Positions 1 to 45,091 of a stretch of DNA of 45,091 bases are shown piece after piece. The stretch is taken from IMG/VR virus record IMGVR_UViG_3300027742_000005, positions 1-45,091 of that record; one strand, given 5' to 3'. Numbering within the stretch: the first letter of the stretch is position 1; each line of letters opens with the position of its first letter. The notes beneath the pieces are model-generated. The model was given only the letters and a program-made list of their open reading frames with translations. It did no database searches and had not been told where the DNA came from. The DNA is from a virus. Made by a program: the position numbers and the translations under genes.

Positions 1-99
1 CTATATCTTCAGTAGATAAATCTTTATGCACATTATTATAAACCGCAGTAGTTACATTCCAAGCAGTAGATAAAGTATATTGATAAACATCCCTCGTTG
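1..99. repeat. Terminal direct repeat, identical to 44993-45091 (circular-assembly overlap or terminal redundancy); unique genome length 44,992 bp
   Basis: Compared both ends base by base: ctatatcttcagtagataaatc...aacatccctcgttg occurs at both termini. A minus-strand frame passes through the junction without a stop. Confidence 0.95.
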
Positions 100-499
100 C
101 ATATCCCAACATATACATTTTAAGTCCATCGGGTTTAAATACAACCTTATATGGAGCTGTATCTTCTCCACTTACAAGTTTACTAGCACGAAATTTCAAA
201 TCGGCTAAATTCCAAGGAGTTCCACTTATTTTACCTACATCTGCATCATCTGATAATGATACATCAACTCTATATGCGGTTGCAATCCTTGAAGCTCCTA
301 AATTTACATAATATGTGGTTCCTAAATTTAACTTTTTTATTTTCTTGACTTTTATCTCTTTCTCAAAAGGCATAAAATTGATTATATGCTTAAATCCGCA
401 ATGTGGGCAGATGAGGATTGGTCGATTTGCTTTATCATATTCAAAGATATTATTTTCCAAGTTATATTCTTTTTTACATTTACAACATATTATCTTCAT
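1..499 (-). CDS. N-terminal part of the junction-spanning 1008-aa repeat protein (zinc ribbon plus first propeller-like blade); continues into 42465..45091
   Basis: ATG at 499-497, just after the stop of the upstream gene (512). My translation is MKIICCKCKKEYNLENNIFEYDKANRPILICPHCGFKH...VVFKPDGLKMYMLGYATRDVYQYTLSTAWNVTTAVYNNVHKDLSTEDIE. It leaves position 1 in the frame that is open at 45091. Confidence 0.75.
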   Translation of the reverse strand, partial: MKIICCKCKKEYNLENNIFEYDKANRPILICPHCGFKHIINFMPFEKEIKVKKIKKLNLGTTYYVNLGASRIATAYRVDVSLSDDADVGKISGTPWNLADLKFRASKLVSGEDTAPYKVVFKPDGLKMYMLGYATRDVYQYTLSTAWNVTTAVYNNVHKDLSTEDI

Positions 500-511
500 T
501 CTGCTCCTCTG

Positions 512-850
512 TTATTCCTTCTGGTATTCGTATTTTACTTTGCAATATTTCGCTGTGCTATTTGATACCGCACATCCGAATGGTCTATTGACTCCTAACC
601 CGCAAATCCATTTATTTCCATAACCGGGAGGATTTACCAAATAAACGCATTGACCATTTATAATAGGGAAGGGATGCTCTTTGGTTAAATGCTTACAACA
701 TTCTCCACACATTGAACATCCCTTTGTTTTGACTTTCCATTTATCTCCTCTGGTCTTCTCTGCTATTAAATCTATCCCCGCGAATACTCGTATATTTCTT
801 TCTTTTAAATCCTCTACTATATTATCTGGGATTTCCAATTCTATTTTCAT
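512..850 (-). CDS. Cys-cluster protein with CxxCxxCC motif (YkgJ/UPF0153-like zinc/iron-chelating domain)
   Basis: ATG 850 with SD GAGAGGA. 112 aa with 8 Cys, including C-S-M-C-G-E-C-C. Family name recalled from memory. Confidence 0.5.
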   Translation of the reverse strand: MKIELEIPDNIVEDLKERNIRVFAGIDLIAEKTRGDKWKVKTKGCSMCGECCKHLTKEHPFPIINGQCVYLVNPPGYGNKWICGLGVNRPFGCAVSNSTAKYCKVKYEYQKE

Positions 851-882
851 ACCAGTATCCTCTCTCTTGTTTCTTTTATTTT

Positions 883-1677
883 TTATGCTCCATCTATCTC
901 GATATCCAAATCCCCTGCTGGGAAATTTAACTGGTCTCCTATTCCTATTACTACTGAAGAATCCAATGCTCCATGGAATATCAGATTCGCTACCGCCTGC
1001 AAAGTTAAATTATCTGATATAAAGAAATGGGTAATCGTTCCCTGTGGTGCGGTGGTACAGGCATCGAATAATATTGCTCCTGTATTATCGGCGAGTTTCG
1101 CTGCTGCTGCATCCCAGGCATTGATATTCTTTCTGGCGTATCCGTTTCCGCTTGGTTCTCCTGCTGCCAGGCCTGATGCATCATCTTGCGGTGTGGCTTT
1201 AGCATATCCTACATATAAATTGGTTGGTACAGAAAGTTCTCCATTTTTGAATATGTGGTCCAAGAATGAATTTGCCCAGCTATTCCCTATTCCTCCTGCT
1301 GCCAGGGATACGTCTATATCTCCTATTGCGATATATAAATTATCTCCTGAATTTACGGTTATTTGGGTTATGTCGTCTTTCCCTAATAGGTTTCCTCCTG
1401 TTATGGCATCATATATTGCTACATAATTTACATTTCCCCAATCTGCTCCCGCCTCTGGAAACTCCAATTTGGCCTCATTCGATAATGCTCTGGCTGCTGC
1501 ATTAGTCCATCCGTTCGCTTGTACCCTGGCATAGGTTGACCCTGGGCATTCTGTACCTGCTCCTTCGGGATCTCCGTCAAATAATGCAATATAGATATTA
1601 GTTGGTTGTGCCAGTGGTGTGGTCTTTAGAATATGGTCTAATATTTTGTTACATACATCTATGCTTAAAACTCCCAT
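883..1677 (-). CDS. Tandem-duplicated Ala/Gly-rich virion accessory or fibre-like protein
   Basis: ATG 1677, SD AAGGAG. Two homologous halves: ILDHILK..PTNIYIALFDG..YARV..W..LEFPEA..WGNVNYVAIYDAITGGNLL versus FLDHIFK..PTNLYVGYAK..GYARKNINAW..ILFDAC..GTITHFFISD. The motif set recalls a widespread ~130-aa phage/prophage family. Local GC is 48-53% in two sampled 60-nt windows, against ~28% nearby. Confidence 0.4.
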   Translation of the reverse strand: MGVLSIDVCNKILDHILKTTPLAQPTNIYIALFDGDPEGAGTECPGSTYARVQANGWTNAAARALSNEAKLEFPEAGADWGNVNYVAIYDAITGGNLLGKDDITQITVNSGDNLYIAIGDIDVSLAAGGIGNSWANSFLDHIFKNGELSVPTNLYVGYAKATPQDDASGLAAGEPSGNGYARKNINAWDAAAAKLADNTGAILFDACTTAPQGTITHFFISDNLTLQAVANLIFHGALDSSVVIGIGDQLNFPAGDLDIEIDGA

Positions 1678-1702
1678 TTAAAATCAACTCCTTTCATTTT
1701 TT

Positions 1703-2521
1703 TTAAAAGCTGAATTCGATTCCCGCTTTTAAGTAATATTTATCTAAATTAAATTCAAAATCCTCTATCTCAAATAGATTCATTCCTGCTCCTATTATGA
1801 TATTATCGCCTATAGTATAGCATAAATCCAATCCCCCTTTTAAATCTTTAAAATCATATCCGGTAATATTCAGATTGAATTTTCTCCAATCCCATAATTG
1901 ATAACTCAGTCCGGGATAAAAAGATTCTGTATCTAAATCATATATCGCATTGAGACTAAGATTATATTTTTTATCTTCTTTCTTTTCTATTGTAGCTCCT
2001 GCCTTCAATTCTTCTATTGCTTCCTCTGCATCTCTGTGCCTGGTAATCTTAATTCCACTATCAAGGGATATCAGATTCCCTTCTGCATCTTCATAAATGA
2101 TAATCTTTTCTTCTCCTGTATTTACTAAGATTTTATCTTTACTTTCTCTATATTCTTTTATGCGTTCTTCAAATTCAATCCTCATCTTTTCAATTTTCTC
2201 TTTATTAACTTTCTCATTTTTTCTCAATTCAATTAATTCATCTTTCAATTCATTATAAGTTTCTGCATCCTCTTTGATTATAGTAGTTTCTTTCAGAGTA
2301 TCGGTTACTATTTTTTTCTCTATTACTGCTATTCCAGTATGAAGTTTAACAATTGCTTCTTGATTCTCATTTAATAATTCTATTAATCTTAATTCATTAT
2401 TTTTTACTTTCTCATTATTCTTAATTCTCCAATCCTGAAATGCCTGATATCCTTTATATCCCAAGAAAGCAAGAGTTATTAAAATGATTAAAATCAAGAC
2501 TATATTTATGATTTTTTTCAT
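1703..2521 (-). CDS. Membrane-anchored coiled-coil protein with a C-terminal OMP-like beta domain (candidate envelope-spanning lysis accessory)
   Basis: Track start is GTG 2530, but ATG 2521 has AAGGAG 8 nt upstream. N-terminal anchor KKIINIVLILIILITLAFLG, then ~150 aa of K/E-rich heptad-like sequence. The C-terminal ~90 aa has alternating hydrophobic strands ending YYLKAGIEFSF (terminal Phe). Confidence 0.55.
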   Translation of the reverse strand: MKKIINIVLILIILITLAFLGYKGYQAFQDWRIKNNEKVKNNELRLIELLNENQEAIVKLHTGIAVIEKKIVTDTLKETTIIKEDAETYNELKDELIELRKNEKVNKEKIEKMRIEFEERIKEYRESKDKILVNTGEEKIIIYEDAEGNLISLDSGIKITRHRDAEEAIEELKAGATIEKKEDKKYNLSLNAIYDLDTESFYPGLSYQLWDWRKFNLNITGYDFKDLKGGLDLCYTIGDNIIIGAGMNLFEIEDFEFNLDKYYLKAGIEFSF

Positions 2522-2535
2522 GTTAATCACTCCTT

Positions 2536-2706
2536 TTAAAATATGCTTATTATTTTATTCCATATCCATTTAATTCCTTTCCAGATTCCTTTTGCCAGTA
2601 ATAAAATCCAAGCTCCCCAACTTTTCAAGAAATCCTTAAAATTAAATATTACATAGATTATGGCCATTGCTCCTATAATCTGGAATATCAATTCTAAAAT
2701 ATCCAT
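2536..2706 (-). CDS. Small (56 aa) membrane protein with two hydrophobic segments (not in ORF track)
   Basis: ATG 2706 is preceded by AAGGGGG. Translation: MDILELIFQIIGAMAIIYVIFNFKDFLKSWGAWILLLAKGIWKGIKWIWNKIISIF. The stop directly abuts the SD of the next gene. Confidence 0.55.
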   Translation of the reverse strand: MDILELIFQIIGAMAIIYVIFNFKDFLKSWGAWILLLAKGIWKGIKWIWNKIISIF

Positions 2707-2719
2707 CTTCTATCCCCCT

Positions 2720-3163
2720 TTATCTAACTATTTTTATCCAAGTAGCATCTGTAAGTCCCATGTAATGCGCTGAAATGAATAATAATATTTCTTTTTTATA
2801 AGGGTCGGCAATCTCTGGTGTTATAAAATGTATGGAAGTTCCGGTAAATATTCCCGTCTTTAAATTCTTATTACCTCTGAATTCGCCATTACCTTTAGTA
2901 TACTTCCAGATAACTGCATCACTATTTATAAGTACTTCTTTTAATTCTTCTCTATCACTATATCCCTTTACTATAAATTTTAATTTCTCTCCGGCTTTAC
3001 ATTCATAAGGCATATTTTTGGAGTAATCAGGAAATATATGAAAGGTATTTATTTTTTCTTCTGATAGTATAACCGGTTCAGTATTTTTTTCATTTAGATA
3101 ACTAATATATTTTATCAGAACTCCTATTAATAATAACATCAAAATTATATATACATATACCAT
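2720..3163 (-). CDS. N-terminally anchored protein of unknown function in the lysis cassette
   Basis: Track start GTG 3172 overlaps the endolysin stop; ATG 3163 has SD GAGGTG. TM segment VYVYIILMLLLIGVLI followed by a ~120-aa beta-rich domain. Confidence 0.55.
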   Translation of the reverse strand: MVYVYIILMLLLIGVLIKYISYLNEKNTEPVILSEEKINTFHIFPDYSKNMPYECKAGEKLKFIVKGYSDREELKEVLINSDAVIWKYTKGNGEFRGNKNLKTGIFTGTSIHFITPEIADPYKKEILLFISAHYMGLTDATWIKIVR

Positions 3164-3168
3164 CTTTA

Positions 3169-3618
3169 TCACCTCGCTTTCTTTAAGAATTTTTCAAGAT
3201 TATATTCTCTACCTGAATAGATTGGTTTATCTCCATAATTCTTTAAGTACCAGAATTTAGAAGGATGAGGATTTACTACATCTACGTGTACATGATTAGG
3301 ATATATTCCTATTCTCAAAAATCCTACCCGGATACATAATTTTGCTAATTCCAGCATAGTCATTCCGATTACACTGATATCGGCAGCTTTACCGAATATG
3401 TGTGGAGAATTAGCATAACCGCCCACACTGGCGTTATAAGCAGGACATCTTCTTCCACTGTTTATCCTTGCAGTTTTTCCCATCTCTGTTAATTTCTGAA
3501 ATAGTTTATATAGTAATTCCAGAAGTAAAGCATTTATTTCATAAGGTTTGCCCTTGCATTCTGGACAAGGACATCCCATTTTTCCTTTAATTTCTCCTTT
3601 AGTCATTATCTGCTTCAT
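3169..3618 (-). CDS. Endolysin, peptidase M15 family (zinc D-Ala-D-Ala/L-Ala-D-Glu peptidase fold)
   Basis: SGRRCPAYNASVGGYANSPHIFGKAADISV (H-x6-D) and NHVHVDV (HxH) are the M15 zinc-ligand motifs. The gene follows the holin. The start is ambiguous (ATG 3618, 3606 or 3579). Confidence 0.85.
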   Translation of the reverse strand: MKQIMTKGEIKGKMGCPCPECKGKPYEINALLLELLYKLFQKLTEMGKTARINSGRRCPAYNASVGGYANSPHIFGKAADISVIGMTMLELAKLCIRVGFLRIGIYPNHVHVDVVNPHPSKFWYLKNYGDKPIYSGREYNLEKFLKKAR

Positions 3619-3847
3619 CTCCTTTACCTATGAAATAGAACTTTATAATATATCCGATTATTATTCCCCAGGTACTCATTACCATTGCAAAAGGAGTAGT
3701 AAATTCAAATTTTCCTAATAGAGTCATTTTATAAGCATTAATGATAATTATAGGGAATGGTACTGCCATTATCAGTACCAGAAATCTCCTTATTAGTCTG
3801 AATTTAATTATTTGTTTATTTATTTTGTTTAATCGTTTTATTGCCAT
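3599..3847 (-). CDS. Holin candidate (two TM helices)
   Basis: 82 aa with helices FLVLIMAVPFPIIIINAY and FAMVMSTWGIIIGYIIKFYFI and an acidic tail GDEADND. Lies immediately upstream of, and overlapping, the endolysin. Confidence 0.6.
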   Translation of the reverse strand: MAIKRLNKINKQIIKFRLIRRFLVLIMAVPFPIIIINAYKMTLLGKFEFTTPFAMVMSTWGIIIGYIIKFYFIGKGDEADND

Positions 3848-4181
3848 TATATACTTTTCTCCACATCCAGATGAATATCCCAGTAATGAAAGCTATAAAG
3901 AGGGCTAAAAGTGTATTCCATCTTGCTACCAATTCCTCGAGTTTTTCATAAAATCCAGCAATATTTATTTCATTTTTAGTTACTCTCTTTTCCATAAGAT
4001 TAACATTCGCGGTAACATTTTTGGAATTATCTTCAATGCGTCTAACTGTTTCTCTAATAGATTCTACCTTGCCATATAATTGAATCAATAATTCTCTATC
4101 AGTCAAATCAGATGGTTGAGAGAAAACTGATATCGGAAGCATAAATACAATTAATAATATTATTATAATTATCTTTTTCAT
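3816..4181 (-). CDS. Signal peptide / coiled coil / C-terminal TM protein (XhlA-like topology)
   Basis: KKIIIIILLIVFMLPISVFS/QP signal-like N-terminus, a coiled-coil middle, and the TM LLALFIAFITGIFIWMW plus a basic tail. Its position before holin and endolysin mirrors the xhlA-xhlB-xlyA order. Confidence 0.4.
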   Translation of the reverse strand: MKKIIIIILLIVFMLPISVFSQPSDLTDRELLIQLYGKVESIRETVRRIEDNSKNVTANVNLMEKRVTKNEINIAGFYEKLEELVARWNTLLALFIAFITGIFIWMWRKVYNGNKTIKQNK

Positions 4182-4199
4182 TATTATTTCAACTCCCTT

Positions 4200-4565
4200 C
4201 TACGAAATTATAACTTCATTAGTTATCCCTTTCCAATAAGCAGACCCTTCAGTTGCATCTACACAAATATATGCTTCTTCATCATATATCCATATACTCC
4301 CCTTTGCATAACCATCTCCAGAATCATCATCTACAGTAGGTAGAGCTTCAGCACTAAAATTATTCTTTACTACATTGGTAGCTATTTGGCCTACCGTACC
4401 ATCTTTAGGGTATAAACCATCTCCTAATTTTGTTTGTCCTATGATAGTTGCTAAATCTTCTATTATCTGTCTAATTTCATTTATGAGATTAAATTCATCC
4501 ATGAAATCAGCTGTATTCATTCTACCACTACCGGCACTCTCTTGAGTGAATTTATGATTAGCCAT
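4200..4565 (-). CDS. Small fibre-tip-like protein
   Basis: SD GGAGG. The C-terminal DDDSGDGYAKGSIWIYDEEAYICVDATEGSAYW resembles a GY..GS.W...Y.C.D...G.A.W motif I recall from short phage fibre proteins. Follows the large fibre gene. Confidence 0.35.
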   Translation of the reverse strand: MANHKFTQESAGSGRMNTADFMDEFNLINEIRQIIEDLATIIGQTKLGDGLYPKDGTVGQIATNVVKNNFSAEALPTVDDDSGDGYAKGSIWIYDEEAYICVDATEGSAYWKGITNEVIIS

Positions 4566-4568
4566 AAA

Positions 4569-7500
4569 TTAAACCTCCAATTCCAAAGTTAATATCGCTT
4601 CTTCTGTTTTAGCATTAATATTTATTTTCCTGATTTTAGTTAATATACTCAATTTTCCATCAATAATTCCTTCACCATCTGCTTTTGCTCCGATAACTCC
4701 ATTACCATCAATCTTATAATTTATCTGTCCATAAGCAAGTAATAGAGTATCTTCCCTTTCAAATGGCAGGGGTATATCATAATCAATATCAATCTTTAAT
4801 TTTAATTCCTGAAATCTATTTAAATAATCATCTCTTACAGATATACAAAAAGCTAAAGTCTGGATTAAATTATTCTTTATAGTTAATGTTCTTCTCCTGC
4901 CATATTTATCTATAATACTCTGGTCTGCTATAATACTGCATTTAATCTCCTTAATTATAATTGCATAATCTATCCCTGCAAAATCGGGTAGAGGAATACT
5001 GATATCTGGGAAATCGGGGAAATCCGGTAATTCAATAGGTGGAAATTCATCATCCCAATCATCTCCAGGTTCTTCTTCTATTTCATCCTGTTCCCCTTCA
5101 GGGTCCTCTATAATCATAAATGGAGCTTCATAATATTTTTCACCAGGAATTAAATCAACTATAAAAAAAGTTACTGATTCCCCACCGTACCATTCGCCAT
5201 CTTCATATACTATTCCTTCATTACAGCTCGTAGTTCTACCATATTTAATTCCTATTCTTGTTACTTTATATCCTTCTGGAAGACTATCTACTTTGATTTC
5301 GACTGTCTTTATGGCAGTAGTTGGGGATTCTATCGGTTCATTATCTTCACCACTAGGATTTTCATATTCAGTATCTGGTTCAATTATTATTTGATTAGTA
5401 ATTATCTCTACTTCTTCCCCGAATCCTCTACCTAATTCATTCTTACCAAATGCTTTTATTTTATAAATATCATTCGGTAATAATGCATCTAATATGCCAG
5501 TTCCTATACCAAGTTCATATTCTTCAAGAGAATATCCGGATAAATCTTCGGTACTTACTACTTTCAATAATTCTCCAACCGTTAGAAATCCAATAAGTAC
5601 CCCATTAGAAGCATATACAGGATTGGATTCTAAACTTGTAATAGTAAATCCATGAAAAGTATATTTACTTAAATCAAAATTATCTCCTGAAAATTCTTTT
5701 ATGACATGGAATCCTCTTTCGGTTACAATATTTGCTCCTATATCAGTTAATTCTCCATGACCTTTAGTCGAGAATGCAAGAGTATCTGTACATTCATTAG
5801 TAATAAGAGTCGGTATATTCTTCATCCATGTTCCGGCTACATATTTATTATCCCCATCATCCTTGCAGTATGCCCTAAACCACCAGATAATATCTTCTTC
5901 GGCAAGGTATAAATCATTATAAGTATCTTGAGAAGATAGATAGTATTCCTCTACTTCAAATCCTTCTCCAGTTTCCTTTACTTCTGTTCCTGTATCTTCT
6001 TCTCCTGGTTCCTCATCTTGTATCTTATATTCAAATCCCCTTTCTATAATAGTAGTATCTTTTTTGGTTATCTCTCCATAGAGATTTAAATGGCTGGCAA
6101 GCTTTGTTGCTTTCACATTTTCGATTAATGTACCCTCTTGTCTTACACCGGTCAGAGAATAGAAATCTAATTCATTCTGAATCTTAGTAGCCCAAGTAAA
6201 AACTTTTCCAAAAGTATATTGAGCAATCGAATAACCGCCTGTCTCGCTATCTATCCCAGTTATTAAAAAACTATCTTTTATCGAGCTTAAACTCTTTACA
6301 TAAGAAGTTCGAGATGGAATCCATTCAATTGGAGCTTCACTCAAATCAGTTTGTATAGTCCAACCCTGCTCTCCATATTCATTGCTATATATCAAATTCC
6401 CGGCGAATGCCAGGAAGTTATAATCTCCTACATAAAATCCTGATAGACTTGTTTCAGCTATTTTTTCCCATACATAGGGATCTTGTACCCAATGCCATTT
6501 CTCTATATTATTTGAGATTACATTTATCACATAATAATAACCATCATTATCTATGGCTAATCCTGTATATGCATGCGGGTCAATAGTGATACTTAATATC
6601 TCACTAGAACCTATCACGGTCAAATCAGCAGTGCTCCTCTTTTGCAAATATTGCATGTCATCATCTCTACCTCTTATACACAGATTCCCTTCGGGGTCGA
6701 TAGCAATAGAATAAGCTTCTCCTAATAAACTAATTGTGATAACTATAGCCCCATTTTTATTCCTTTTTATGAGTGTAGTTTCATCTTTTATGGAATAAGT
6801 ATTTCCATCTTCATCTACACAAATACAATTAGCATTCGAATAATCACCGACTAAATCCCAAGAATTATATATATTGCCATCTTTATCATAAGCAATCATA
6901 TACCATTCATATTCCCAGATATCCTGCACCAGCATAAATATCTTTGGGTCGAGTTGTTTAGTAGAGAATTTTACATATTCTTCGGAATAATATATTCCCG
7001 TTGGAGTAATTGCATATGCACGGACATAGAAATCCGTATTACCAGCTAATCCAGATGCAATAAGTTCATATTTTCCTTCATTACCAGCATTTATACTTCT
7101 ATCCCACATATCTGATTCGGAAGTTCCATATTTGAATCCTTTCGTAGTTACATTCCCATCAGCATCATCATTTATATAACCTATAAATTTGACGGTATTT
7201 TCCGCCATTTTTGTAACATCGATTGCGATAATTATTTTTAAAGCAGCTTTCGCATCAGTTGTAAAATCCTCCATCATTCCGTATTTTTCAATATATTCCC
7301 AATAACCTTCTTCTTCTCCTTCTGGCGGTACCCATCTCTTGAATTTACCATAGGCCTGATAATAATATTTGGTATATGCCACTAATCCGCCTTTAGTATA
7401 AGAAAATATTCCAGGTCCGGGAGTCCCAGAAGCATCATTATAAGTCGTGAGTGGCAATTCATCATCACAATAGAATCCCCATTTTATGCACTCCCATCCA

Positions 7501-7586
7501 TCATATTCGAATGATTCCCCCCTTAATATAGCATTATTATTTTTGACACTTTCCTGAGTCAATGTTGCAATAATAGGGTCTGCCAT
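4569..7586 (-). CDS. Large tail fibre / host-recognition protein with FN3-like modules and beta-propeller-type repeats
   Basis: Track start is TTG 7589; ATG 7586 shares a base with the upstream TGA. 1005 aa. FN3-like segments include FKYGTSESDMW..FYVRAYAITPTG and RGFEYKIQDEE..WWFRAYCKD. Repeats include DKDGNIYNS, DEDGNTYSI, DPEGNLCIR and DNDGYYYVI. Contains an acidic PDFPDFPD linker. Confidence 0.5.
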   Translation of the reverse strand: MADPIIATLTQESVKNNNAILRGESFEYDGWECIKWGFYCDDELPLTTYNDASGTPGPGIFSYTKGGLVAYTKYYYQAYGKFKRWVPPEGEEEGYWEYIEKYGMMEDFTTDAKAALKIIIAIDVTKMAENTVKFIGYINDDADGNVTTKGFKYGTSESDMWDRSINAGNEGKYELIASGLAGNTDFYVRAYAITPTGIYYSEEYVKFSTKQLDPKIFMLVQDIWEYEWYMIAYDKDGNIYNSWDLVGDYSNANCICVDEDGNTYSIKDETTLIKRNKNGAIVITISLLGEAYSIAIDPEGNLCIRGRDDDMQYLQKRSTADLTVIGSSEILSITIDPHAYTGLAIDNDGYYYVINVISNNIEKWHWVQDPYVWEKIAETSLSGFYVGDYNFLAFAGNLIYSNEYGEQGWTIQTDLSEAPIEWIPSRTSYVKSLSSIKDSFLITGIDSETGGYSIAQYTFGKVFTWATKIQNELDFYSLTGVRQEGTLIENVKATKLASHLNLYGEITKKDTTIIERGFEYKIQDEEPGEEDTGTEVKETGEGFEVEEYYLSSQDTYNDLYLAEEDIIWWFRAYCKDDGDNKYVAGTWMKNIPTLITNECTDTLAFSTKGHGELTDIGANIVTERGFHVIKEFSGDNFDLSKYTFHGFTITSLESNPVYASNGVLIGFLTVGELLKVVSTEDLSGYSLEEYELGIGTGILDALLPNDIYKIKAFGKNELGRGFGEEVEIITNQIIIEPDTEYENPSGEDNEPIESPTTAIKTVEIKVDSLPEGYKVTRIGIKYGRTTSCNEGIVYEDGEWYGGESVTFFIVDLIPGEKYYEAPFMIIEDPEGEQDEIEEEPGDDWDDEFPPIELPDFPDFPDISIPLPDFAGIDYAIIIKEIKCSIIADQSIIDKYGRRRTLTIKNNLIQTLAFCISVRDDYLNRFQELKLKIDIDYDIPLPFEREDTLLLAYGQINYKIDGNGVIGAKADGEGIIDGKLSILTKIRKININAKTEEAILTLELEV

Positions 7587-8935
7587 CAACTCACCGCCTC
7601 TAAGGTATTAAAATATATCCAGATAGAAGTCTTTTTACCATCAAAATTTTGAGCCCAAGCTTTAAATTTATGTTCTTTATTCGGAGTCAATCCGGTAATT
7701 TCATGCTCAAAATATCCTACTCCGAATGAACCTGTTTCATACCAACTTTGCAGGGCTTCTCCTTCTCCTTGCCATTCGAATCCTCTTATAGCTACTGTAT
7801 ATTTTCCTATGTCAGTTATTGCTCCTCTTATGATTGCAGATGTAGAAGTCAAACCCTTGACAGAAGAATATGCTCTTACTGATAACCATTTTCTCTTCAT
7901 CTCTCTCTTTTCACCTTCTATTATAATATGATTATATAATTCATCGAATCTTTCTTCCTTTTTTCTCAATAAATATTCATTATCATTGATTCTTTTAATT
8001 ACATCTCCATAAGTAGGGATGGGCTTAAATACTGGATTGCCTTCTCCATCAATATAGAATCTATATATTACTACTTCGGATAAAAGACTTAATGCTTTAA
8101 TAGCTGAAATATCATAACTGAATCTTGTTCTATCAATCATATGTCCAGTCGGGGTAACTAAATCGGAATTATTAAGCCAGGCATTTCTCTGGGAAGCATG
8201 TAATATTTTGGTTTCTACTAATATATCAGCAATTACATTCTCTACTGTTTGGGGAGTAAAATAATAAATTCTTAAACAGTTTGTACCGCTATAATCTGGA
8301 GTATTAGGAAATAGAAATATCAAATCATTAGTATCCCAATCATAAGTAAAATTAGCATTGAGATATATCTCTTTAAATCCGGTACCATCATAAGGAGAAG
8401 TAGAATCCTGAAATGCACGATAGATTCCCTTACAGTCATCAGGCATAGCATAAGTATCTTCTCCGCTTACTATATCTATGGCAGTCTGCTTTCCCCACCA
8501 TATCTTTTTCAATTTTGCTTCGGTCAAATAAGCAATATAATCCCTTCCGGTAATAATACATAAATGCTCTTTTGGTCCATAAGTCAATTTAGGTTTGTCG
8601 ATTATTCCATAGAACCAACTCCAGTAGTAATTAGTAGAATTCTTTCTTATTCCCAGATATAATTTTATCTTCCTACCTTGCCTTACATAATCATAATATT
8701 CTTTATTACTATCCAGAAAGGAATACTTATTATTCGTATTCGGTACAGTTAAGGTAAAATTGGTAGAGCAAGTTCGATTAAGAAGGTTGGTAATATTAGA
8801 ATTGATAGTAAATTTCTTTGTACCTTCCAATGCTATATAATTACCATACCCGGTATAATCTATTTCAGCTTTCAGACAGATTATATTTGCTTTATCTGTA
8901 AAATTATCTATTGCCAATCCTTGAAGATTTTGCAT
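7586..8935 (-). CDS. Tail tip / baseplate protein (Tal-like position) with a C-terminal FN3-like module
   Basis: 449 aa, SD GAGGT, second gene after the tape measure. C-terminus IRGFEWQGEGE...HKFKAWAQNFDG. Confidence 0.4.
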   Translation of the reverse strand: MQNLQGLAIDNFTDKANIICLKAEIDYTGYGNYIALEGTKKFTINSNITNLLNRTCSTNFTLTVPNTNNKYSFLDSNKEYYDYVRQGRKIKLYLGIRKNSTNYYWSWFYGIIDKPKLTYGPKEHLCIITGRDYIAYLTEAKLKKIWWGKQTAIDIVSGEDTYAMPDDCKGIYRAFQDSTSPYDGTGFKEIYLNANFTYDWDTNDLIFLFPNTPDYSGTNCLRIYYFTPQTVENVIADILVETKILHASQRNAWLNNSDLVTPTGHMIDRTRFSYDISAIKALSLLSEVVIYRFYIDGEGNPVFKPIPTYGDVIKRINDNEYLLRKKEERFDELYNHIIIEGEKREMKRKWLSVRAYSSVKGLTSTSAIIRGAITDIGKYTVAIRGFEWQGEGEALQSWYETGSFGVGYFEHEITGLTPNKEHKFKAWAQNFDGKKTSIWIYFNTLEAVS

Positions 8936-8936
8936 A

Positions 8937-9284
8937 TTATACCTCTAATAATTCAAATTCTACTCTATACCCTTCAGCAGTTCCCAATATCGGACTCTTA
9001 GGTATTACTCCGGGTTTGAATCTTACTGTATAATTATCGCTTTCGATTATGAGATTAAGGTCATTTGTTTTACCATCTTCAAATACACTTATCAAGTCAT
9101 CCCATATATCAGAAGTTACATAAGTTATACTGCATTTAAATATATATTTTTGATTTTGAGCATACTGCAATCTTACATTACCCGAGGGGGTCATATGTTC
9201 AGAACCGGGTATCCGATAATCATATTCTACTACTGCATATTCGAATGTAATTTCTTCTGTTAATATTCCTAATTTTATATCCAT
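8937..9284 (-). CDS. Small tail protein in the distal-tail (Dit) position
   Basis: 115 aa, ATG 9284 with SD CAGGAG. First gene after the tape measure, but short for a Dit. Confidence 0.3.
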   Translation of the reverse strand: MDIKLGILTEEITFEYAVVEYDYRIPGSEHMTPSGNVRLQYAQNQKYIFKCSITYVTSDIWDDLISVFEDGKTNDLNLIIESDNYTVRFKPGVIPKSPILGTAEGYRVEFELLEV

Positions 9285-9300
9285 TTAAAAATCTCCTGTA

Positions 9301-9357
9301 TATACCCCAAATTAATGCGTAGAGTACTCTAATCGGGCATTTCTCATAAAAGACGTA
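9301..9357 (-). promoter_or_regulatory. Conserved intergenic element, copy C (between the tape measure and distal tail genes)
   Basis: Plus-strand sequence: tataCCCCAAAttaatgcgtagaGTACtctaatcgggcatttctcataaaagacgtat. It has the same 7-mer, N12 and GTAC spacing as copies A and B, and contains the palindrome TAGAGTACTCTA (9320-9331). It ends 17 nt before ATG 9284. Confidence 0.45.
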
Positions 9358-9375
9358 TAAACATAAGCGAATTAT

Positions 9376-11160
9376 TTAAATCTCTATACCGTGCGCTATA
9401 AATTGCTTATAGACGACATCGAATATTCTCTTCCCTGAATCCTCTAATACATCTTCATCTAATCTTAAAGCATTTATCTGTACTGCTCCTTCTCCAATAT
9501 TTATTTCGATATTATTCCCGGTCTTTAATTTACCTTCTTCAGTTACCACTTCTCTATCTTTTAATAAAGCTAATCCTTCTCCACCGGGAATAGGACTTCT
9601 GAATACTCCACCTTTATGTAATAATGGTATATTCGGGATATTAAATCCCCATACATTCCCACCAAAACCCGGTACCCAGTCAGGAATTTCTACTCGGAAT
9701 TTATTTAAGGCATTTATAATCCAATTTATAGCTTGAATAAATACATTGACAACACCTTTTAAAGCTCCGGTAATACCACCCCAAATATTCACCAATCTCT
9801 GAACAAAATATTCCCATATCGAAGCTCCATAATCACTTATAGATTCCCATATATTTATCAGGTAATCTTTAATTCCATCCCAGAGATTTTTTATCCAATC
9901 TCCAACTCCACCCCATATATTTTTCACTGAATCACTTACTCTTCTAAATGTAGCAGAAGCATAATCAACTATATTGGGAAATACATTCTTAAAATAATCA
10001 ACTACTTTCTTTACAGAATCTATTAATGCCTTTAAAGTCTTCTGGAAGAAAGCAGTTACTTTATCCCAATTTTTGTAGAGTAATACGAGAGCTGCAATAA
10101 GAGCTATGATTCCTATTACTATCCAGGTTATAGGATTTGCTAATAGAGCAGCAGTAAAAGCCCATGCACTCTGGGCACTGCTTATCATGGCAGGAATAAA
10201 ATTACCATGTAGAATTTTACCGAGAAGGCCTGAACCAACTGAAACTAATTTCATAGCAGGCCCAACCAGATATAAGGCAGGAGCAAATTTAGCAGCTTGT
10301 TCTACTGTACCCGCAAATTTAAATCCCAATTCTCCTACTGCATGCTGTAATTTCTGCATCGGTGTATAGGATTCAGCATGAATATCTGCATTCCTCTGGA
10401 TAACTTCCGAACTCTTTACAACCTCTGCATTATATTGATTGAAAGTATCTTCACTTATTCCCAGAGTTTCAAGCAAGGTATCCATGCTTCCTTCGGATTC
10501 TACAACTGCTTGCATAAATTCTGTCCTGGCAGTTCGAGCACTCATACCAAATTGCTTTTCAAGTATACCCAGAATGGCAGCACTCTGATTTACATTCATA
10601 TCCATTTCTCGTAAATCAGGTCCGCATCTATCTAAAAATTTCAAGAATTCACTAATTGAACCACTAGTATTTTCAGTAATATAACCGAAGGCAGCAAGAG
10701 CTTCCTTCTCATTCCCCAATTCAATACCCATTCCTCGTAATGATGTTCCCATTTTACCTAATTGAACGGCACTCTCTCCGGTTGCATCTCCAACTGTATC
10801 CCAGAATGTAGCATATTCTTTTAAGGCATCAGCACTTCTTAATCCTGCCTGCTTACCTAATTCCATTAAGTCCAATACATCTTTCAAAGGGAATGTAACA
10901 TTGGCGGTCTCAATGGCTAAAGTCCTGAATGCTTTTTCATTCATTCCTATCGCAGCTGCTATCTGCCTCGATTTCTCCAGCATGGGAGCCTGTTTTCTGG
11001 CAAACATCTCGATGGCAGTTGCTGCACCCGCAGCTGCCGCACCGTATTTTAGCCAATTCTTCTCGCAAAAACCAACAACTTTTTTATTATTCGCTCCCAG
11101 TTTGTTTATGACCGGAGAAGCTTTATCTATCGCATTTATTACAATATCAAGACCTGCCAT
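9376..11160 (-). CDS. Tail tape measure protein
   Basis: 594 aa directly after the chaperone pair. Helical N-terminal region, a hydrophobic/Gly-rich core (IVIGIIALIAALVLL) and W-rich repeats (NIWGGVGDWIKNLWDGIKDYLINIWESISDYGASIWEY). Confidence 0.85.
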   Translation of the reverse strand: MAGLDIVINAIDKASPVINKLGANNKKVVGFCEKNWLKYGAAAAGAATAIEMFARKQAPMLEKSRQIAAAIGMNEKAFRTLAIETANVTFPLKDVLDLMELGKQAGLRSADALKEYATFWDTVGDATGESAVQLGKMGTSLRGMGIELGNEKEALAAFGYITENTSGSISEFLKFLDRCGPDLREMDMNVNQSAAILGILEKQFGMSARTARTEFMQAVVESEGSMDTLLETLGISEDTFNQYNAEVVKSSEVIQRNADIHAESYTPMQKLQHAVGELGFKFAGTVEQAAKFAPALYLVGPAMKLVSVGSGLLGKILHGNFIPAMISSAQSAWAFTAALLANPITWIVIGIIALIAALVLLYKNWDKVTAFFQKTLKALIDSVKKVVDYFKNVFPNIVDYASATFRRVSDSVKNIWGGVGDWIKNLWDGIKDYLINIWESISDYGASIWEYFVQRLVNIWGGITGALKGVVNVFIQAINWIINALNKFRVEIPDWVPGFGGNVWGFNIPNIPLLHKGGVFRSPIPGGEGLALLKDREVVTEEGKLKTGNNIEINIGEGAVQINALRLDEDVLEDSGKRIFDVVYKQFIAHGIEI

Positions 11161-11371
11161 CTTTTTTACTCCTTATCTCATTTCTAAGTTTCTGATATTT
11201 ATCTGATTTTCTTTCTTTTTCGATATCAAATAATCTCTTATATTCTTCATAGGCAGAGATAAAGAATTCTTTCTGTACTCTGGTCATATTTCTATAATTC
11301 GTGATAAAGGGAATGCCTATTAAATGAAAGTTCAAAATCGTTTGCCCTTCATCACTCCTTGCGAAAAAAGT
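11147..11371 (-). CDS. gpT-like extension ORF of the tail assembly chaperone, reachable by a putative +1 frameshift
   Basis: The +1 frame opens right at the TTTTTTC run (after TAG 11372-11374) and runs to 11147, overlapping the TMP start. There is no convincing independent ATG; the track start is TTG 11335. Confidence 0.45.
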   Translation of the reverse strand, partial: TFFARSDEGQTILNFHLIGIPFITNYRNMTRVQKEFFISAYEEYKRLFDIEKERKSDKYQKLRNEIRSKKDGRS

Positions 11372-11804
11372 CTATATCTTTTAATTGGTCTTTGCTTATA
11401 TTACTTATCTTGTAAATCTCTTCTGCTATTTTATCAATAATGCCAGGTGGAGAAATAGACTTTATCTCTTCTTCTGTCCATTCTTCTACTAACCCATATC
11501 TTAAAGCAATTACATTCTGTAAAAAATGACCCATAGCCAATTGCTCCGTACTGAATTTCATCTTGACCGATTGAGCTGTAGCTTTCTTATCTATATTTCC
11601 ATCTTTATCGAACATTGCACCACTTATAATTTCACTTTTCCCCATCGAGGCCGCTTCTATTTCCGACCAAGCTTCTTCTGTTAATGGTCTGATTTCAATT
11701 TCTCCACCCAGTCCTTCGATATATACTCGTACTTTTTTATCTCTTCCTTTGAGAATAATCTCTTTAGTAAGTAATACCTTCTCCATATCTTTTCCGTTAG
11801 TCAT
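11352..11804 (-). CDS. Tail assembly chaperone (gpG-like)
   Basis: 150 aa, acidic, SD AAGGAG. Sits between the tail tube gene and the TMP and ends with ..GAC TTT TTT CGC AAG GAG TGA. Confidence 0.6.
   Translation of the reverse strand: MTNGKDMEKVLLTKEIILKGRDKKVRVYIEGLGGEIEIRPLTEEAWSEIEAASMGKSEIISGAMFDKDGNIDKKATAQSVKMKFSTEQLAMGHFLQNVIALRYGLVEEWTEEEIKSISPPGIIDKIAEEIYKISNISKDQLKDIDFFRKE
11361..11372 (-). other. Candidate +1 recoding site: GAC-TTT-TTT-CGC
   Basis: A P-site TTT can re-pair as TTC one base downstream. The next zero-frame codon, CGC, looks rare in this AGA-dominated genome. The -1 frame gives only 10 codons, whereas the +1 frame gives ~70. Confidence 0.4.
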
Positions 11805-11824
11805 CTTCGTTCTCCTTTCTTATT

Positions 11825-12829
11825 TTAACTTATGATATCTTCATCCAAATCATCATTATTATTATTAATAGTTGCTATCAAATCAGTATCGATTTCGGTT
11901 ACTCCATCATCTAAAGTTATTGTTTTCATTAAAGCAATACCAGCAAAGGCCTGTATTATCTCTGTCCTTCCTGAAGGTGGAGTTTTCAAATCTGTAAATA
12001 TGAATTTTGGTATTTTAATCTCCATACTTCCATAAGCTCCACTATCAATAGTAATAACCAATTCTTCATTGGTAGATAGATTCCCAGATATACCCCCGGA
12101 AGCACCCCAGAATTTTTCATATTCCGAACTATCTTCAAAATAGAGATTACCACTTATATTGATATCCCTTGCTCCTATCGGCATTCTACAAGGATGTCTA
12201 CTTCCAAATCCCTTTCCTGCTGCCACATCTGGATTATTAGTTATTGAGATAGTTATCCCTTTGAATTTACAGCTATAATTAGTTTCTCCTAAAGTTATAG
12301 TAGAATCTATAAAAGATAAAGGATATTCATCGAATAGCAATAAATCTGCTATTGCTTTTACTGCTCCTTTATAATCTCTGGCTGCAACTATATCAGCAGT
12401 TATAAATACATATTCACCTTCTATCTTTATCTCCAGACTATTTATGGTACATCCGGTAAATATATGCTCGAAATTATCCTTTCCGAGTCTAGTAGTAAAT
12501 GAAGGTAATACTAAATCTTCTACTCCGTAAATCTCATGAGTATTTGCTCCCTCTCCACCATCGGTAAATACATATTTACCCAATGCCCATTTCAAGATAT
12601 AAGCAATAGACCTTATATCTACCGGATACATTATATTCCCGGTAGGAGCATAAAATCCCGGCCTGATAATCTTTCTACCTCTATATAATCCGCCTTCAAA
12701 ATGCAAATTAGGGTCAGTAGGAACATCAAGGGTTGCACTACCTATATCAATATGAAATATAGCATCTGGTGGAGTACCAGGATTAAAACTATATTCTTCT
12801 GCCATTCCTGCATATCTGATTCTTCCCAT
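11825..12829 (-). CDS. Major tail (tube) protein, assigned by position
   Basis: Track start is TTG 12838; ATG 12829 has SD AAGGAG. 334 aa, directly upstream of the chaperone and TMP genes. Confidence 0.45.
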   Translation of the reverse strand: MGRIRYAGMAEEYSFNPGTPPDAIFHIDIGSATLDVPTDPNLHFEGGLYRGRKIIRPGFYAPTGNIMYPVDIRSIAYILKWALGKYVFTDGGEGANTHEIYGVEDLVLPSFTTRLGKDNFEHIFTGCTINSLEIKIEGEYVFITADIVAARDYKGAVKAIADLLLFDEYPLSFIDSTITLGETNYSCKFKGITISITNNPDVAAGKGFGSRHPCRMPIGARDINISGNLYFEDSSEYEKFWGASGGISGNLSTNEELVITIDSGAYGSMEIKIPKFIFTDLKTPPSGRTEIIQAFAGIALMKTITLDDGVTEIDTDLIATINNNNDDLDEDIIS

Positions 12830-12850
12830 TATAATCAACTCCTTTCTTTA

Positions 12851-13312
12851 TTATCTTTCTAATACATTAAAGGTAATTTTTATTACCGCGACAGCACTAT
12901 AATTATTTCCTGCTACATAAGCAGGATTAGATGGTTCGAATCTATCGCTCCTGGTATCTTGCACGAAAGTATTTAATCCGAGATCCCTGTCCTGCAATAT
13001 ATGATACCTGGCTTTAGCAGCCAGTTCATTAGCTTTTTTATATCCTTCTTCTGCATCATTGGAATAAAATACCGCTACCAGATTTATAGGCATTTCCCAA
13101 CTCTCCATAATGGTTGCAGGCGGATGAGTACAGATAGCTACATCAGGAAATATCCAGATACAGGGAGTTTTAGGAGTCTTGACTGACCTATCCCCCCGAT
13201 ATATTGCTTTTACGATATCAAGGTCTTCTCCTGTCTGTATCTTTGCTTCAAGTGTATTCTGGAGAGATGACATAATATCATCAATTGCTTCATCTAATAA
13301 TTTATTTTGCAC
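12851..13312 (-). CDS. Neck / tail-terminator-slot protein
   Basis: GTG 13312 with SD GAGAGG. 153 aa, between the HK97-gp10-like gene and the tube gene. Confidence 0.3.
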   Translation of the reverse strand: MQNKLLDEAIDDIMSSLQNTLEAKIQTGEDLDIVKAIYRGDRSVKTPKTPCIWIFPDVAICTHPPATIMESWEMPINLVAVFYSNDAEEGYKKANELAAKARYHILQDRDLGLNTFVQDTRSDRFEPSNPAYVAGNNYSAVAVIKITFNVLER

Positions 13313-13754
13313 TGGTATCTACCTCTCTCAATGCTCTTCTTATGAATTCAGGAACTCTCTTTTCCGCTCCTTTCATTGCTCTATCCGGATAAGGATTTGG
13401 TTTCATTCCTTGAACTTCTGCTCTTTTAGTAAATATCTCCATTCCTTGCCAGATAAAATGTAAGCATTTTTTAGTTACCGGTTCGATAATGATAGGTCTG
13501 CCTTCCGGACCATATACTCCTGTTCCGGTCGCAACTGCTAAGGCGTATTTAACTCCACTCTTAGCTTTATATCTGAAATCATTTTCCTTTGATAATTGCC
13601 AACTCCCTGCTAATCTACCATGGTCGACCGGACTCTCTTTCATTAAAAGACTCCATGCTTCTTCTGCTGTATATTTGAAAGCTAATTTACCGGCCTTCAT
13701 CGGTAATTTCATTATCATTGCCAATTTTTCTTTATCAAATTTAAAATTAATCAC
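13302..13754 (-). CDS. HK97 gp10-family neck / tail-completion protein
   Basis: GTG 13754. ESPVDHGRLAGSWQL and KYALAVATGTGVYGPEG match the VDTG.L..S / Y...E.GT signatures of the gp10 family. Confidence 0.6.
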   Translation of the reverse strand: MINFKFDKEKLAMIMKLPMKAGKLAFKYTAEEAWSLLMKESPVDHGRLAGSWQLSKENDFRYKAKSGVKYALAVATGTGVYGPEGRPIIIEPVTKKCLHFIWQGMEIFTKRAEVQGMKPNPYPDRAMKGAEKRVPEFIRRALREVDTSAK

Positions 13755-14616
13755 TGGTATCCACTCTCATTAATCTGAATTTAGCTTTAGCAGGAAAATT
13801 ATTCAATTCTTTTTGTATCTCCGAAGTCAATATCTGGTCCATGGCTACCTTTACGCTTAAATCATCAACTCTGATCACTGCACTCTCCCTTCTGCTGAAG
13901 GCCAGGGCAACCATATTTCCACACATCCTCATGGCTATATTATGTATTCCTTCTGGTATTTTTAGTATGGAGAATAGACCCAAATATATATCTGCTCCTG
14001 CTAATCCAGATACATGTTTTATTCCGATACTCTTTATCGAATTCAGAGTACTATCTCTACCCAGATACCTTTTGAATAATCTCCACTCATCCTCATCGAA
14101 TGCAGGCACAGTTAGAGTTTTTTTGATATTTACACATCCCTCATCTTCTGCTAATTCTATTTCTAATTCATCAATTCCTACATTAACAGAAGATTTGATA
14201 TAGAAATTTAATACCTTTCCTTCACTCAAATCCTGTTTATCACTATCAAGGTCTTTATGTGCCAGAATTATACTATCCATTATCCCGCTTCCTAGAGATA
14301 TCTTATTACTTGATATCTGCTCACCAGTAGGAATATTATCATCATCTTCATCTACATTTTCAACCAAGCTTATAGTAACTCCACTGGCATCTGCTTCCCA
14401 TTTCTCTTCGCAATATTCAACAGGAAATTCTTCTCCACTATCCAAATCTCTGATATAATTTCTCTTACGATTATTATTTATAATACTTGCTATTTCTCTT
14501 AACCATTTTTCAATAAGAGATTCGAGTGCAGGTTTACCGGATAAATCTAATTTCTCATAATCAACACCAGTATATTTAATTATATCTCCTACTGTACTAT
14601 AATAATCTTCAGCCAT
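13747..14616 (-). CDS. Head-tail adaptor-like protein (gp6-like N-terminus) with a large C-terminal extension
   Basis: 289 aa, SD AAGGAG. The N-terminus STVGDIIKYTGVDYEKLDL..LESLIEKWLREIASIINN looks like a connector helix bundle. It is the first virion gene after the sugar cassette. Confidence 0.4.
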   Translation of the reverse strand: MAEDYYSTVGDIIKYTGVDYEKLDLSGKPALESLIEKWLREIASIINNNRKRNYIRDLDSGEEFPVEYCEEKWEADASGVTISLVENVDEDDDNIPTGEQISSNKISLGSGIMDSIILAHKDLDSDKQDLSEGKVLNFYIKSSVNVGIDELEIELAEDEGCVNIKKTLTVPAFDEDEWRLFKRYLGRDSTLNSIKSIGIKHVSGLAGADIYLGLFSILKIPEGIHNIAMRMCGNMVALAFSRRESAVIRVDDLSVKVAMDQILTSEIQKELNNFPAKAKFRLMRVDTSD

Positions 14617-14621
14617 CTATA

Positions 14622-14879
14622 TCACTCCTTTGAAATAGAATGTGCATGTTCGGGATGAGCCATATTAATATGGGTATATAATCCTCTTTTCTTATCGAAT
14701 CTCTTTTTACAATAAGGACATGAATAGAAAACTTTTAATATTAAATTTCGACAGGCTTTCAATTCTTTGAATCCTGCATCATCAGTAAATACAGTTCTCT
14801 TTTTCTCTGCCTCGAAATAATGCTTTGCCCTGAAGATACCCTCACCCTTTCTATTAATTACCTCAATCTCGTATAACAT
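14622..14879 (-). CDS. Small protein with a classical C2H2 zinc finger
   Basis: 85 aa, SD AAGGAG. CPYCKKRFDKKRGLYTHINMAH fits C-x2-C-x12-H-x4-H, with the conserved Phe and Leu positions. Confidence 0.65.
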   Translation of the reverse strand: MLYEIEVINRKGEGIFRAKHYFEAEKKRTVFTDDAGFKELKACRNLILKVFYSCPYCKKRFDKKRGLYTHINMAHPEHAHSISKE

Positions 14880-14883
14880 TTTT

Positions 14884-16098
14884 TTACTCCTTTATATTTA
14901 TTTTCAGATGAACGTGTGCTTTGATTAATCTGAAAGCACTCTCATCTACTCGAAAGATTTCGGTTTCTTTATTCGGATAAAAAATATGATTTGCTCTTTC
15001 TATCAATATCTTACCTCTATTCTCGACTGTAATGAATTTAGGAAATGGAGTTTTACTAATTAGTCTAGGAATTATATATTTTTTGGGTTTATGTCCTAAA
15101 GCTACTTCGATTACTTTTCTAAATTTCTTTATATCTTTATTCATTACATTATTATTCCTCATTCTCTTAGTAGTCTTCAATTCTTTTAATCTCTCTGGAA
15201 TTTTCTTTAAGGTTTTCATCTCTAAATCATCGATTATTATTCCCCATTTTCCATCATAAATATTCATTCCTTTGCCACCTTGATATCCGATAGTAGGAAT
15301 TCCTGCTGCTAAGTAATCCCAGATCTTATTACCCATGCAAGTTTGAGTATAATCATAAGCACGTTTAGATACATTTATCTTGTTATAACTATGTAATCCT
15401 GCTGTATATTTACTCATTTCTTTTAATAATGCTTTATAAGATAAATTATCATAAGTGATACATCCTAATTCTCTATATTCCCTCAGTCTTCTCTGATTAT
15501 GGCTTGCTGAATATATATGTATTTTCCAACCCGCTTCTATAAATTTTTTGAATATCTCATGATAGCATCTATATCCATAAATGGAATTAGATTTATTCCA
15601 ATTTGCTACTACTCCACCTGCATATACTAAATGCAAACCCTTTAATTTCCTTAATGGAACAAAATCTAAATCTTTTCTTAATGGCCGGGTATGAATGATT
15701 TCATAATAAGGCATTTTCCAATCATATTTTTTTTTCATTTTTTCGTAATATTCAGCATGACCTCCACTGGTAAAGATTATTGCAGAAGCATTTCCTATCT
15801 TTTCTCTATCCCTTCTCTCAGTATGCCTATCTAATCCACGCCTCATGCTATTAATATCATGTTCGATTAATATATAAGGAATATTATATTTCATGGGGAT
15901 TTTATAATCTTCTTTTGCATCTCCACGTACTATCATTAAATCGGGTTTTTTTTCTTCGATATTCTTTTTTACAGCAGGAATATCATCTTTGATTATTTCT
16001 CCACCAAAATTATCTTGCATAAAACTGATATCTTTATAAGCAGTTCCTTCATACCATCTGGATACAAAATATATTATTTTTTTACCCTTTATTCTCAT
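14884..16098 (-). CDS. Glycosyltransferase, GT-B-like (family unassigned)
   Basis: 404 aa with two Rossmann-like halves. The C-terminal half (LVYAGGVV..IHIYSAS..NKIWDYLAAGIPTIGYQGG) resembles a GT-B donor-binding domain. Confidence 0.45.
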   Translation of the reverse strand: MRIKGKKIIYFVSRWYEGTAYKDISFMQDNFGGEIIKDDIPAVKKNIEEKKPDLMIVRGDAKEDYKIPMKYNIPYILIEHDINSMRRGLDRHTERRDREKIGNASAIIFTSGGHAEYYEKMKKKYDWKMPYYEIIHTRPLRKDLDFVPLRKLKGLHLVYAGGVVANWNKSNSIYGYRCYHEIFKKFIEAGWKIHIYSASHNQRRLREYRELGCITYDNLSYKALLKEMSKYTAGLHSYNKINVSKRAYDYTQTCMGNKIWDYLAAGIPTIGYQGGKGMNIYDGKWGIIIDDLEMKTLKKIPERLKELKTTKRMRNNNVMNKDIKKFRKVIEVALGHKPKKYIIPRLISKTPFPKFITVENRGKILIERANHIFYPNKETEIFRVDESAFRLIKAHVHLKINIKE

Positions 16099-16828
16099 CC
16101 TTCAATTCCTCTTTCTTTGATATTCCGAAATCAGCTAATATATTTTTAATATCATCTTTATCTTCTATCTCTTCCCATTGCTGCCAACTTCCGGGATGAA
16201 ATGTGGAAACAATATTCTTACCATGTACCGTATCCATATAATTAAATCCCGGAATTATTTCGTGTTTCCTTAATATTGCCCCACCATGACCTCTTTTCAA
16301 GTAATGTCTTTTACCTTTTGCATATTCTTCTGGCTTGTATATCAGAACATAAGATTGTGGTGATTTATAAAAAAAACTTGCTAATCTGCCCGAACTTATA
16401 TCATAGTTGTAACAATTCTGATTTATCAATACTTCTGTTTCTAATTTAGGAATATAATCATGCAATAAATTTATGAAATGCCTTTCCCACATATCATCAC
16501 TATCCACTCTAACTAAATATAGAAAATCATATCCTTTTGATAATTCATTTACTTTATTATCAAATTCTTCACTACTAATAATACTGATATTTTCTGGAAG
16601 TTCCCCCATTTCTTTTTTAACGAAGGTAATCGTTTCTCCTCTACATGTTAATAATAAATTAAATGATTGATTCATCTGTGCTATCATACTCCTCAAACAA
16701 TAATCTTTAAATAATTTTATCCTGAATCTAATCCAATCCTCATCCATCTCATTTCCTTTTCGCTCCATATTTGTAGTTGTCTGGAAATAAGTATTCAATC
16801 GCGATTTTATTATTATTTTTTTACTCAT
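16082..16828 (-). CDS. Glycosyltransferase, GT-A-like (putative rhamnosyl-transferase-type)
   Basis: 248 aa. FLYLVRVDSDDMWERHF provides an acidic DxD-type motif. RFRIKLFKDYCLRSMIAQMNQSF resembles the family N-terminus as I recall it. Confidence 0.45.
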   Translation of the reverse strand: MSKKIIIKSRLNTYFQTTTNMERKGNEMDEDWIRFRIKLFKDYCLRSMIAQMNQSFNLLLTCRGETITFVKKEMGELPENISIISSEEFDNKVNELSKGYDFLYLVRVDSDDMWERHFINLLHDYIPKLETEVLINQNCYNYDISSGRLASFFYKSPQSYVLIYKPEEYAKGKRHYLKRGHGGAILRKHEIIPGFNYMDTVHGKNIVSTFHPGSWQQWEEIEDKDDIKNILADFGISKKEELKDENKG

Positions 16829-16839
16829 AATCGTATTCC

Positions 16840-17790
16840 TTATAATTTATAATATTCTTTCATCCAATCAATCGTCCTTTTTATTCCTTCTCTAATATCA
16901 ACAGTAGATTTATGTTCTAATTCTTTAATTGATAAATCTATATTGACTCTCTTTTTTTTAGTAGTCAATTTTTCGCTATTTTCATAATGTATTAAATCCC
17001 TTTCTGCTCCTGTGTAATTCCAGATGATATCTGCTAATTCTTCAATGCTATAATATTCATTACTACCAATATTATAAATCCTGCCTGGTATAAAATTATC
17101 AGATATGTTTGCTATTGTCCGGGAACAATCATCAATATAGCTATTAGAACGATAATGACCTTTATATATTATTATTGGAAATTTTGATAATGCATGATAA
17201 CAGAATTTACATATGGCAGAACGGTATGGATGATAATATTCTCCCGGACCATAAGTATTAAATAATCTTACTATAATAGTTTCTGTCCCATACATAATCC
17301 GAGAATTTCTGATTTGCAATTCATTAGCCCATTTTGATATAGCATAATCATTCATCTGATTAATTACATATTTATCAGGTATATTTTCTTTCATAATACC
17401 CGCATAATCTCCGTATATTTCCGAACTTGAAAAGTGGACTAATTTAAATTTATATTTTTCCTGCAATCTGATTATATTCTTCAGGCCTATTAGATTACTT
17501 TTCCACATCTGTTCGTAATAATCTTCCCCATTCCACCTGCCAAATTCAGCTGCACAATTATAGATTAAATCAAATGGACCTACTTCGGTTATAATCCTTT
17601 CTATCTGTCTGTATTCTCCAATATCACATCTGGCATATTCCCAATCTTCATTACCCATTTTTTGTATGAAGCCAACTTCTCCAGCATGATGTAATAAATC
17701 TATTCCGAAAATATTATGTCCTCTTTGTTTCAATTCTTCTGTCAATTTTTGCCCTATAATACCCTCTGAACCAGTTATTAATATCTTCAT
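16840..17790 (-). CDS. NAD-dependent sugar epimerase/dehydratase (extended SDR; 4,6-dehydratase or UDP-glucuronate-decarboxylase type)
   Basis: Track start is TTG 17811; ATG 17790 overlaps the upstream stop (ATGA). Motifs: ILITGSEGIIGQKL (GxxGxxG), SSSEIYG, YAISKWANE (YxxxK), RLFNTYGPG. Confidence 0.8.
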   Translation of the reverse strand: MKILITGSEGIIGQKLTEELKQRGHNIFGIDLLHHAGEVGFIQKMGNEDWEYARCDIGEYRQIERIITEVGPFDLIYNCAAEFGRWNGEDYYEQMWKSNLIGLKNIIRLQEKYKFKLVHFSSSEIYGDYAGIMKENIPDKYVINQMNDYAISKWANELQIRNSRIMYGTETIIVRLFNTYGPGEYYHPYRSAICKFCYHALSKFPIIIYKGHYRSNSYIDDCSRTIANISDNFIPGRIYNIGSNEYYSIEELADIIWNYTGAERDLIHYENSEKLTTKKKRVNIDLSIKELEHKSTVDIREGIKRTIDWMKEYYKL

Positions 17791-18362
17791 TTTGTCTTTC
17801 TCCAAAAACAAGTTTTTATATAATCAGGAGGCCCATCCCATTCATCTTTATATAGAGGTTTAAGCCCATATTTTATTACAGTATCTTTTGTATTCTCTTC
17901 TGTTAATTTTGCCATTGCTATTGATTGCCAATCATGAGAAGCGAATACAGAATCCTTAGGTAATAATTTAATGAAATAATTAAAATCCCTTAATTTATTT
18001 CCATTATCAGAAAAGAATAAAATCGGGCTATCAATATATTTGTTCATCTCTTGAATAGAGTCTTTATGATAACAATCTCTATTAATGAATTTTATCCCTA
18101 GTAATTTGAAAAGTTTGGGTTCTTTAATCGATAATATATCATAAGTTAATAATGGTTTTAATCCTCTTTCATAACATTCTAATCCCAAAAATATGGATAA
18201 AGCTCCGCGCCCAGTTCCGATTTCGATTATCCCTTTTATCTGTTTATTATCATTCAAGATATCATCTATTACTTTATACATCCAATAAGCATGGCTTTGA
18301 CGAAATCCTAAAAAAGTTCCATACCATCTTTTATATTGATATCTTAATTCATCAGTTACCAT
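17787..18362 (-). CDS. Class I SAM-dependent methyltransferase (CmcI-like sugar O-methyltransferase fold)
   Basis: 191 aa. IKGIIEIGTGRGALSIFLG is SAM motif I. The overall layout resembles the cephalosporin-hydroxylase/CmcI family. Confidence 0.55.
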   Translation of the reverse strand: MVTDELRYQYKRWYGTFLGFRQSHAYWMYKVIDDILNDNKQIKGIIEIGTGRGALSIFLGLECYERGLKPLLTYDILSIKEPKLFKLLGIKFINRDCYHKDSIQEMNKYIDSPILFFSDNGNKLRDFNYFIKLLPKDSVFASHDWQSIAMAKLTEENTKDTVIKYGLKPLYKDEWDGPPDYIKTCFWRKTK

Positions 18363-18363
18363 T

Positions 18364-19131
18364 TTAATTATCCCTCATCTTCAAATAATGGAGATTCAAT
18401 TCCTTTGCCAAATCCACAAGAGGAATATTAATAGACATTTTCTTAGCTATATTACATAAAAATCCGATGTCTTTCGGTAAGCATTTACCCCCTGCTCCTC
18501 GATAACCATCTTTATTTGCTATCAGATGCCTTGCATTAATATTTTTATCCATTCCTATTATCTTATAGATATTATTATAATCAGCTTCTAAAGCATTACT
18601 CAAATCATATATCTCTTCTGCGAATACAACCTTTATAGTGGCTAAGGAATTCAAAACTAACTTTGCCAGTTCAGCTTCTACCGGCCTTACCTTTATAAAA
18701 TAATTACAGACTATAGCTTTACTCATTAATTTTAATAAATAAACGAAAGCTTCATTATTCTGTGTACCTATAATTACTTTATCCGGTTCTCTCATATCTT
18801 CGAGTGCCTTCTCTTCTATAAGGAATTCAGGCATAAATACTATTATTCTATTATGTTCCAGAATCAAAGAATCGGTTGTACCCGGTAATACTGTAGTCCG
18901 GAGAACAATTATAGCTTTTTTATTTTCTTTCACTACTCCTTTTACTACTTCTCTGATTAAACTCATATCTTTGCTTTTATCATTTATGCAGATAAAAATT
19001 ACATCTGCATCGGTTAATTCATCATTAAATCCTTTAACGGGGTCATATCTTTTTATGTCCTGAAATTTATCACTAAGTATTTGATATAAAGCATTACCTA
19101 TTATACCCAAACCAATGATACCTATATTCAT
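18364..19131 (-). CDS. UDP-glucose/GDP-mannose dehydrogenase-family protein lacking the C-terminal UDP-binding domain
   Basis: Motifs: MNIGIIGLGIIGNAL (GxGxxG), MPEFLIEEKALEDMREPDKVIIG, AELAKLVLNSLATIKVVFAEEI, GYRGAGGKCLPKD (catalytic-Cys motif, Cys217). Only 255 aa. Confidence 0.7.
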   Translation of the reverse strand: MNIGIIGLGIIGNALYQILSDKFQDIKRYDPVKGFNDELTDADVIFICINDKSKDMSLIREVVKGVVKENKKAIIVLRTTVLPGTTDSLILEHNRIIVFMPEFLIEEKALEDMREPDKVIIGTQNNEAFVYLLKLMSKAIVCNYFIKVRPVEAELAKLVLNSLATIKVVFAEEIYDLSNALEADYNNIYKIIGMDKNINARHLIANKDGYRGAGGKCLPKDIGFLCNIAKKMSINIPLVDLAKELNLHYLKMRDN

Positions 19132-19228
19132 TTTTTCGTCCTTTCGTTATTCATATATAAACTATAGAGTCAAAGTAAAATTTCTCCATTAAGGGTACTC
19201 TACGGCGTTATTCAGGCCTATATAGGAC

Positions 19229-19256
19229 AGGGAGAGCAAAATTTATTACTCCCCCT
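19229..19256 (-). terminator. Hairpin immediately downstream of the capsid gene (8-bp stem with one G-U pair, 12-nt loop), weak U-tract
   Basis: agggagag-N12-ctccccct on the plus strand. An adjacent 10-bp palindrome CCTATATAGG lies at 19217-19226. Confidence 0.4.
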
Positions 19257-19285
19257 ATCTATAATTACATCCTACATCTTAAATA

Positions 19286-20302
19286 TTAAGATACTGGATT
19301 TTCTTTCTCTATATAAGCGACTACAGCTGCATTCTCATCTTCGTAATCGGAATCACCTTCGACAGTAAGCACGAAATCAGTTCTATGCAGTTTAGCTTCT
19401 CTTTCTCTTTCCATTCCTACTTCGAGGAAGATTCCCCAGGCCATATTATCAGGATTTTCGAGCATGCATACAACTCCGGGTCCACCCAAAGCAGTTGTCT
19501 TTGCCCTCTCCAGCATAGGAACTCTTACAATCGGAATACCTTCAAAAGCGAGTGGAACTGCTTTAGTAGTAAAGGTATCACCCAGTGCAGTTTTTCTTGC
19601 TTTTAATAAAGTGCGCCATGCTTTTTCTACACTATAAACAACGTAGAATCTCCAATCAGTTCTACTTCCGAGATACTGTTTAGGAAGTGCATCAAGCATT
19701 GCTTCGAACATATTCTCTGGATAAGTAGCTCCCGCGGGGTCAAAATCCTTACTTGCTCCAACTCCATATACCGCATTAGCAGCCAATTTAATCCATCCAT
19801 CAGTCTTGCTCAATACATGGTCTTGAGCATATGACATGTCAGTATCTGCCAAGAGGAAGAATTCTTCGAGGTCCCTACCAGCCGCTTCTCCAAATAAAGC
19901 AATAAGAGTATCTTCGAATCCACCTTTCTCAATATTTTTCCTTAATGTTTCATCCCGAATAGATGCAATAGCTTGGAAATCCTCTGAATCTAAACGGTTA
20001 GTATTTATTGTAGGTTTGGCAAATTCTGATGTTTCTAATTCCCTGGTATTTCCACTTGCATCTTTTAAACTATCAAGTATTCTTCCGATAAATGCGATCC
20101 TATCAATATCAACTCTATGAGTTTCCATTTTGATATATCGAGCTTCGGGTACTACTACAGTCTTTTCTTGAACTACCCTCACAAATTTATCGAATTTAGT
20201 AGGTTGCAATATAGCTGTACCTAAATCGCTTACTTCCGTAATTCCACCTTTTAAAACATCATCTACTATTTTTAATAAATCTCTGTTACTATATGTTTTC
20301 AT
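19286..20302 (-). CDS. Major capsid protein (HK97-fold type, inferred)
   Basis: 338 aa, SD AAGGAAGG. Follows the protease-scaffold gene, is GC-enriched, and is followed by a strong hairpin. Confidence 0.7.
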   Translation of the reverse strand: MKTYSNRDLLKIVDDVLKGGITEVSDLGTAILQPTKFDKFVRVVQEKTVVVPEARYIKMETHRVDIDRIAFIGRILDSLKDASGNTRELETSEFAKPTINTNRLDSEDFQAIASIRDETLRKNIEKGGFEDTLIALFGEAAGRDLEEFFLLADTDMSYAQDHVLSKTDGWIKLAANAVYGVGASKDFDPAGATYPENMFEAMLDALPKQYLGSRTDWRFYVVYSVEKAWRTLLKARKTALGDTFTTKAVPLAFEGIPIVRVPMLERAKTTALGGPGVVCMLENPDNMAWGIFLEVGMEREREAKLHRTDFVLTVEGDSDYEDENAAVVAYIEKENPVS

Positions 20303-20331
20303 TATTCTATCACCTTCCTTTCTATATTTTA

Positions 20332-22155
20332 TTAATATCTTTTCTTTTTACTTCGACCCATTGCATCCCGATTATCCTCTTCTAATGCTTTTTTGGAATT
20401 TTCTGCTTCTTCTTCCAGAGTGGCATCTCCTTTTATAGCATTAGACTTGCCTTTTTTAACAAGTTTCTCGAGGCCTTCAACCTTTTCGGTAAGACCTTTT
20501 ATCAATTCATCATTAGAGATATCTTTCTTGTCCTTTTCCTCTTTCTCTTTTTTCTCTTTCTCTACCTTTTCCTTTTCTGCTTTAGCTTTTTCTGCTTCTT
20601 TTTCTTCCTCTGTTTTTTCTCCCTTCTCTAATGATTTATCGATTTTTTCTATCTGTTCAGCAATAGGTTTTAATTTCTCATCAATAGTTTTTTCAACTAA
20701 TTCTTTGACTTCTTCATCTTTCATTTCGATATCACCTTCCTTTTCTTTTTTGATTTTGGGTTCTGCCCTCTCCCCTTCGGCTTTTTTTATTAATTTACCT
20801 AAAGATTCCCATGCCTTTTTTAAATCTCCAAAAGTAGATTCTGATATTATTCTACCTTTCTTTTCAGTACCGTTAATCATATCTATCACCTTGCTTATTA
20901 TACTTTTTTTATCTACCTCTTTTTCCTTACTTTTAATAGAAAAGAATTTGGATTTTGGTACGCAGGCCTCATCTACAATACTTACTATTGGTACGAGCCA
21001 ATTATCCCCGAGGTCAGCTATTAAAGTCTTTTTTAAGGATGCAATTAATTCCTTACTTATATCTTTTCCTTTGTTCGCAGTTTCAGTTAATTGCTTTAAT
21101 GCAGTTTCTCTGATTCCCATGATAGAGAATCCGGTAAGTTCTCCACTATCAATCTTTTTCCATACTTCTTCTTTCTTTACTTTAGCACCCATGACCCAAG
21201 TTCCTTCTGGCAATAACATCTTCTTTCCGTATGCCTCAACTTCCCATTCCATTGGTAAGAGATAAGTCTCTATCGGTACCGCCACATTATTAAGTCCATG
21301 CATATAATCTATATTGCCATAATCTTCCATCCATTTATGAGCAACTCTCTCGACTTCCTCTCTAGTTAATATCTTTTCTCCTTTATCAAAATCATAATCG
21401 GGTTCACCCGGTACGAGTACAGCAGCGAATACTATTTTCTGTACATTATCTTTTAATACTATTGGTCCGGTTAATTCAGCTCCTTTACTTGCTCTTTTTT
21501 CTCCTGGCCATTTGCCTTCTGCTTGATAATGCAACCAGGCACATAGGGCTTCGGGGTCAGTTATCCCCGGTTTATCTGATAATGCATCTACGCACGCAGT
21601 AAAACTGCCAGCCCAACTTCCCCAAGTATCAATTATTGATTCTATCCCCTTTACAGTCTCCTTCAATTTCTCCACATTACTAAAATCAAAAGACTCCGAG
21701 AATAACCGTTTCTTCGCGTAAACTTCAGTTACTTCTTTCGGAGTCCCAAATGTGATTTCTCCTTCTTCATTCTTTGAATATAGAATTTCATAAGTACCAG
21801 TACCTTTATCATCACTCGCAATTATTGCATCTTCAAAAGTACATATTACCCAATAATCAGGATATATCATAGATAGACTTCCCCTAAGCTTTTCTTGTTT
21901 CTTCTCCAGACTATCTTTTACATCCCTATCCTTTTTCACATTCATAGGATTGCCTCCTTCCTCATTTATTTTTACCTTACCTTGCCACCCACTTGCCCTG
22001 ATAGCCCGGCCTTGAGCGGCGGCTTTATCTTTTGCTTTTTCTCTGGCACTTTCATTATTACAAGTATAATAATATTTCTTACCAGTACTTCCCCATCGTG
22101 CATAACATTTAGGTTCTTCCTTTTTATTACTATCATATCCTGTATGTACTGGCAT
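20332..22155 (-). CDS. Prohead protease (XkdF-like) fused to a K/E-rich scaffold-like coiled coil
   Basis: The central IVFAAVLVPGEPDYDFDKGEKILTREEVERVAHKWMEDYGNIDYMHG...GTWVMGAKVKKEEVWKKIDSGELTGFSIMG matches the XkdF-type serine protease family. The C-terminal ~170 aa is EKEK-rich. Confidence 0.65.
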   Translation of the reverse strand: MPVHTGYDSNKKEEPKCYARWGSTGKKYYYTCNNESAREKAKDKAAAQGRAIRASGWQGKVKINEEGGNPMNVKKDRDVKDSLEKKQEKLRGSLSMIYPDYWVICTFEDAIIASDDKGTGTYEILYSKNEEGEITFGTPKEVTEVYAKKRLFSESFDFSNVEKLKETVKGIESIIDTWGSWAGSFTACVDALSDKPGITDPEALCAWLHYQAEGKWPGEKRASKGAELTGPIVLKDNVQKIVFAAVLVPGEPDYDFDKGEKILTREEVERVAHKWMEDYGNIDYMHGLNNVAVPIETYLLPMEWEVEAYGKKMLLPEGTWVMGAKVKKEEVWKKIDSGELTGFSIMGIRETALKQLTETANKGKDISKELIASLKKTLIADLGDNWLVPIVSIVDEACVPKSKFFSIKSKEKEVDKKSIISKVIDMINGTEKKGRIISESTFGDLKKAWESLGKLIKKAEGERAEPKIKKEKEGDIEMKDEEVKELVEKTIDEKLKPIAEQIEKIDKSLEKGEKTEEEKEAEKAKAEKEKVEKEKKEKEEKDKKDISNDELIKGLTEKVEGLEKLVKKGKSNAIKGDATLEEEAENSKKALEEDNRDAMGRSKKKRY

Positions 22156-22172
22156 GATAAAACTCCTATAAC

Positions 22173-22202
22173 CAAAAAGAGCCAGTCGGTTAAACTGGCT
22201 CT
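22173..22202 (-). terminator. Rho-independent terminator (AGAGCCAGT-N7-ACTGGCTCT followed by UUUUU)
   Basis: A perfect 9-bp stem at 22178-22186 / 22194-22202, with a T-run on the minus strand at 22174-22178. Lies between the zinc-ribbon gene and the protease-scaffold gene. Confidence 0.7.
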
Positions 22203-22240
22203 CTAAAGGTGCTCTGAAGAGAATAAGGATAAATTATATT

Positions 22241-22426
22241 TTACTTTTTTATCATTTTATCAGTCTTTTTATCTTCTGTCAAGGGAAGTTTAATTTCATA
22301 ATATACATATTCCCCGCATTTAGGACATTTAATCTCAATTATATTCTTATCTATTATCTTAAATAGACAAGCTTTCCCACAATTATTACATCCTACTATT
22401 ACCGCATTTTTACTATGCATTACCAT
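22241..22426 (-). CDS. Zinc-ribbon mini-protein
   Basis: 61 aa, SD TAGGAG. CNNCGK...CPKCGE (CxxC-x19-CxxC). Confidence 0.6.
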   Translation of the reverse strand: MVMHSKNAVIVGCNNCGKACLFKIIDKNIIEIKCPKCGEYVYYEIKLPLTEDKKTDKMIKK

Positions 22427-22428
22427 AA

Positions 22429-23355
22429 TTATACTCCTATCTTTACTAAATCTTCTTCATAAAAGAAATCTCTTCCGGTCGGTGCTTTAAATCCTTCTGG
22501 CATTAAGAAAGGTACTACCCTGCATCTACATTGAATCCATTCAGCTATATCTCCACTTGTATCGAGAGGATGCATTAATCCATTACTGAATGGTTCTCCT
22601 ACCTTTACTATCTGTCCATGTAGATATGTATGGTCTGCTAAATCTGCAGGGTCATTCCCTCTAACTCTATCATCTTGTGCAGTCCACCATTGATGATAAT
22701 CTACTCCCAATTCCTGCTCGGTCATAAATGTAGCTACATTCTGCGCTCCATTTATTTCAGTCCTCGCTACTCTACTTAATTCATAATCAAGCATTGAATC
22801 AAATGTACTATCAAGATTACTCGCGGCCTCAGCTATTCCTAAACCTTCTTCATAACTATCGGCAAGATTAGCCATTACATTATCCGTTATTCTGGCAAGC
22901 GTGGCATCAGAAGCTACAAAGGTTTTATCCTTAATCAATTTTAATATTTCTGGAGAGAATTCGCTAAATTCTACATCTGCTATTTTTATTATCACTCGGG
23001 GTCCCGAGCTTGTCCTTGATTTTTTAGTTTGCTTTTTGATTTCACGTATAGTTTCAGTCCTATGATAGCTTAAAGTCTCCTGTTTATTATCGAATAATGT
23101 ATTACCAAAATCCTCTTTTATGTCACTCAACCCTGATAATAGAGCTTTCCTCTCCATATCACTCGAAGGAACAGTATCTCTCTTCTTCAATTCATTCATT
23201 ATCTTTTTGAACTGCTTACTAAAGAGTTTTCTTAATTCCCTATTTAGTCTGCTCTCTTCCTCAATTATCTTCTTTGGTATCCCTTTGTATATTCCTAAGG
23301 AATTTCGCGTATGCTCTATCTCTATCAGCATCTTTAGGATAGCGTTTTCTAACAT
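22429..23355 (-). CDS. Head morphogenesis protein, SPP1 gp7 / Mu F family
   Basis: The C-terminal SRVARTEINGAQNVATF..YHQWWTAQDDRVRGNDPADLADHTYLHGQIV..IQCRCRVVPF is the family signature. ATG 23355 overlaps the portal gene by 95 nt, so the start is uncertain. Confidence 0.8.
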   Translation of the reverse strand: MLENAILKMLIEIEHTRNSLGIYKGIPKKIIEEESRLNRELRKLFSKQFKKIMNELKKRDTVPSSDMERKALLSGLSDIKEDFGNTLFDNKQETLSYHRTETIREIKKQTKKSRTSSGPRVIIKIADVEFSEFSPEILKLIKDKTFVASDATLARITDNVMANLADSYEEGLGIAEAASNLDSTFDSMLDYELSRVARTEINGAQNVATFMTEQELGVDYHQWWTAQDDRVRGNDPADLADHTYLHGQIVKVGEPFSNGLMHPLDTSGDIAEWIQCRCRVVPFLMPEGFKAPTGRDFFYEEDLVKIGV

Positions 23356-24805
23356 CTTCCATCAACACCTCGATTAATTTATTCTTCAGGCCTTCAAGTA
23401 TATTAACTAATTCTATCTCCGGTACAAAACTACCAGCATCTATTGCTTTACCACTAAGGTAATGCATATCCATAGCAGGATTATCTTCTACTGCTTTAAG
23501 CCCATATCTATTTCCTACATGAGCAATTCCTTGATTCGGGGTCATCATAGCATTTGTTATTAACTTGATACATCTATCAATCTCTTTATCCTCATCTTTA
23601 GTATCTATGCTTACCAATTTCCATATCCAATCTTTGATTTCAAGTGTAGGAAATACAAAGAAATTAATGAATTCTTCGTAGAGTTTCTGTTTAGGAAGTA
23701 TTACTGAATCATTATAAATTACAGTACTTTCCAATCCGAGATTCCCTGCTAATTGTCCGGTCTCATATATTCCCATTCTGTAAGGTGGAGTGGCATGTGC
23801 AGTAATGACTTCATTTCTATTATCAACTCTATATAATCTAAAACTTGCCTCTTTTATATCAGTAGAAATCGGTTTAATATCAATCTTGACTTCACCCAGT
23901 GAACCATCCCTTTTAGGAACTACCATAGTCATAACACTATGAGGATTCTGAGCCATAGCTTTAAATTTTTCTTTGATAGCAGTTTCTAATGGGGTCATCT
24001 TAGTTTTAGGGTCCTCTTTACCCGGTTCGAAATCTCCGGTAATGTAAACTATATATGCAGGTATACCATAATTCTTGAAGAAGGATATATTATAATCCCT
24101 TCTGGAGATATCCCCGGTTATAGCTCCGATCGCAGGAACGATATCAGGCACTCCATAAAAAGTACTTCGAGGATAGTAATTCATAAGCCAGTATATCTCA
24201 GTTGCCCTCTTACTTTTATCCAGAGATTTTTCTTTTAATTCTCTACCATCCTTTTTATCTACATCTTTCTCATATCCGAAATTCCTGAACCAGACTTTTT
24301 TATTATTCCATTTCTGGCAGAATTTATTACCTTGTTTGTGCATTCTTATAGTATATGCAGGTATATGAGTAATCAGACTTACCGGACCATTAAAATCATT
24401 ATTCTCTCTTACTACTTCCAGGCCTGAATATCCGTTAGCTTCATAATCTATACTCGACCTTCTTATGGTTTCTTCTATCGGCATATTCTGATTAGCAAAA
24501 AAATCATTTATCCTTTTCTTTTCTTCTTCACTCGGCTTGTCTACTTTGGATTCAAGTTCCCAGCCCTTCCCGGAAGTATCGTTCGATTTGGTCTTACAAG
24601 CCCTCATGTGATAGGTATTCATCTCCATCAACTTGGCCATGGTTACAGGTTCATATAAGGGTTCTACTAATCCGCTTTCTTTATATTCCTTAGCAAATAC
24701 TTCCTTCTCCAGTTGCTGACTCTTTTCCTCTCTTTGGTATTTTGCCAAGACATCCAAACTTACTACTTCACCTATATTAGTTACAATGCAAAATGGCTTA
24801 CTCAT
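23261..24805 (-). CDS. Portal protein
   Basis: 514 aa, SD AAGGAG, ATGA-coupled to the upstream gene. Lies between the terminase and the gp7-like gene. Core motif YYPRSTFYGVPDIVPAIGAITGD. Confidence 0.8.
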   Translation of the reverse strand: MSKPFCIVTNIGEVVSLDVLAKYQREEKSQQLEKEVFAKEYKESGLVEPLYEPVTMAKLMEMNTYHMRACKTKSNDTSGKGWELESKVDKPSEEEKKRINDFFANQNMPIEETIRRSSIDYEANGYSGLEVVRENNDFNGPVSLITHIPAYTIRMHKQGNKFCQKWNNKKVWFRNFGYEKDVDKKDGRELKEKSLDKSKRATEIYWLMNYYPRSTFYGVPDIVPAIGAITGDISRRDYNISFFKNYGIPAYIVYITGDFEPGKEDPKTKMTPLETAIKEKFKAMAQNPHSVMTMVVPKRDGSLGEVKIDIKPISTDIKEASFRLYRVDNRNEVITAHATPPYRMGIYETGQLAGNLGLESTVIYNDSVILPKQKLYEEFINFFVFPTLEIKDWIWKLVSIDTKDEDKEIDRCIKLITNAMMTPNQGIAHVGNRYGLKAVEDNPAMDMHYLSGKAIDAGSFVPEIELVNILEGLKNKLIEVLMEDVRKRYPKDADRDRAYAKFLRNIQRDTKEDN

Positions 24806-25344
24806 TTTTTATCATCTCCTTTATAAATAACAATAATTTTAGATTTCTTATTCATATCAAATCCTAAATCGAAAAATGCTCTATAGCTCATCTTATAATT
24901 ATTTTTACCAGATGGGTCATGCAAAGTAAATTCTGATTTCACGCTATTAAAACCTATTATAACCCTGCAATGGCTTTTTGTAATTGACATGCTATATTTC
25001 TGTACAATAATCAAAGGGATACACTGCCTCAAATATTCTTCTATCTCTTCTACCTTAATATAACAGAATTTAGATTCATATCCTAATTCTCTGGCATAAC
25101 CAACCATTTTGAATATATTGCTTGTTCCTTCTACCATTATTCTTCTGGCAATTTCTGCTTGAGTGATATTCTCTCCATAATATCTCAAAATCATTGCACC
25201 GGAAGCAGGCAAACACCAATCCTTTCCTTCTGCTTTTTCATAAGGAACGTTTAATAGAATTTCTGTTATATCCTGTTTAGCGGATTTTTTATATCTTGAT
25301 AGAAATATTATAAAAACTATTCCTAAAATTAAAAGAATCCACAT
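24802..25344 (-). CDS. Membrane-tethered papain-like cysteine peptidase (Peptidase_C39-like)
   Basis: N-terminal TM WILLILGIVFIIFL followed by RYKKSAK. DWCLPASGAMILRYYGENITQAEIA supplies the candidate catalytic Cys. KSHCRVIIGFNS..FTLHDPSG supplies the His and Asp. Confidence 0.6.
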   Translation of the reverse strand: MWILLILGIVFIIFLSRYKKSAKQDITEILLNVPYEKAEGKDWCLPASGAMILRYYGENITQAEIARRIMVEGTSNIFKMVGYARELGYESKFCYIKVEEIEEYLRQCIPLIIVQKYSMSITKSHCRVIIGFNSVKSEFTLHDPSGKNNYKMSYRAFFDLGFDMNKKSKIIVIYKGDDKK

Positions 25345-25405
25345 TGATTTTTTCCTTCTTCAATTATATTTTTTATTTTTTCCCTGGGTTTCTACCCTGC
25401 CCGGT

Positions 25406-25492
25406 ACTACGAGTTGTTCCACAACCACCACGCCCTCGGTTAGTTCTATTACCACCACCTGAACCATCTTTTTTTGGTGTTCCTTTTGGCAT
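25406..25492 (-). CDS. Mini-ORF (28 codons as sequenced) encoding a Gly-rich basic peptide; frame ambiguity
   Basis: A perfect SD (GAAAGGAGG) lies 8 nt before ATG 25492. Translation: MPKGTPKKDGSGGGNRTKPRAWWLWNNS. The +1 frame continues as NRGRGGCGTTRSTGQGRNPGKK to 25372. Confidence 0.35.
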
Positions 25493-25496
25493 TGAT

Positions 25497-25682
25497 TTAA
25501 TCCTCCTTTCTTTCTTTTTCATACATATAATATCCTACTGCAATCCATGTCCTTAATTGAAAGCTATCAGAAATACCATATTGCAATCCCATTTTAATTC
25601 TCGCTTCTTCTTGCGATAATCCTTCTTCGGCAAATCCTCTTATGCTCTGATTCACGCTTCGGATTCTTTGAGCATCTATCAT
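25497..25682 (-). CDS. Hypothetical protein (61 aa)
   Basis: ATG 25682 is preceded by AAGGAGAGGAAAG. No family recognised. Confidence 0.5.
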   Translation of the reverse strand: MIDAQRIRSVNQSIRGFAEEGLSQEEARIKMGLQYGISDSFQLRTWIAVGYYMYEKERKED

Positions 25683-25813
25683 CTTTCCTCTCCTTTATCA
25701 TTATATCATCAACCCCATCTACTTTACTCCTGAATGGACTGCATAAATCGAGTTCAGATATAAGATAATAATCTTTAATATTATTTCTTATTATTATTCC
25801 ATAAAACATTGAC

Positions 25814-25870
25814 ATATCCCCAAATCTCTAATTTAAGCACCCTTACTTGCGATTCAGTAAAGTCGCTTAT
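25814..25870 (-). promoter_or_regulatory. Conserved intergenic element, copy A (downstream of terL, upstream of the portal operon)
   Basis: Plus-strand sequence: atatCCCCAAAtctctaatttaaGCACccttacttGCGATTcAGTAAAGTCGCTTAT. It shares a 7-mer, N12, GYAC and a distal 22/25-identical block with copy B. Confidence 0.5.
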
Positions 25871-25934
25871 CTTTATAAGTCTTTTACTCTAAACTCTTCA
25901 TCACAGTAATCCACAGATGATTATTTCCAGAAAA

Positions 25935-27374
25935 TCACCTTACTCTTACCTCTGTCTTCTCTCTGGTCGAACATCGAGGCATATAAGCTACACAATCTAC
26001 CATGTCATCATTCTCTCCATCATCAAAAGCACAAAGCTCATCTTCAAAGACTTCGAGATTCTCCATTTTAGCATTATGATAGACTTTTCCGCTTTCGTAT
26101 TTAGCGCTCATCGGCATAGCCCGGGTAACTTTATCCTTATCTGCTTCCAAAGGCCTTACTGACATATCAGGAAATACATCCATCTCATCCATTAATACTC
26201 TTTGATATTGTTTAGTCTCTATTCCCATCCATCTCAGGCCAAATATTTTCCACCTTATATAATTCATCCTTGACAGCTTTTTCTGTTCACCCCAGGAATA
26301 CCTTCCTCTTCTGATATCAATTATATAGAAATTGCCTTCTTTGTCCAGACCATAAGTTAAGATTACAAAGTAATCAGCTTTATCACTCTTCGATATTGCT
26401 AAATCGCAAGTCTGATAAATAGCTAAATCCTTATAACTAAATCTACGTCCATCAGTATCTCTGAAATCGCCTTCGGGGGTCTTATCGAAATACTTAAACC
26501 ATTCCCGGTGAAATATCTTTCCGATTTTCATGAGTTCAGTATCATTTTGCCATTGAGCATTAAATACTATCGAACCCCATTTGTTCTTCTTATCCATCAA
26601 CCATTTGAAAGAATACATTTCAGGCCATAAAACTTTTTTGCTTTCTTCGTCTATTATTGCTCTATGAGAATTCTTATTAGTTCTTACTCCACGTTTGAGT
26701 ACTTTATCATATTCATCATCATGGTGATATCTAGTACCATTCCAACCTATTTTCCCATCTTTTTTTACCATGGGAATCAAAGTCATCCCCAACCAATCAT
26801 GTACTTTATCCCTCTGATATTTAGTCCTCGAATTATCAAAATCGATTATATCGTCAATCATTAAATAATCAAAATCTAATCCGGTAATCGATTTCCCATA
26901 ACTGATAGCTGTTACAGTCGAAGTCTTTTTTATTTTATCTGCTCCTATTACATTAAATTCAGTATCTGACCAGGGAGTACCAGGAGCAAGATAAGGATAC
27001 ATCTCTCTTAATACTACATTCCTCTCCAACTGCATCTTCGTTTCCCTGGAGAACTTTATGGCTTGTCCATCTGTATCTGAACATATACCTACTTGCACAT
27101 TAGGATTTTCTATGATTCTTGCTATAGTCCTGATTACTGCCCTTACCGTAGTTTTAGCAAAGTTCCTGGGACCTAAACATAAATCCTCTTCTTCTTCATC
27201 ATGCAATCCTAAATTAAACCATTCTTCATGAAATTTCTTCCATTCATAATCCGGATATAATATTTTAGCTAACTGCCAGGGGTCAGCTTTTACTTCCCTT
27301 CTTTTCTTCTCTATCAGGAATTTGAAGTATTGTTCCTTTTGCGAGCGTGATAATGTATTTATCGAGTTCTTCAT
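25935..27374 (-). CDS. terL: Terminase large subunit
   Basis: Track start is GTG 27377; ATG at 27374. LCLGPRNFAKTT (Walker A-like), FDYLMIDDII (Walker B), and a C-terminal nuclease region (CDLAISKSDKADYFVILTYG, GENDDMVDCVAYM). Confidence 0.9.
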   Translation of the reverse strand: MKNSINTLSRSQKEQYFKFLIEKKRREVKADPWQLAKILYPDYEWKKFHEEWFNLGLHDEEEEDLCLGPRNFAKTTVRAVIRTIARIIENPNVQVGICSDTDGQAIKFSRETKMQLERNVVLREMYPYLAPGTPWSDTEFNVIGADKIKKTSTVTAISYGKSITGLDFDYLMIDDIIDFDNSRTKYQRDKVHDWLGMTLIPMVKKDGKIGWNGTRYHHDDEYDKVLKRGVRTNKNSHRAIIDEESKKVLWPEMYSFKWLMDKKNKWGSIVFNAQWQNDTELMKIGKIFHREWFKYFDKTPEGDFRDTDGRRFSYKDLAIYQTCDLAISKSDKADYFVILTYGLDKEGNFYIIDIRRGRYSWGEQKKLSRMNYIRWKIFGLRWMGIETKQYQRVLMDEMDVFPDMSVRPLEADKDKVTRAMPMSAKYESGKVYHNAKMENLEVFEDELCAFDDGENDDMVDCVAYMPRCSTREKTEVRVR

Positions 27375-27840
27375 CACTTAAACCTTCCATTCCGGTTTTA
27401 TCTTTAGTTTCTATCTCTCCTTTAAATTGCATTAATAGTTTTGCAGGTTCTCCTAATAATGATAAATCAAGTTTAATCATCCTCTCAAGTGCCAGGAGTG
27501 CAGCATTATATTGTGCCATATTCTCAATCTTAATTTCTTTATTCCTGACTTTCTCTACTATGGTTGAAATGATAGAATTTATTATCTTCGTATTTATCTT
27601 AATGGTATTATGATATTCTGCTTTCTCCTCGATTATGGACTTGGTAATCCTTCTCTCTACTCCCTGCATTATCTCAGTATCACGTTTCTCTATCCGTTTT
27701 TTCCATTCGAATTCAGTTTTCCATTTTTCGATACTTCTCCTTGAAACTGAGAACTCATCAGCAACTAATTGTGAAGTTCTTTTATCTCCTAAATTATAAT
27801 AAAACTCAAATGCCCTCCTGTGTCTATCATTTTCTAACAT
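27283..27840 (-). CDS. terS: Terminase small subunit (HTH-containing), inferred
   Basis: 185 aa immediately upstream of terL, overlapping it by 92 nt. HTH-like TSQLVADEFSVSRRSIEKWKTEFEWKKR. Confidence 0.55.
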   Translation of the reverse strand: MLENDRHRRAFEFYYNLGDKRTSQLVADEFSVSRRSIEKWKTEFEWKKRIEKRDTEIMQGVERRITKSIIEEKAEYHNTIKINTKIINSIISTIVEKVRNKEIKIENMAQYNAALLALERMIKLDLSLLGEPAKLLMQFKGEIETKDKTGMEGLSDEELDKYIITLAKGTILQIPDREEKKGSKS

Positions 27841-27913
27841 CTAATTCACACCTATTTTATTAATTCACATTCTTTAAAACTTTACAATATATAAGAATTG
27901 TAGAATATCATCT

Positions 27914-28519
27914 TTATATTCTTATTCCTTTTTCATATTCTTTTGATACTTTCTTTGGCACATTTTCGCCCCTTTTTATCGCATCTTCAACCTCATATTT
28001 ATGCCCCTGCAAATAGGAATCTTCATAAGCATTTATTATAAAGTCCTTATTCTTCAGCGGATTCAATACCTCATTAATTGCCTTATATTTTTCTGTTCTT
28101 CTTTCCCATTGCCTTACCTGCCTTTCATATTCCTTTACCGCCTTCGGGTGAATTTCCTGATAGTATTCCTTTCGGGTCATTCGCCAGATTATTCTGTCAA
28201 TTACCCATTTTTCGTAAAAGTCTATTTTTTTCAGTATGATTTTTTTGGCATGGTCATAGTTATAGTATATCTCCGAAAATCCCACTTGTTTGCGGTCTCT
28301 GATGTCTTCACGGTCAAGCTCGGCATGAACAGACACCAAATAGCCTTCACCTTGATAGCTACATAATTCAGCGGATATATTTCCTCTGCCATGAGTATTA
28401 TAATAGTAAAGCAGTTCATAACCGCCCCGCTTTTCCTGTTTCTCGTTCTCAATTATTACGCCTTCATTTTTAAAAGTTAAATATCTTATCGGATAGTCCG
28501 AAGTTCGGATTGTCTTCAT
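27914..28519 (-). CDS. Hypothetical protein (201 aa)
   Basis: ATG 28519 is coupled (ATGA) to the upstream mini-gene. No family recognised. Confidence 0.6.
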   Translation of the reverse strand: MKTIRTSDYPIRYLTFKNEGVIIENEKQEKRGGYELLYYYNTHGRGNISAELCSYQGEGYLVSVHAELDREDIRDRKQVGFSEIYYNYDHAKKIILKKIDFYEKWVIDRIIWRMTRKEYYQEIHPKAVKEYERQVRQWERRTEKYKAINEVLNPLKNKDFIINAYEDSYLQGHKYEVEDAIKRGENVPKKVSKEYEKGIRI

Positions 28520-28695
28520 TTTATTTGTCCCTCACATTTTTTGTCATGATATTCAAGGTCAAAATCTGGCTCTTCGCCTTCCCAATTATCGCAAAAATCT
28601 TCTTCGTATATTTCATGTTCGCCTCGTGCCTGGCAATAACATAAATCCGAATCATAATATTTACAAAATCCGCATATATGTTTTACTTTTTTCAT
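28516..28695 (-). CDS. Cys-rich mini-protein (59 aa, not in track)
   Basis: ATG 28695 with SD AGAGGT. I translated it codon by codon: MKKVKHICGFCKYYDSDLCYCQARGEHEIYEEDFCDNWEGEEPDFDLEYHDKKCEGQIK. The TGA overlaps the next ATG. Confidence 0.55.
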   Translation of the reverse strand: MKKVKHICGFCKYYDSDLCYCQARGEHEIYEEDFCDNWEGEEPDFDLEYHDKKCEGQIK

Positions 28696-28760
28696 TTTAC
28701 TTACCTCTTTTTTTATTTTTTGAATCGTTGATTGACATCTATTTTATTCTCATAAGCATT

Positions 28761-29144
28761 TTACTCCTCTATAACATATACTTTTACCAATCTTATTCCC
28801 CAGTCGATTGCTTCTTGTAATGTATTATAACATACATCTGCTTCCCATCCTTTGATTGAACTCCCTACATCATTGCAGATACCATATCCATATCCCTCTA
28901 TGAATACTCTCTGACCTAACCTTAGAGGACCGCCTTCGGGGTCGATTGCTATACAGCCATATCCCGCTATTGCTCCAGTCGCGGTAAGCCCATCATTAAA
29001 AGGATAAGTACATTCCGGTCCGGGGTAATAAGCAGTTACTCTCAAAATATAATATTTACATTCTTGAATTTCTGCCTCAGGCCAACCCACATATAATAAC
29101 AAAATTAATATTATAATCTCAATCAAAATAATCAATTTTTTCAT
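28761..29144 (-). CDS. Secreted or anchored 3D-domain protein (RlpA/MltA-like double-psi beta-barrel; peptidoglycan-acting)
   Basis: Track start is GTG 29165; ATG 29144 has SD AAGGAG. Signal/anchor KKLIILIEIIILILLLYVGW. Then RVTAYYPGPECT..GLTATGAIAGYGCIAIDPEGGPLRLGQRVFIEGYGYGICNDVGSSIKGWEADV. Confidence 0.65.
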   Translation of the reverse strand: MKKLIILIEIIILILLLYVGWPEAEIQECKYYILRVTAYYPGPECTYPFNDGLTATGAIAGYGCIAIDPEGGPLRLGQRVFIEGYGYGICNDVGSSIKGWEADVCYNTLQEAIDWGIRLVKVYVIEE

Positions 29145-29174
29145 CTTTAACTCCTTTCTCATCACAACGCAAGA

Positions 29175-29200
29175 AAGGATAAGCCCGGCAACTTATCCTT
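29175..29200 (-). terminator. 9-bp perfect hairpin (AAGGATAAG-N8-CTTATCCTT) followed by a U-containing tract
   Basis: Read directly from the sequence. Lies in a relatively GC-rich 111-nt spacer after 29277..29588. Confidence 0.4.
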
Positions 29201-29276
29201 CCCTGCATTTTAGGAGGTAATGAGCAGTTGAAAGCCCAGGGTCGATAATCTGGGAAAATTCCCTGCTCTCTGCGGG

Positions 29277-29588
29277 TCAAACTTCTTCTTCTATCATACT
29301 CACATAATCAGGACAATTTCTTATCATACGTCTAAACCAAGCTCTGGCGCTATGCGAAGCATTATGACCTTTGAAATGTTTTATCATCTGAAATCCAAAT
29401 CGATAATTATTATGTCTCAAACACCATCTTTCCAGAGTTACGCATGCAGTACCTCTCCCTAAATTTGCTACGAGTAATACTCCCCTGAATAGAAATTTAT
29501 TACTCCTGATATTTATAGTCTTTTCACAATCATAGAATTTACTGCCTCCTGCGTACTTTTTCTTAAGTTCCCATTTAATATCATCCAT
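29277..29588 (-). CDS. Hypothetical protein (103 aa)
   Basis: ATG 29588 with SD GAGGAG. Confidence 0.6.
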   Translation of the reverse strand: MDDIKWELKKKYAGGSKFYDCEKTINIRSNKFLFRGVLLVANLGRGTACVTLERWCLRHNNYRFGFQMIKHFKGHNASHSARAWFRRMIRNCPDYVSMIEEEV

Positions 29589-29602
29589 CTCTTTTCACTC
29601 CT

Positions 29603-29812
29603 CTATTTTTTAATCTTCAATCTTTCTTCTTTTAATAAACCCCCCGGACTATCATATCTTTCTTGTAATTCATTACAGATTACAGGAAAAACGGCTTTCA
29701 ATCTCATAGCATTCATAGTATCTGCTTTTCTCATTGCAGACATTATTAATGATGCAAATGGCGGGTCATTTTTTGATATCTCTTTTGATTTCTCATAATC
29801 ATATAAACTCAT
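29603..29812 (-). CDS. Hypothetical protein (69 aa)
   Basis: ATG 29812 with SD AAGGAG. Overlaps the upstream gene by 14 nt. Confidence 0.55.
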   Translation of the reverse strand: MSLYDYEKSKEISKNDPPFASLIMSAMRKADTMNAMRLKAVFPVICNELQERYDSPGGLLKEERLKIKK

Positions 29813-30536
29813 CTCTTTTTACTCCTTTCGGAAATTCTTTTATTTCTTCCGGATAGATATTTTTTAAGCTATCTTTTAGATAAAGAGGTACTCCAGTTCT
29901 ATTACAAAAATCGACTATGACCTCTATCCACTCTTTTTTAGGAATAACTTTATCTTTTCTATTACCTGTTTCTGCTCCTACAATTACCCAATCTGGTTCA
30001 AAATCATCTATATACCTAATGTTTATCTTTTCCAATAATGGCTCGATACTAAGAAATTTAAGCCCCTTTTTAATAGGTATACAAAATCCTTTCTTTATCA
30101 AGCTATTTGTCATAGTTACTCCGAACCAGCAATTTTTAGTCCATAAATATTTAGCATAGACTTCCGGATGTTGAGTCAAAAATTGAAAGATATGCTGAGG
30201 ATATTGTTTAATCTTTTCGATTACTCTTTCCATCCACTCAGGTTTCCAATAATAGATTTCACTCATAGAGCCTATGAAGATTCGTTGAGGTTTTTTAGGT
30301 AGTTTCTTTTCGAATTGAGCATTTAAGAAAGTAGGTTTAAAATCTTTCAATCCTGATAAATGGTCTCCTGTCCAAGCCCAATTTGGATGTTTTTTCCATT
30401 GATGATTAGCTTCAATCATCCAAACTTTCTTCCAAAATCTTTTTGCTATTCCTCTCGCATAACAATATTCACAATGATTTCTGCATCCCCAGCATGGATT
30501 CCATGTCATATCACACCAACCGATTTTATTCTTCAT
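29799..30536 (-). CDS. Phage Gp37/Gp68-family protein (DUF5131, three-Cys cluster)
   Basis: IGWCDMTWNPCWGCRNHCEYCYARGIAKRF is the family's N-terminal signature. ATG 30536 (SD GGAG) is preferred over the track's GTG 30545. Confidence 0.8.
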   Translation of the reverse strand: MKNKIGWCDMTWNPCWGCRNHCEYCYARGIAKRFWKKVWMIEANHQWKKHPNWAWTGDHLSGLKDFKPTFLNAQFEKKLPKKPQRIFIGSMSEIYYWKPEWMERVIEKIKQYPQHIFQFLTQHPEVYAKYLWTKNCWFGVTMTNSLIKKGFCIPIKKGLKFLSIEPLLEKINIRYIDDFEPDWVIVGAETGNRKDKVIPKKEWIEVIVDFCNRTGVPLYLKDSLKNIYPEEIKEFPKGVKRDEFI

Positions 30537-30687
30537 ACCGTTCACTCCAACAATCTTTGGGTCTCCACCCTCTTTTCTTTCCCTCTTTCTTTGCTTTAAT
30601 CCTTATCTCTTCTATAGTCTCTCCTTCTATTATTATGCTATCATTATTCTCTATATTCTCCGGACAATAATTTATTTTTATTTTCAT
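30526..30687 (-). CDS. Mini-protein (53 aa, not in track)
   Basis: ATG 30687 with SD AAGGAG. Translated codon by codon: MKIKINYCPENIENNDSIIIEGETIEEIRIKAKKEGKKRGWRPKDCWSERYEE. Confidence 0.5.
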   Translation of the reverse strand: MKIKINYCPENIENNDSIIIEGETIEEIRIKAKKEGKKRGWRPKDCWSERYEE

Positions 30688-30699
30688 CTCTTTACTCCT

Positions 30700-31134
30700 T
30701 TATTCCCAACCGGGAATGAATCCTTTCCATTTTTCTATTTCTTTATAACTCTCTATATCTTCAAATTTGATTCTCAAATCATCTATCAAAAATGCTATCA
30801 TCTCTCCATTAACTTTATCCTTTGCATATTTATCTGGTATCACAAACCTCAATTTTTTAAATTCTTCTGGATAATATCTCTTAAATCTTCTTAATTTTAT
30901 TTTATCCTGCCTCCTAAAATACCCTTTAACTTCTATCCATAAATCATCTATCGGTAAAAGGAAATCCGGCTTATAGAATCTTGTACCTCGCTTTATTCCT
31001 TTGAATTCAAATTCTTTCGGTTCGTATTCCCAGGGTATTTTCATATAAATATAATATCGACAAATATTCGCTTCCATTTTTGACCGGAAGAATTTCTTTA
31101 TATCTTCTCTGAAACCGCCTTTAGCTATTTCCAT
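30700..31134 (-). CDS. PD-(D/E)XK-type nuclease (possible resolvase or recombination nuclease)
   Basis: SKMEANICRYY...FYKPDFLLPIDDLWIEVKGYF contains the D...ExK core. Confidence 0.5.
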   Translation of the reverse strand: MEIAKGGFREDIKKFFRSKMEANICRYYIYMKIPWEYEPKEFEFKGIKRGTRFYKPDFLLPIDDLWIEVKGYFRRQDKIKLRRFKRYYPEEFKKLRFVIPDKYAKDKVNGEMIAFLIDDLRIKFEDIESYKEIEKWKGFIPGWE

Positions 31135-31334
31135 TTATCTCTCCTGTAAATAGTAGTCTGTATTTTCATTAAATAAGGATTTTTAGTATTAATTATTTCT
31201 ATATTTATTCTTACATCATCTTCCTTAATATTATTTTTTTTAAGATAGTCTTTCACTTTCTTGATAATCTCATCCGAAAGACCTTTGATTAATATATCAT
31301 TAATGCTTATTTGATTCTCTATTTCTTTTTCCAT
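31125..31334 (-). CDS. Hypothetical protein (69 aa)
   Basis: ATG 31334 shares a base with the upstream TAA. Confidence 0.55.
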   Translation of the reverse strand: MEKEIENQISINDILIKGLSDEIIKKVKDYLKKNNIKEDDVRINIEIINTKNPYLMKIQTTIYRRDKWK

Positions 31335-31510
31335 TAATGCTTTTCCTTTCGTCTATTATGACGTTTTCCTTTATATACTGCATTCTTCAAGAATCTTTTT
31401 GCTTTAATCTGCCTTCTTTCTATTTTAGCTTTTCTTATTTTTATTTCTATTTCTCTTTTCTCATTTTCGTATTTATTAATAAGCTTTTTTAATTCTTCCT
31501 CTCTAATCAT
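31334..31510 (-). CDS. Basic coiled-coil mini-protein (58 aa, not in track)
   Basis: ATG 31510 with SD AAGGAGAG. Translation: MIREEELKKLINKYENEKREIEIKIRKAKIERRQIKAKRFLKNAVYKGKRHNRRKEKH. Confidence 0.5.
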   Translation of the reverse strand: MIREEELKKLINKYENEKREIEIKIRKAKIERRQIKAKRFLKNAVYKGKRHNRRKEKH

Positions 31511-31527
31511 ATACTCTCCTTTTTTGC

Positions 31528-31559
31528 AGGGCAGGAGAACACAGCCGCAGACCTGCCCC
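31528..31559 (-). other. GC-rich hairpin (GGGGCAGG-N16-CCTGCCCT on the transcript) after the replisome-organizer gene, with no U-tract
   Basis: Read directly from the sequence. On the minus-sense RNA it is followed by an A-run. Confidence 0.4.
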
Positions 31560-31583
31560 GCACTATTTCCTAATTATCTTTCT

Positions 31584-32411
31584 TTATGAATTTTTTAGCT
31601 CATCTTTTTTCATAGGCATCTTCTCCTTACCTTTTGATTCGGAAACAGGTTGATGTTTTAATTTTTTTATCGCTTTTGCTATTTCTACCTGTCCCGTTTT
31701 CCTATTTTTATTAAATTCTTCTTTAGTCATTTTTTTAGATTTATATTTCTCATAACTAAGATCTTCACTTTCACCTTTATCTTTTGCCTTCTCTCGAGCT
31801 TGTTTCCGGTCTTTCCTATACCAAGCTAATATGGTGGCATAATGACTCTTATATCTTTTCCCCTTCGATTGTATATAAAGCGAAAGGTCTTTCATATACT
31901 CTTTGGTCGGGTTTTTTCCTATCTCATTTATCAATTTATCATATTCTTTAGGTGTAAGAAAAACCCCTTTTTCATGTTCTTTCTTCTCTTTATTTTTTAT
32001 TTCTTTCTGTTTATCTTTTTCTTCTGGAATATAATTATTTTCCTTTTTGATAAATTCTATTAATCTAACATCCTTTACCTTTTTAAACTCTGATTCAATG
32101 TGCTTTCTCACCTTCTCATTATCAGCAAGATAATTATATTTACCCCAATTCTTGATAGCTATTTCATGAGTATCTGGATTATATTTAATCTTCTTTAATT
32201 TATTCTCGAAAAAATCAATTACTTTCAATAATTCTTCTTTACTAAATCCTGTATGAGCAATTACCAATTTCAGAGGGAATTCACTAATTCCGCATTGACT
32301 TGATTTCGGATTAGTAAGTAAATATAAATAAAATAATCTCTGATCTCGAGTGAGTTCAAGCATGTCGGGGTCTTCCCAAAATCTGGTATGAACATATCTG
32401 TATTCTGCCAT
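31584..32411 (-). CDS. Replisome organizer / DnaD-like replication initiation protein
   Basis: N-terminal FWEDPDMLELTRDQRLFYLYLLTN..CGISEF fits the phage replisome-organizer N-terminal domain pattern. K-rich C-terminal half. Confidence 0.65.
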   Translation of the reverse strand: MAEYRYVHTRFWEDPDMLELTRDQRLFYLYLLTNPKSSQCGISEFPLKLVIAHTGFSKEELLKVIDFFENKLKKIKYNPDTHEIAIKNWGKYNYLADNEKVRKHIESEFKKVKDVRLIEFIKKENNYIPEEKDKQKEIKNKEKKEHEKGVFLTPKEYDKLINEIGKNPTKEYMKDLSLYIQSKGKRYKSHYATILAWYRKDRKQAREKAKDKGESEDLSYEKYKSKKMTKEEFNKNRKTGQVEIAKAIKKLKHQPVSESKGKEKMPMKKDELKNS

Positions 32412-32464
32412 CTCTTTTACTCCTTTATTATATCCTAAAAAAAAAGAGAGGAATGAGATTTTAA

Positions 32465-32554
32465 TTATGGAAAGAGATGATTAATAGGAGCATCCACTTT
32501 CAAAATCCGCATTCCTCGCTTTGATTTTTTATCCTCTATTCTTTTTTCAGACAT
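32465..32554 (-). CDS. Possible 29-codon leader ORF
   Basis: SD AAGGAGATG lies 7 nt before ATG 32554. Translation: MSEKRIEDKKSKRGMRILKVDAPINHLFP. Very short. Confidence 0.2.
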   Translation of the reverse strand: MSEKRIEDKKSKRGMRILKVDAPINHLFP

Positions 32555-32599
32555 AAAAAAACATCTCCTTTTCAGCTCCTATATCATAATAACATATAA

Positions 32600-32932
32600 T
32601 TAATCATCTTTCAACTTCTTCCAGAACTTTTTAGGAATAAATATCTGCAATCTATGTGGCTTAAAATGCTTGAATATTTTATTATCTTCGATATCTTCTA
32701 AGGTGCATTCATATCTCTTACGAGAAACCATTTCTGTAAGGATTATCTTTTTCAGGCCATAACTCGATTTGAGGATTTCATACATCTTATTATCGAGGCC
32801 CCAGGCATTCAGTTTTTTCATGAAGTGCTTATTTTTATCTCTTCTAATATACCATACTTTTATCTTATTATCAAATACTCCTATTCTCTTCTCAGTTTTA
32901 TCATCCATCTTTATATTAGTTTCCATCAACAT
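32600..32932 (-). CDS. Hypothetical protein (110 aa)
   Basis: ATG 32932 lies directly after the TAA of the upstream mini-gene. Confidence 0.6.
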   Translation of the reverse strand: MLMETNIKMDDKTEKRIGVFDNKIKVWYIRRDKNKHFMKKLNAWGLDNKMYEILKSSYGLKKIILTEMVSRKRYECTLEDIEDNKIFKHFKPHRLQIFIPKKFWKKLKDD

Positions 32933-33091
32933 TTATTCTATCCCCCCGTATCGCTTTTTTATTATATCCTCTTTTCTGCGCCATTCATAACCCTGTTTAT
33001 ATCCTATATCAAAACCTTTAATATATCCGAAAGTTGCTCCAATTAAGATTCCGGCACAACTAATTAAGATTATTCCCAGAACTTCCCACAC
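32933..33091 (-). CDS. Small TM protein (52 aa, GTG start, not in track)
   Basis: SD AAGGAGG lies 8 nt before GTG 33091. Translation: (M)WEVLGIILISCAGILIGATFGYIKGFDIGYKQGYEWRRKEDIIKKRYGGIE. Confidence 0.5.
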   Translation of the reverse strand: MWEVLGIILISCAGILIGATFGYIKGFDIGYKQGYEWRRKEDIIKKRYGGIE

Positions 33092-33120
33092 TTTTTAATC
33101 CTCCTTTCTCTTTTTTAGGA

Positions 33121-33178
33121 ATATACTTTAAATTTCAAAGCTAAGTACCTTTAATCGCGATTTAGTAAAGTCGCTTAT
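33121..33178 (-). promoter_or_regulatory. Conserved intergenic element, copy B
   Basis: Plus-strand sequence: atataCTTTAAAtttcaaagctaaGTACctttaatcGCGATTtAGTAAAGTCGCTTAT. It ends 30 nt before the start of gene 32933..33091. Confidence 0.5.
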
Positions 33179-33268
33179 AAAACTATATCTATCTATCAAA
33201 ATTCCTTACCACGACCATACACGAGTGTTTTTTTTTCTAAATATCACTATTTTCAGGGTAAATCTCCT

Positions 33269-33343
33269 TTATCTTAAAAAAATCCAGTAAAATGCTACCA
33301 TTACAAAACTTCCTAAAATATATTGTAAAAATGTTAATTCCAT
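33269..33343 (-). CDS. Possible 24-codon hydrophobic peptide ORF
   Basis: SD AAAGGGG precedes ATG 33343. Translation: MELTFLQYILGSFVMVAFYWIFLR. Lies in the largest non-coding gap. Confidence 0.25.
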   Translation of the reverse strand: MELTFLQYILGSFVMVAFYWIFLR

Positions 33344-33371
33344 TTTATCCCCTTTCTAATCTATTTTTATA

Positions 33372-33653
33372 TCAATCATCTTTTTGCTCCTTCTTTTCCG
33401 AATATCCATTACATTCCAAAAGCCATATCGGGTCAAAATTGGCAGGCCACATAAACCAACCTCTTTTTATTCCTGTTGAATGTCCTTTTATTCCTAATTT
33501 TTTAGACGCTTCTATATTTTTACCTTGTAACATTTCAACTAAAGCTCCAAACATATTATCATCTTGTTTTACTAATGGATGATTGCAACAAGAATGTGCA
33601 TCCCCTGGGATACTTTCTCTATATTCACACTTATAACAATCTGGATTTTTCAT
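33372..33653 (-). CDS. Cys/His-rich hypothetical protein (93 aa)
   Basis: The ATG shares a base with the upstream TAA. CYKCEY..HSCCNHP.. Confidence 0.6.
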   Translation of the reverse strand: MKNPDCYKCEYRESIPGDAHSCCNHPLVKQDDNMFGALVEMLQGKNIEASKKLGIKGHSTGIKRGWFMWPANFDPIWLLECNGYSEKKEQKDD

Positions 33654-33898
33654 TATAATTTACCTTCCTTTATTTTTCTTAATCGATAATTAGCTCCATT
33701 AACTCTAATTTCTAATCCTCGCAAGATACTCCCTATTTTAGAATCTCCCTTTTCTTTATCCACTATAACCCCGATAGCTTCTGCTAACATTTCAAATGAT
33801 GGTTTGCTATACCACCATGCTACCAGATTATTTTCCGGTTGATTATATTCATTATCAATACTAAATAGAACACATATTTTACCTGTTCTTTTTTTCAT
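33653..33898 (-). CDS. Hypothetical protein (81 aa)
   Basis: ATG 33898 with SD AAGGAG. Confidence 0.6.
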   Translation of the reverse strand: MKKRTGKICVLFSIDNEYNQPENNLVAWWYSKPSFEMLAEAIGVIVDKEKGDSKIGSILRGLEIRVNGANYRLRKIKEGKL

Positions 33899-33913
33899 CT
33901 CTTTACTCCTTTT

Positions 33914-34693
33914 TTAAAATGGTATTTCTTCGGTAAGATTCTCCAATTTCTTTTTCAATGCTTTCAATTCTTCAATGGATAAAGTCTTGATATCTTTATT
34001 ATTACAATGGACCGCAAAAGTTTCTGCATCCAGATGGTGATCTTCTTTCAATTGCATTATCTCATTTATCAGAGGAACATTATTAATCTTGATTACTTGC
34101 TCATCTGACTTTGCTCCTTCTAACTTTTTCGGTTCTTCTTTTTTCTCTTTTTTCTTCTGGCCGGAAACTCTTTCTTTTTTCTCTGCTCCTATAAGATAAG
34201 TTTTAAATTTATCAGCAGTTTTAATTATTCCATCCTCATCTTTCTCATGTCCAATGCGTGACCCCCAAAATTCTATTGCCATATTAAGAGATATCTTTCT
34301 CAACTCTACTCCTGCTGGTAATACTGAAATTGTTGCAGGCCTGACTATAGTAGAATTATCTTTCTTCGCAGGCATTTCTCCTTCTTTGAAAATCAACTTA
34401 CCAAAAACTTTTACCTTCCCTTCCCAAAGGGTTAATTTACCATCTACCTCTATTTCTTTTCCGATAATATCTTTACCATATTCAAGCTCTTTTTTCTTAT
34501 GACTTATGATTATCTGGATATTATCCGTATCATCCTCTACTATTACATTCTGCCTTGATACTGTATATTTCGCTTTAGCCCTTTGCTCTGGAGTTAAATC
34601 TTTTGCGTCATATACATTTTTTACTTTCCCGGTAAATTTAATTTTGTCATCTTTTTCGCCTTTAGCTTTCAATTCCTTAATAGACATTTTCAT
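33914..34693 (-). CDS. Hypothetical protein, possibly OB-fold/DNA-binding, with a K/E-rich linker
   Basis: 259 aa. The beta-rich N-terminal half (NVIVEDDTDNIQIIISHKK..IEVDGKLTLWEGKVKVFGKL) suggests an OB fold. This is a weak call. Confidence 0.3.
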   Translation of the reverse strand: MKMSIKELKAKGEKDDKIKFTGKVKNVYDAKDLTPEQRAKAKYTVSRQNVIVEDDTDNIQIIISHKKKELEYGKDIIGKEIEVDGKLTLWEGKVKVFGKLIFKEGEMPAKKDNSTIVRPATISVLPAGVELRKISLNMAIEFWGSRIGHEKDEDGIIKTADKFKTYLIGAEKKERVSGQKKKEKKEEPKKLEGAKSDEQVIKINNVPLINEIMQLKEDHHLDAETFAVHCNNKDIKTLSIEELKALKKKLENLTEEIPF

Positions 34694-34830
34694 TTTCTAT
34701 GTCTCCCTTCATATTTTTTCATCCCTTCTTTAGAGATTACCATATTCTCTTTCTTCTCTTTTCTCCACTTCCAAGTATAATAAATTATCATTGCAATTAA
34801 CCAGATGAAGATTATCCATACTAATATCAT
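34690..34830 (-). CDS. Small TM protein (46 aa, not in track)
   Basis: SD AAAGGAG precedes ATG 34830. Translation: MILVWIIFIWLIAMIIYYTWKWRKEKKENMVISKEGMKKYEGRHRK. The TGA overlaps the next ATG. Confidence 0.5.
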   Translation of the reverse strand: MILVWIIFIWLIAMIIYYTWKWRKEKKENMVISKEGMKKYEGRHRK

Positions 34831-34859
34831 TTTCTCATCTCCTTTCATTTTATTTCACC

Positions 34860-34879
34860 GGAGAGCTTATCCGCTCCCC
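34860..34879 (-). other. GC-rich hairpin after a stop codon (GGGGAGC-N6-GCTCTCC, one G-U pair), with no U-tract
   Basis: Read directly from the sequence, just downstream of 34885..35361. Confidence 0.35.
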
Positions 34880-34884
34880 ATTAA

Positions 34885-35361
34885 TCATTCAGTATCTTCT
34901 TCAAAATATTTATCAAAATATTTCAAAAAGTATTCCTTTTTCGCTTTTGCTTCTAATAGATTATTTTTCTTTTCTACTATCTCATTATTCAACTTCTCTA
35001 GTATGGTTGATTTCTGGAATGGTATAAATGTATCTTCAGCTATGCATATTTCTGTATCTTTGGTACTTTTATTAAATGTAAGAAATTCTATCTCTGCATT
35101 ATTATAACTGGTTTTGAGATAAGCTATAAGTATTGAAGGTCTACTTTTGAATTCCTCAAATCCGATTATTACTCCTGCATAAGTATCATATCCTTCTCCA
35201 TAGCTTGCTTTTTTTAATATCCTGATATTAGTACCTACTTTATAATTTTCTATCTTTTTAACATGTCTCATATCTACTTCCATTTTAATTCCGGCTATTT
35301 CAATTACTCTCTTATCTGATTCTTTCTCTTCCATTTTTGTCAATTCATTCATTTTAGTCAT
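34885..35361 (-). CDS. Hypothetical protein (158 aa)
   Basis: ATG 35361 with SD AAGGAG. Confidence 0.6.
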   Translation of the reverse strand: MTKMNELTKMEEKESDKRVIEIAGIKMEVDMRHVKKIENYKVGTNIRILKKASYGEGYDTYAGVIIGFEEFKSRPSILIAYLKTSYNNAEIEFLTFNKSTKDTEICIAEDTFIPFQKSTILEKLNNEIVEKKNNLLEAKAKKEYFLKYFDKYFEEDTE

Positions 35362-35379
35362 TTCTTTAATCTCCTTTTT

Positions 35380-35535
35380 TTATTTTCTTCTAAAATTCTC
35401 TTCAATATACATATCTATATGCATTAAAATATCATCAACTATATCTCCTATGAATATTTCTTCCCCCCTTTCTTTCTTTTTTCTATCATCTTCTATAATT
35501 TTCCCAATCCTATCATTCAATTCTAATCTATCCAT
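35380..35535 (-). CDS. Acidic mini-protein (51 aa, not in track)
   Basis: SD AAGGAAGGAG precedes ATG 35535. Translated codon by codon: MDRLELNDRIGKIIEDDRKKKERGEEIFIGDIVDDILMHIDMYIEENFRRK. Confidence 0.5.
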   Translation of the reverse strand: MDRLELNDRIGKIIEDDRKKKERGEEIFIGDIVDDILMHIDMYIEENFRRK

Positions 35536-35556
35536 AATACTCCTTCCTTTCATATT

Positions 35557-36507
35557 TTATATTCCGAACTGCTTTCTGAATTGATGTCGCTTCTTTACAA
35601 ATAGCTTAAATTCTCCAGAAATATCGGTACTGATTTTTGGTTTCTTCCATCCGACCTTATTATCAGTAGGCCCGACTGGACAGATTACCATTTGCTTAAT
35701 CCCTTTTCTGCATACTGCTTCTGCAGCTAATTGCCTGAAATCTCCTGCATTTGCTCCGCATTTATAATCAATTACTGATGGTATTCCTTCCCAATCACAA
35801 AACATATCTGCTCTACCCATATATAAATGCTCTTTATTCCAGATAGTTACTTCTATCTCCGGTTTAGTAATTTTCTCTACATGCTTTTCCATAAATGCTT
35901 TTACCGATAAATCATCCCAATGCAATTTTAGACTACCATTCAATAATATGGCTACATGCCTTTCAAGTGATTTAATCTCTTCGGGATTCATCCAGGTAAT
36001 AGGTTCTTCTTTCTGTTTTTCTGGAGTCTTTAATAACCATTCTGTATATTTTCTTACATAGTCATGAGCCATTTCATGTCCGATAGTTCCTCTACTACCA
36101 TATTGAACTAATTCAAAATCTGGTATTCTCCAGATTACATCCCAACCCAATACAGAAGAAATCCAAACATATTTAAGATTATCCTTTTCAGAAAATCCTA
36201 TATTATCCCATTTCTCCTCTATTACTTCGGCCTTACAATTATTCTTTTCCAATTTGAACTGCTCCTTTACTTCTTCCTTTCCCTGTAAATATACTTGTTT
36301 TATCTGCTCCTTAGTATACCCTTCCGTATTTACTTTCATGAAAAATCCCGGTTTCCAATTCTCATAAGGAGCAGTAGATATCGTACCATTAACTCCTAAA
36401 CTGATTTCTGTTACCCGATTTGATAGTAAATCTTTTTTCTTATCCAGAGCTATTAATAATTGCTGTTCATTCATAACTTTTTTATCCTCTATTTTTTCTT
36501 TATTCAT
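35557..36507 (-). CDS. RecB/Cas4-like PD-(D/E)XK exonuclease
   Basis: Track start is TTG 36528; ATG at 36507 is preferred. GTIGHEMAHDY, then YMGRADMFCDWEGIPSVIDYKCG and QLAAEAVC, fit the D..D/ExK + Q motif layout. Confidence 0.55.
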   Translation of the reverse strand: MNKEKIEDKKVMNEQQLLIALDKKKDLLSNRVTEISLGVNGTISTAPYENWKPGFFMKVNTEGYTKEQIKQVYLQGKEEVKEQFKLEKNNCKAEVIEEKWDNIGFSEKDNLKYVWISSVLGWDVIWRIPDFELVQYGSRGTIGHEMAHDYVRKYTEWLLKTPEKQKEEPITWMNPEEIKSLERHVAILLNGSLKLHWDDLSVKAFMEKHVEKITKPEIEVTIWNKEHLYMGRADMFCDWEGIPSVIDYKCGANAGDFRQLAAEAVCRKGIKQMVICPVGPTDNKVGWKKPKISTDISGEFKLFVKKRHQFRKQFGI

Positions 36508-36676
36508 TATCTTTTTTACTCCTTCCAAAATAATCTTTTAAGATATTATTAAGTACCCAGGTTATCGATACGCCCATATTAAAAGCTATCTTTTTTATCT
36601 TCTTATGATATTTTCTTCCAATCCAAACAGTTACATTCTTTGTTCTTTGCCTTTTAATTGCTTTATGTAATTCCAT
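36500..36676 (-). CDS. Ribbon-helix-helix (CopG/Arc-like) DNA-binding mini-protein (58 aa, not in track)
   Basis: ATG 36676 with SD AAAGGGG. NVTVWIGRKYHKKIKKIAFNMGVSITWVLNNILKDYF fits a strand-helix-helix pattern. Confidence 0.5.
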   Translation of the reverse strand: MELHKAIKRQRTKNVTVWIGRKYHKKIKKIAFNMGVSITWVLNNILKDYFGRSKKDNE

Positions 36677-36680
36677 GTCA

Positions 36681-36935
36681 TCAACCCCTTTCTTTTATCC
36701 AATCATTTTTATCATTTATATAAGCACATACAACTTTACCATTCTCCAATCTGATGTATGCTTTGGCAGGAAATTCTTTTCTTATCTCATAAATTTCTCC
36801 TCTCATTATTCCATATGGCATAAGTACCCATACTTTTTGTAAATGTGATAAATCTGCATTAGCTTGTGATTTGAAATTTCTTAATTGATAGATTTCTCGT
36901 GTAATTTTTGTAGATTTCTTTGAAGGTTTTTTCAT
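36681..36935 (-). CDS. Hypothetical protein (84 aa)
   Basis: First gene downstream of the consensus promoter at 36958..36986. SD AAGGAG. Confidence 0.6.
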   Translation of the reverse strand: MKKPSKKSTKITREIYQLRNFKSQANADLSHLQKVWVLMPYGIMRGEIYEIRKEFPAKAYIRLENGKVVCAYINDKNDWIKERG

Positions 36936-36957
36936 CTCTTTACTCCTTTATATTGTA

Positions 36958-36986
36958 ATTATACAGAATTTATATACATTTGTCAA
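36958..36986 (-). promoter_or_regulatory. Sigma70-type promoter: TTGACA-N17-TATAAT
   Basis: Minus-sense sequence: TTGACAaatgtatataaattctgTATAAT, 22 nt upstream of ATG 36935. Both hexamers are perfect. Confidence 0.7.
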
Positions 36987-36988
36987 AA

Positions 36989-37261
36989 CTATTTTTTGCT
37001 CATAAATTGTAAGTTATTATTCTTCATTAACCATTCAAGCATAACATCAACTATAGAATGTATCATCGCCATTGCTATTGTATAATCTTTAAAATTAATA
37101 TCTTTGTCGATTAACTTGATAGTTATATCAGCATACTTTGATAATAGATTTTGATATTCTTTATCTTTAGTAAGTTTTTTAATTGTTTCCAAATAAGGTG
37201 AATCCCCTATACTTTCTTTATCTTTCATTATTATCTCTTTAAAATCTTGTAAATCTGACAT
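36989..37261 (-). CDS. Hypothetical protein (90 aa)
   Basis: ATG 37261 with SD AAGGAG. Confidence 0.6.
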   Translation of the reverse strand: MSDLQDFKEIIMKDKESIGDSPYLETIKKLTKDKEYQNLLSKYADITIKLIDKDINFKDYTIAMAMIHSIVDVMLEWLMKNNNLQFMSKK

Positions 37262-37278
37262 TATTTTTATTCTCCTTT

Positions 37279-37623
37279 CTAATCTCTGGGGTCAGAGATT
37301 CCTGTTAAATAATTAAAATAACTTTCTCCATATCTATCTATTATCCATATTCTTATATCTTCGGAAGTGATTTCCCATTCATTCCCCATTTCAGCTACAA
37401 ATCTTCCTTTGAAAGCCATGTATAATTCTTGATGAGGTTCTTTGCCTAAGAAATCCCACAAGATACTTCGTGCTAAGTCAGCAGGCCCGGAACCCAAATA
37501 TCCCCATTCAAATCCAGTAGGACTATGCCGGACTTGATGTTTTAAAGATTTTCCATTTACGGTAACTTCCACATTTGGCATTCCTTGCCTTGGCCCCATT
37601 CTTTTTCCTTTATAAATTTTCAT
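37279..37623 (-). CDS. Conserved hypothetical protein with the SPxGFxWGYxGSGPxxLAxxIL motif (DUF6166-like, from memory)
   Basis: HSPTGFEWGYLGSGPADLARSILWDF. SD AAGGAG. Confidence 0.45.
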   Translation of the reverse strand: MKIYKGKRMGPRQGMPNVEVTVNGKSLKHQVRHSPTGFEWGYLGSGPADLARSILWDFLGKEPHQELYMAFKGRFVAEMGNEWEITSEDIRIWIIDRYGESYFNYLTGISDPRD

Positions 37624-37653
37624 TTATTTTCTCCTTTCATCCGAACTTTCGGA

Positions 37654-37863
37654 TTATTCTAATATTTTATCATTCTGGATTACTCTATTATAAGCATGAC
37701 CTTTAAGTTTCCATATCTTTTCATCTTGATAATAATCTTCATCTGGAATAATTGATATACTAGTACATTTCTTTTTTTCATCAAATAATCCTTCTTGAAT
37801 ATTAACTATACATCCTTCTGCTTCGATATGAAGTATTCCATTTTTTAATTTATTGATATTCAT
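37654..37863 (-). CDS. Hypothetical protein (69 aa)
   Basis: ATG 37863 with SD AAGGAGAGG. Confidence 0.6.
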   Translation of the reverse strand: MNINKLKNGILHIEAEGCIVNIQEGLFDEKKKCTSISIIPDEDYYQDEKIWKLKGHAYNRVIQNDKILE

Positions 37864-37878
37864 AATCCCTCTCCTTTC

Positions 37879-38430
37879 TTATTTTATACCTTTCTTTAAA
37901 TTTTCAATTTTCCACAATGGTTGCAAATTAGATAATGCCCAACATTTTCTTATTTCTTCACAATCCATAGATATTATGTTAAATTTAGAACGTGGAATTA
38001 TATGGTCTACATGCCATTTCCCATAATTATTCCATGTCATCCCTTTTTTAAATTTCGATTCCAAATGTTTTTTTAATTGGATAAGATTATATCCCACAAT
38101 TGATACCCATTTTCTCCTTCTTTTAACTATGCCTTTCGCTTTCAATGATTCATAAATACATCTTGACATATTATAATGTAATCTTACTATTGGATTCTCT
38201 GCCCTTCTCTTTCTTTGACTTGCATTCCTTTTTTCTCTATTACCTATTAACCATTTTTTATATTTATCGGTTAATCTATATTTTTTTAATCTTACAATTG
38301 TTGCTTTCTTTATATCAGTTCTTTGATAATAATCTCTATTATATTTTGTATCCTTAGCTCTATTTTCTGGATTTTTACGATATTCTTTTTTTTTCTTCCG
38401 CCAATATACTCGTAATTGTTCTTGATTCAT
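37879..38430 (-). CDS. Free-standing HNH endonuclease
   Basis: KWHVDHIIPRSKF...NLQPLWKIENLKKG is the H-N-H core. The track start (38484) lies inside a terminator hairpin; ATG 38430 has SD GAGGAAAG. Confidence 0.8.
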   Translation of the reverse strand: MNQEQLRVYWRKKKKEYRKNPENRAKDTKYNRDYYQRTDIKKATIVRLKKYRLTDKYKKWLIGNREKRNASQRKRRAENPIVRLHYNMSRCIYESLKAKGIVKRRRKWVSIVGYNLIQLKKHLESKFKKGMTWNNYGKWHVDHIIPRSKFNIISMDCEEIRKCWALSNLQPLWKIENLKKGIK

Positions 38431-38451
38431 CTTCTTTCTTCTTCTTTCCTC

Positions 38452-38523
38452 TAAAATAAAAAGGCACATTTCGGTTGGTAACAAGGAAACGGTTAAACTT
38501 CCTAAACCTACTTTGTGCCTTTT
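38452..38523 (-). terminator. Long stem-loop terminator (AAGGCACA...TGTGCCTT followed by UUUUUAUUUU on the transcript)
   Basis: The arms at 38461-38468 and 38514-38521 are complementary, with an A-tract upstream and a U-tract downstream on the minus-sense RNA. An internal AGGAA/TTCCT stem is also present. Confidence 0.55.
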
Positions 38524-38579
38524 ATAAACTAAAAAAACCGTTCACTTGCTACCGTAAATATTATACCACAATTATTTGT

Positions 38580-38840
38580 TTATATCAAAACATTTTGCTT
38601 CCCCCTCTTTACTATCTTTAATAACTTTACTGTATCTCCACAACCTTGTTTAAAATAGTTAAATCTCATAAGTATAATTTTGTATCTACTCCCTCTTTGT
38701 TTTAATCTCCATTTCACTATATCCCGGTGAGTTATATTTCTTATATCTTCTATGTTCCATTCACTAAAGAGTCCTGGTTTTACTTCCACAAAGTAATGGT
38801 CATTCTTCAAAAATCCATAATAAACCCTATGTTCTCTCAT
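38580..38840 (-). CDS. Hypothetical protein (86 aa)
   Basis: ATG 38840 with SD GGAGGAGG. Confidence 0.6.
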   Translation of the reverse strand: MREHRVYYGFLKNDHYFVEVKPGLFSEWNIEDIRNITHRDIVKWRLKQRGSRYKIILMRFNYFKQGCGDTVKLLKIVKRGKQNVLI

Positions 38841-39063
38841 TCTGTGCCTCCTCCAGACAATAAACTTTAGTTTTCCAATCTACATTATAGATATCATATA
38901 AATATTGAATCTCTGCACAATATCCACAATGTGCTATATAAAGTTTTCCATTAGGAGCAATAACTTTTCTTTTCCTTTTATCAATTTTATCTTTTTTCTT
39001 TGCTCCGATTACTCTTCTAATTATATTTAGAAATTTCTTACAATTTTCATTTACCATCTTCAT
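38827..39063 (-). CDS. Hypothetical Cys-containing protein (78 aa; start may be 39057)
   Basis: A GGGGGG run abuts ATG 39063; the ATG at 39057 has better spacing. Confidence 0.5.
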   Translation of the reverse strand: MKMVNENCKKFLNIIRRVIGAKKKDKIDKRKRKVIAPNGKLYIAHCGYCAEIQYLYDIYNVDWKTKVYCLEEAQNERT

Positions 39064-39316
39064 CCCCCCATATAATATAACTTAAAGACTTTAATATATT
39101 CTCATCTGTAAAATCCAATTCCCAATCATTAAGCCATGCTATTGCTTCTTCCACAATCTGCTTCCGGTTATTCTGGAAGGAAGTTTCCACTTCCTGCTTA
39201 GTCATCTCATCCTCATCGATGAGGTTATCCAGAGTACCTCTTACATCTCTTTCGATTTCATGCTCATGTTTCTTTCTTTCCAGAGCTTCTAACATTCTTC
39301 TTACTCTCGATTTCAC
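39047..39316 (-). CDS. Acidic hypothetical protein
   Basis: Track start ATG 39355 lacks an SD. The in-frame GTG 39316 has AAGGAG 8 nt upstream and forms a GTGA overlap with the upstream zinc-ribbon ORF. Confidence 0.5.
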   Translation of the reverse strand: MKSRVRRMLEALERKKHEHEIERDVRGTLDNLIDEDEMTKQEVETSFQNNRKQIVEEAIAWLNDWELDFTDENILKSLSYIIWGDEDGK

Positions 39317-39465
39317 TTTATTATCTCCTTTATAGTTTTCAATTTTCCTCCACATTTAGGACAAATACCAGGAATATAATCTTTTCTTTCTCTTAAAATG
39401 GGTAAATCCCATTCTGTCTTACATTTTTTACATTTTGCCCTATCCCAATATATTATTTTTTTCAT
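39313..39465 (-). CDS. Zinc-ribbon mini-protein (50 aa, not in track)
   Basis: ATG 39465. Translated codon by codon: MKKIIYWDRAKCKKCKTEWDLPILRERKDYIPGICPKCGGKLKTIKEIIK. Confidence 0.5.
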   Translation of the reverse strand: MKKIIYWDRAKCKKCKTEWDLPILRERKDYIPGICPKCGGKLKTIKEIIK

Positions 39466-39477
39466 AATTAAATTCCT

Positions 39478-39672
39478 TTATATTTTTATTTGACTAGTAA
39501 TATCTGCATCACATTCAGGACAATAAAATGTGATTTTCTTATCAATATTATCTCCATAATTATCTATTTCAGTAACTCCTTCTTTATCTGTTTCTTTAAG
39601 CTCTACCCAACCATTTCTTTCTTCCGTATAATATACTTCTTTGATTTCCGCTGAACAATGAGAACATTTCAT
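39478..39672 (-). CDS. Zinc-ribbon mini-protein (64 aa)
   Basis: CSHCSA...CPECDA. Confidence 0.6.
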   Translation of the reverse strand: MKCSHCSAEIKEVYYTEERNGWVELKETDKEGVTEIDNYGDNIDKKITFYCPECDADITSQIKI

Positions 39673-39675
39673 GAA

Positions 39676-39876
39676 TCATTTACCCCCTATATATTTTTTC
39701 TTCAAATTGCTATAATTTTGCATTATATAAAGACATTCTTCTCTAGTTAATTTCACATCACAAAGAGTATTAGCATATTTTATTACATTCCTGACATCAA
39801 ACATATTCGTTGCTCCTGATTGCTGAACTGTAAAATACGCATCAAATTTATCTTTGGTTATTTCAACTCCATTCAT
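39676..39876 (-). CDS. DUF5049-like protein
   Basis: VQQSGATNMFDVRNVIKYA matches the sG.tNMfD motif I associate with DUF5049. Confidence 0.5.
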   Translation of the reverse strand: MNGVEITKDKFDAYFTVQQSGATNMFDVRNVIKYANTLCDVKLTREECLYIMQNYSNLKKKYIGGK

Positions 39877-40079
39877 TATAAATTATCCTCCTTATTTAAT
39901 TCATACAATGGATAAAAATTATTAAATTTCCTTGCATTCTTTTCTACCCTCTCAATCTTGAAAGTAGTACCGGAATACTTTTTCTGAAGTCTCCTCTTAT
40001 GCCTTTTCGCTATCAATTGATTTTTATAATTCCCTTCAGTAGTTTTAAAACCATCTACTTTAGCTGTTATCCTGAACAT
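39876..40079 (-). CDS. Basic hypothetical protein (67 aa)
   Basis: ATG 40079 with SD AAGGAG. Confidence 0.6.
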   Translation of the reverse strand: MFRITAKVDGFKTTEGNYKNQLIAKRHKRRLQKKYSGTTFKIERVEKNARKFNNFYPLYELNKEDNL

Positions 40080-40111
40080 TTTTAATCTCCTTTCTTATTT
40101 TTTGATTCACC

Positions 40112-40131
40112 AGCAGGGAGTCGACCCTGCT
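40112..40131 (-). other. GC-rich hairpin (AGCAGGG-N6-CCCTGCT) that includes the TAG stop of 40130..40600, with no U-tract
   Basis: Read directly from the sequence. Confidence 0.4.
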
Positions 40132-40600
40132 AAAGCATATCCTCATCATTCGCTCTCTGAATTAAATCCTGATTATATGCTCTGTCATCTTCTATCAAAT
40201 CTGGCTCATTATCTTGCTTTTTTGTTTCAGCTATAAGCAATTCCCTTGCTTTCATTTCACATTCTTCGCTACAAACGTATTTAAAAGGCCTACCAATCTC
40301 ATCTTTGACTACTATATATTTATTAATTATTCTATTACATATTCCACAAGGTATCTGTACCTTATTTAATCCAGCATCATAATAAGTTACATATTTAGCT
40401 TCCATTCTCAAATCTTCCTTCTTTTGGTATCTTTCCTTACTTATATTGGTCAAAAAATCATATGCTTTTTTATTTTTATTAGGACCAATAAATTCATGTT
40501 CTTCATCATCATAGTAAAACGTCCAAGCAAAATAAGTTCTGAAAATTTCTATTCCAAGTTCATCAGCTAAATTAATTATTTTTTGTTTTGGTATTCTCAT
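40130..40600 (-). CDS. Hypothetical protein (156 aa) with a CxxC...CxxxC cluster
   Basis: ATGA-coupled to the upstream gene. IPCGICNR..YVCSEECE. Confidence 0.6.
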   Translation of the reverse strand: MRIPKQKIINLADELGIEIFRTYFAWTFYYDDEEHEFIGPNKNKKAYDFLTNISKERYQKKEDLRMEAKYVTYYDAGLNKVQIPCGICNRIINKYIVVKDEIGRPFKYVCSEECEMKARELLIAETKKQDNEPDLIEDDRAYNQDLIQRANDEDML

Positions 40601-40908
40601 TCCTTTTCTCCTTCCTCTTTATTTTCTTCTAAATGCTTTAATACCTTAAGAACTTCATTTGAACTTTCCCAATTTCTTAATATCCCTTCTAATTTCTCTA
40701 CATTAAATCTGGAGATATAAGAAGTTACATCTGATTTTATCATCTTGAATGCTTCTGCACTTCCTGACTCCAATCTCTTTTTATTTTTCAATAAATCCAT
40801 CTTTAAAAAATCAACTTGCATTATCAATTCATCTGTCATTTCTATCATATTTTTTTCTCTATATTTCTTATCCCTTTCAAAAAATTCTTTTAATTCTTTC
40901 TTATTCAT
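40597..40908 (-). CDS. Coiled-coil hypothetical protein (103 aa)
   Basis: ATGA-coupled to the upstream gene. Confidence 0.6.
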   Translation of the reverse strand: MNKKELKEFFERDKKYREKNMIEMTDELIMQVDFLKMDLLKNKKRLESGSAEAFKMIKSDVTSYISRFNVEKLEGILRNWESSNEVLKVLKHLEENKEEGEKE

Positions 40909-41282
40909 TTCAAATCTCCCTTCCTTAATTTATATATTTTAGTTCCTGATTTCACCCAGACATTACTTTTAGGGATTATTGTTCTGATTCTGATTTGAGT
41001 ACTTTCGAAAGTTATTATTGTAGTGATCTTATTATCGATATCAATGATTGCAACATCATCTCCGGACTTAGCATAATTATAGAGTCTTTCTTTACCCAGA
41101 GAAATTACATCTCCACAGGCAATATTAACATCAATGCCATTTTCTTTGAAGCGGATAAGCGAATGTTCAGTAGTCCTGATTTTGAATTCAGTACCATTAA
41201 AACTAAACTTTAAGAGGGTTATTCCGTAGTTCTCATTGAGGTTTTCATTGAATCTATTCATCTCTTTTTTGCTCCTTTTCAT
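40905..41282 (-). CDS. Hypothetical protein (125 aa), first gene after promoter 41307..41335
   Basis: ATG 41282. Lies downstream of the TTGACA-N17-TAATAT promoter. Confidence 0.6.
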   Translation of the reverse strand: MKRSKKEMNRFNENLNENYGITLLKFSFNGTEFKIRTTEHSLIRFKENGIDVNIACGDVISLGKERLYNYAKSGDDVAIIDIDNKITTIITFESTQIRIRTIIPKSNVWVKSGTKIYKLRKGDLK

Positions 41283-41306
41283 CTCTATTTCTCTCTCTCT
41301 GTCTAT

Positions 41307-41335
41307 ATATTACACCCATTATACACACTTGTCAA
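41307..41335 (-). promoter_or_regulatory. Sigma70-type promoter: TTGACA-N17-TAATAT
   Basis: Minus-sense sequence: TTGACAagtgtgtataatgggtgTAATAT, 24 nt upstream of ATG 41282. Confidence 0.6.
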
Positions 41336-41382
41336 ATTTTTATTACAAAATATCGAAAATATTTTAATTATTTTTTAATAAT

Positions 41383-41982
41383 TTATTTAACTCCTTCATT
41401 ATTCCTTCCTGTATTACATTTCATACATAGAACTCTTAAATTATCGAATTTATTGCTCCCACCTTTTGATATAGGTATAATATGGTCAATTTGTAATTCT
41501 GTATTTTTTGAAGTTTTACCACATATTTGACACCTATATTTATCCCTTTGTAATACTCTCATTCTTAATGAATTGCTTATTTTACTTCTACCATGCTCAT
41601 TAGGTAATTTTATTTTATAGTTATCCCCTAATACTATTTTTATAATTTCAGAAGGAACTTTTTTTAATATATTTGCTATTGCTATTTCCATTTTTGGTCC
41701 TCCAAATTTTTTAGTATATTTAAATATATCTTTTATCCCTATCCATTTCCTATTAAGGAAATATATCTTATCATCTTTCTGAAATTTATTTAATATTTCA
41801 ATTACTTTCTCTCTTTTTATTTCTGTATCTATTGCCATAAATATTGTAGATATTTCATAAATACCTATAACATTACTATATTCATTAGTTAATAAATATA
41901 AAAATAATGTTTTCTCGTCAGTATTTAAATCTTCAATATAATCATCTCTCCAAAATCCACTATTAATTGTTTTTTCGCTCAT
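41383..41982 (-). CDS. Replisome-organizer-like N-terminal domain fused to a C-terminal HNH nuclease
   Basis: Track start TTG 42033 is actually the -35 hexamer; ATG 41982 has SD AAGGGG. The N-terminus FWRDDYIEDLNTDEKTLFLYLLTNEYSNVIGIYEIS is paralogous to 31584..32411. C-terminus: RCQICGK..LQIDHIIPISKGGSNKFDNLRVLCMKCN. Confidence 0.65.
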   Translation of the reverse strand: MSEKTINSGFWRDDYIEDLNTDEKTLFLYLLTNEYSNVIGIYEISTIFMAIDTEIKREKVIEILNKFQKDDKIYFLNRKWIGIKDIFKYTKKFGGPKMEIAIANILKKVPSEIIKIVLGDNYKIKLPNEHGRSKISNSLRMRVLQRDKYRCQICGKTSKNTELQIDHIIPISKGGSNKFDNLRVLCMKCNTGRNNEGVK

Positions 41983-42004
41983 GATATTATCCCCTTTTTT
42001 ATTT

Positions 42005-42033
42005 ATAATACTATAGATACTGTATCTTGTCAA
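42005..42033 (-). promoter_or_regulatory. Sigma70-type early promoter (TTGACA-N17-TATTAT) with a 13-bp palindrome in the spacer
   Basis: Minus-sense sequence: TTGACAAGATACAGTATCTATAGTATTAT. AGATAC-A-GTATCT (42014-42026) is a perfect palindrome. AAGGATAATA overlaps the -35 hexamer. Confidence 0.65.
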
Positions 42034-42144
42034 GGATAATATATAAAAATATCGATACTCTATATATAAAGTTAAATTTTTTTTGCTGTTTTATTTTGAC
42101 TCTATCACTAAGGATAAGAAAAAGAATAAAGATAAGGATAATAT

Positions 42145-42459
42145 CTATACTTGTGGAATCACCATAAAATTTAATTTCTTCTTATGAGGTCCCGACCAAT
42201 CCCATATTACTATTAAATCATTTTTATCAATCAATTCTATTCCATTCTCTCCCTCTGTTCCTGCAATATTCCATTCTAAGGCATAATTATAATCTTCATT
42301 TTCTATTTTTTCAGCAGGTTCTTTATCAAGCAAACATTCTCCATTTTTTTTATATACTGAAACAGTGATTACCGGTGGAGAATATTCTGCTCCAGTCCTT
42401 AAATTTTTTATTCCTGCGGTAAATAATATAGTATCTCCTATTAAATATTTATCAGCCAT
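42145..42459 (-). CDS. Hypothetical beta-rich protein (104 aa), last gene of the late transcription unit
   Basis: ATG 42459 with SD GAGAGGT. Confidence 0.6.
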   Translation of the reverse strand: MADKYLIGDTILFTAGIKNLRTGAEYSPPVITVSVYKKNGECLLDKEPAEKIENEDYNYALEWNIAGTEGENGIELIDKNDLIVIWDWSGPHKKKLNFMVIPQV

Positions 42460-42464
42460 AATGA

Positions 42465-45091
42465 TTACCTCTCAATCTTTAATTTTGATTCATTACTTTT
42501 AATACTTAATATACTATCAGTTTCTATTATATCAAAAATCGATTTATTAGTTAATATCCCTAAAGTTGCTTGAGAATATGCAAATTGCTGACTTATTTCT
42601 ATCTCTATCAGAGTATCGAATATCGATTTACCATTTACATTTAAAATCCTTTTCAAGTCTATATTGATTAGACTGTCAATATCAGCTTTCCCATTTATGT
42701 TTTTATATCTTGATAATTTGCTCCCAATCGAAGTATAAATATATGCTTTACCATTAACATTAATGATTTCTCCTTTAGTGATAATGATATTGCATAGAGT
42801 TTCCAGAATCGCTTTACCATTTATTGATATAATTCTATTAAGAAGCACATCTATATTCGTATCAGATTGACTCTTACCGGAAGTATTTTTCGCACCTTCT
42901 TTCTGTAATATTGCAATCATGCTTGATGTAATATTTAAAATACCATCTACATTCTCAATTTTTCCTCTGCTTAAAATGGAATCTATAATCGTAATTATAG
43001 AGGATTCCCCCGATATTGTTTTAATCTTTCCTCTGGATAAAACTATATTTGTCAAAGAAGAAACATCTACTTTACCGGAAACCGATTCTATTTTTCCTCG
43101 AGATAAAGCCATAATGATAGAAGTATTTATATTACTCTTTCCATTAATATCTTCTACCTTTCCTCTGGAGAGTATACTAATAAATTCAGAATATATATTT
43201 GATTTCCCTGTAACGTTCTCTACTTTTCCTCTGGATAAGATCGCTGTAAAAATAGAATTCAGAGATGATTTTCCGATAGCATTTTCTATTTTACCCCGAG
43301 AGAGAGAAATAATTATATTAGATATTAATGAAGTTTTTGCTGAAACATCTTCTACTTTACCCCTTGATAATATAGTTATTACAGAAGTATCCATGTTTGA
43401 TTTACTGGATACACTCTCTACTTTTCCTCTTGATAGTATAGAAGTTATGATAGAAGTTATAGAGGCCTTACCTTGTGCTGCATAAATACCTTTAACAATA
43501 GATATAAAAGAGGATATTATATTTGATTTGCCTATTACATTTTCTATCTTTCCTCTTGATAATATACTATCAATATTAGAAGAAATACTTGCTTTACCTA
43601 TTACATCCTCAATTTTACCTCTGGATAGAATTAAAACTATATTTGATATTATACTTACTTTAGCAGAGATATTTTCGATTTTTCCCCGGGAGAGAATTGC
43701 AGATAGAAATGTAATTATAGATGATTCTCCGATTGCATCTTTTATTGCTCCTTTACTCAGTATAGAAATTACAGAGGAAGTTATATCCGATTTAGCAGTT
43801 CTATTTATTAATCCTGTTAATGTACTTATAATACTCGAAGTTAAACTTGCTTTAGCAGTCGCTCCTTCTATTTTTCCTCTATCTAATATTACCGCTGTGA
43901 TTGTGGTTATGCTCGCTTTCCCTGATACATTTTTCCCTCCTCCTTCTGATATTTGTAACACAGATATCAGATTCGATGTTATATTCGCTTCCCCTGTTAC
44001 GTTCCTTTTTGGTGATATTGTAATTGTAGCCAAGCACGTTCCGATAGATGTTCCTTCTGTAACATCCCATAATTCAAATTCATATTCTGCTCCTGGCTCT
44101 GCGTCATCACAGGATAAAGCCCATTGAAATTCGGTATAATATTCGTCGGGAAGGGTATAATTAAAACTATCAGGAGAAATATTATCCCCTTCACTTTCTT
44201 TACCTCCTTGAAAGGTATAGCCAGATTGTTCACCACATATTCTTTCTGCATCAAGAAGAGGGTCATCATTTACAAGAACTGTTGTCGCATCATAAGTTAT
44301 CTCTCCTGTCGCTCCTACATCTACAAATGTCCCGCCTGTTTTTCTCCATCGAAGTTTATAAGAACGTGTAACTGGTCCTTTTGAAGTATAAATTCTTGTA
44401 GCTAAAATAAAATCATCGGCTTTAGCCCATGGACCAAGTAAAACATATTGATGAACAGTATCAGTATCAGACCCAGTCATATATAATTTTTTTCCATCTT
44501 CTTTGAACCAAATACCTCTCGGATATTCTTCCTCATTAATTGTATTTTTATACACACTATCGTAAGTAGCCGAAGATACAAGCCAAGCAGTAGACAAACC
44601 ATATTGATAAATACAATGGTCGCCATAATCCAATACATACATTTTTGTTCCATCAGGTTTAAAAGAAACGCTTTGTGGTCCCGTAGATTGTCCAGAAACA
44701 AGTTTTTCACAGTTATAAACTGCTGAAGATACATCCCAAGCAGTTCCTAAATTATATTGACTAACCTTATCAGTCCATGCAGTTATAACATACATTTTTG
44801 TTCCATCTGCTTTAAAATACAAATCACTTGGAGATTCAGCCGCCGCAGGTAAAGTAAAATCTTCACCAGTATCATAGCTTAATGTAGATAAATCCCATGC
44901 AGTAGATAATGAATATTGAAATATTTTATCTTCGTTTCCGCCACACATATACATTTTCATTCCATTTGATTTGAAAAAAATTCCAGATGGTTCTATATCT
45001 TCAGTAGATAAATCTTTATGCACATTATTATAAACCGCAGTAGTTACATTCCAAGCAGTAGATAAAGTATATTGATAAACATCCCTCGTTG
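42465..45091 (-). CDS. C-terminal 875 codons of the junction-spanning 1008-aa protein (propeller-like blades, a beta-sandwich-like middle and a 22-aa tandem-repeat array)
   Basis: The frame is open to the window end; the track start at 45023 is an internal GTG. Four blades of the form F-K-x-D/N-G-x-K-M/L-Y...QY.LSTAWD.S (a fifth lies in 1..499). About 21 repeats follow, of the form xGKSxIxSxIxSILSRGKIEN. Confidence 0.8.
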   Translation of the reverse strand, partial: TRDVYQYTLSTAWNVTTAVYNNVHKDLSTEDIEPSGIFFKSNGMKMYMCGGNEDKIFQYSLSTAWDLSTLSYDTGEDFTLPAAAESPSDLYFKADGTKMYVITAWTDKVSQYNLGTAWDVSSAVYNCEKLVSGQSTGPQSVSFKPDGTKMYVLDYGDHCIYQYGLSTAWLVSSATYDSVYKNTINEEEYPRGIWFKEDGKKLYMTGSDTDTVHQYVLLGPWAKADDFILATRIYTSKGPVTRSYKLRWRKTGGTFVDVGATGEITYDATTVLVNDDPLLDAERICGEQSGYTFQGGKESEGDNISPDSFNYTLPDEYYTEFQWALSCDDAEPGAEYEFELWDVTEGTSIGTCLATITISPKRNVTGEANITSNLISVLQISEGGGKNVSGKASITTITAVILDRGKIEGATAKASLTSSIISTLTGLINRTAKSDITSSVISILSKGAIKDAIGESSIITFLSAILSRGKIENISAKVSIISNIVLILSRGKIEDVIGKASISSNIDSILSRGKIENVIGKSNIISSFISIVKGIYAAQGKASITSIITSILSRGKVESVSSKSNMDTSVITILSRGKVEDVSAKTSLISNIIISLSRGKIENAIGKSSLNSIFTAILSRGKVENVTGKSNIYSEFISILSRGKVEDINGKSNINTSIIMALSRGKIESVSGKVDVSSLTNIVLSRGKIKTISGESSIITIIDSILSRGKIENVDGILNITSSMIAILQKEGAKNTSGKSQSDTNIDVLLNRIISINGKAILETLCNIIITKGEIINVNGKAYIYTSIGSKLSRYKNINGKADIDSLINIDLKRILNVNGKSIFDTLIEIEISQQFAYSQATLGILTNKSIFDIIETDSILSIKSNESKLKIER
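42590..44003 (-). repeat. Coding tandem array: about 21 diverged copies of a 66-bp / 22-aa unit
   Basis: Units such as VIGKASISSNIDSILSRGKIEN, VIGKSNIISSFISIVKGIYA and VSSKSNMDTSVITILSRGKVED. On the plus strand, ttt(c/a)cc(t/c)c(t/g)(g/t)ga(t/g)a recurs about every 66 nt. Confidence 0.85.
44993..45091. repeat. Terminal direct repeat, identical to 1-99
   Basis: See the feature at 1-99. Confidence 0.95.

Follow-up and report, generated by a model that had tools for sequence, protein, structure and literature searches.

A gene on the minus strand of the virus record IMGVR_UViG_3300027742_000005, analyzed here over its whole stretch of 45,091 nucleotides (the window), encodes a 272-residue protein which can be read as an inner-to-outer-membrane tether working in a spanin-like manner during lysis. 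We assign a probability of roughly 0.4 to this reading. Judged by its sequence, the protein falls outside every spanin family: it combines a single N-terminal hydrophobic helix and a charged stalk with a C-terminal domain of β strands that would serve as the outer-membrane anchor, and its gene resides in a conserved lysis cassette (Table 1).

The gene is genuine, and most of the anatomy described for it in an earlier note on this DNA is present. The open reading frame covers 1703-2530 (minus strand) when read from a GTG codon. This upstream GTG falls within the AAGGAG ribosome-binding site preceding the ATG at 2521 on the same strand; hence, the ATG, yielding 272 residues, is the likely start. 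The next gene downstream (883-1677) encodes a Gp80 fibre-bead protein, in line with the description of the gene as the last one of the lysis cluster.

Table 1. Features of the 272-residue protein, its gene and the neighboring genes in the window (residue numbers refer to the 272-residue protein).
Feature	Position	Strand	Remarks
Gp80 fibre-bead protein	883..1677	minus	Downstream neighbor, outside the lysis cassette
Gene of the 272-residue protein (P0001)	1703..2521	minus	272 aa plus stop; founder of a 78-member metagenomic family
C-terminal strand YLKAGIEFSF, residues 263-272	1706..1735	minus	Terminal Phe in 78/78 family members
Domain of six amphipathic β strands, residues 186-272	1706..1966	minus	One face nearly uncharged, the other polar
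Short helix and K/E-rich linker, residues 165-185	1967..2029	minus	AlphaFold, family alignment
Conserved block, residues 127-164	2030..2143	minus	β-rich, polar; SxDKILxNTGxxKIxIYEDxxGNLVSLxSGxxITRHR
K/E-rich stalk, residues 23-126	2144..2455	minus	Helices 23-52 and 89-126, separated by a strand region (57-82) of low confidence
Single N-terminal transmembrane (TM) helix, residues 4-22	2456..2512	minus	Kyte–Doolittle window, family alignment, AlphaFold helix
tm56, 56 aa	2536..2706	minus	One TM helix, then an amphipathic tail rich in Lys and Trp; directly upstream of the 272-residue protein gene
150-aa protein	2720..3172	minus	N-terminal TM helix and β-rich domain; in most related cassettes
Endolysin, 149 aa	3169..3618	minus	Single-domain Peptidase_M15_3, without a wall-binding module
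82-aa two-TM protein	3599..3847	minus	Holin-like, as judged from position and shape
121-aa XhlA-like protein	3816..4181	minus	Weak PHROG 1193 match; N-terminal signal-like segment, coil, C-terminal TM helix

The relatives of the protein form a narrow family of 78 full-length members, reaching down to about 30% identity and found in metagenomes only. Searches of Pfam, PHROGs, NCBIfam and PADLOC returned nothing meaningful for the 272-residue protein or for tm56, and no sequence similarity of the former to an annotated family of Pfam or PHROG was found. When Pfam matches with E values up to 10 were admitted, PorP_SprF was the sole outer-membrane protein (OMP) family to appear, in 3/35 members and at 0.057. 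No homologue was detected in isolated phages (INPHARED, tblastn) or by a pattern scan of 185,579 species genomes. A profile search for stand-alone or otherwise fused versions of the β domain yielded only fragments belonging to the same family, and a search of the ESM Atlas by sequence features led only to unnamed small viral or bacterial clusters.

The N-terminal hydrophobic anchor reported earlier is borne out by the hydropathy profile: residues 4-22 constitute the best 19-residue Kyte–Doolittle window (mean 2.8), all other windows scoring 1.6 or less. The helix is preceded by MKK and followed by a conserved aromatic stretch, GYxGYQxYQxW. We read it as an uncleaved signal-anchor, which would place the N-terminus in the cytoplasm and the rest of the chain outside (N-in/C-out).

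The next part of the chain had been portrayed as about 150 residues of K/E-rich, heptad-like sequence. The composition stood up (K and E make up 34% of residues 26-185) and so did some of the heptads, the best register placing hydrophobic residues at 8/12 a/d positions in 86-127 and at 5/9 in 22-52, but the region is helical only in part: AlphaFold predicted helices at 2-52, 89-102, 107-126 and 165-173 and strands at 57-82 and 130-164. Residues 127-164 represent the best-conserved block across the family, possibly an interaction or oligomerization module, while the connection between this block and the C-terminal domain (163-186) differs in length among the family members (16-22 residues).

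The sequence of residues 186-272 supports the assignment of this part to the outer-membrane β-strand domains. The assignment is built on the invariant terminal Phe, the uncharged face with its aromatic belts, the fixed turns as opposed to variable loops, and the OMP-type shape neighbors. The domain of alternating strands recognized in the earlier note proved to comprise six strands with a strict in/out alternation. The C-terminus (...YYLKAGIEFSF) displays F272, F270, I268, A266 and L264 at positions -1, -3, -5, -7 and -9, just as that note had pointed out, and its last ten residues, YLKAGIEFSF, match the β-signal pattern polar-x-G-x-x-aromatic-x-aromatic. The terminal Phe is retained in all 78 full-length relatives, i.e., down to about 30% identity, and in 6/6 family fragments as well. 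The sole Cys of the protein, C234, is located inside a strand; there is none in the first 200 residues.

Across 38 non-redundant members, the hydrophobic face bears 0-1 charged residues among its 32 positions and 6-14 aromatic residues per member, whereas the polar face is rich in G, S, N, D and T and includes the conserved S206, N218, G230, D232, G244 and G246. Aromatic residues are concentrated at the strand ends (Y186, Y194, F201, W212, F215, F224, Y235, Y262, F270 and F272, with frequencies of 0.63-1.0); in the middle of the strands, their frequencies are mostly 0-0.1, with some intermediate positions, e.g., L190 (0.55) and Y207 (0.68). The turns T1 and T2, which would face the periplasm, are of constant length in 38/38 members, but the would-be outer loops L1, L2 and L3 range over 8-11, 9-17 and 7-17 residues, respectively. 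On the hydrophobic face, the side chains add up to a near-constant volume across the family (2950-3340 Å3). Conservation of the polar face equals or exceeds that of the hydrophobic one (entropy 1.28 vs. 1.49, a non-significant difference, p = 0.30). The direction of this asymmetry, though not significant at this p value, is the one expected of a membrane barrel.

Modeled alone, the C-terminal domain was predicted by AlphaFold to form a closed six-stranded barrel (pLDDT 88.8, pTM 0.77); the full-length model averaged a pLDDT of 64 and matched nothing in Foldseek at E ≤ 0.001. The shape neighbors of the domain are mostly outer-membrane barrels, every match to an OMP structure being below the significance thresholds: OMP_b-brl, PagL and Opacity clusters in the ESM Atlas (TM 0.56-0.65), phage entries named “outer membrane protein beta-barrel” in BFVD (probability 0.9-1.0), and OmpW, OprF, NspA and OmpA in the PDB (Z about 5). 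To our knowledge, all monomeric outer-membrane barrels have eight strands or more; the six strands per chain counted here are short of this number and fewer than in any of them. The best solved match of the domain is BBn6 (Z 9.6 over 84 residues, 2.8 Å), a soluble designed barrel (PMC12478100). Since the closed model is matched best by a soluble protein, a soluble fold whose hydrophobic face points inward is possible.

One of the two outer-membrane anchors envisaged in the earlier note, a small β-barrel, agrees with the sequence hallmarks, but not with the strand number or with the best structural match. The other, an anchor of the trimeric-autotransporter type, is a poor fit, since each chain contributes six strands rather than four and no YadA_anchor family match was obtained. 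An uncontrolled homo-oligomer prediction for three copies of residues 165-272, made with the family alignment, scored 0.00, a value that speaks neither for nor against the sharing of a barrel between chains.

The genomic context is that of a lysis cassette. The tm56 gene followed by the gene of the 272-residue protein, along with the genes of a Peptidase_M15_3 endolysin, an XhlA-like protein and a holin-like protein, was encountered in every related locus covering the upstream sequence. The stop codon of tm56 and the start codon of its neighbor are separated by a gap of 4-6 nt or overlap by 4 nt, unless an HNH gene or a small ORF comes between them. In one locus (L003), the two genes reside upstream, not downstream, of the endolysin gene, so they travel as a unit within the cassette. 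The link to lysis proposed earlier is thus corroborated by an M15-endolysin cassette surrounding the gene in every related locus, even in the one with a rearranged order.

Conserved in every locus, the tm56 protein has a length of 49-61 residues and an amphipathic C-terminal half rich in Lys and Trp; it may be a partner of the 272-residue protein or an independent lysis factor. The notion of a “one-piece” lysis protein is doubtful given that tm56 (2536-2706), a small membrane protein, is an obligate neighbor on the upstream side. The absence of a lipobox Cys from the cassette was confirmed: a scan of the coding strand within 1-4600 and of the lysis cassettes at 11 related loci, which admitted every start codon and ORFs of at least 25 aa, gave no lipobox-containing ORF. 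Five matches to the lipobox pattern were recorded outside the related cassettes; they fell in short ORFs and in a protein of fibre size. No terminator-like site was detected on the coding strand within 1-4800.

The M15 peptidase and a 3D-domain protein encoded by the phage hint at a peptidoglycan-bearing bacterial host. A single-domain endolysin is the usual form among phages whose hosts are Gram-negative. The XhlA-like/holin/lysin layout is typical of phages infecting monoderm Firmicutes; in the present cassette it rests on a weak XhlA match, and it counts against a diderm host. The taxonomic labels at hand all stem from short binned contigs and are in conflict: one member of the 272-residue protein family is situated on a 3.2-kb contig deposited within an Atribacteria MAG, whereas a portal protein with 57% identity is labeled Heimdallarchaeota. 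The nearest portal from an isolate belongs to a Methanobacterium virus (38%), and portal relatives with about 40% identity occur in Bacillales prophages. The Methanobacterium-virus-like portal raises the possibility of an archaeal host, which appears unlikely in view of the M15 peptidoglycan peptidase, the 3D-domain protein and the Shine–Dalgarno sites found at no fewer than 29 of the 50 phage genes. Neither tRNA genes in the phage genome nor tyrosine integrases in the related viral records were found. The source samples were hydrothermal and marine sediments.

The diderm Terrabacteria, Atribacteria included, lack the Lol pathway and outer-membrane lipoproteins; two-membrane lineages for which this is reported comprise Negativicutes, Thermotogota, Atribacterota and others (PMC11784454; bioRxiv 10.1101/2021.05.31.446380). 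In the hosts lacking outer-membrane lipoproteins, a lipoprotein spanin would not be usable.

Under the tether reading, the 272-residue protein would be a late-expressed lysis accessory bridging the envelope of a two-membrane bacterial host. Its N-terminal helix would remain in the cytoplasmic membrane as an uncleaved signal-anchor, with the remaining chain exported, and the stalk, some 160 residues comprising two helical segments, the conserved β module and the flexible linker, would cross the periplasm through the peptidoglycan mesh. The BAM machinery would recognize the C-terminal Phe signal and insert the six-stranded domain into the outer membrane, where it would probably belong to a barrel completed by oligomerization or in some other way. 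With the wall removed by the holin and the M15 endolysin, the tethers could cluster or collapse and pull or tear the outer membrane, i.e., do the job of spanins in classical phages; tm56 would probably act together with the 272-residue protein. An extension of this reading, that the family represents the first spanin-like disruptor with a BAM-inserted β-strand outer anchor instead of a lipid, evolved for Lol-less diderm hosts (e.g., Atribacterota) and partnered by tm56, is somewhat unlikely.

A different picture emerges if the hydrophobic face of the barrel is buried. The protein would then be a membrane-anchored extracytoplasmic protein with a soluble six-stranded C-terminal barrel, acting within the cassette either as a regulator or by binding the wall or a partner (e.g., to time the holin or to position the endolysin), and a monoderm host would be allowed. 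The closed AlphaFold barrel with its best match in BBn6, the near-constant volume of the hydrophobic face, as expected of a packed core, the Firmicutes-like layout of the cassette, and the portal relatives in Bacillales prophages all agree with this explanation, which we nevertheless consider somewhat unlikely. In a soluble barrel, one would not expect an invariant and exactly terminal Phe in 78 members, two aromatic belts about nine residues apart, turns of fixed length confined to one side and variable loops opposite them, or conserved Gly, Ser, Asn and Asp on a supposedly exposed face; the lack of a wall-binding module in the endolysin also argues against it. Insertion into the outer membrane, for its part, does not imply rupture. 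Phages do encode OMP barrels with non-lytic roles, e.g., Lom of phage lambda, so the protein could serve in superinfection exclusion, mask receptors, jam BAM or an outer-membrane tether, or anchor the envelope of the infected cell. The evidence for a membrane domain is the same as for the tether, and the BFVD phage neighbors are named outer-membrane proteins. Still, such a role seems quite improbable for a gene which is found strictly within the late lysis cassette and stays coupled to tm56 and the endolysin despite rearrangement; moreover, with no tyrosine integrases in the related genomes, a role in lysogenic conversion is unlikely.

The actual outer-membrane disruptor might also be tm56, acting like a disruptin, i.e., as a small cationic amphipathic peptide, the 272-residue protein being an accessory or an unrelated neighbor. 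The size, the Lys/Trp-rich amphipathic half and the conservation of tm56 in every locus are compatible with this idea, and gp28 of phage phiKT is likewise a 56-aa cationic helical peptide (bioRxiv 10.1101/515445). However, the clear N-terminal TM helix makes tm56 more similar to a small holin or antiholin, and the equal conservation of the 272-residue protein and its coupling to tm56 would be left unexplained, so we give this version a slim chance. Finally, the Gp80 gene directly downstream in the window and in several relatives brings to mind a virion or fibre-assembly component. This is the least credible of the options, a very long shot: the downstream neighbor is a different one in three loci (L002, L009 and L003), the strongly hydrophobic N-terminal helix and the translational coupling to tm56 suit a membrane protein, and no structural PHROG match was found.

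Should the tether reading hold true, it would reveal a new phage route to outer-membrane breakage, and its extension would explain the lysis of Lol-less diderm hosts; the 272-residue protein is a concrete, cloneable candidate for the missing spanin function in the phages of such bacteria. If the extension is right, the repertoire of outer-membrane barrels would also gain a unit of six strands, either monomeric or shared by several chains. If the reading is wrong, the protein is still a conserved, unannotated component of lysis cassettes with a confidently predicted six-stranded meander barrel, a fold described by the designers of BBn6 as rarely if ever seen in nature (PMC12478100). Our literature search returned no paper on a β-barrel-anchored spanin and none joining spanins with Negativicutes, Veillonella or Thermotoga.

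Among the known systems, the C-terminal domain can be compared to the small OMP barrels (OmpA, OmpX, OmpW, PagL, and Opacity or OMP_b-brl proteins), with which it seemingly shares amphipathic meander strands, aromatic belts, short turns opposed to variable loops, and the C-terminal Phe motif; they also appear as its shape neighbors in three libraries, below significance. Unlike them, it has six strands and no profile match, and the protein carries an N-terminal inner-membrane anchor in place of a cleaved signal peptide. In trimeric autotransporters (type Vc), each chain contributes four strands to the anchor, which the trimer completes to a 12-strand barrel, and the N-terminal passenger is exported. 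The 272-residue protein resembles them as a coiled-coil-containing chain ending in a few strands that could share a barrel, but there are six of these strands per chain, and its N-terminus would stay in the inner membrane.

With the disruptin gp28 of phiKT, a hydrophilic peptide devoid of a membrane-targeting segment (bioRxiv 10.1101/515445), it has in common a cassette without lipoproteins and a proposed spanin-independent breach of the outer membrane. Unlike gp28, it is not a small cationic peptide and has a TM helix; tm56 is similar to gp28 in its small size and cationic amphipathic helix but differs from it by its TM helix.

All catalogued spanins reach the outer membrane by means of a lipoprotein: of 677 genomes of phages with Gram-negative hosts, 586 encode a spanin and 91 do not (PMC6139136). 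An i-spanin possesses an N-terminal TM domain and a periplasmic C-terminal part (PMC6139136). The 272-residue protein resembles the i-spanin Rz of phage lambda in its N-terminal TM helix with a presumed N-in/C-out topology, its charged, partly coiled-coil stalk, and its gene adjoining the endolysin in a lysis cassette. Unlike Rz, it bears its own putative outer-membrane domain, and no embedded, overlapping or adjacent gene of a lipoprotein partner is present in its cassettes. In u-spanins, the N-terminus is held in the outer membrane by a lipid, and a TM helix at the C-terminus is placed in the inner membrane (PMC6139136). The u-spanin gp11 of phage T1 is comparable as one polypeptide proposed to reach both membranes and containing β-rich periplasmic parts, but the polarity and the anchor chemistry are reversed in the 272-residue protein, which has an N-terminal TM helix and a putative C-terminal β-strand outer anchor; it contains neither an N-terminal lipobox Cys nor a second hydrophobic window above 1.6.

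The same order of parts is known from the elongated form of MlaD in Veillonella parvula and further diderm Terrabacteria, where an inner-membrane helix is followed by a helical region of roughly 150 residues and a C-terminal outer-membrane barrel; these organisms lack Lol or outer-membrane lipoproteins (PMC10665443). The 272-residue protein shows this order of inner-membrane helix, long periplasmic region and C-terminal strand domain, as predicted, with six strands as compared to ten, without an MCE domain (no MCE/MlaD Pfam match) and with no sequence relation detected. The elongated MlaD is encoded in a lipid-transport operon, whereas the 272-residue protein belongs to the context of phage lysis.

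The C-terminal domain of the target protein (P0001), the 272-residue product of the last gene of the lysis cluster, was modeled alone as six strands (43 sequences; pLDDT 88.8, pTM 0.77), along each of which the residues alternate between two faces. Among 38 non-redundant family members, one face is hydrophobic (0–1 charged residues in 32 positions, 6–14 aromatics per member); the other is small and polar, with 6–11 charged residues per member and conserved S206, N218, G230, D232, G244, and G246. The aromatics of the hydrophobic face occupy strand ends (Y186, Y194, F201, W212, F215, F224, Y235, Y262, F270, and F272; aromatic frequency 0.63–1.0) and form two belts separated by about nine residues; aliphatic residues fill the strand middles (aromatic frequency mostly 0–0.1), with a few intermediate positions, e.g., L190 (0.55) and Y207 (0.68). 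Both would-be periplasmic connections are identical in length in 38/38 sequences, and the three would-be outward ones vary (8–11, 9–17, and 7–17 residues). The terminal Phe is present in all 78 full-length members, usually as [FYWI]-x-F, and the last eight residues of the target, KAGIEFSF, match polar-x-Gly-x-x-aromatic-x-aromatic. At the sequence level, this beta-signal pattern, the belts, and the loop asymmetry are classical marks of outer-membrane beta-barrel proteins, and the signature noticed earlier in the target is family-wide. The asymmetry of conservation between the two strand faces is not significant (p = 0.30).

Among solved structures, BBn6 (9xzt; Z 9.6, 84 residues at 2.8 Å) matches the domain model best; it is a designed water-soluble six-stranded barrel (n = 6, S = 8) whose fold, according to its authors, is hardly seen in nature (PMC12478100). 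Hence, AlphaFold predicts that the six strands form a closed barrel by themselves. Such a closed model, together with a summed side-chain volume on the hydrophobic face that hardly varies across the family, keeps alive the rival reading that the domain may be a soluble barrel with its hydrophobic face buried. That reading is at odds with the invariant Phe exactly at the C-terminus, the two aromatic belts, the loop variability on one side only, and the conserved Gly, Ser, Asn, and Asp residues of the face that would then be exposed to solvent. Next below BBn6 come OmpW, OprF, NspA, TamA, and OmpA at Z ~5, the background range of that comparison. Foldseek against the PDB ranks designed transmembrane barrels, OprF, and OmpA at the top (E > 0.01), the ESM Atlas neighbors fall mostly into OMP_b-brl, PagL, and Opacity clusters (TM 0.56–0.65), and most BFVD neighbors are phage proteins whose names refer to an outer-membrane beta-barrel (probability 0.9–1.0, E > 0.005). 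Judged from the predicted model, the enrichment in membrane barrels is consistent across libraries, though each single match is below significance.

The N-terminal hydrophobic anchor is borne out by a sole strongly hydrophobic window, residues 4–22 (mean Kyte–Doolittle 2.8), preceded in the alignment by MKK and followed by the conserved aromatic GYxGYQxYQxW. Since the hydrophobic run measures 15–19 residues and has no polar c-region, the segment is probably an uncleaved signal-anchor with its N-terminus inside; it may instead be a cleaved signal peptide, and the target would then be anchored in the outer membrane only. The stalk is K/E-rich, as the earlier note described (34% Lys + Glu in residues 26–185), but this region is not a single long coiled coil: the full-length AlphaFold model (35-sequence alignment, mean pLDDT 64) shows a mix of helices (2–52, 89–102, 107–126, and 165–173) and strands (57–82 and 130–164). 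In residues 86–127, the best heptad register has hydrophobic residues in 8 of 12 a/d positions. Conservation within the family peaks in block 127–164, which is polar and beta-rich. The 163–186 connection, whose length varies between 16 and 22 residues, holds a K/E-rich linker.

The window is a complete viral genome (45,091 bp) with direct terminal repeats and all genes on the minus strand; it carries tape measure, tail tube, portal, and terminase genes, and the phage is siphovirus-type. Because GTG 2530 sits within the AAGGAG ribosome-binding site, ATG 2521 is the likely start of the target.

Features of the phage genome and of related loci
Feature	Position	Strand	Remark
Target ORF as listed	1703–2530	-	ORF listing, GTG start
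GTG 2530 + AAGGAG site	2522–2538	-	GTG within ribosome-binding site; site overlaps tm56 stop codon
Six-stranded domain	target residues 186–272	-	AlphaFold
tm56	2536–2706	-	56 aa, one TM helix, Lys/Trp-rich amphipathic tail
Portal protein	23261–24805	-	nearest isolate Methanobacterium virus Drs3, 38% over 88% of query
3D-domain protein	28761–29165	-	134 aa; early/middle region, far from lysis cassette
HNH endonuclease-like ORF	L006 2604–3380; L012 5372–5971		exactly between tm56 and target

In every related locus including upstream sequence, a small membrane protein of the tm56 type (49–61 aa) directly precedes the target gene. The two genes are separated by 4–6 nt or overlap by 4 nt, except in the two HNH-insertion loci and in four near-identical loci (L009, L010, L011, and L015) with a small ORF inserted between them. 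The HNH insertion resembles a mobile homing element. tm56, whose gene is translationally coupled to that of the target, could act as its partner, as a small holin or antiholin, or as a membrane-active peptide. Invariably, the pair shares its cassette with a Peptidase_M15_3 endolysin, an XhlA-like protein, and a holin-like two-TM protein. In the related locus L003, the genes run XhlA-like, holin-like, tm56, target, zinc-ribbon ORF, endolysin; thus, the pair has shifted relative to the endolysin, yet stayed within the cassette. The downstream neighbor varies (often, not always, the Gp80 fiber-bead gene), and the constant cassette ties the target gene to lysis rather than to the fiber module; the proposed lysis linkage holds throughout the family.

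As the earlier note had it, no lipobox ORF was found in the lysis cassette of the window or in the related ones, which therefore offer no candidate o-spanin or u-spanin. Just upstream of the L003 cassette, on the strand opposite to it, lies the gene of a 148-aa lipoprotein (4270–4716, minus strand; lipobox LSGC); neither its size nor its position is spanin-like, and it may be linked to lysogeny or exclusion. The XhlA-like protein of the window (3816–4181, minus strand) carries at its N-terminus an additional signal-peptide-like segment (MKKIIIIILLIVFMLPISVFSQ), followed by a coil and, at the C-terminus, a TM helix, a topology like that of a unimolecular spanin minus the lipid anchor.

A word-index search returned 72 target relatives, and exhaustive HMMER against 1.8 billion representatives only 14 clusters, all with the same architecture or fragments thereof. 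The target had no match in Pfam, PHROGs, NCBIfam, or PADLOC and no homolog among 50,697 isolated-phage records or 185,579 species genomes; a profile search with the beta domain found no stand-alone or differently fused version.

The M15 peptidoglycan peptidase and the 3D-domain protein encoded by the phage, Shine–Dalgarno sites at no fewer than 29 of 50 genes, and the small endolysin (149 aa, single-domain, without a wall-binding module) argue for a peptidoglycan-bearing bacterial host, with a diderm somewhat favored. The 3D domain has an MltA/RlpA-like peptidoglycan-binding or -cleaving fold. One family member comes from a contig of 3.2 kb filed under an Atribacteria MAG, and the portal is 57% identical to one from a Heimdallarchaeota MAG (2.3-kb contig); these labels conflict, and such short binned contigs are unreliable host evidence. 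An archaeal-like portal alongside peptidoglycan hydrolases points to a module common to archaeal and bacterial viruses or to wrong binning. Related viral genomes yielded no tyrosine integrase, so prophage flanks are of no help.

If the host is a Terrabacteria-type diderm, the literature supplies both a rationale and a precedent. Diderm Terrabacteria reportedly have neither the Lol pathway nor lipoproteins in the outer membrane (PMC11784454); Terrabacteria as a whole are practically devoid of Lol, and Atribacteria are counted among their OmpM-bearing diderms (bioRxiv 10.1101/2021.05.31.446380). Hence, a lipoprotein spanin could not reach the outer membrane there. In Veillonella parvula, MlaD is a single chain that runs from an inner-membrane helix through ~150 residues of helical region to a C-terminal barrel in the outer membrane (PMC10665443). 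On these grounds, the target would be exported through Sec and keep its N-terminal helix, its stalk would span the periplasm, and BAM would insert the C-terminal strands, probably in a barrel to which several chains contribute or which is completed in another way. Upon degradation of the wall, the tethers would disrupt the outer membrane in a spanin-like manner. The probability that the target is an envelope-spanning lysis protein is put at roughly 40%: the lysis linkage and the OMP-like signature of the original proposal stand, and membrane insertion, oligomeric state, a diderm host, and function are putative.

Among known systems, the trimeric-autotransporter-like anchor suggested earlier is contradicted by the strand number (six in the target vs. 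four in that anchor), and assignment as an MCE protein was rejected. In the proposed model, the target would act like spanins, yet it belongs to no spanin family, since the defining lipoprotein component was searched for and is absent; compared with u-spanins, its polarity is reversed.

Follow-up and report, generated by a model that had tools for sequence, protein, structure and literature searches.

The sequence analyzed (the window, 45,091 nt) is IMGVR_UViG_3300027742_000005, from an uncultured tailed phage. On the minus strand, positions 14884–19131 are filled exactly by five co-directional open reading frames (ORFs), with distances of +1, −25, +11, and −17 nt between successive genes and +4 nt from the last of them to the next gene, which encodes a zinc-finger protein; the 25-nt overlap between the second and third genes is reduced to 4 nt if the third begins at ATG. 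ORFs packed so tightly, some of them overlapping, are consistent with translational coupling, and both this and the position beside the capsid gene agree with an earlier note on this DNA, which had described five co-directional, partly coupled genes there. The G+C content of the cassette (0.285–0.306) is below that of the flanking structural genes (0.32–0.39). In a relative with a 61% identical capsid, the same five genes occur in the same order (47, 57, 72, 70, and 53% amino acid identity), and metagenomic homologues number in the dozens for each of the 404-, 191-, and 248-aa products. Because of this conserved order and these homologues, the five are real genes and not chance ORFs.

Upstream of the cassette by 154 nt lies the gene for the major capsid protein (19286–20302, minus strand; 338 aa; phrog_1623, E = 1e-67; tblastn matches to XkdG-type capsid proteins). 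Its C-terminus reads ...EKENPVS, with the codon of Ser338 at 19289–19291. The intervening spacer (19132–19285, minus strand) folds with an MFE of −37.7 kcal/mol (z = −2.87) and contains a hairpin with an 18-bp stem (19221–19263, minus strand). Since this hairpin has no U-tract, it may be an attenuator or stabilizer rather than a clean terminator; a terminator scan gave no flag there. The earlier note had placed the cassette between the capsid gene and the head–tail adaptor gene. It does follow the capsid gene directly, but the next gene downstream encodes an 85-aa protein consisting of a ZN domain and a C2H2 zinc finger (14622–14879, minus strand; zf-C2H2, E = 3e-5), which also directly follows the capsid gene in many relatives without a cassette. 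Only then comes the gene at the putative adaptor position (13747–14616, minus strand; 289 aa; phrog_27112, of unknown function, E = 4e-14 over residues 221–276). Further on are genes for a Neck1/tail-completion protein (13302–13754, minus strand; phrog_5) and a tail tube protein (11825–12838, minus strand; PF18906 Phage_tube_2), the latter ending in ...DLDEDIIS with its terminal Ser codon at 11828–11830.

Profile and Foldseek searches assigned all five products to the sugar-active families for which they had been taken. The first (18364–19131, minus strand; 255 aa), here called mini-UGDH, has the NAD-binding and central domains of the UDP-glucose/GDP-mannose dehydrogenase family (PF03721, E = 1e-14; PF00984, E = 9e-17). 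Canonical UGDHs hold the nucleotide of the UDP-sugar through a UDP-binding domain. A Pfam search detected this domain (PF03720) neither in the 255-aa dehydrogenase nor in any of 48 further proteins of the window, and the TIGR03026 score of mini-UGDH, 126.6 bits, is under the 189.8 cut-off. The TTV, PEFLxE, KxxxN, and GGxCxPKD motifs are retained in an alignment to the UGDH 3vtf. The assignment to the Ugd family thus stands for the N-terminal and central domains, GGKCLPKD included, but the enzyme is a truncated one. Among the best 150 cluster representatives, almost all homologues are 240–290 aa long. Mini-UGDH is found in most cassettes of the GT-B type, the two-gene minimal form included, and natural fusions join it to the GT-B family, GT2, SDR, and NTP-transferase.

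The third product (16840–17790, minus strand) is an extended SDR of 316 aa from the ATG at 17790 (public gene calls) or 323 aa from a TTG at 17811, and a putative UDP-glucuronate decarboxylase/UDP-xylose synthase (PF01370, E = 2e-36). That family call is borne out by its very close similarity to Mth373 (PDB 9AR1/8W3U, E = 1e-94), of which it shares the signature residues R (EFGRW), E (SSE), YAISK, N (LFNT), and K (TTKKK). Mth373 was named UDP-xylose synthase by its authors (PDB 9AR1/8W3U), the decarboxylase assignment being drawn from a UDP-xylose-containing crystal rather than from an assay. In the relatives the SDR is an accessory module, missing from many that carry mini-UGDH and GT-B alone or with the methyltransferase or GT-A in addition. 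A route from UDP-Glc via UDP-GlcA to UDP-pentose had been suggested as the core logic of the cassette; the family calls hold, but the route is weakened by the lack of a UDP-binding domain in mini-UGDH, by the accessory status of the SDR, and by the crystal basis of the Mth373 assignment.

Encoded between these two is a class-I SAM-dependent methyltransferase (17787–18362, minus strand; 191 aa) with an EIGTGRG motif and a weak Pfam match. Its AF2 model (pLDDT 93.7) has the CmcI/MeT1-like fold that had been predicted: the top Foldseek match was the sugar O-methyltransferase MeT1 (6g80, E = 2e-6), and CmcI (2bm8) matched with a query TM-score of 0.69. Two of its 64 homologues are labelled YrrM-like O-methyltransferase by JGI, and the modelled protein is probably a sugar O-methyltransferase. 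The fourth product (16082–16828, minus strand; 248 aa; RVDSDD motif) is a GT-A-like glycosyltransferase, as expected, with a PF11316 Rhamno_transf match (E = 2e-6) whose 27.9 bits exceed the 23-bit Pfam cut-off. The majority of its 52 homologues have PF11316, and R107, S110, D111, and D112 are invariant; a PDB profile search gave only a weak match, to the glycosyltransferase GalT1 (5hea, E = 0.02). It is probably a chain-extending transferase.

The last product (14884–16098, minus strand; 404 aa) adopts the anticipated GT-B fold (AF2 pLDDT 92.7). Its top Foldseek matches in the PDB were GtfC (4w6q) and Gtf3 (3qkw/3rhz) at E = 4e-10 to 6e-9, and Gtf3/GtfC were the sole matches of its profile to PDB sequences (E = 0.008–0.05); the PDB entries describe these enzymes as acting in the glycosylation of serine-rich proteins. 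Its 128 homologues include fusions to mini-UGDH (P0110) and to methyltransferase domains (P0095). As the sole transferase of minimal cassettes, GT-B is probably the protein-directed, initiating enzyme. Its C-terminus (residues ~356–400; 14899–15033, minus strand) forms a beta-rich ZN domain of ~47 aa that shares homology with the N-terminal half of the adjoining zinc-finger protein and, in the AF2 model, stands as a separate small domain beyond a low-confidence linker (345–350). When an HMM built exclusively from 53 small zinc-finger proteins was run on 800 large ORFs, 40 of them matched (E = 1e-4 to 1e-14); each cassette examined contributed a single match, a glycosyltransferase-bearing protein, and at least five architectures were represented. 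GT2::ZnF fusions occur in relatives L145/L150 and L090. In most cassettes the ZN domain sits at the C-terminus of the last glycosyltransferase, beside the zinc-finger gene, so it could in part be a recombination or duplication scar instead of a docking module.

The earlier note had proposed looking for the cassette in the same slot of related phages. Between the capsid and zinc-finger genes, relatives have either nothing or a glyco-cassette, of which at least five unrelated kinds occur: mini-UGDH and GT-B with or without methyltransferase, SDR, and GT-A; FkbM-methyltransferase, GT2, and a TagF-like fusion; MT11, cytidylyltransferase, LicD, and GT1/GT8; TOD1/MUCI70-GT, TupA ATP-grasp, and MT24; or a single GT2::ZnF fusion. 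The slot keeps its place in many lineages, and its contents are swappable; the positions are not random.

The presence of a cassette covaries with the last residue of the two most abundant virion proteins. A terminal Ser/Thr was found in 45/45 distinct capsid proteins of cassette-bearing phages and in 1/28 of cassette-less ones (Fisher 4e-19, a value that ignores phylogeny), the sole exception being the Ser-ending capsid of L093. For tail tubes, the counts were 13/13 distinct cassette-bearing and 3/13 cassette-less tails. This enrichment was absent in orthologues of the zinc-finger protein (0/21), the adaptor-position protein (1/20), Neck1 (2/17), and p153 (0/14). On an NJ tree built without the C-terminal columns and weakly resolved at depth, the cassette state required at least five changes and was at odds with the terminal residue for 1 taxon out of 61. 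Invariance is confined to the last residue, with those preceding it varying, and what is conserved there is a hydroxyl-bearing residue (Ser, sometimes Thr), as expected for an O-glycan acceptor. As the tube gene lies several genes from the slot, its terminal Ser is not explainable by hitch-hiking at a recombination junction. In L094, whose capsid and tube both end in Ser, a 4.1-kb unannotated gap had no match to reference cassettes; a cassette was predicted there from the Ser rule, and Pfam then found a GT, an ATP-grasp, and a methyltransferase. The covariation shows that cassette presence and the C-terminal tails of capsid and tube are functionally linked, which does not in itself give the chemistry.

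Mycobacteriophages offer a parallel: Freeman et al. reportedly located their glycans at the C-terminus. Ser is the final residue of Che8 gp6 and gp11 as well as of Corndog gp41 and gp49. According to PMC12363180 and PMC11600133, these are capsid and major tail proteins, and the capsid and tail tube of both phages are reported, citing Freeman et al. 2023, to be glycosylated by phage glycosyltransferases. The cassette enzymes, in contrast, have no detectable homology to the mycobacteriophage glycosyltransferases, and the parallel is an analogy only.

Taken together, we consider it probable that the cassette works in the cytoplasm and O-glycosylates capsid and tube subunits at their C-terminal Ser. 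Support for this reading comes from the location of overlapping or near-abutting ORFs within the late structural operon, after the capsid gene and before the zinc-finger, adaptor, and neck genes; from one slot holding unrelated glyco-cassettes; from a covariation limited to capsid and tube; from the confirmed L094 prediction; from the Ser-ending proteins of the Che8 and Corndog virions, which are reported to be glycosylated; from the described role of GT-B's closest solved relatives in glycosylating serine-rich proteins; and from natural fusions linking cassette parts. The enzymes also appear soluble, with no transmembrane segment predicted in six proteins and no flippase, polymerase, or polyprenyl-phosphate transferase found.

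A late moron that alters a cell-wall polysaccharide, teichoic-acid-like polymer, or capsule of the host, and thereby blocks superinfection or keeps progeny from re-adsorbing to lysed cells, would owe only its late expression to its place in the operon. Other cassettes do contain teichoic-acid-type enzymes typical of cell-wall polymer pathways (cytidylyltransferase, LicD, TagF-like, TupA-like ATP-grasp), the low G+C resembles that of acquired morons, and Mth373, the closest solved relative of the SDR, belongs to a host cluster for cell-envelope glycans. Such remodelling nevertheless leaves unexplained why the terminal Ser/Thr of capsid and tube tracks the cassette and that of four other structural proteins does not. 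It also fits poorly with the lack of membrane proteins, flippase, or polymerase, with a slot constant across many lineages, and with the fusion of one glycosyltransferase per cassette to a domain found in a conserved phage protein. Of the two options left by the earlier note, the comparative evidence favours virion glycosylation, and we regard host-surface remodelling as unlikely.

The virion or its assembly could also be modified elsewhere, at internal Ser/Thr, fibres, or the adaptor-position protein, with the terminal Ser as a docking or recognition element. The covariation would allow this, as it links cassette and tails functionally and not chemically, and the adaptor-position protein is ~290 aa in the GT-B-type clade versus 137–157 aa elsewhere, so that further structural proteins differ between clades. 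However, the invariance of the last residue alone, its hydroxyl, and the terminal Ser shared by mycobacteriophage proteins reported as glycosylated make such a target quite improbable. The GT-B fold is common to DNA glucosyltransferases, and those of T4 decorate modified bases and so evade restriction. Sugar hypermodification of the phage DNA seems very improbable here: although there are phage genes for a DUF5131 protein and an HNH endonuclease, Pfam found no hydroxymethylase, thymidylate-synthase-like, or other base-modifying enzyme among 48 window proteins, the cassette sits in the structural module rather than in that for replication, the best matches by structure are glycosyltransferases acting on proteins or small molecules and not DNA glucosyltransferases, and the C-terminal covariation would be unaccounted for.

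Under glycosylation of the capsid and tube C-termini, we infer an acceptor residue, an order of steps, sugars, and a benefit as follows. Expressed late alongside the structural genes, the enzymes would build a short glycan, O-linked and partly methylated, at the hydroxyl of the C-terminal Ser, with Ser338 of the capsid as the proposed acceptor and the terminal Ser of the tail tube as the proposed second one. The Gtf3-like GT-B, docked by its ZN domain to the acceptor or an assembly intermediate, would initiate the glycan at the acceptor tail. Mini-UGDH would then supply or create a uronic acid, whether by oxidizing a UDP-hexose despite the missing domain, in complex with GT-B, or by oxidizing the sugar after transfer. 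The Mth373-like SDR could convert UDP-GlcA to UDP-pentose, the GT-A-like enzyme would add the pentose as second sugar, and the CmcI/MeT1-like methyltransferase would cap the glycan by O-methylation. If so, the benefit may be masking of the surface or altered stickiness or stability of the particle. As to the host, the best database matches of the capsid suggest a methanogen, but the M15 endolysin points to a bacterium.

Every substantial ORF of the 45-kb window lies on the minus strand, arranged as in the late operon of a siphophage. TerL (25935-27377), the portal (23261-24805), a MuF-like protein (22429-23355), an XkdF-type protease/scaffold (20332-22155), and the major capsid protein (19286-20302) precede the five cassette genes, which are followed by an 85-aa C2H2 zinc-finger protein (14622-14879), an adaptor-position protein (13747-14616), Neck1 (13302-13754), a 153-aa protein (p153), the tail tube (11825-12838), a chaperone, the tape measure (9376-11160), distal tail genes, and an M15 endolysin (3169-3618). 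The earlier note had described five genes at 14884-19131 between the capsid gene and the head-tail adaptor. All five ORFs are present at these coordinates, with inter-gene spacings of +1, -25/-4, +11, and -17 nt, and they do follow the capsid gene across a 154-nt spacer with an 18-bp hairpin; however, the next gene encodes the zinc-finger protein, and the adaptor position comes only after it. The G+C content of the cassette (0.29-0.31) is below that of the neighboring genes. Two independent public assemblies contain the same contig; a public contig with these genes measures 45,133 bp, so the window covers nearly all of it. No DNA match of the cassette region was found in deposited phages. Sigma-70 promoter and terminator scans gave background levels, and the archaeal TATA motif TTTAWATA matched 29 times against 30 expected. 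No transmembrane segments were detected in the cassette proteins, where no segment reached a Kyte-Doolittle(19) score of 1.6; these are soluble enzymes encoded within a late operon.

The gene at 18364-19131 had been proposed to encode a Ugd-family dehydrogenase. Family membership and the GxGxxG and GGKCLPKD motifs held up, but the protein is not a full-length enzyme with a UDP-binding domain, and we refer to it as mini-UGDH. Its NAD-binding Rossmann domain is present (PF03721, E=1e-14; GxGxxG as IGLGIIG), as is the central dimerisation domain (PF00984, E=9e-17). In an alignment to the UGDH 3vtf, GGKCLPKD and ELAKLVLN coincide with motifs of that enzyme, and the catalytic TTV, PEFLIE, KxxxN, and GGKCLPKD are kept. 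Like the Ugd/TuaD/AglM family (3vtf, 1dli), mini-UGDH thus retains the Rossmann GxGxxG, the central domain, and the catalytic Thr, Glu/Glu, Lys/Asn, and Cys/Asp, but it lacks the entire UDP-binding C-terminal domain, and its N-terminal domain is ~35 residues shorter than the profile. This C-terminal domain (PF03720) was absent from mini-UGDH and from the 48 other window proteins scanned, and the score against TIGR03026 (126.6 bits) was under the cut-off of 189.8. The substrate of mini-UGDH is uncertain because the nucleotide-binding domain is missing.

An exhaustive search revealed that mini-UGDH belongs to a large family, in which the best 150 cluster representatives are nearly all 240-290 aa long. 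Natural fusions join it to GT2, an SDR epimerase, a sugar-phosphate nucleotidyltransferase, APS kinase, and the GT-B family of the cassette. The constant size and these fusions argue that mini-UGDH is not a decayed gene. Those relatives whose surroundings were examined lie in the phage cassettes described here, on phage-like contigs, or beside SDR and GT genes, and more distant members lie beside SDR and GT4-like genes or in phage-like contexts. One homologue (P0249; 601 aa, 48% identity) carries a LAGLIDADG intein after approximately residue 225, near the catalytic GGxC.

The methyltransferase (MT; 17787-18362) gave no significant Pfam match, all scores being below threshold. Sequence-only searches of the PDB with the MT, GT-A-like, and GT-B proteins returned nothing, so structure prediction was needed. 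The MT model is a class-I methyltransferase with a Rossmann-like fold (AF2 pLDDT 93.7), for which Foldseek placed the sugar O-methyltransferase MeT1 (E=2e-6) and CmcI (TMq 0.69) nearest; E47, G49, and G53 of the glycine-rich SAM motif I are invariant. The SDR (16840-17790/17811) matches PF01370 (E=2e-36) with the motifs GSEGIIG, SSE, and YAISK, and aligns over its full length with Mth373 of Methanothermobacter thermautotrophicus (PDB 8W3U/9AR1; E=1e-94); its match to human UXS1 is weaker (E~1e-19), and it passes no NCBIfam equivalog cut-off. Mth373 has been assigned as a UDP-xylose synthase, EC 4.1.1.35 (PMC12820599). This assignment rests on a UDP-xylose-containing crystal, no assay terms being found in the paper, and its authors note that enzymatic and radiation-induced decarboxylation are indistinguishable (PMC12820599). 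As in Mth373, the GxxGxxG motif, the Ser/Tyr/Lys triad, and the equivalents of Arg75, Glu114, Asn171, and Lys275 are kept in the SDR, whereas several substrate-pocket positions are changed (PVNC to LFNT, EKYSPYKGF to EYYHPYRSA, and HKRII to HYRSN).

The GT-A-like protein (16082-16828) scores 27.9 bits against PF11316, 'putative rhamnosyl transferase', for which the gathering threshold is 23 bits, and R107, S110, D111, and D112 of its R-x-x-S-D-D motif are invariant in 30 homologues. GT-B (14884-16098) alone has no Pfam match and no PDB sequence match; some homologues carry PF26337, PF13439, or PF13579. Its model has a GT-B fold, with two Rossmann-like domains on either side of a cleft, and a separate C-terminal domain of ~50 aa (AF2 pLDDT 92.7). 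Foldseek gave a probability of 1.00 to 4w6q, 3qkw, and 3rhz and also retrieved many GT4 enzymes, and a profile of the GT-B family matched only Gtf3/GtfC in the PDB, weakly (E=0.008-0.05). The Gtf3/GtfC entries describe a role in the glycosylation of serine-rich proteins. Against viral models, Foldseek returned generic GT-B matches only, and tblastn with GT-B against deposited phages gave no match. The gene identities and folds are therefore largely those of the earlier note: the CmcI-like methyltransferase and the GT-B-like transferase were supported by the models and their structural neighbors, and the SDR by its fold and motifs, its decarboxylase activity being putative and judged by sequence. 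The GT-A-like protein is likewise a predicted transferase from its PF11316 score and acidic motif.

Relatives of the window phage were collected by capsid-based searches of viral and metagenomic contigs, which returned 7, 80, and 80 loci with many contigs in common; in total, ~270 relatives were detected (108 viral, 159 metagenomic). Drs3 and psiM100, the closest isolates, have the zinc-finger and/or neck genes immediately after the capsid gene, as do many metagenomic relatives. The remaining relatives carry a glyco-cassette in that same slot, with at least five architectures: a two-gene core of mini-UGDH and GT-B with optional MT, GT-A, and SDR genes, of which the window has the fullest form; a 914-aa fusion of FkbM-type methyltransferase, GT2, and TagF-like domains; MT11 with a cytidylyltransferase, LicD, and a 570-aa GT1/GT8 protein; a TOD1/MUCI70-type GT with a TupA-like ATP-grasp protein and MT24; and a single GT2-like domain fused to the zinc-finger protein. 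The slot is thus conserved and its content turns over. The SDR is an accessory module, because the core consists of mini-UGDH and GT-B and the SDR is optional in relatives; wherever it occurs, a GT-A-like gene follows it. The earlier note had also considered a generic host O-antigen moron found at random positions in relatives, but cassettes occupy the same slot in more than 45 relatives. The traits of serotype-conversion morons, namely a membrane GT or flippase and a variable or integration-proximal position, were not found in the cassette.

GT-B has a C-terminal domain similar to the N-terminal half of the zinc-finger protein. An HMM of this ~47-aa domain (ZN), built from 53 small zinc-finger proteins only, matched 40 of 800 larger ORFs of the related loci. 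It matched one glycosyltransferase-bearing protein (E=1e-4 to 1e-14) in each cassette examined, whichever of the five architectures that cassette had. Most often the domain lies at the C-terminus, but the TOD1-type GT has it at the N-terminus and a 706-aa protein carries it internally. Stretches that carry this beta-rich domain include 14622-14879 and 14899-15033 of the window (both minus strand), and 8497-8766, 5096-5428, and 7489-8418 in the related loci L004, L005, and L145, respectively. We read ZN as a docking module by which the initiating transferase would reach its acceptor or an assembly intermediate. Since ZN usually abuts the zinc-finger gene, an origin by duplication or as a recombination scar is possible. 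The zinc-finger protein is also present in many cassette-less phages, and in some relatives it is fused to a GT2-like domain.

The window capsid protein ends in NPVS and the tail tube protein in DIIS. Capsid proteins adjacent to a cassette of any type end in Ser (Thr once), preceded by a variable tail such as NPVS, TPGS, EPAS, SNES, or TILS, whereas the last residue varies (D, E, G, A, K, N, P, V, Y, R, and others) in capsids that lack a cassette. Among distinct capsid sequences, terminal Ser/Thr occurred in 45/45 with a cassette and 1/28 without (Fisher p=4e-19, not corrected for phylogeny); among distinct tail tube tails, the counts were 13/13 and 3/13. These counts pool both collections. 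The viral-contig set supplied four control proteins, again compared with and without a cassette: 0/21 and 0/4 for the zinc-finger protein, 1/20 and 0/12 for the adaptor-position protein, 2/17 and 3/11 for Neck1, and 0/14 and 1/6 for p153. The covariation is therefore specific to the terminal Ser/Thr of the two most abundant virion proteins.

Furthermore, when the last 15 alignment columns were left out of a neighbor-joining capsid tree, lineages with and without a cassette were interleaved, with at least five parsimony changes in cassette state, and cassette state and terminal residue disagreed in 1 of 61 taxa. As the tube gene lies four genes beyond the slot, its terminal residue is not hitch-hiking with the cassette junction. 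A prospective check was provided by locus L094, in which capsid and tube both end in Ser and a 4.1-kb gap matched no reference protein; Pfam then found a GT, an ATP-grasp protein, and a methyltransferase in this gap. L145 and L150 seemed to be exceptions, with a Ser-ending capsid and no cassette, but this was rejected because a GT2-like domain is fused to the zinc-finger protein there.

Taken together, these data suggest that the cassette probably glycosylates the virion at the C-terminal tails of the capsid and tube proteins. GT-B would start a glycan on the terminal Ser, mini-UGDH would provide a uronic acid, the SDR would make a UDP-pentose for addition by GT-A, and MT would cap the glycan. 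Such a decoration could benefit the phage through masking or altered adhesion or stability. If the cassette instead remodels the host surface, the teichoic-acid-like enzymes of some alternative cassettes would be readily accommodated, but the covariation, the fixed slot, the absence of membrane components, and the docking domain would go unexplained, and we regard this as unlikely. That virion proteins are glycosylated at other sites appears slightly less plausible again, and DNA hypermodification is highly improbable, a Pfam scan of 48 window proteins having shown no base-modifying genes.

Virion glycosylation by phage genes is a known phenomenon, so the cassette is not a new kind of system. 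Two papers describe it for the mycobacteriophages Che8 (gp108-110), Corndog, and Myrna, and give the Corndog set as an O-methyltransferase and three GTs including gp38, which target the capsid and tail tube subunits (PMC12363180, PMC11600133, citing Freeman et al. 2023, Cell Host Microbe 31:1216). On translation of the annotated genes, the Che8 capsid gp6 ends in NKTGS and the major tail gp11 in YSDGS, and Corndog gp41 (capsid position) and gp49 (major-tail position) end in PLVGS and IKGDS. The acceptor rule therefore appears to be the same as in mycobacteriophages. The original study reportedly placed the glycans on C-termini and is said to have found little evidence of virion glycosylation in other phages. 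As far as we found, phage-particle glycosylation has so far been demonstrated only in a few actinobacteriophages.

The window shares with Che8 and Corndog phage-encoded soluble GTs and capsid and major tail/tube proteins that end in Ser, and its proposed targets are likewise the capsid and tail tube subunits. With Corndog it also shares an O-methyltransferase and glyco-genes inside the structural region, where the Corndog methyltransferase and GT genes lie just before the protease and capsid genes. However, no pair of cassette enzymes and Che8 gp108-110 or Corndog gp35-38 showed homology (blastp E>0.005, hhalign probability <6%). The window cassette adds nucleotide-sugar enzymes (mini-UGDH, SDR) and a ZN domain on one GT, and it occupies a hypervariable slot with at least five architectures in an uncultured, low-G+C clade that is not actinobacterial. 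By analogy, the cassette is probably a functionally similar, convergent system and not a homologous member. It is new as a variant because of its non-homologous enzymes, its nucleotide-sugar genes including the uncharacterised mini-UGDH family, the shared domain, the hypervariable slot, and a simple sequence rule, open to genome-wide searches, that connects it with the mycobacteriophage precedent. No earlier description of the cassette, the clade, or the terminal-Ser rule was found in the literature searched, which is not proof of absence.

Other systems share single features. Gtf3/GtfC, which act in SRR-adhesin O-glycosylation with GtfA/B in streptococci and lactobacilli, are the best structural and the sole PDB profile matches of GT-B and are likewise soluble and cytoplasmic; that pathway builds an O-glycan stepwise on protein Ser before export or assembly. 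However, GT-B is only 11-15% identical to them, with TM-scores of 0.5-0.6; the proposed acceptors are single C-terminal virion residues and not long Ser-rich repeats, and the window is without an accessory Sec system. The chlorovirus PBCV-1 encodes its own GTs (among them the multidomain A064R, which has a methyltransferase domain) and nucleotide-sugar enzymes, and with these it glycosylates its major capsid protein in the cytoplasm without relying on the host's machinery; its glycans include xylose and O-methylated sugars. PBCV-1 is a giant virus of eukaryotes, its glycans are of an atypical N-linked type on Asn, and we know of no C-terminal acceptor rule for it. Gtr-type serotype-converting cassettes are also phage-borne glycosyltransferase genes of atypical G+C, but they comprise a membrane flippase, a bactoprenol-linked GT, and a serotype-specific membrane GT near the integration module, unlike the soluble proteins and fixed structural-operon slot of the window.

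If C-terminal virion glycosylation by the cassette is correct, at least five different glycan chemistries adorn the virions of a large clade of uncultured environmental phages, and the enzymes behind them are not related to those of mycobacteriophages. All phage genomes could then be scanned for Ser/Thr-ending capsid and tube proteins with a GT gene in the structural module. This bears on adsorption, aggregation, stability, recognition by immune systems or predators, and therapeutic phage engineering, and mini-UGDH and ZN are two uncharacterised protein families for biochemistry. A broader and more speculative proposal, which we hold only tentatively as a whole, is that tailed phages broadly share a convergent 'C-terminal serine code', to which this clade would add ZN docking and mini-UGDH chemistry. 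The last capsid and tube residue may be a dedicated O-glycan acceptor, with swappable cassettes behaving like virion serotype loci; ZN may have been borrowed from the conserved zinc-finger morphogenesis protein to target one transferase per cassette to the acceptor; and mini-UGDH may oxidise a sugar already on the protein or work only in complex with a transferase. We know of no earlier description of sugar dehydrogenase chemistry that acts on a protein-bound sugar or depends on a transferase.

The best phage-database matches of the capsid are Methanobacterium virus Drs3 (36.5%) and psiM100/psiM2, and TerL is only 23-25% identical to any deposited phage. A methanogen host, suggested by the capsid matches and the Methanothermobacter relative of the SDR, was rejected as the preferred assignment. 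The endolysin (minus strand, 149 aa; Peptidase_M15_3, Pfam E=9e-14; phrog_894, E=3e-20) and a 3D domain among the window proteins (PF06725, E=9e-10) are murein hydrolase types and therefore indicate a murein-containing bacterial host. A GT-B profile scan of the genome collection gave only partial Firmicutes matches of ~30% identity and no provirus, and thus no host assignment. MAG bin labels (Nealsonbacteria, Bacteroidota, Ignavibacteria) were set aside as probable binning noise, and the names of cluster members were uninformative.

Several further features were observed in the window and its relatives. A conserved protein of ~140-150 aa without a Pfam match is the first gene of cytidylyltransferase/LicD-type and related cassettes (L005 1416-1877; L007 11079-11507; also L006, L050, L053, L059, L061, and L074) and may be another component of those glycosylation systems. 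Beside mini-UGDH/GT-B cassettes the adaptor-position protein has ~250-290 aa, against 137-157 aa beside other or no cassettes (short forms compared: L004 8750-9223, L005 5406-5819); because the short form matches only the C-terminal ~60 residues (221-276, phrog_27112), the long form has ~200 extra N-terminal residues. The cassette-less loci L153-L163 come from metagenomes of bioreactors and sludge; there, ~328 query residues of the capsid are matched over ~1,260 nt (e.g., L155 6894-8165), which implies an insertion of ~90 aa in the capsid protein; these capsid tails end in PAA. L012 (5246-6478) and L013 (5120-6478) encode a MuF-like head protein with a fused ADP-ribosyltransferase toxin domain (PF03496), and this domain is missing from the MuF-like protein of the window. 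An unusually placed gene, between those of the terminase and the portal, encodes a papain-like cysteine peptidase of 180 aa (24802-25344, minus strand; Peptidase_C39_2, E=1e-14; Peptidase_C70, E=3e-11). The minus strand also encodes a DUF5131 protein (29799-30545; E=1e-35), an HNH endonuclease (41383-42033), an 852-aa protein with a weak SMP-30/gluconolactonase-like repeat (42465-45023), and a Gp80 fibre-like protein (883-1677; PF23140, E=4e-57).

What the first reader, a model, noticed from the sequence alone, without database searches (positions are those of the whole stretch)
42465..45091. Junction-spanning 1008-aa protein: zinc ribbon, five propeller-like blades and about 21 tandem 22-aa repeats
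The gene starts at 499, crosses the contig junction and ends at 42465. Its architecture, read from the translation, has four parts. First, an N-terminal CxxC...CxxC zinc ribbon. Second, five ~47-aa repeats (F-K-x-D/N-G-x-K-M/L-Y ... QY.LSTAWD.S..Y), consistent with a five-bladed propeller. Third, a ~130-aa beta-rich module. Fourth, a 1.4-kb array of 22-residue units (consensus roughly V-x-G-K-S-x-I-x-S-x-I-x-S-I-L-S-R-G-K-I-E-N). I do not recognise the 22-mer as any named repeat family. The gene lies after the lysis cassette rather than with the tail genes. A probably cytoplasmic zinc ribbon is odd for a fibre protein. A 66-bp coding array is also a natural substrate for copy-number variation.
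Basis: partly seen in the sequence, partly recalled or inferred. Interest (0 to 1): 0.7.

Follow-up and report, generated by a model that had tools for sequence, protein, structure and literature searches.

The report
Phage fibre protein with 22-residue repeat track
This real 1008-residue gene of a circular tailed-virus genome most likely encodes the exchangeable, sugar-binding-type head and repeat-built shaft of an accessory virion fibre that works with a neighbouring 'bead' protein known from phage GP4, so it is an unusual variant of a known fibre type rather than a new kind of system.

Summary
The window is a circular assembly with a 99-bp end overlap, and the gene (499→1, then 44992→42465, minus strand) encodes 1008 aa. 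An identical protein lies uninterrupted inside two other independent assemblies, so the junction and the repeat number are real.

The architecture is a CxxC…CxxC zinc ribbon, then a β-module interrupted by an inserted five-bladed propeller (AF2 pLDDT ~95; blade period ~52 aa, not 47). Then come 21 units of about 22 aa (z≈27–30 versus shuffles) and a conserved C-terminal tail.

The 22-mer is in no named family. Only about a dozen related clusters turned up among 1.84 billion representatives. Its weak similarity to 22-residue leucine-rich repeats fails the motif, Pfam and fold tests.

The main new fact is synteny. In 9 of 9 contexts, a tandem Gp80 gene (GP4 fibre I / Bas63 whisker 'bead') lies just upstream of the repeat gene. 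The Gp80 subtype tracks the repeat subtype, while the head domains are swapped.

Best reading: an accessory fibre subunit. About even odds that the 22-mers are the 'rope' on which Gp80 beads are strung, rather than a self-folding β-solenoid shaft. The DNA units are only 54% identical, so copy-number slippage is unlikely.

The parts
365..499 (-). aa 1-45: N-terminal zinc ribbon (CCKC … CPHC). An AGAGGAG Shine-Dalgarno-like site lies just upstream.
   Evidence: Translation. The four Cys are conserved in homologues. Pfam zinc-ribbon hits are weak. AF2 gives four short strands.
236..364 (-). aa 46-88: linker plus the first segment of the β-module (LGASRIAxxxRVDxSxxDDxxV).
   Evidence: Collinear with P0133 residues 52-88. 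The same motif directly precedes the β-module in P0195 and in the second copy of P0004.
1..235 (-). aa 89-166: first part of the inserted five-bladed β-propeller. Bases 1-99 duplicate 44993-45091.
44430..45091 (-). aa 135-354: rest of the five-bladed β-propeller (blades 1-5, ~52-aa period).
   Evidence: AF2 pLDDT ~95 with 20 strands in 5 blades. Foldseek returns only generic propellers. More than 4339 blade-repeat homologues. Homologues lie in tail-fibre modules of cultured phages.
44001..44429 (-). aa 355-497: main body of the β-rich module.
   Evidence: 60% identical to P0133 residues 91-235. Homologues P0194-196. The AF2 model is only partly confident.
42633..43994 (-). aa 500-953: array of 21 units of ~22 aa (GKSSIxSxIxSILSRGKIENVx). 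Proposed shaft or 'rope'.
   Evidence: AF2 gives an all-β structure with pLDDT 75-82 over aa ~576-796. No significant fold match.
42465..42632 (-). aa 954-1008 plus the stop codon: conserved C-terminal tail (GKSIFDTLIEIEI…QATLGI, then 9-aa mini-repeats). Proposed virion-proximal anchor.
   Evidence: Conserved in P0004, P0015, P0121-126 and P0131. AF2 confidence is low. The anchor role is an inference.
883..1677 (-). Neighbour: 264-aa protein with two tandem Gp80 domains (GP4 fibre I / Bas63 whisker 'bead').
   Evidence: PF23140, E = 3.8e-57, two stretches. PDB 8jou_a, E = 5e-8. Lies directly upstream of the repeat gene in 9 of 9 contexts.
512..850 (-). Neighbour: 112-aa Cys-rich protein (CxxCxxCC-type motif), present only beside the propeller-bearing variants.
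   Evidence: 81-88% identical copies in L001 and L002; absent from L005 and L011. No family hit.
42145..42459 (-). Neighbour: 104-aa β-rich protein, the last gene before the gap that precedes the early genes.
   Evidence: 56-77% identical copies follow the repeat gene in L002 and L005. No family hit and no similarity to GP4 gp77.

Best explanation
The gene encodes the variable subunit of an accessory (side or neck-type) virion fibre of a siphovirus-like tailed virus.

- **Head.** The N-terminal part is an exchangeable head: a zinc ribbon plus a β-module carrying an inserted five-bladed, lectin-like propeller. It probably binds a surface glycan of the host.
- **Shaft.** The C-terminal 21 × 22-aa array is the shaft.
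- **Anchor.** The conserved C-terminal tail anchors the fibre to the particle.
- **Partner.** The protein works with the tandem Gp80 protein encoded just upstream.
- **Most likely mechanism (about even odds given the fibre role).** Each ~22-aa unit is a docking site. Its β-strand completes the incomplete β-sandwich of one Gp80 domain, as the 'rope' does in phage GP4 fibre I and in the Bas63 whiskers. The result would be a beads-on-a-string fibre with about 21 Gp80 domains, which is about 10 tandem proteins.

Shown: the architecture, the reality of the gene, the Gp80 synteny, the head swapping, and the absence of any named family. Inferred: virion location, polarity, glycan binding, and the rope mechanism.
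For: **Late-operon position**
- The gene is tightly packed on the same strand after the tape measure, Dit- and Tal-like tail genes and the lysis genes.
- It is the penultimate gene before a 111-bp gap that holds the best promoter-like site.

**Gp80 neighbour**
- The neighbour at 883-1677 is a double PF23140 Gp80 domain and matches PDB 8jou_a.
- In Bas63 and GP4, Gp80-type dimers wrap an extended rope 'like beads on a string', and the rope completes their incomplete sandwiches (PMC12609058).

**Synteny**
- A 264-265-aa Gp80 gene directly precedes the 22-mer gene in all 9 contexts seen. These span two Gp80 subtypes that are only ~45% identical, and the pair lies either before or after the lysis genes.

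**Gp80 subtype follows repeat subtype, not head type**
- P0127 has a B-like head with A-type repeats, and its partial Gp80 is 98% identical to the window's.
- P0130 has an A-like zinc ribbon and jelly-roll head with B-type repeats and a B-type Gp80.

**Periodicity downstream of other Gp80 genes**
- Genes directly downstream of Gp80 homologues in GP4 (gp79), C72C1, Siphoviridae sp. cta39025, CRP-5 and phiM5 have a ~20-aa (10/20) periodicity, z = 3-6.
- Controls give z ≤ 1.5.
- GP4 gp79 has about 11 units of 20 aa, against the 10 gp80 monomers per fibre I reported in PMC12609058.

**Head swapping**
- A closely related virus (L005; Dit 83% and Gp80 80% identical) carries a different head on the same zinc ribbon, repeat and tail frame.
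- Other relatives fuse the repeats to LamG-like, GLUG or discoidin-like domains.

**Propeller in known fibre modules**
- Blade homologues sit in the tail-fibre modules of Lentibacter phage ICBM2 and Roseobacter phage CRP-13.
Against: - There are no virion proteomics or images, so the structural role rests on context.
- That GP4 gp79 is the rope is my inference. Its sequence is not in the PDB, and the GP4 paper could not be read.
- Profile comparison finds no homology between the 22-mer array and gp79 or the C72C1 protein (probability < 1%).
- AF2 folds the isolated array as a stacked all-β rod with moderate confidence (pLDDT 75-82). That favours a self-folding shaft.
- The array is much more hydrophobic (19% Ile) than the Gly/Ala-rich GP4 candidate rope.
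- There is no 44-aa super-period, although one might be expected if the two diverged Gp80 domains bound alternate units.
- No Gp77-type Ig adaptor was found.
Confidence: 0.5

Rival explanations
1. The protein is a self-contained fibre or adhesin. The 22-mers fold on their own, or as a homo-oligomer, into a β-solenoid or β-helical shaft about 10 nm long. The Gp80-like protein is a separate fibre component or connector that does not thread onto the repeats.
For: - The AF2 model of aa 497-1008 has 20-residue strand runs with a 2-residue break every 22 residues, at pLDDT 75-82.
- The only weak Foldseek neighbours are β-solenoids: RsaA, LpxA, CsgA and IgA1 protease.
- Six conserved hydrophobic positions per unit could form a core.
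- There is no sequence homology to the candidate ropes.
Against: - No Foldseek match is significant (best E = 0.37 against the PDB and 2.4e-3 against the viral library).
- Four of the five AF2 models were poor (mean pLDDT 37-44).
- As a general tendency, recalled from memory, AF2 stacks any β-prone repeat.
- A solenoid would stack the conserved Arg15, Lys17 and Lys2 into like-charge ladders over ~21 coils. This is an inference.
- It does not explain why the Gp80 subtype tracks the repeat subtype.
Confidence: 0.3
2. The array is a highly diverged 22-residue leucine-rich repeat of the internalin, SDS22 or Roco type. The protein would then be an LRR-type binding protein, possibly a non-structural accessory ('moron') gene.
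For: - phmmer aligns the array in register with 22-aa LRRs: CtRoco 5il7 at E = 2e-7, and internalins weakly.
- NCBIfam inl_like_NEAT_1 hits at E = 2e-5.
- The exhaustive search hits bona fide LRR_4 proteins at E from 1e-15 to 1e-4.
- LSRGKIENV resembles LSxNxIxDI.
Against: - The LRR hallmark Asn aligns with an invariant Gly. LRR core positions L7 and L20 are Ser and Lys here. The best-conserved Ile12 falls on an exposed LRR position.
- No Pfam LRR model hits, even at E ≤ 1.
- AF2 gives no helices and no horseshoe, and Foldseek gives no significant LRR match.
- E-values for period-matched repeats of biased composition are unreliable.
Confidence: 0.07
3. The protein is not a virion component. 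It could be a late-expressed accessory protein, such as a cell-surface or lysis-associated factor or a host-manipulation protein, that merely sits at the end of the late operon.
For: - In the window it lies after the lysis genes, where accessory genes often sit.
- It has no hit in PHROGs structural families.
- It has an N-terminal zinc ribbon.
Against: - It is strictly linked to a Gp80 fibre gene (9 of 9 contexts).
- In L006 and L013 the pair lies between the tail and lysis genes.
- The protein has no signal peptide or membrane segment in its sequence.
- The head-domain swapping is typical of receptor-binding proteins.
Confidence: 0.08

Closest known systems
Ralstonia podophage GP4 fibre I (gp80 dimers on a 'rope' protein, held by the gp77 fibre-tail adaptor), and the homologous collar-whisker complex of Escherichia phage Bas63
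   Same: - A Gp80-fold bead protein is encoded directly upstream (PF23140; PDB 8jou_a).
- The downstream gene has periodic, β-prone repeats of about 20 residues.
- The polarity matches GP4 gp79: repeats first, then a non-repeat C-terminal part.
- In GP4 the number of ~20-aa units is close to the number of bead monomers.
   Different: - The bead is a fused tandem of two Gp80 domains rather than a dimer.
- The 'rope' is far longer and more regular (21 × 22 aa). It is Ile/Ser-rich rather than Gly/Ala-rich, and it has no detectable sequence homology to gp79.
- It carries large N-terminal globular domains: zinc ribbon, β-module and propeller.
- No Gp77-type adaptor was found.
- The particle is siphovirus-like, not a podovirus or myovirus.
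22-residue leucine-rich repeats (internalin, SDS22 and Roco LRRs; Pfam LRR_4)
   Same: The period is the same (22). Part of the motif is shared (I/L-x-L-S-x-x-x-I-x-[DN]-[IV]). There are weak in-register HMMER hits.
   Different: The Asn is replaced by an invariant Gly. Two core Leu positions are lost. No Pfam LRR model hits. The predicted structure is all-β with no helical face.
Blade-repeat β-propellers of the YVTN / SGL-lactonase type, annotated by JGI as YncE or YvrE, found in tail-fibre modules of marine phages (Lentibacter phage ICBM2 gp51, Roseobacter phage CRP-13 gp43)
   Same: The blade motif is the same (FKPDGTKMY … QYxLSTAWDxST), with 40-49% identity over about 260 aa. It occurs in phage fibre gene clusters.
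   Different: - There is a single five-bladed unit, inserted into another domain. Most relatives have 10-30 blades in tandem.
- It falls just below the Pfam SGL threshold.
- No enzymatic residues were examined.
Repeat shafts of classical fibres (adenovirus or reovirus triple β-spiral with 15-aa repeats; T4 gp5/gp12 triple β-helix) and two-sheet β-solenoids (curli CsgA)
   Same: These are short strand-turn-strand repeats with alternating hydrophobic residues and a Gly at the turns. They have a rod-forming role in a fibre.
   Different: The period and motif differ. There is no sequence or significant fold match. The oligomeric state is unknown.

Membership tests
GP4 fibre I / Bas63 whisker 'beads-on-a-rope' system | A bead protein with the Gp80 fold (PF23140) is encoded with the system. 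| tested here: met
   Window 883-1677: PF23140, E = 3.8e-57, two domains. PDB 8jou_a, E = 5e-8.
GP4 fibre I / Bas63 whisker 'beads-on-a-rope' system | An extended rope with periodic strand-donating segments is encoded next to the bead gene. | tested here: inconclusive
   Synteny is 9 of 9. A ~20-aa periodicity is seen downstream of Gp80 genes in 5 of 6 other phages. However, the identity of the GP4 rope as gp79 is inferred, not confirmed.
GP4 fibre I / Bas63 whisker 'beads-on-a-rope' system | Sequence homology between the repeats and the known or candidate rope proteins. | tested here: not met
   hhalign probability is 0.2-0.4% against GP4 gp79 and the C72C1 protein.
GP4 fibre I / Bas63 whisker 'beads-on-a-rope' system | An Ig-like fibre-tail adaptor or collar (PF23148 Gp77) holds the rope. 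| tested here: not met
   PF23148 hits GP4 gp77. It does not hit the 104-aa neighbour or its counterparts, and BLASTP gives no similarity. Other window proteins were not all scanned.
GP4 fibre I / Bas63 whisker 'beads-on-a-rope' system | The rope physically runs through grooves of the bead domains. | not testable with these tools
   This needs multimer prediction or cryo-EM.
Leucine-rich repeat (22-residue bacterial or SDS22-like type) | The LxxLxLxxN/CxL core with a conserved Asn or Cys. | tested here: not met
   In the HMMER alignment the Asn column is an invariant Gly, and L7 and L20 are Ser and Lys.
Leucine-rich repeat (22-residue bacterial or SDS22-like type) | A match to curated LRR profile models. 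| tested here: not met
   No Pfam LRR family at E ≤ 1. The NCBIfam hit scores 23 bits against a cut-off of 1275.
Leucine-rich repeat (22-residue bacterial or SDS22-like type) | A curved α/β solenoid fold. | tested here: inconclusive
   The AF2 model is all-β with no helices. TLR structures appear only at E ≥ 4.9. Model confidence is moderate.
β-propeller (SGL / lactonase / YVTN-like) | Repeated four-stranded blades closing into a ring. | tested here: met
   AF2 gives 20 strands in 5 blades at pLDDT ~95. Foldseek gives E = 6e-9 to 1e-7 against YVTN, 6-phosphogluconolactonase and YWTD propellers.
β-propeller (SGL / lactonase / YVTN-like) | The Pfam SGL or Lactonase gathering threshold is reached. 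| tested here: not met
   SGL scores 25.1 bits against 26.3. Lactonase scores 21.2 against 21.7.
Zinc ribbon | Two CxxC knuckles on β-hairpins, conserved across homologues. | tested here: met
   CCKC … CPHC. The motif is conserved in at least 10 homologues. AF2 gives four short strands. Pfam models are only sub-threshold. Metal binding was not tested.
Classical trimeric tail fibre or tailspike | Known fibre domains such as a collar, triple β-helix, S74 chaperone or tail-fibre N-terminal anchor. | tested here: not met
   No such Pfam, PHROGs or NCBIfam hit. The oligomeric state is not testable here.

The most novel reading that the evidence does not exclude
One polypeptide is both the receptor-binding head and a 21-site 'rope'. 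Each 22-residue unit would donate a strand to one Gp80 domain, so about ten tandem Gp80 proteins would be strung on it. That would make a long (tens of nm) beads-on-a-string fibre on a siphovirus-like particle. Its length would be set by the repeat number and its specificity by a swappable head. The 22-mer would then be a new, previously undescribed docking repeat. The finding that genes just downstream of Gp80 genes in unrelated phages share a ~20-aa periodicity would generalise the GP4/Bas63 rope principle.
Probability: 0.4. Interest if true: 0.7.

Novelty: new variant of a known kind. Interest (0 to 1): 0.55.

Why it matters
**If the rope reading is right**
- The 'beads on a rope' fibre has so far been seen only in GP4 and in the Bas63/Sf14 whiskers. 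This family would extend it to siphovirus-like viruses.
- It would show a version in which the rope is fused to the receptor-binding domains.
- It would offer a simple sequence signature for finding such fibres in metagenomes: a Gp80 gene followed by a gene with a ~20-22-aa periodicity.

**Also**
- The family is a natural example of modular head swapping on a constant shaft, which is relevant to host-range engineering.
- The 22-mer is a clean, rare repeat suited to structural study.

**If the rope reading is wrong**
- It is still a new β-repeat shaft family in an otherwise ordinary receptor-binding protein.

Tried and rejected
**Rejected explanations**
1. **Assembly artefact.** Rejected, because the identical protein lies internal to two other assemblies.
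2. **DNA tandem repeat or slippage substrate.** TRF finds nothing. The units are 54% identical and the longest exact repeat is 16 nt.
3. **LRR membership.** It fails the motif, Pfam and fold tests.
4. **Odd/even (44-aa) super-period in the array.** None found.

**Searches that gave no useful match**
5. **Family libraries.** PHROGs gave nothing for the protein, NCBIfam only the sub-threshold LRR hit noted above.
6. **Foldseek, full model.** It returned only generic propellers.
7. **Foldseek, C-terminal model.** Nothing significant against the PDB or the viral library.
8. **IMG/VR loci.** A single-protein search for the C-terminal region found none. The alignment was too variable to seed a search.
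9. **Homology of the array to GP4 gp79 or the C72C1 protein.** None.
10. **104-aa neighbour against the GP4 gp77 adaptor.** No similarity.
11. **Small neighbours against PDB sequences.** Nothing.
12. **Promoter and terminator scans.** Uninformative, apart from one strong promoter-like site after the 104-aa gene.

**Could not be done**
13. **GP4 structure paper (J Mol Biol 2023).** It could not be read. GP4 details come from PMC12609058 and PMC11445570.
14. **Host assignment.** Unresolved. The head genes resemble Methanobacteriales viruses, while the replication and lysis genes look bacterial.
Full report

The first 99 bases of the window are identical to the last 99. The contig is therefore a circular assembly of 44,992 bp. 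Joining 499→1 to 44992→42465 on the minus strand gives an open frame of 3027 nt, which is 1008 aa plus a stop.

The same 1008-aa protein (P0001; 100% identity and coverage) is encoded well inside two other assemblies, made from other samples and apparently with other assemblers. These are ERZ27237536 k141_1092557 (45,133 bp) and ERZ778604 NODE_2846 (20,055 bp). The junction and the length of the repeat array are therefore not artefacts of this assembly.

The window has 32.7% G+C, and almost all genes are on the minus strand.

**2. Anatomy**

- **aa 1-45: zinc ribbon.** The motif is a CCKC…CPHC zinc ribbon. The four Cys are kept in every homologue that has this N-terminus. Pfam gives only sub-threshold zinc-ribbon hits.
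- **aa 89-354: propeller.** Five FKxDGxK[ML]Y…QYxLSTAW blades are spaced 51-54 aa apart. AlphaFold2 models them as 5 blades of 4 strands at pLDDT ~95.
  - Foldseek finds only generic six- to eight-bladed propellers, with TM-score (normalised to target length) ≤ 0.5.
  - Pfam SGL and Lactonase fall just below threshold.
  - The blade repeat is very common: more than 4339 hits, many with about 10, 15, 20 or 30 blades.
  - It occurs in the tail-fibre gene clusters of cultured marine phages, such as Lentibacter phage ICBM2 gp51 and Roseobacter phage CRP-13 gp43.
- **aa 46-88 plus 355-497: β-module.** This is one module split by the propeller. Target residues 2-88 and 355-497 align collinearly with P0133 residues 1-235 at about 60-65% identity, and P0133 has no propeller. 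The propeller is therefore a clean insertion. P0004 carries the module twice.
- **aa 500-953: repeat array.** There are 21 units; 15 are exactly 22 aa. The consensus is G-K-S-S-I-x-S-x-I-x-S-I-L-S-R-G-K-I-E-N-V-x. The lag-22 signal is 27-30 standard deviations above shuffles.
- **aa 954-1008: C-terminal tail.** It contains GKSIFDTLIEIEI…QATLGI and then 9-aa mini-repeats. Within the zinc-ribbon subfamily it is at least as well conserved as the repeat array.

**3. Is the 22-mer a known repeat?**

No.

- Pfam and PHROGs assign no family to it, and NCBIfam gives only a far-sub-threshold LRR hit (23 bits).
- A word-seeded search of 5.8 billion proteins with the C-terminal half found ten proteins.
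- An exhaustive HMMER scan of 1.84 billion representatives found 68 at E ≤ 1e-3. About a dozen of those are true relatives. Three of the four weaker hits that returned a Pfam match were bona fide LRR_4 proteins.
- HMMER also aligns the array in register with 22-residue leucine-rich repeats of known structure (CtRoco 5il7, E = 2e-7). However:
  - the LRR Asn column is our invariant Gly;
  - two LRR core leucines are Ser and Lys;
  - our best-conserved Ile12 falls on an exposed LRR position;
  - no Pfam LRR model hits, even at E ≤ 1.
- AF2 on aa 497-1008 gives an all-β rod, with 20-residue strand runs and a 2-residue break every 22 residues, at pLDDT 75-82 for aa ~576-796.
- Foldseek finds nothing significant in the PDB (best E = 0.37; the weak neighbours are mostly β-solenoids, with distant TLR LRR hits at E ≥ 4.9) or in the viral library (best E = 2.4e-3).

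I therefore do not file it as an LRR.

**4. Context**

The window is a siphovirus-like tailed virus. The genes identified are:

| Window position | Gene |
|---|---|
| 25935-27377 | Terminase large subunit |
| 23261-24805 | Portal |
| 20332-22155 | Protease fusion |
| 19286-20302 | Major capsid protein |
| 9376-11160 | Tape measure |
| 7586-8935 | Dit-like |
| 4569-7589 | 1006-aa Tal-like |
| 3816-4181 | XhlA-like |
| 3169-3618 | Peptidase_M15_3 lysin |
| 2720-3172, 2536-2706, 1703-2530 | Three membrane or coiled-coil proteins |
| 883-1677 | Gp80-like protein |
| 512-850 | 112-aa Cys-rich protein |
| 499→42465 | The target |
| 42145-42459 | 104-aa β-rich protein |

After the 104-aa gene comes a 111-bp gap holding the best promoter-like site, and then the early genes.

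The 883-1677 product has two tandem PF23140 domains, named 'Podophage GP4 fiber I protein gp80' (E = 3.8e-57). It matches PDB 8jou_a.

**5. The linkage**

Every contig on which a 22-mer protein could be examined has a 264-265-aa tandem Gp80 gene directly upstream. The contexts are the window, L001, L005, L006/L007, L010, L011, L012 (a partial gene, 98% identical to the window's) and L013. The same arrangement is seen in the two other assemblies of this virus. In the propeller-bearing variants only, the 112-aa Cys-rich gene is inserted between the two.

In L006 and L013 the pair lies between the large tail protein and a BhlA-like holin plus 3D-domain lysin. In the window and in L005 it follows the lysis genes. 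Its position relative to lysis is therefore variable, but it is always at the end of the structural operon.

The Gp80 proteins fall into two subtypes:

| Gp80 subtype | Identity within subtype | Repeat type it accompanies |
|---|---|---|
| A | 72-98% | GK-type (GKSxIxSxIxSILSRGKIENVx) |
| B | 74-92% | ST-type (STSxIxTSITSxLSRGIxEALx) |

The two subtypes are only ~45% identical to each other.

The head domains cut across this split:
- P0127 combines a B-like head with A-type repeats and an A-type Gp80.
- P0130 combines the zinc ribbon and jelly-roll head of the A group with B-type repeats and a B-type Gp80.

The head-coding segment lies between the Gp80 gene and the repeat-coding segment. Heads have therefore been exchanged while the Gp80 and repeat pair stayed matched.

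A close relative (L005; Dit 83% and Gp80 80% identical) carries a different head on the same frame. More distant relatives fuse the repeats to LamG-like, GLUG or discoidin-like domains.

**6. What Gp80 proteins do**

[quoted passage not shown] The rope runs through grooves and completes their incomplete sandwiches. In GP4, a separate and larger rope protein carries five fibre-I dimers (PMC12609058). A 93-aa Ig-like adaptor holds the fibres (PMC11445570; PF23148 hits GP4 gp77).

The GP4 gene just downstream of gp80 is gp79. It is 325 aa and annotated as virion-associated. Over its first ~245 residues it has a 10/20-aa periodicity, which makes about 11 units, against ten gp80 monomers per fibre.

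The same ~20-aa periodicity is found in the gene directly downstream of Gp80 homologues in phage C72C1, Siphoviridae sp. cta39025 (which also has a tandem Gp80), Roseobacter phage CRP-5 and Sinorhizobium phage phiM5, with z = 3-6. Sporosarcina phage Lietuvens and five control proteins of the window show none (z ≤ 1.5).

That gp79 is the rope is my inference. Its sequence is not in the PDB, and the GP4 paper is not held in the library.

**7. Interpretation**

The protein is best read as the variable subunit of an accessory fibre.

- Distal head: zinc ribbon, β-module and lectin-like propeller.
- Shaft: the repeat array.
- Proximal anchor: the conserved C-terminal tail.
- Partner: the tandem Gp80 protein.

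I put about 0.75 on this structural, Gp80-coupled role. Given that role, I put about even odds on the rope mechanism, in which each 22-aa unit docks one Gp80 domain. The alternative is a self-folding β-solenoid shaft.

*For the rope:*
- the synteny;
- the subtype co-variation;
- the general Gp80-then-periodic-gene pattern;
- the shared polarity (repeats, then a C-terminal non-repeat part);
- the strongly conserved charged motif LSRGKIEN in every unit.

*Against the rope:*
- no sequence homology to the candidate ropes;
- a much more hydrophobic composition (19% Ile);
- no 44-aa super-period;
- a moderately confident AF2 rod for the isolated chain;
- no Gp77-type adaptor found.

**8.

- A zinc ribbon is not odd for a virion protein, because particles assemble in the cytoplasm.
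- The array is a poor slippage substrate. The DNA units are 54% identical on average, the longest exact repeat is 16 nt, and TRF reports none. The region from the array start to the C-terminus is 511-512 aa in all three full-architecture proteins, although they are only 53-57% identical there. Repeat number does differ between subfamilies, from about 13 to 21.

**9. Novelty and score**

The parts are known kinds: a zinc ribbon, a propeller, and a Gp80 fibre partner. What is not described:
- the 22-mer family;
- its invariable pairing with a tandem Gp80 gene;
- the fusion of a long repeat track to swappable binding domains.

I rate it a new variant of a known kind, with interest 0.55. The host is unresolved. 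The head genes are closest to Methanobacteriales viruses (36-38% aa identity), but the replication and lysis genes look bacterial.

Noticed in passing
window 19286-20302 and 23261-24805, compared with 31584-32411, 3169-3618 and 3816-4181: Among cultured viruses, the major capsid and portal proteins are closest to Methanobacteriales siphoviruses (Drs3, psiM2, psiM100, PhiF3; 30-38% aa identity). By contrast, the DnaD-like replisome organiser, the Peptidase_M15_3 lysin and the XhlA-like protein look bacterial (Firmicutes-type). The host domain is unresolved.
   Followed up: partly
window 512-850 (minus strand): A 112-aa Cys-rich protein with a CSMCGECC (CxxCxxCC-type) motif lies between the Gp80 gene and the target. 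It is present only beside the propeller-bearing variants (window, L001, L002) and absent where the head is a different domain (L005, L011). It may be a head-specific helper. No family hit.
   Followed up: partly
L014 2206-3183 (GP4 gp79); L016 5391-6101; L017 4371-5552; L018 2112-2936; L019 3860-4456: Genes directly downstream of Gp80 homologues in five unrelated phages show a 10/20-residue periodicity (z = 3-6 against shuffles). GP4 gp79 has about 11 units, against ten gp80 monomers per fibre I. These are candidate 'rope' genes, which suggests a general synteny rule.
   Followed up: partly
window 16840-17811 (minus strand): A nucleotide-sugar epimerase-like gene (phrog_540, E = 1e-55) sits inside the head-tail structural module.
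   Followed up: no
window 42034-42144: The 111-bp gap after the 104-aa gene holds a 12-bp tandem repeat (42109-42141, 2.8 copies). The best sigma-70-like site of the region (TTGACA-17-TATTAT, 42033-42005) begins just past its lower edge. This is the probable boundary between the late and the next transcription unit.
   Followed up: no
window 41383-42033 (minus strand): The ORF combines a DnaD-like or replisome-organiser N-terminal part with a C-terminal HNH endonuclease. Another assembly calls a shorter 199-aa HNH gene here.
   Followed up: no
window 1703-2530, 2536-2706 and 2720-3172 (minus strand): Three proteins lie between the lysin and the Gp80 gene. Each has an N-terminal hydrophobic segment; the 275-aa one also has a long charged, coiled-coil-like stretch and a β-rich C-terminus. 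All three are conserved in L005. They are probably an extended lysis cassette. No family hits.
   Followed up: no
P0001-P0120 (homologues of window 44430-45091 and 1-235): The propeller blade repeat defines a very large uncurated family (more than 4339 hits). Protein lengths and motif counts cluster near 10, 15, 20 and 30 blades, which suggests tandem five-bladed units. JGI names them YncE or YvrE, but Pfam SGL is only borderline.
   Followed up: partly
window 42468-42560 (aa ~978-1008) and homologues P0124, P0130, P0151: The extreme C-terminus of the family consists of 9-residue mini-repeats (xxSxLSIxx; for example STQATLGIE ×3 in P0124 and five copies in P0130), ending in …IER or …IEE.
   Followed up: no
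window 4569-7589 (minus strand): The 1006-aa Tal-like tail protein is only 51% identical to its counterpart in L005, and lacks similarity over its first ~228 aa. The neighbouring Dit-like protein is 83% identical. This is a second diversifying host-recognition gene in the same genome pair.
   Followed up: no
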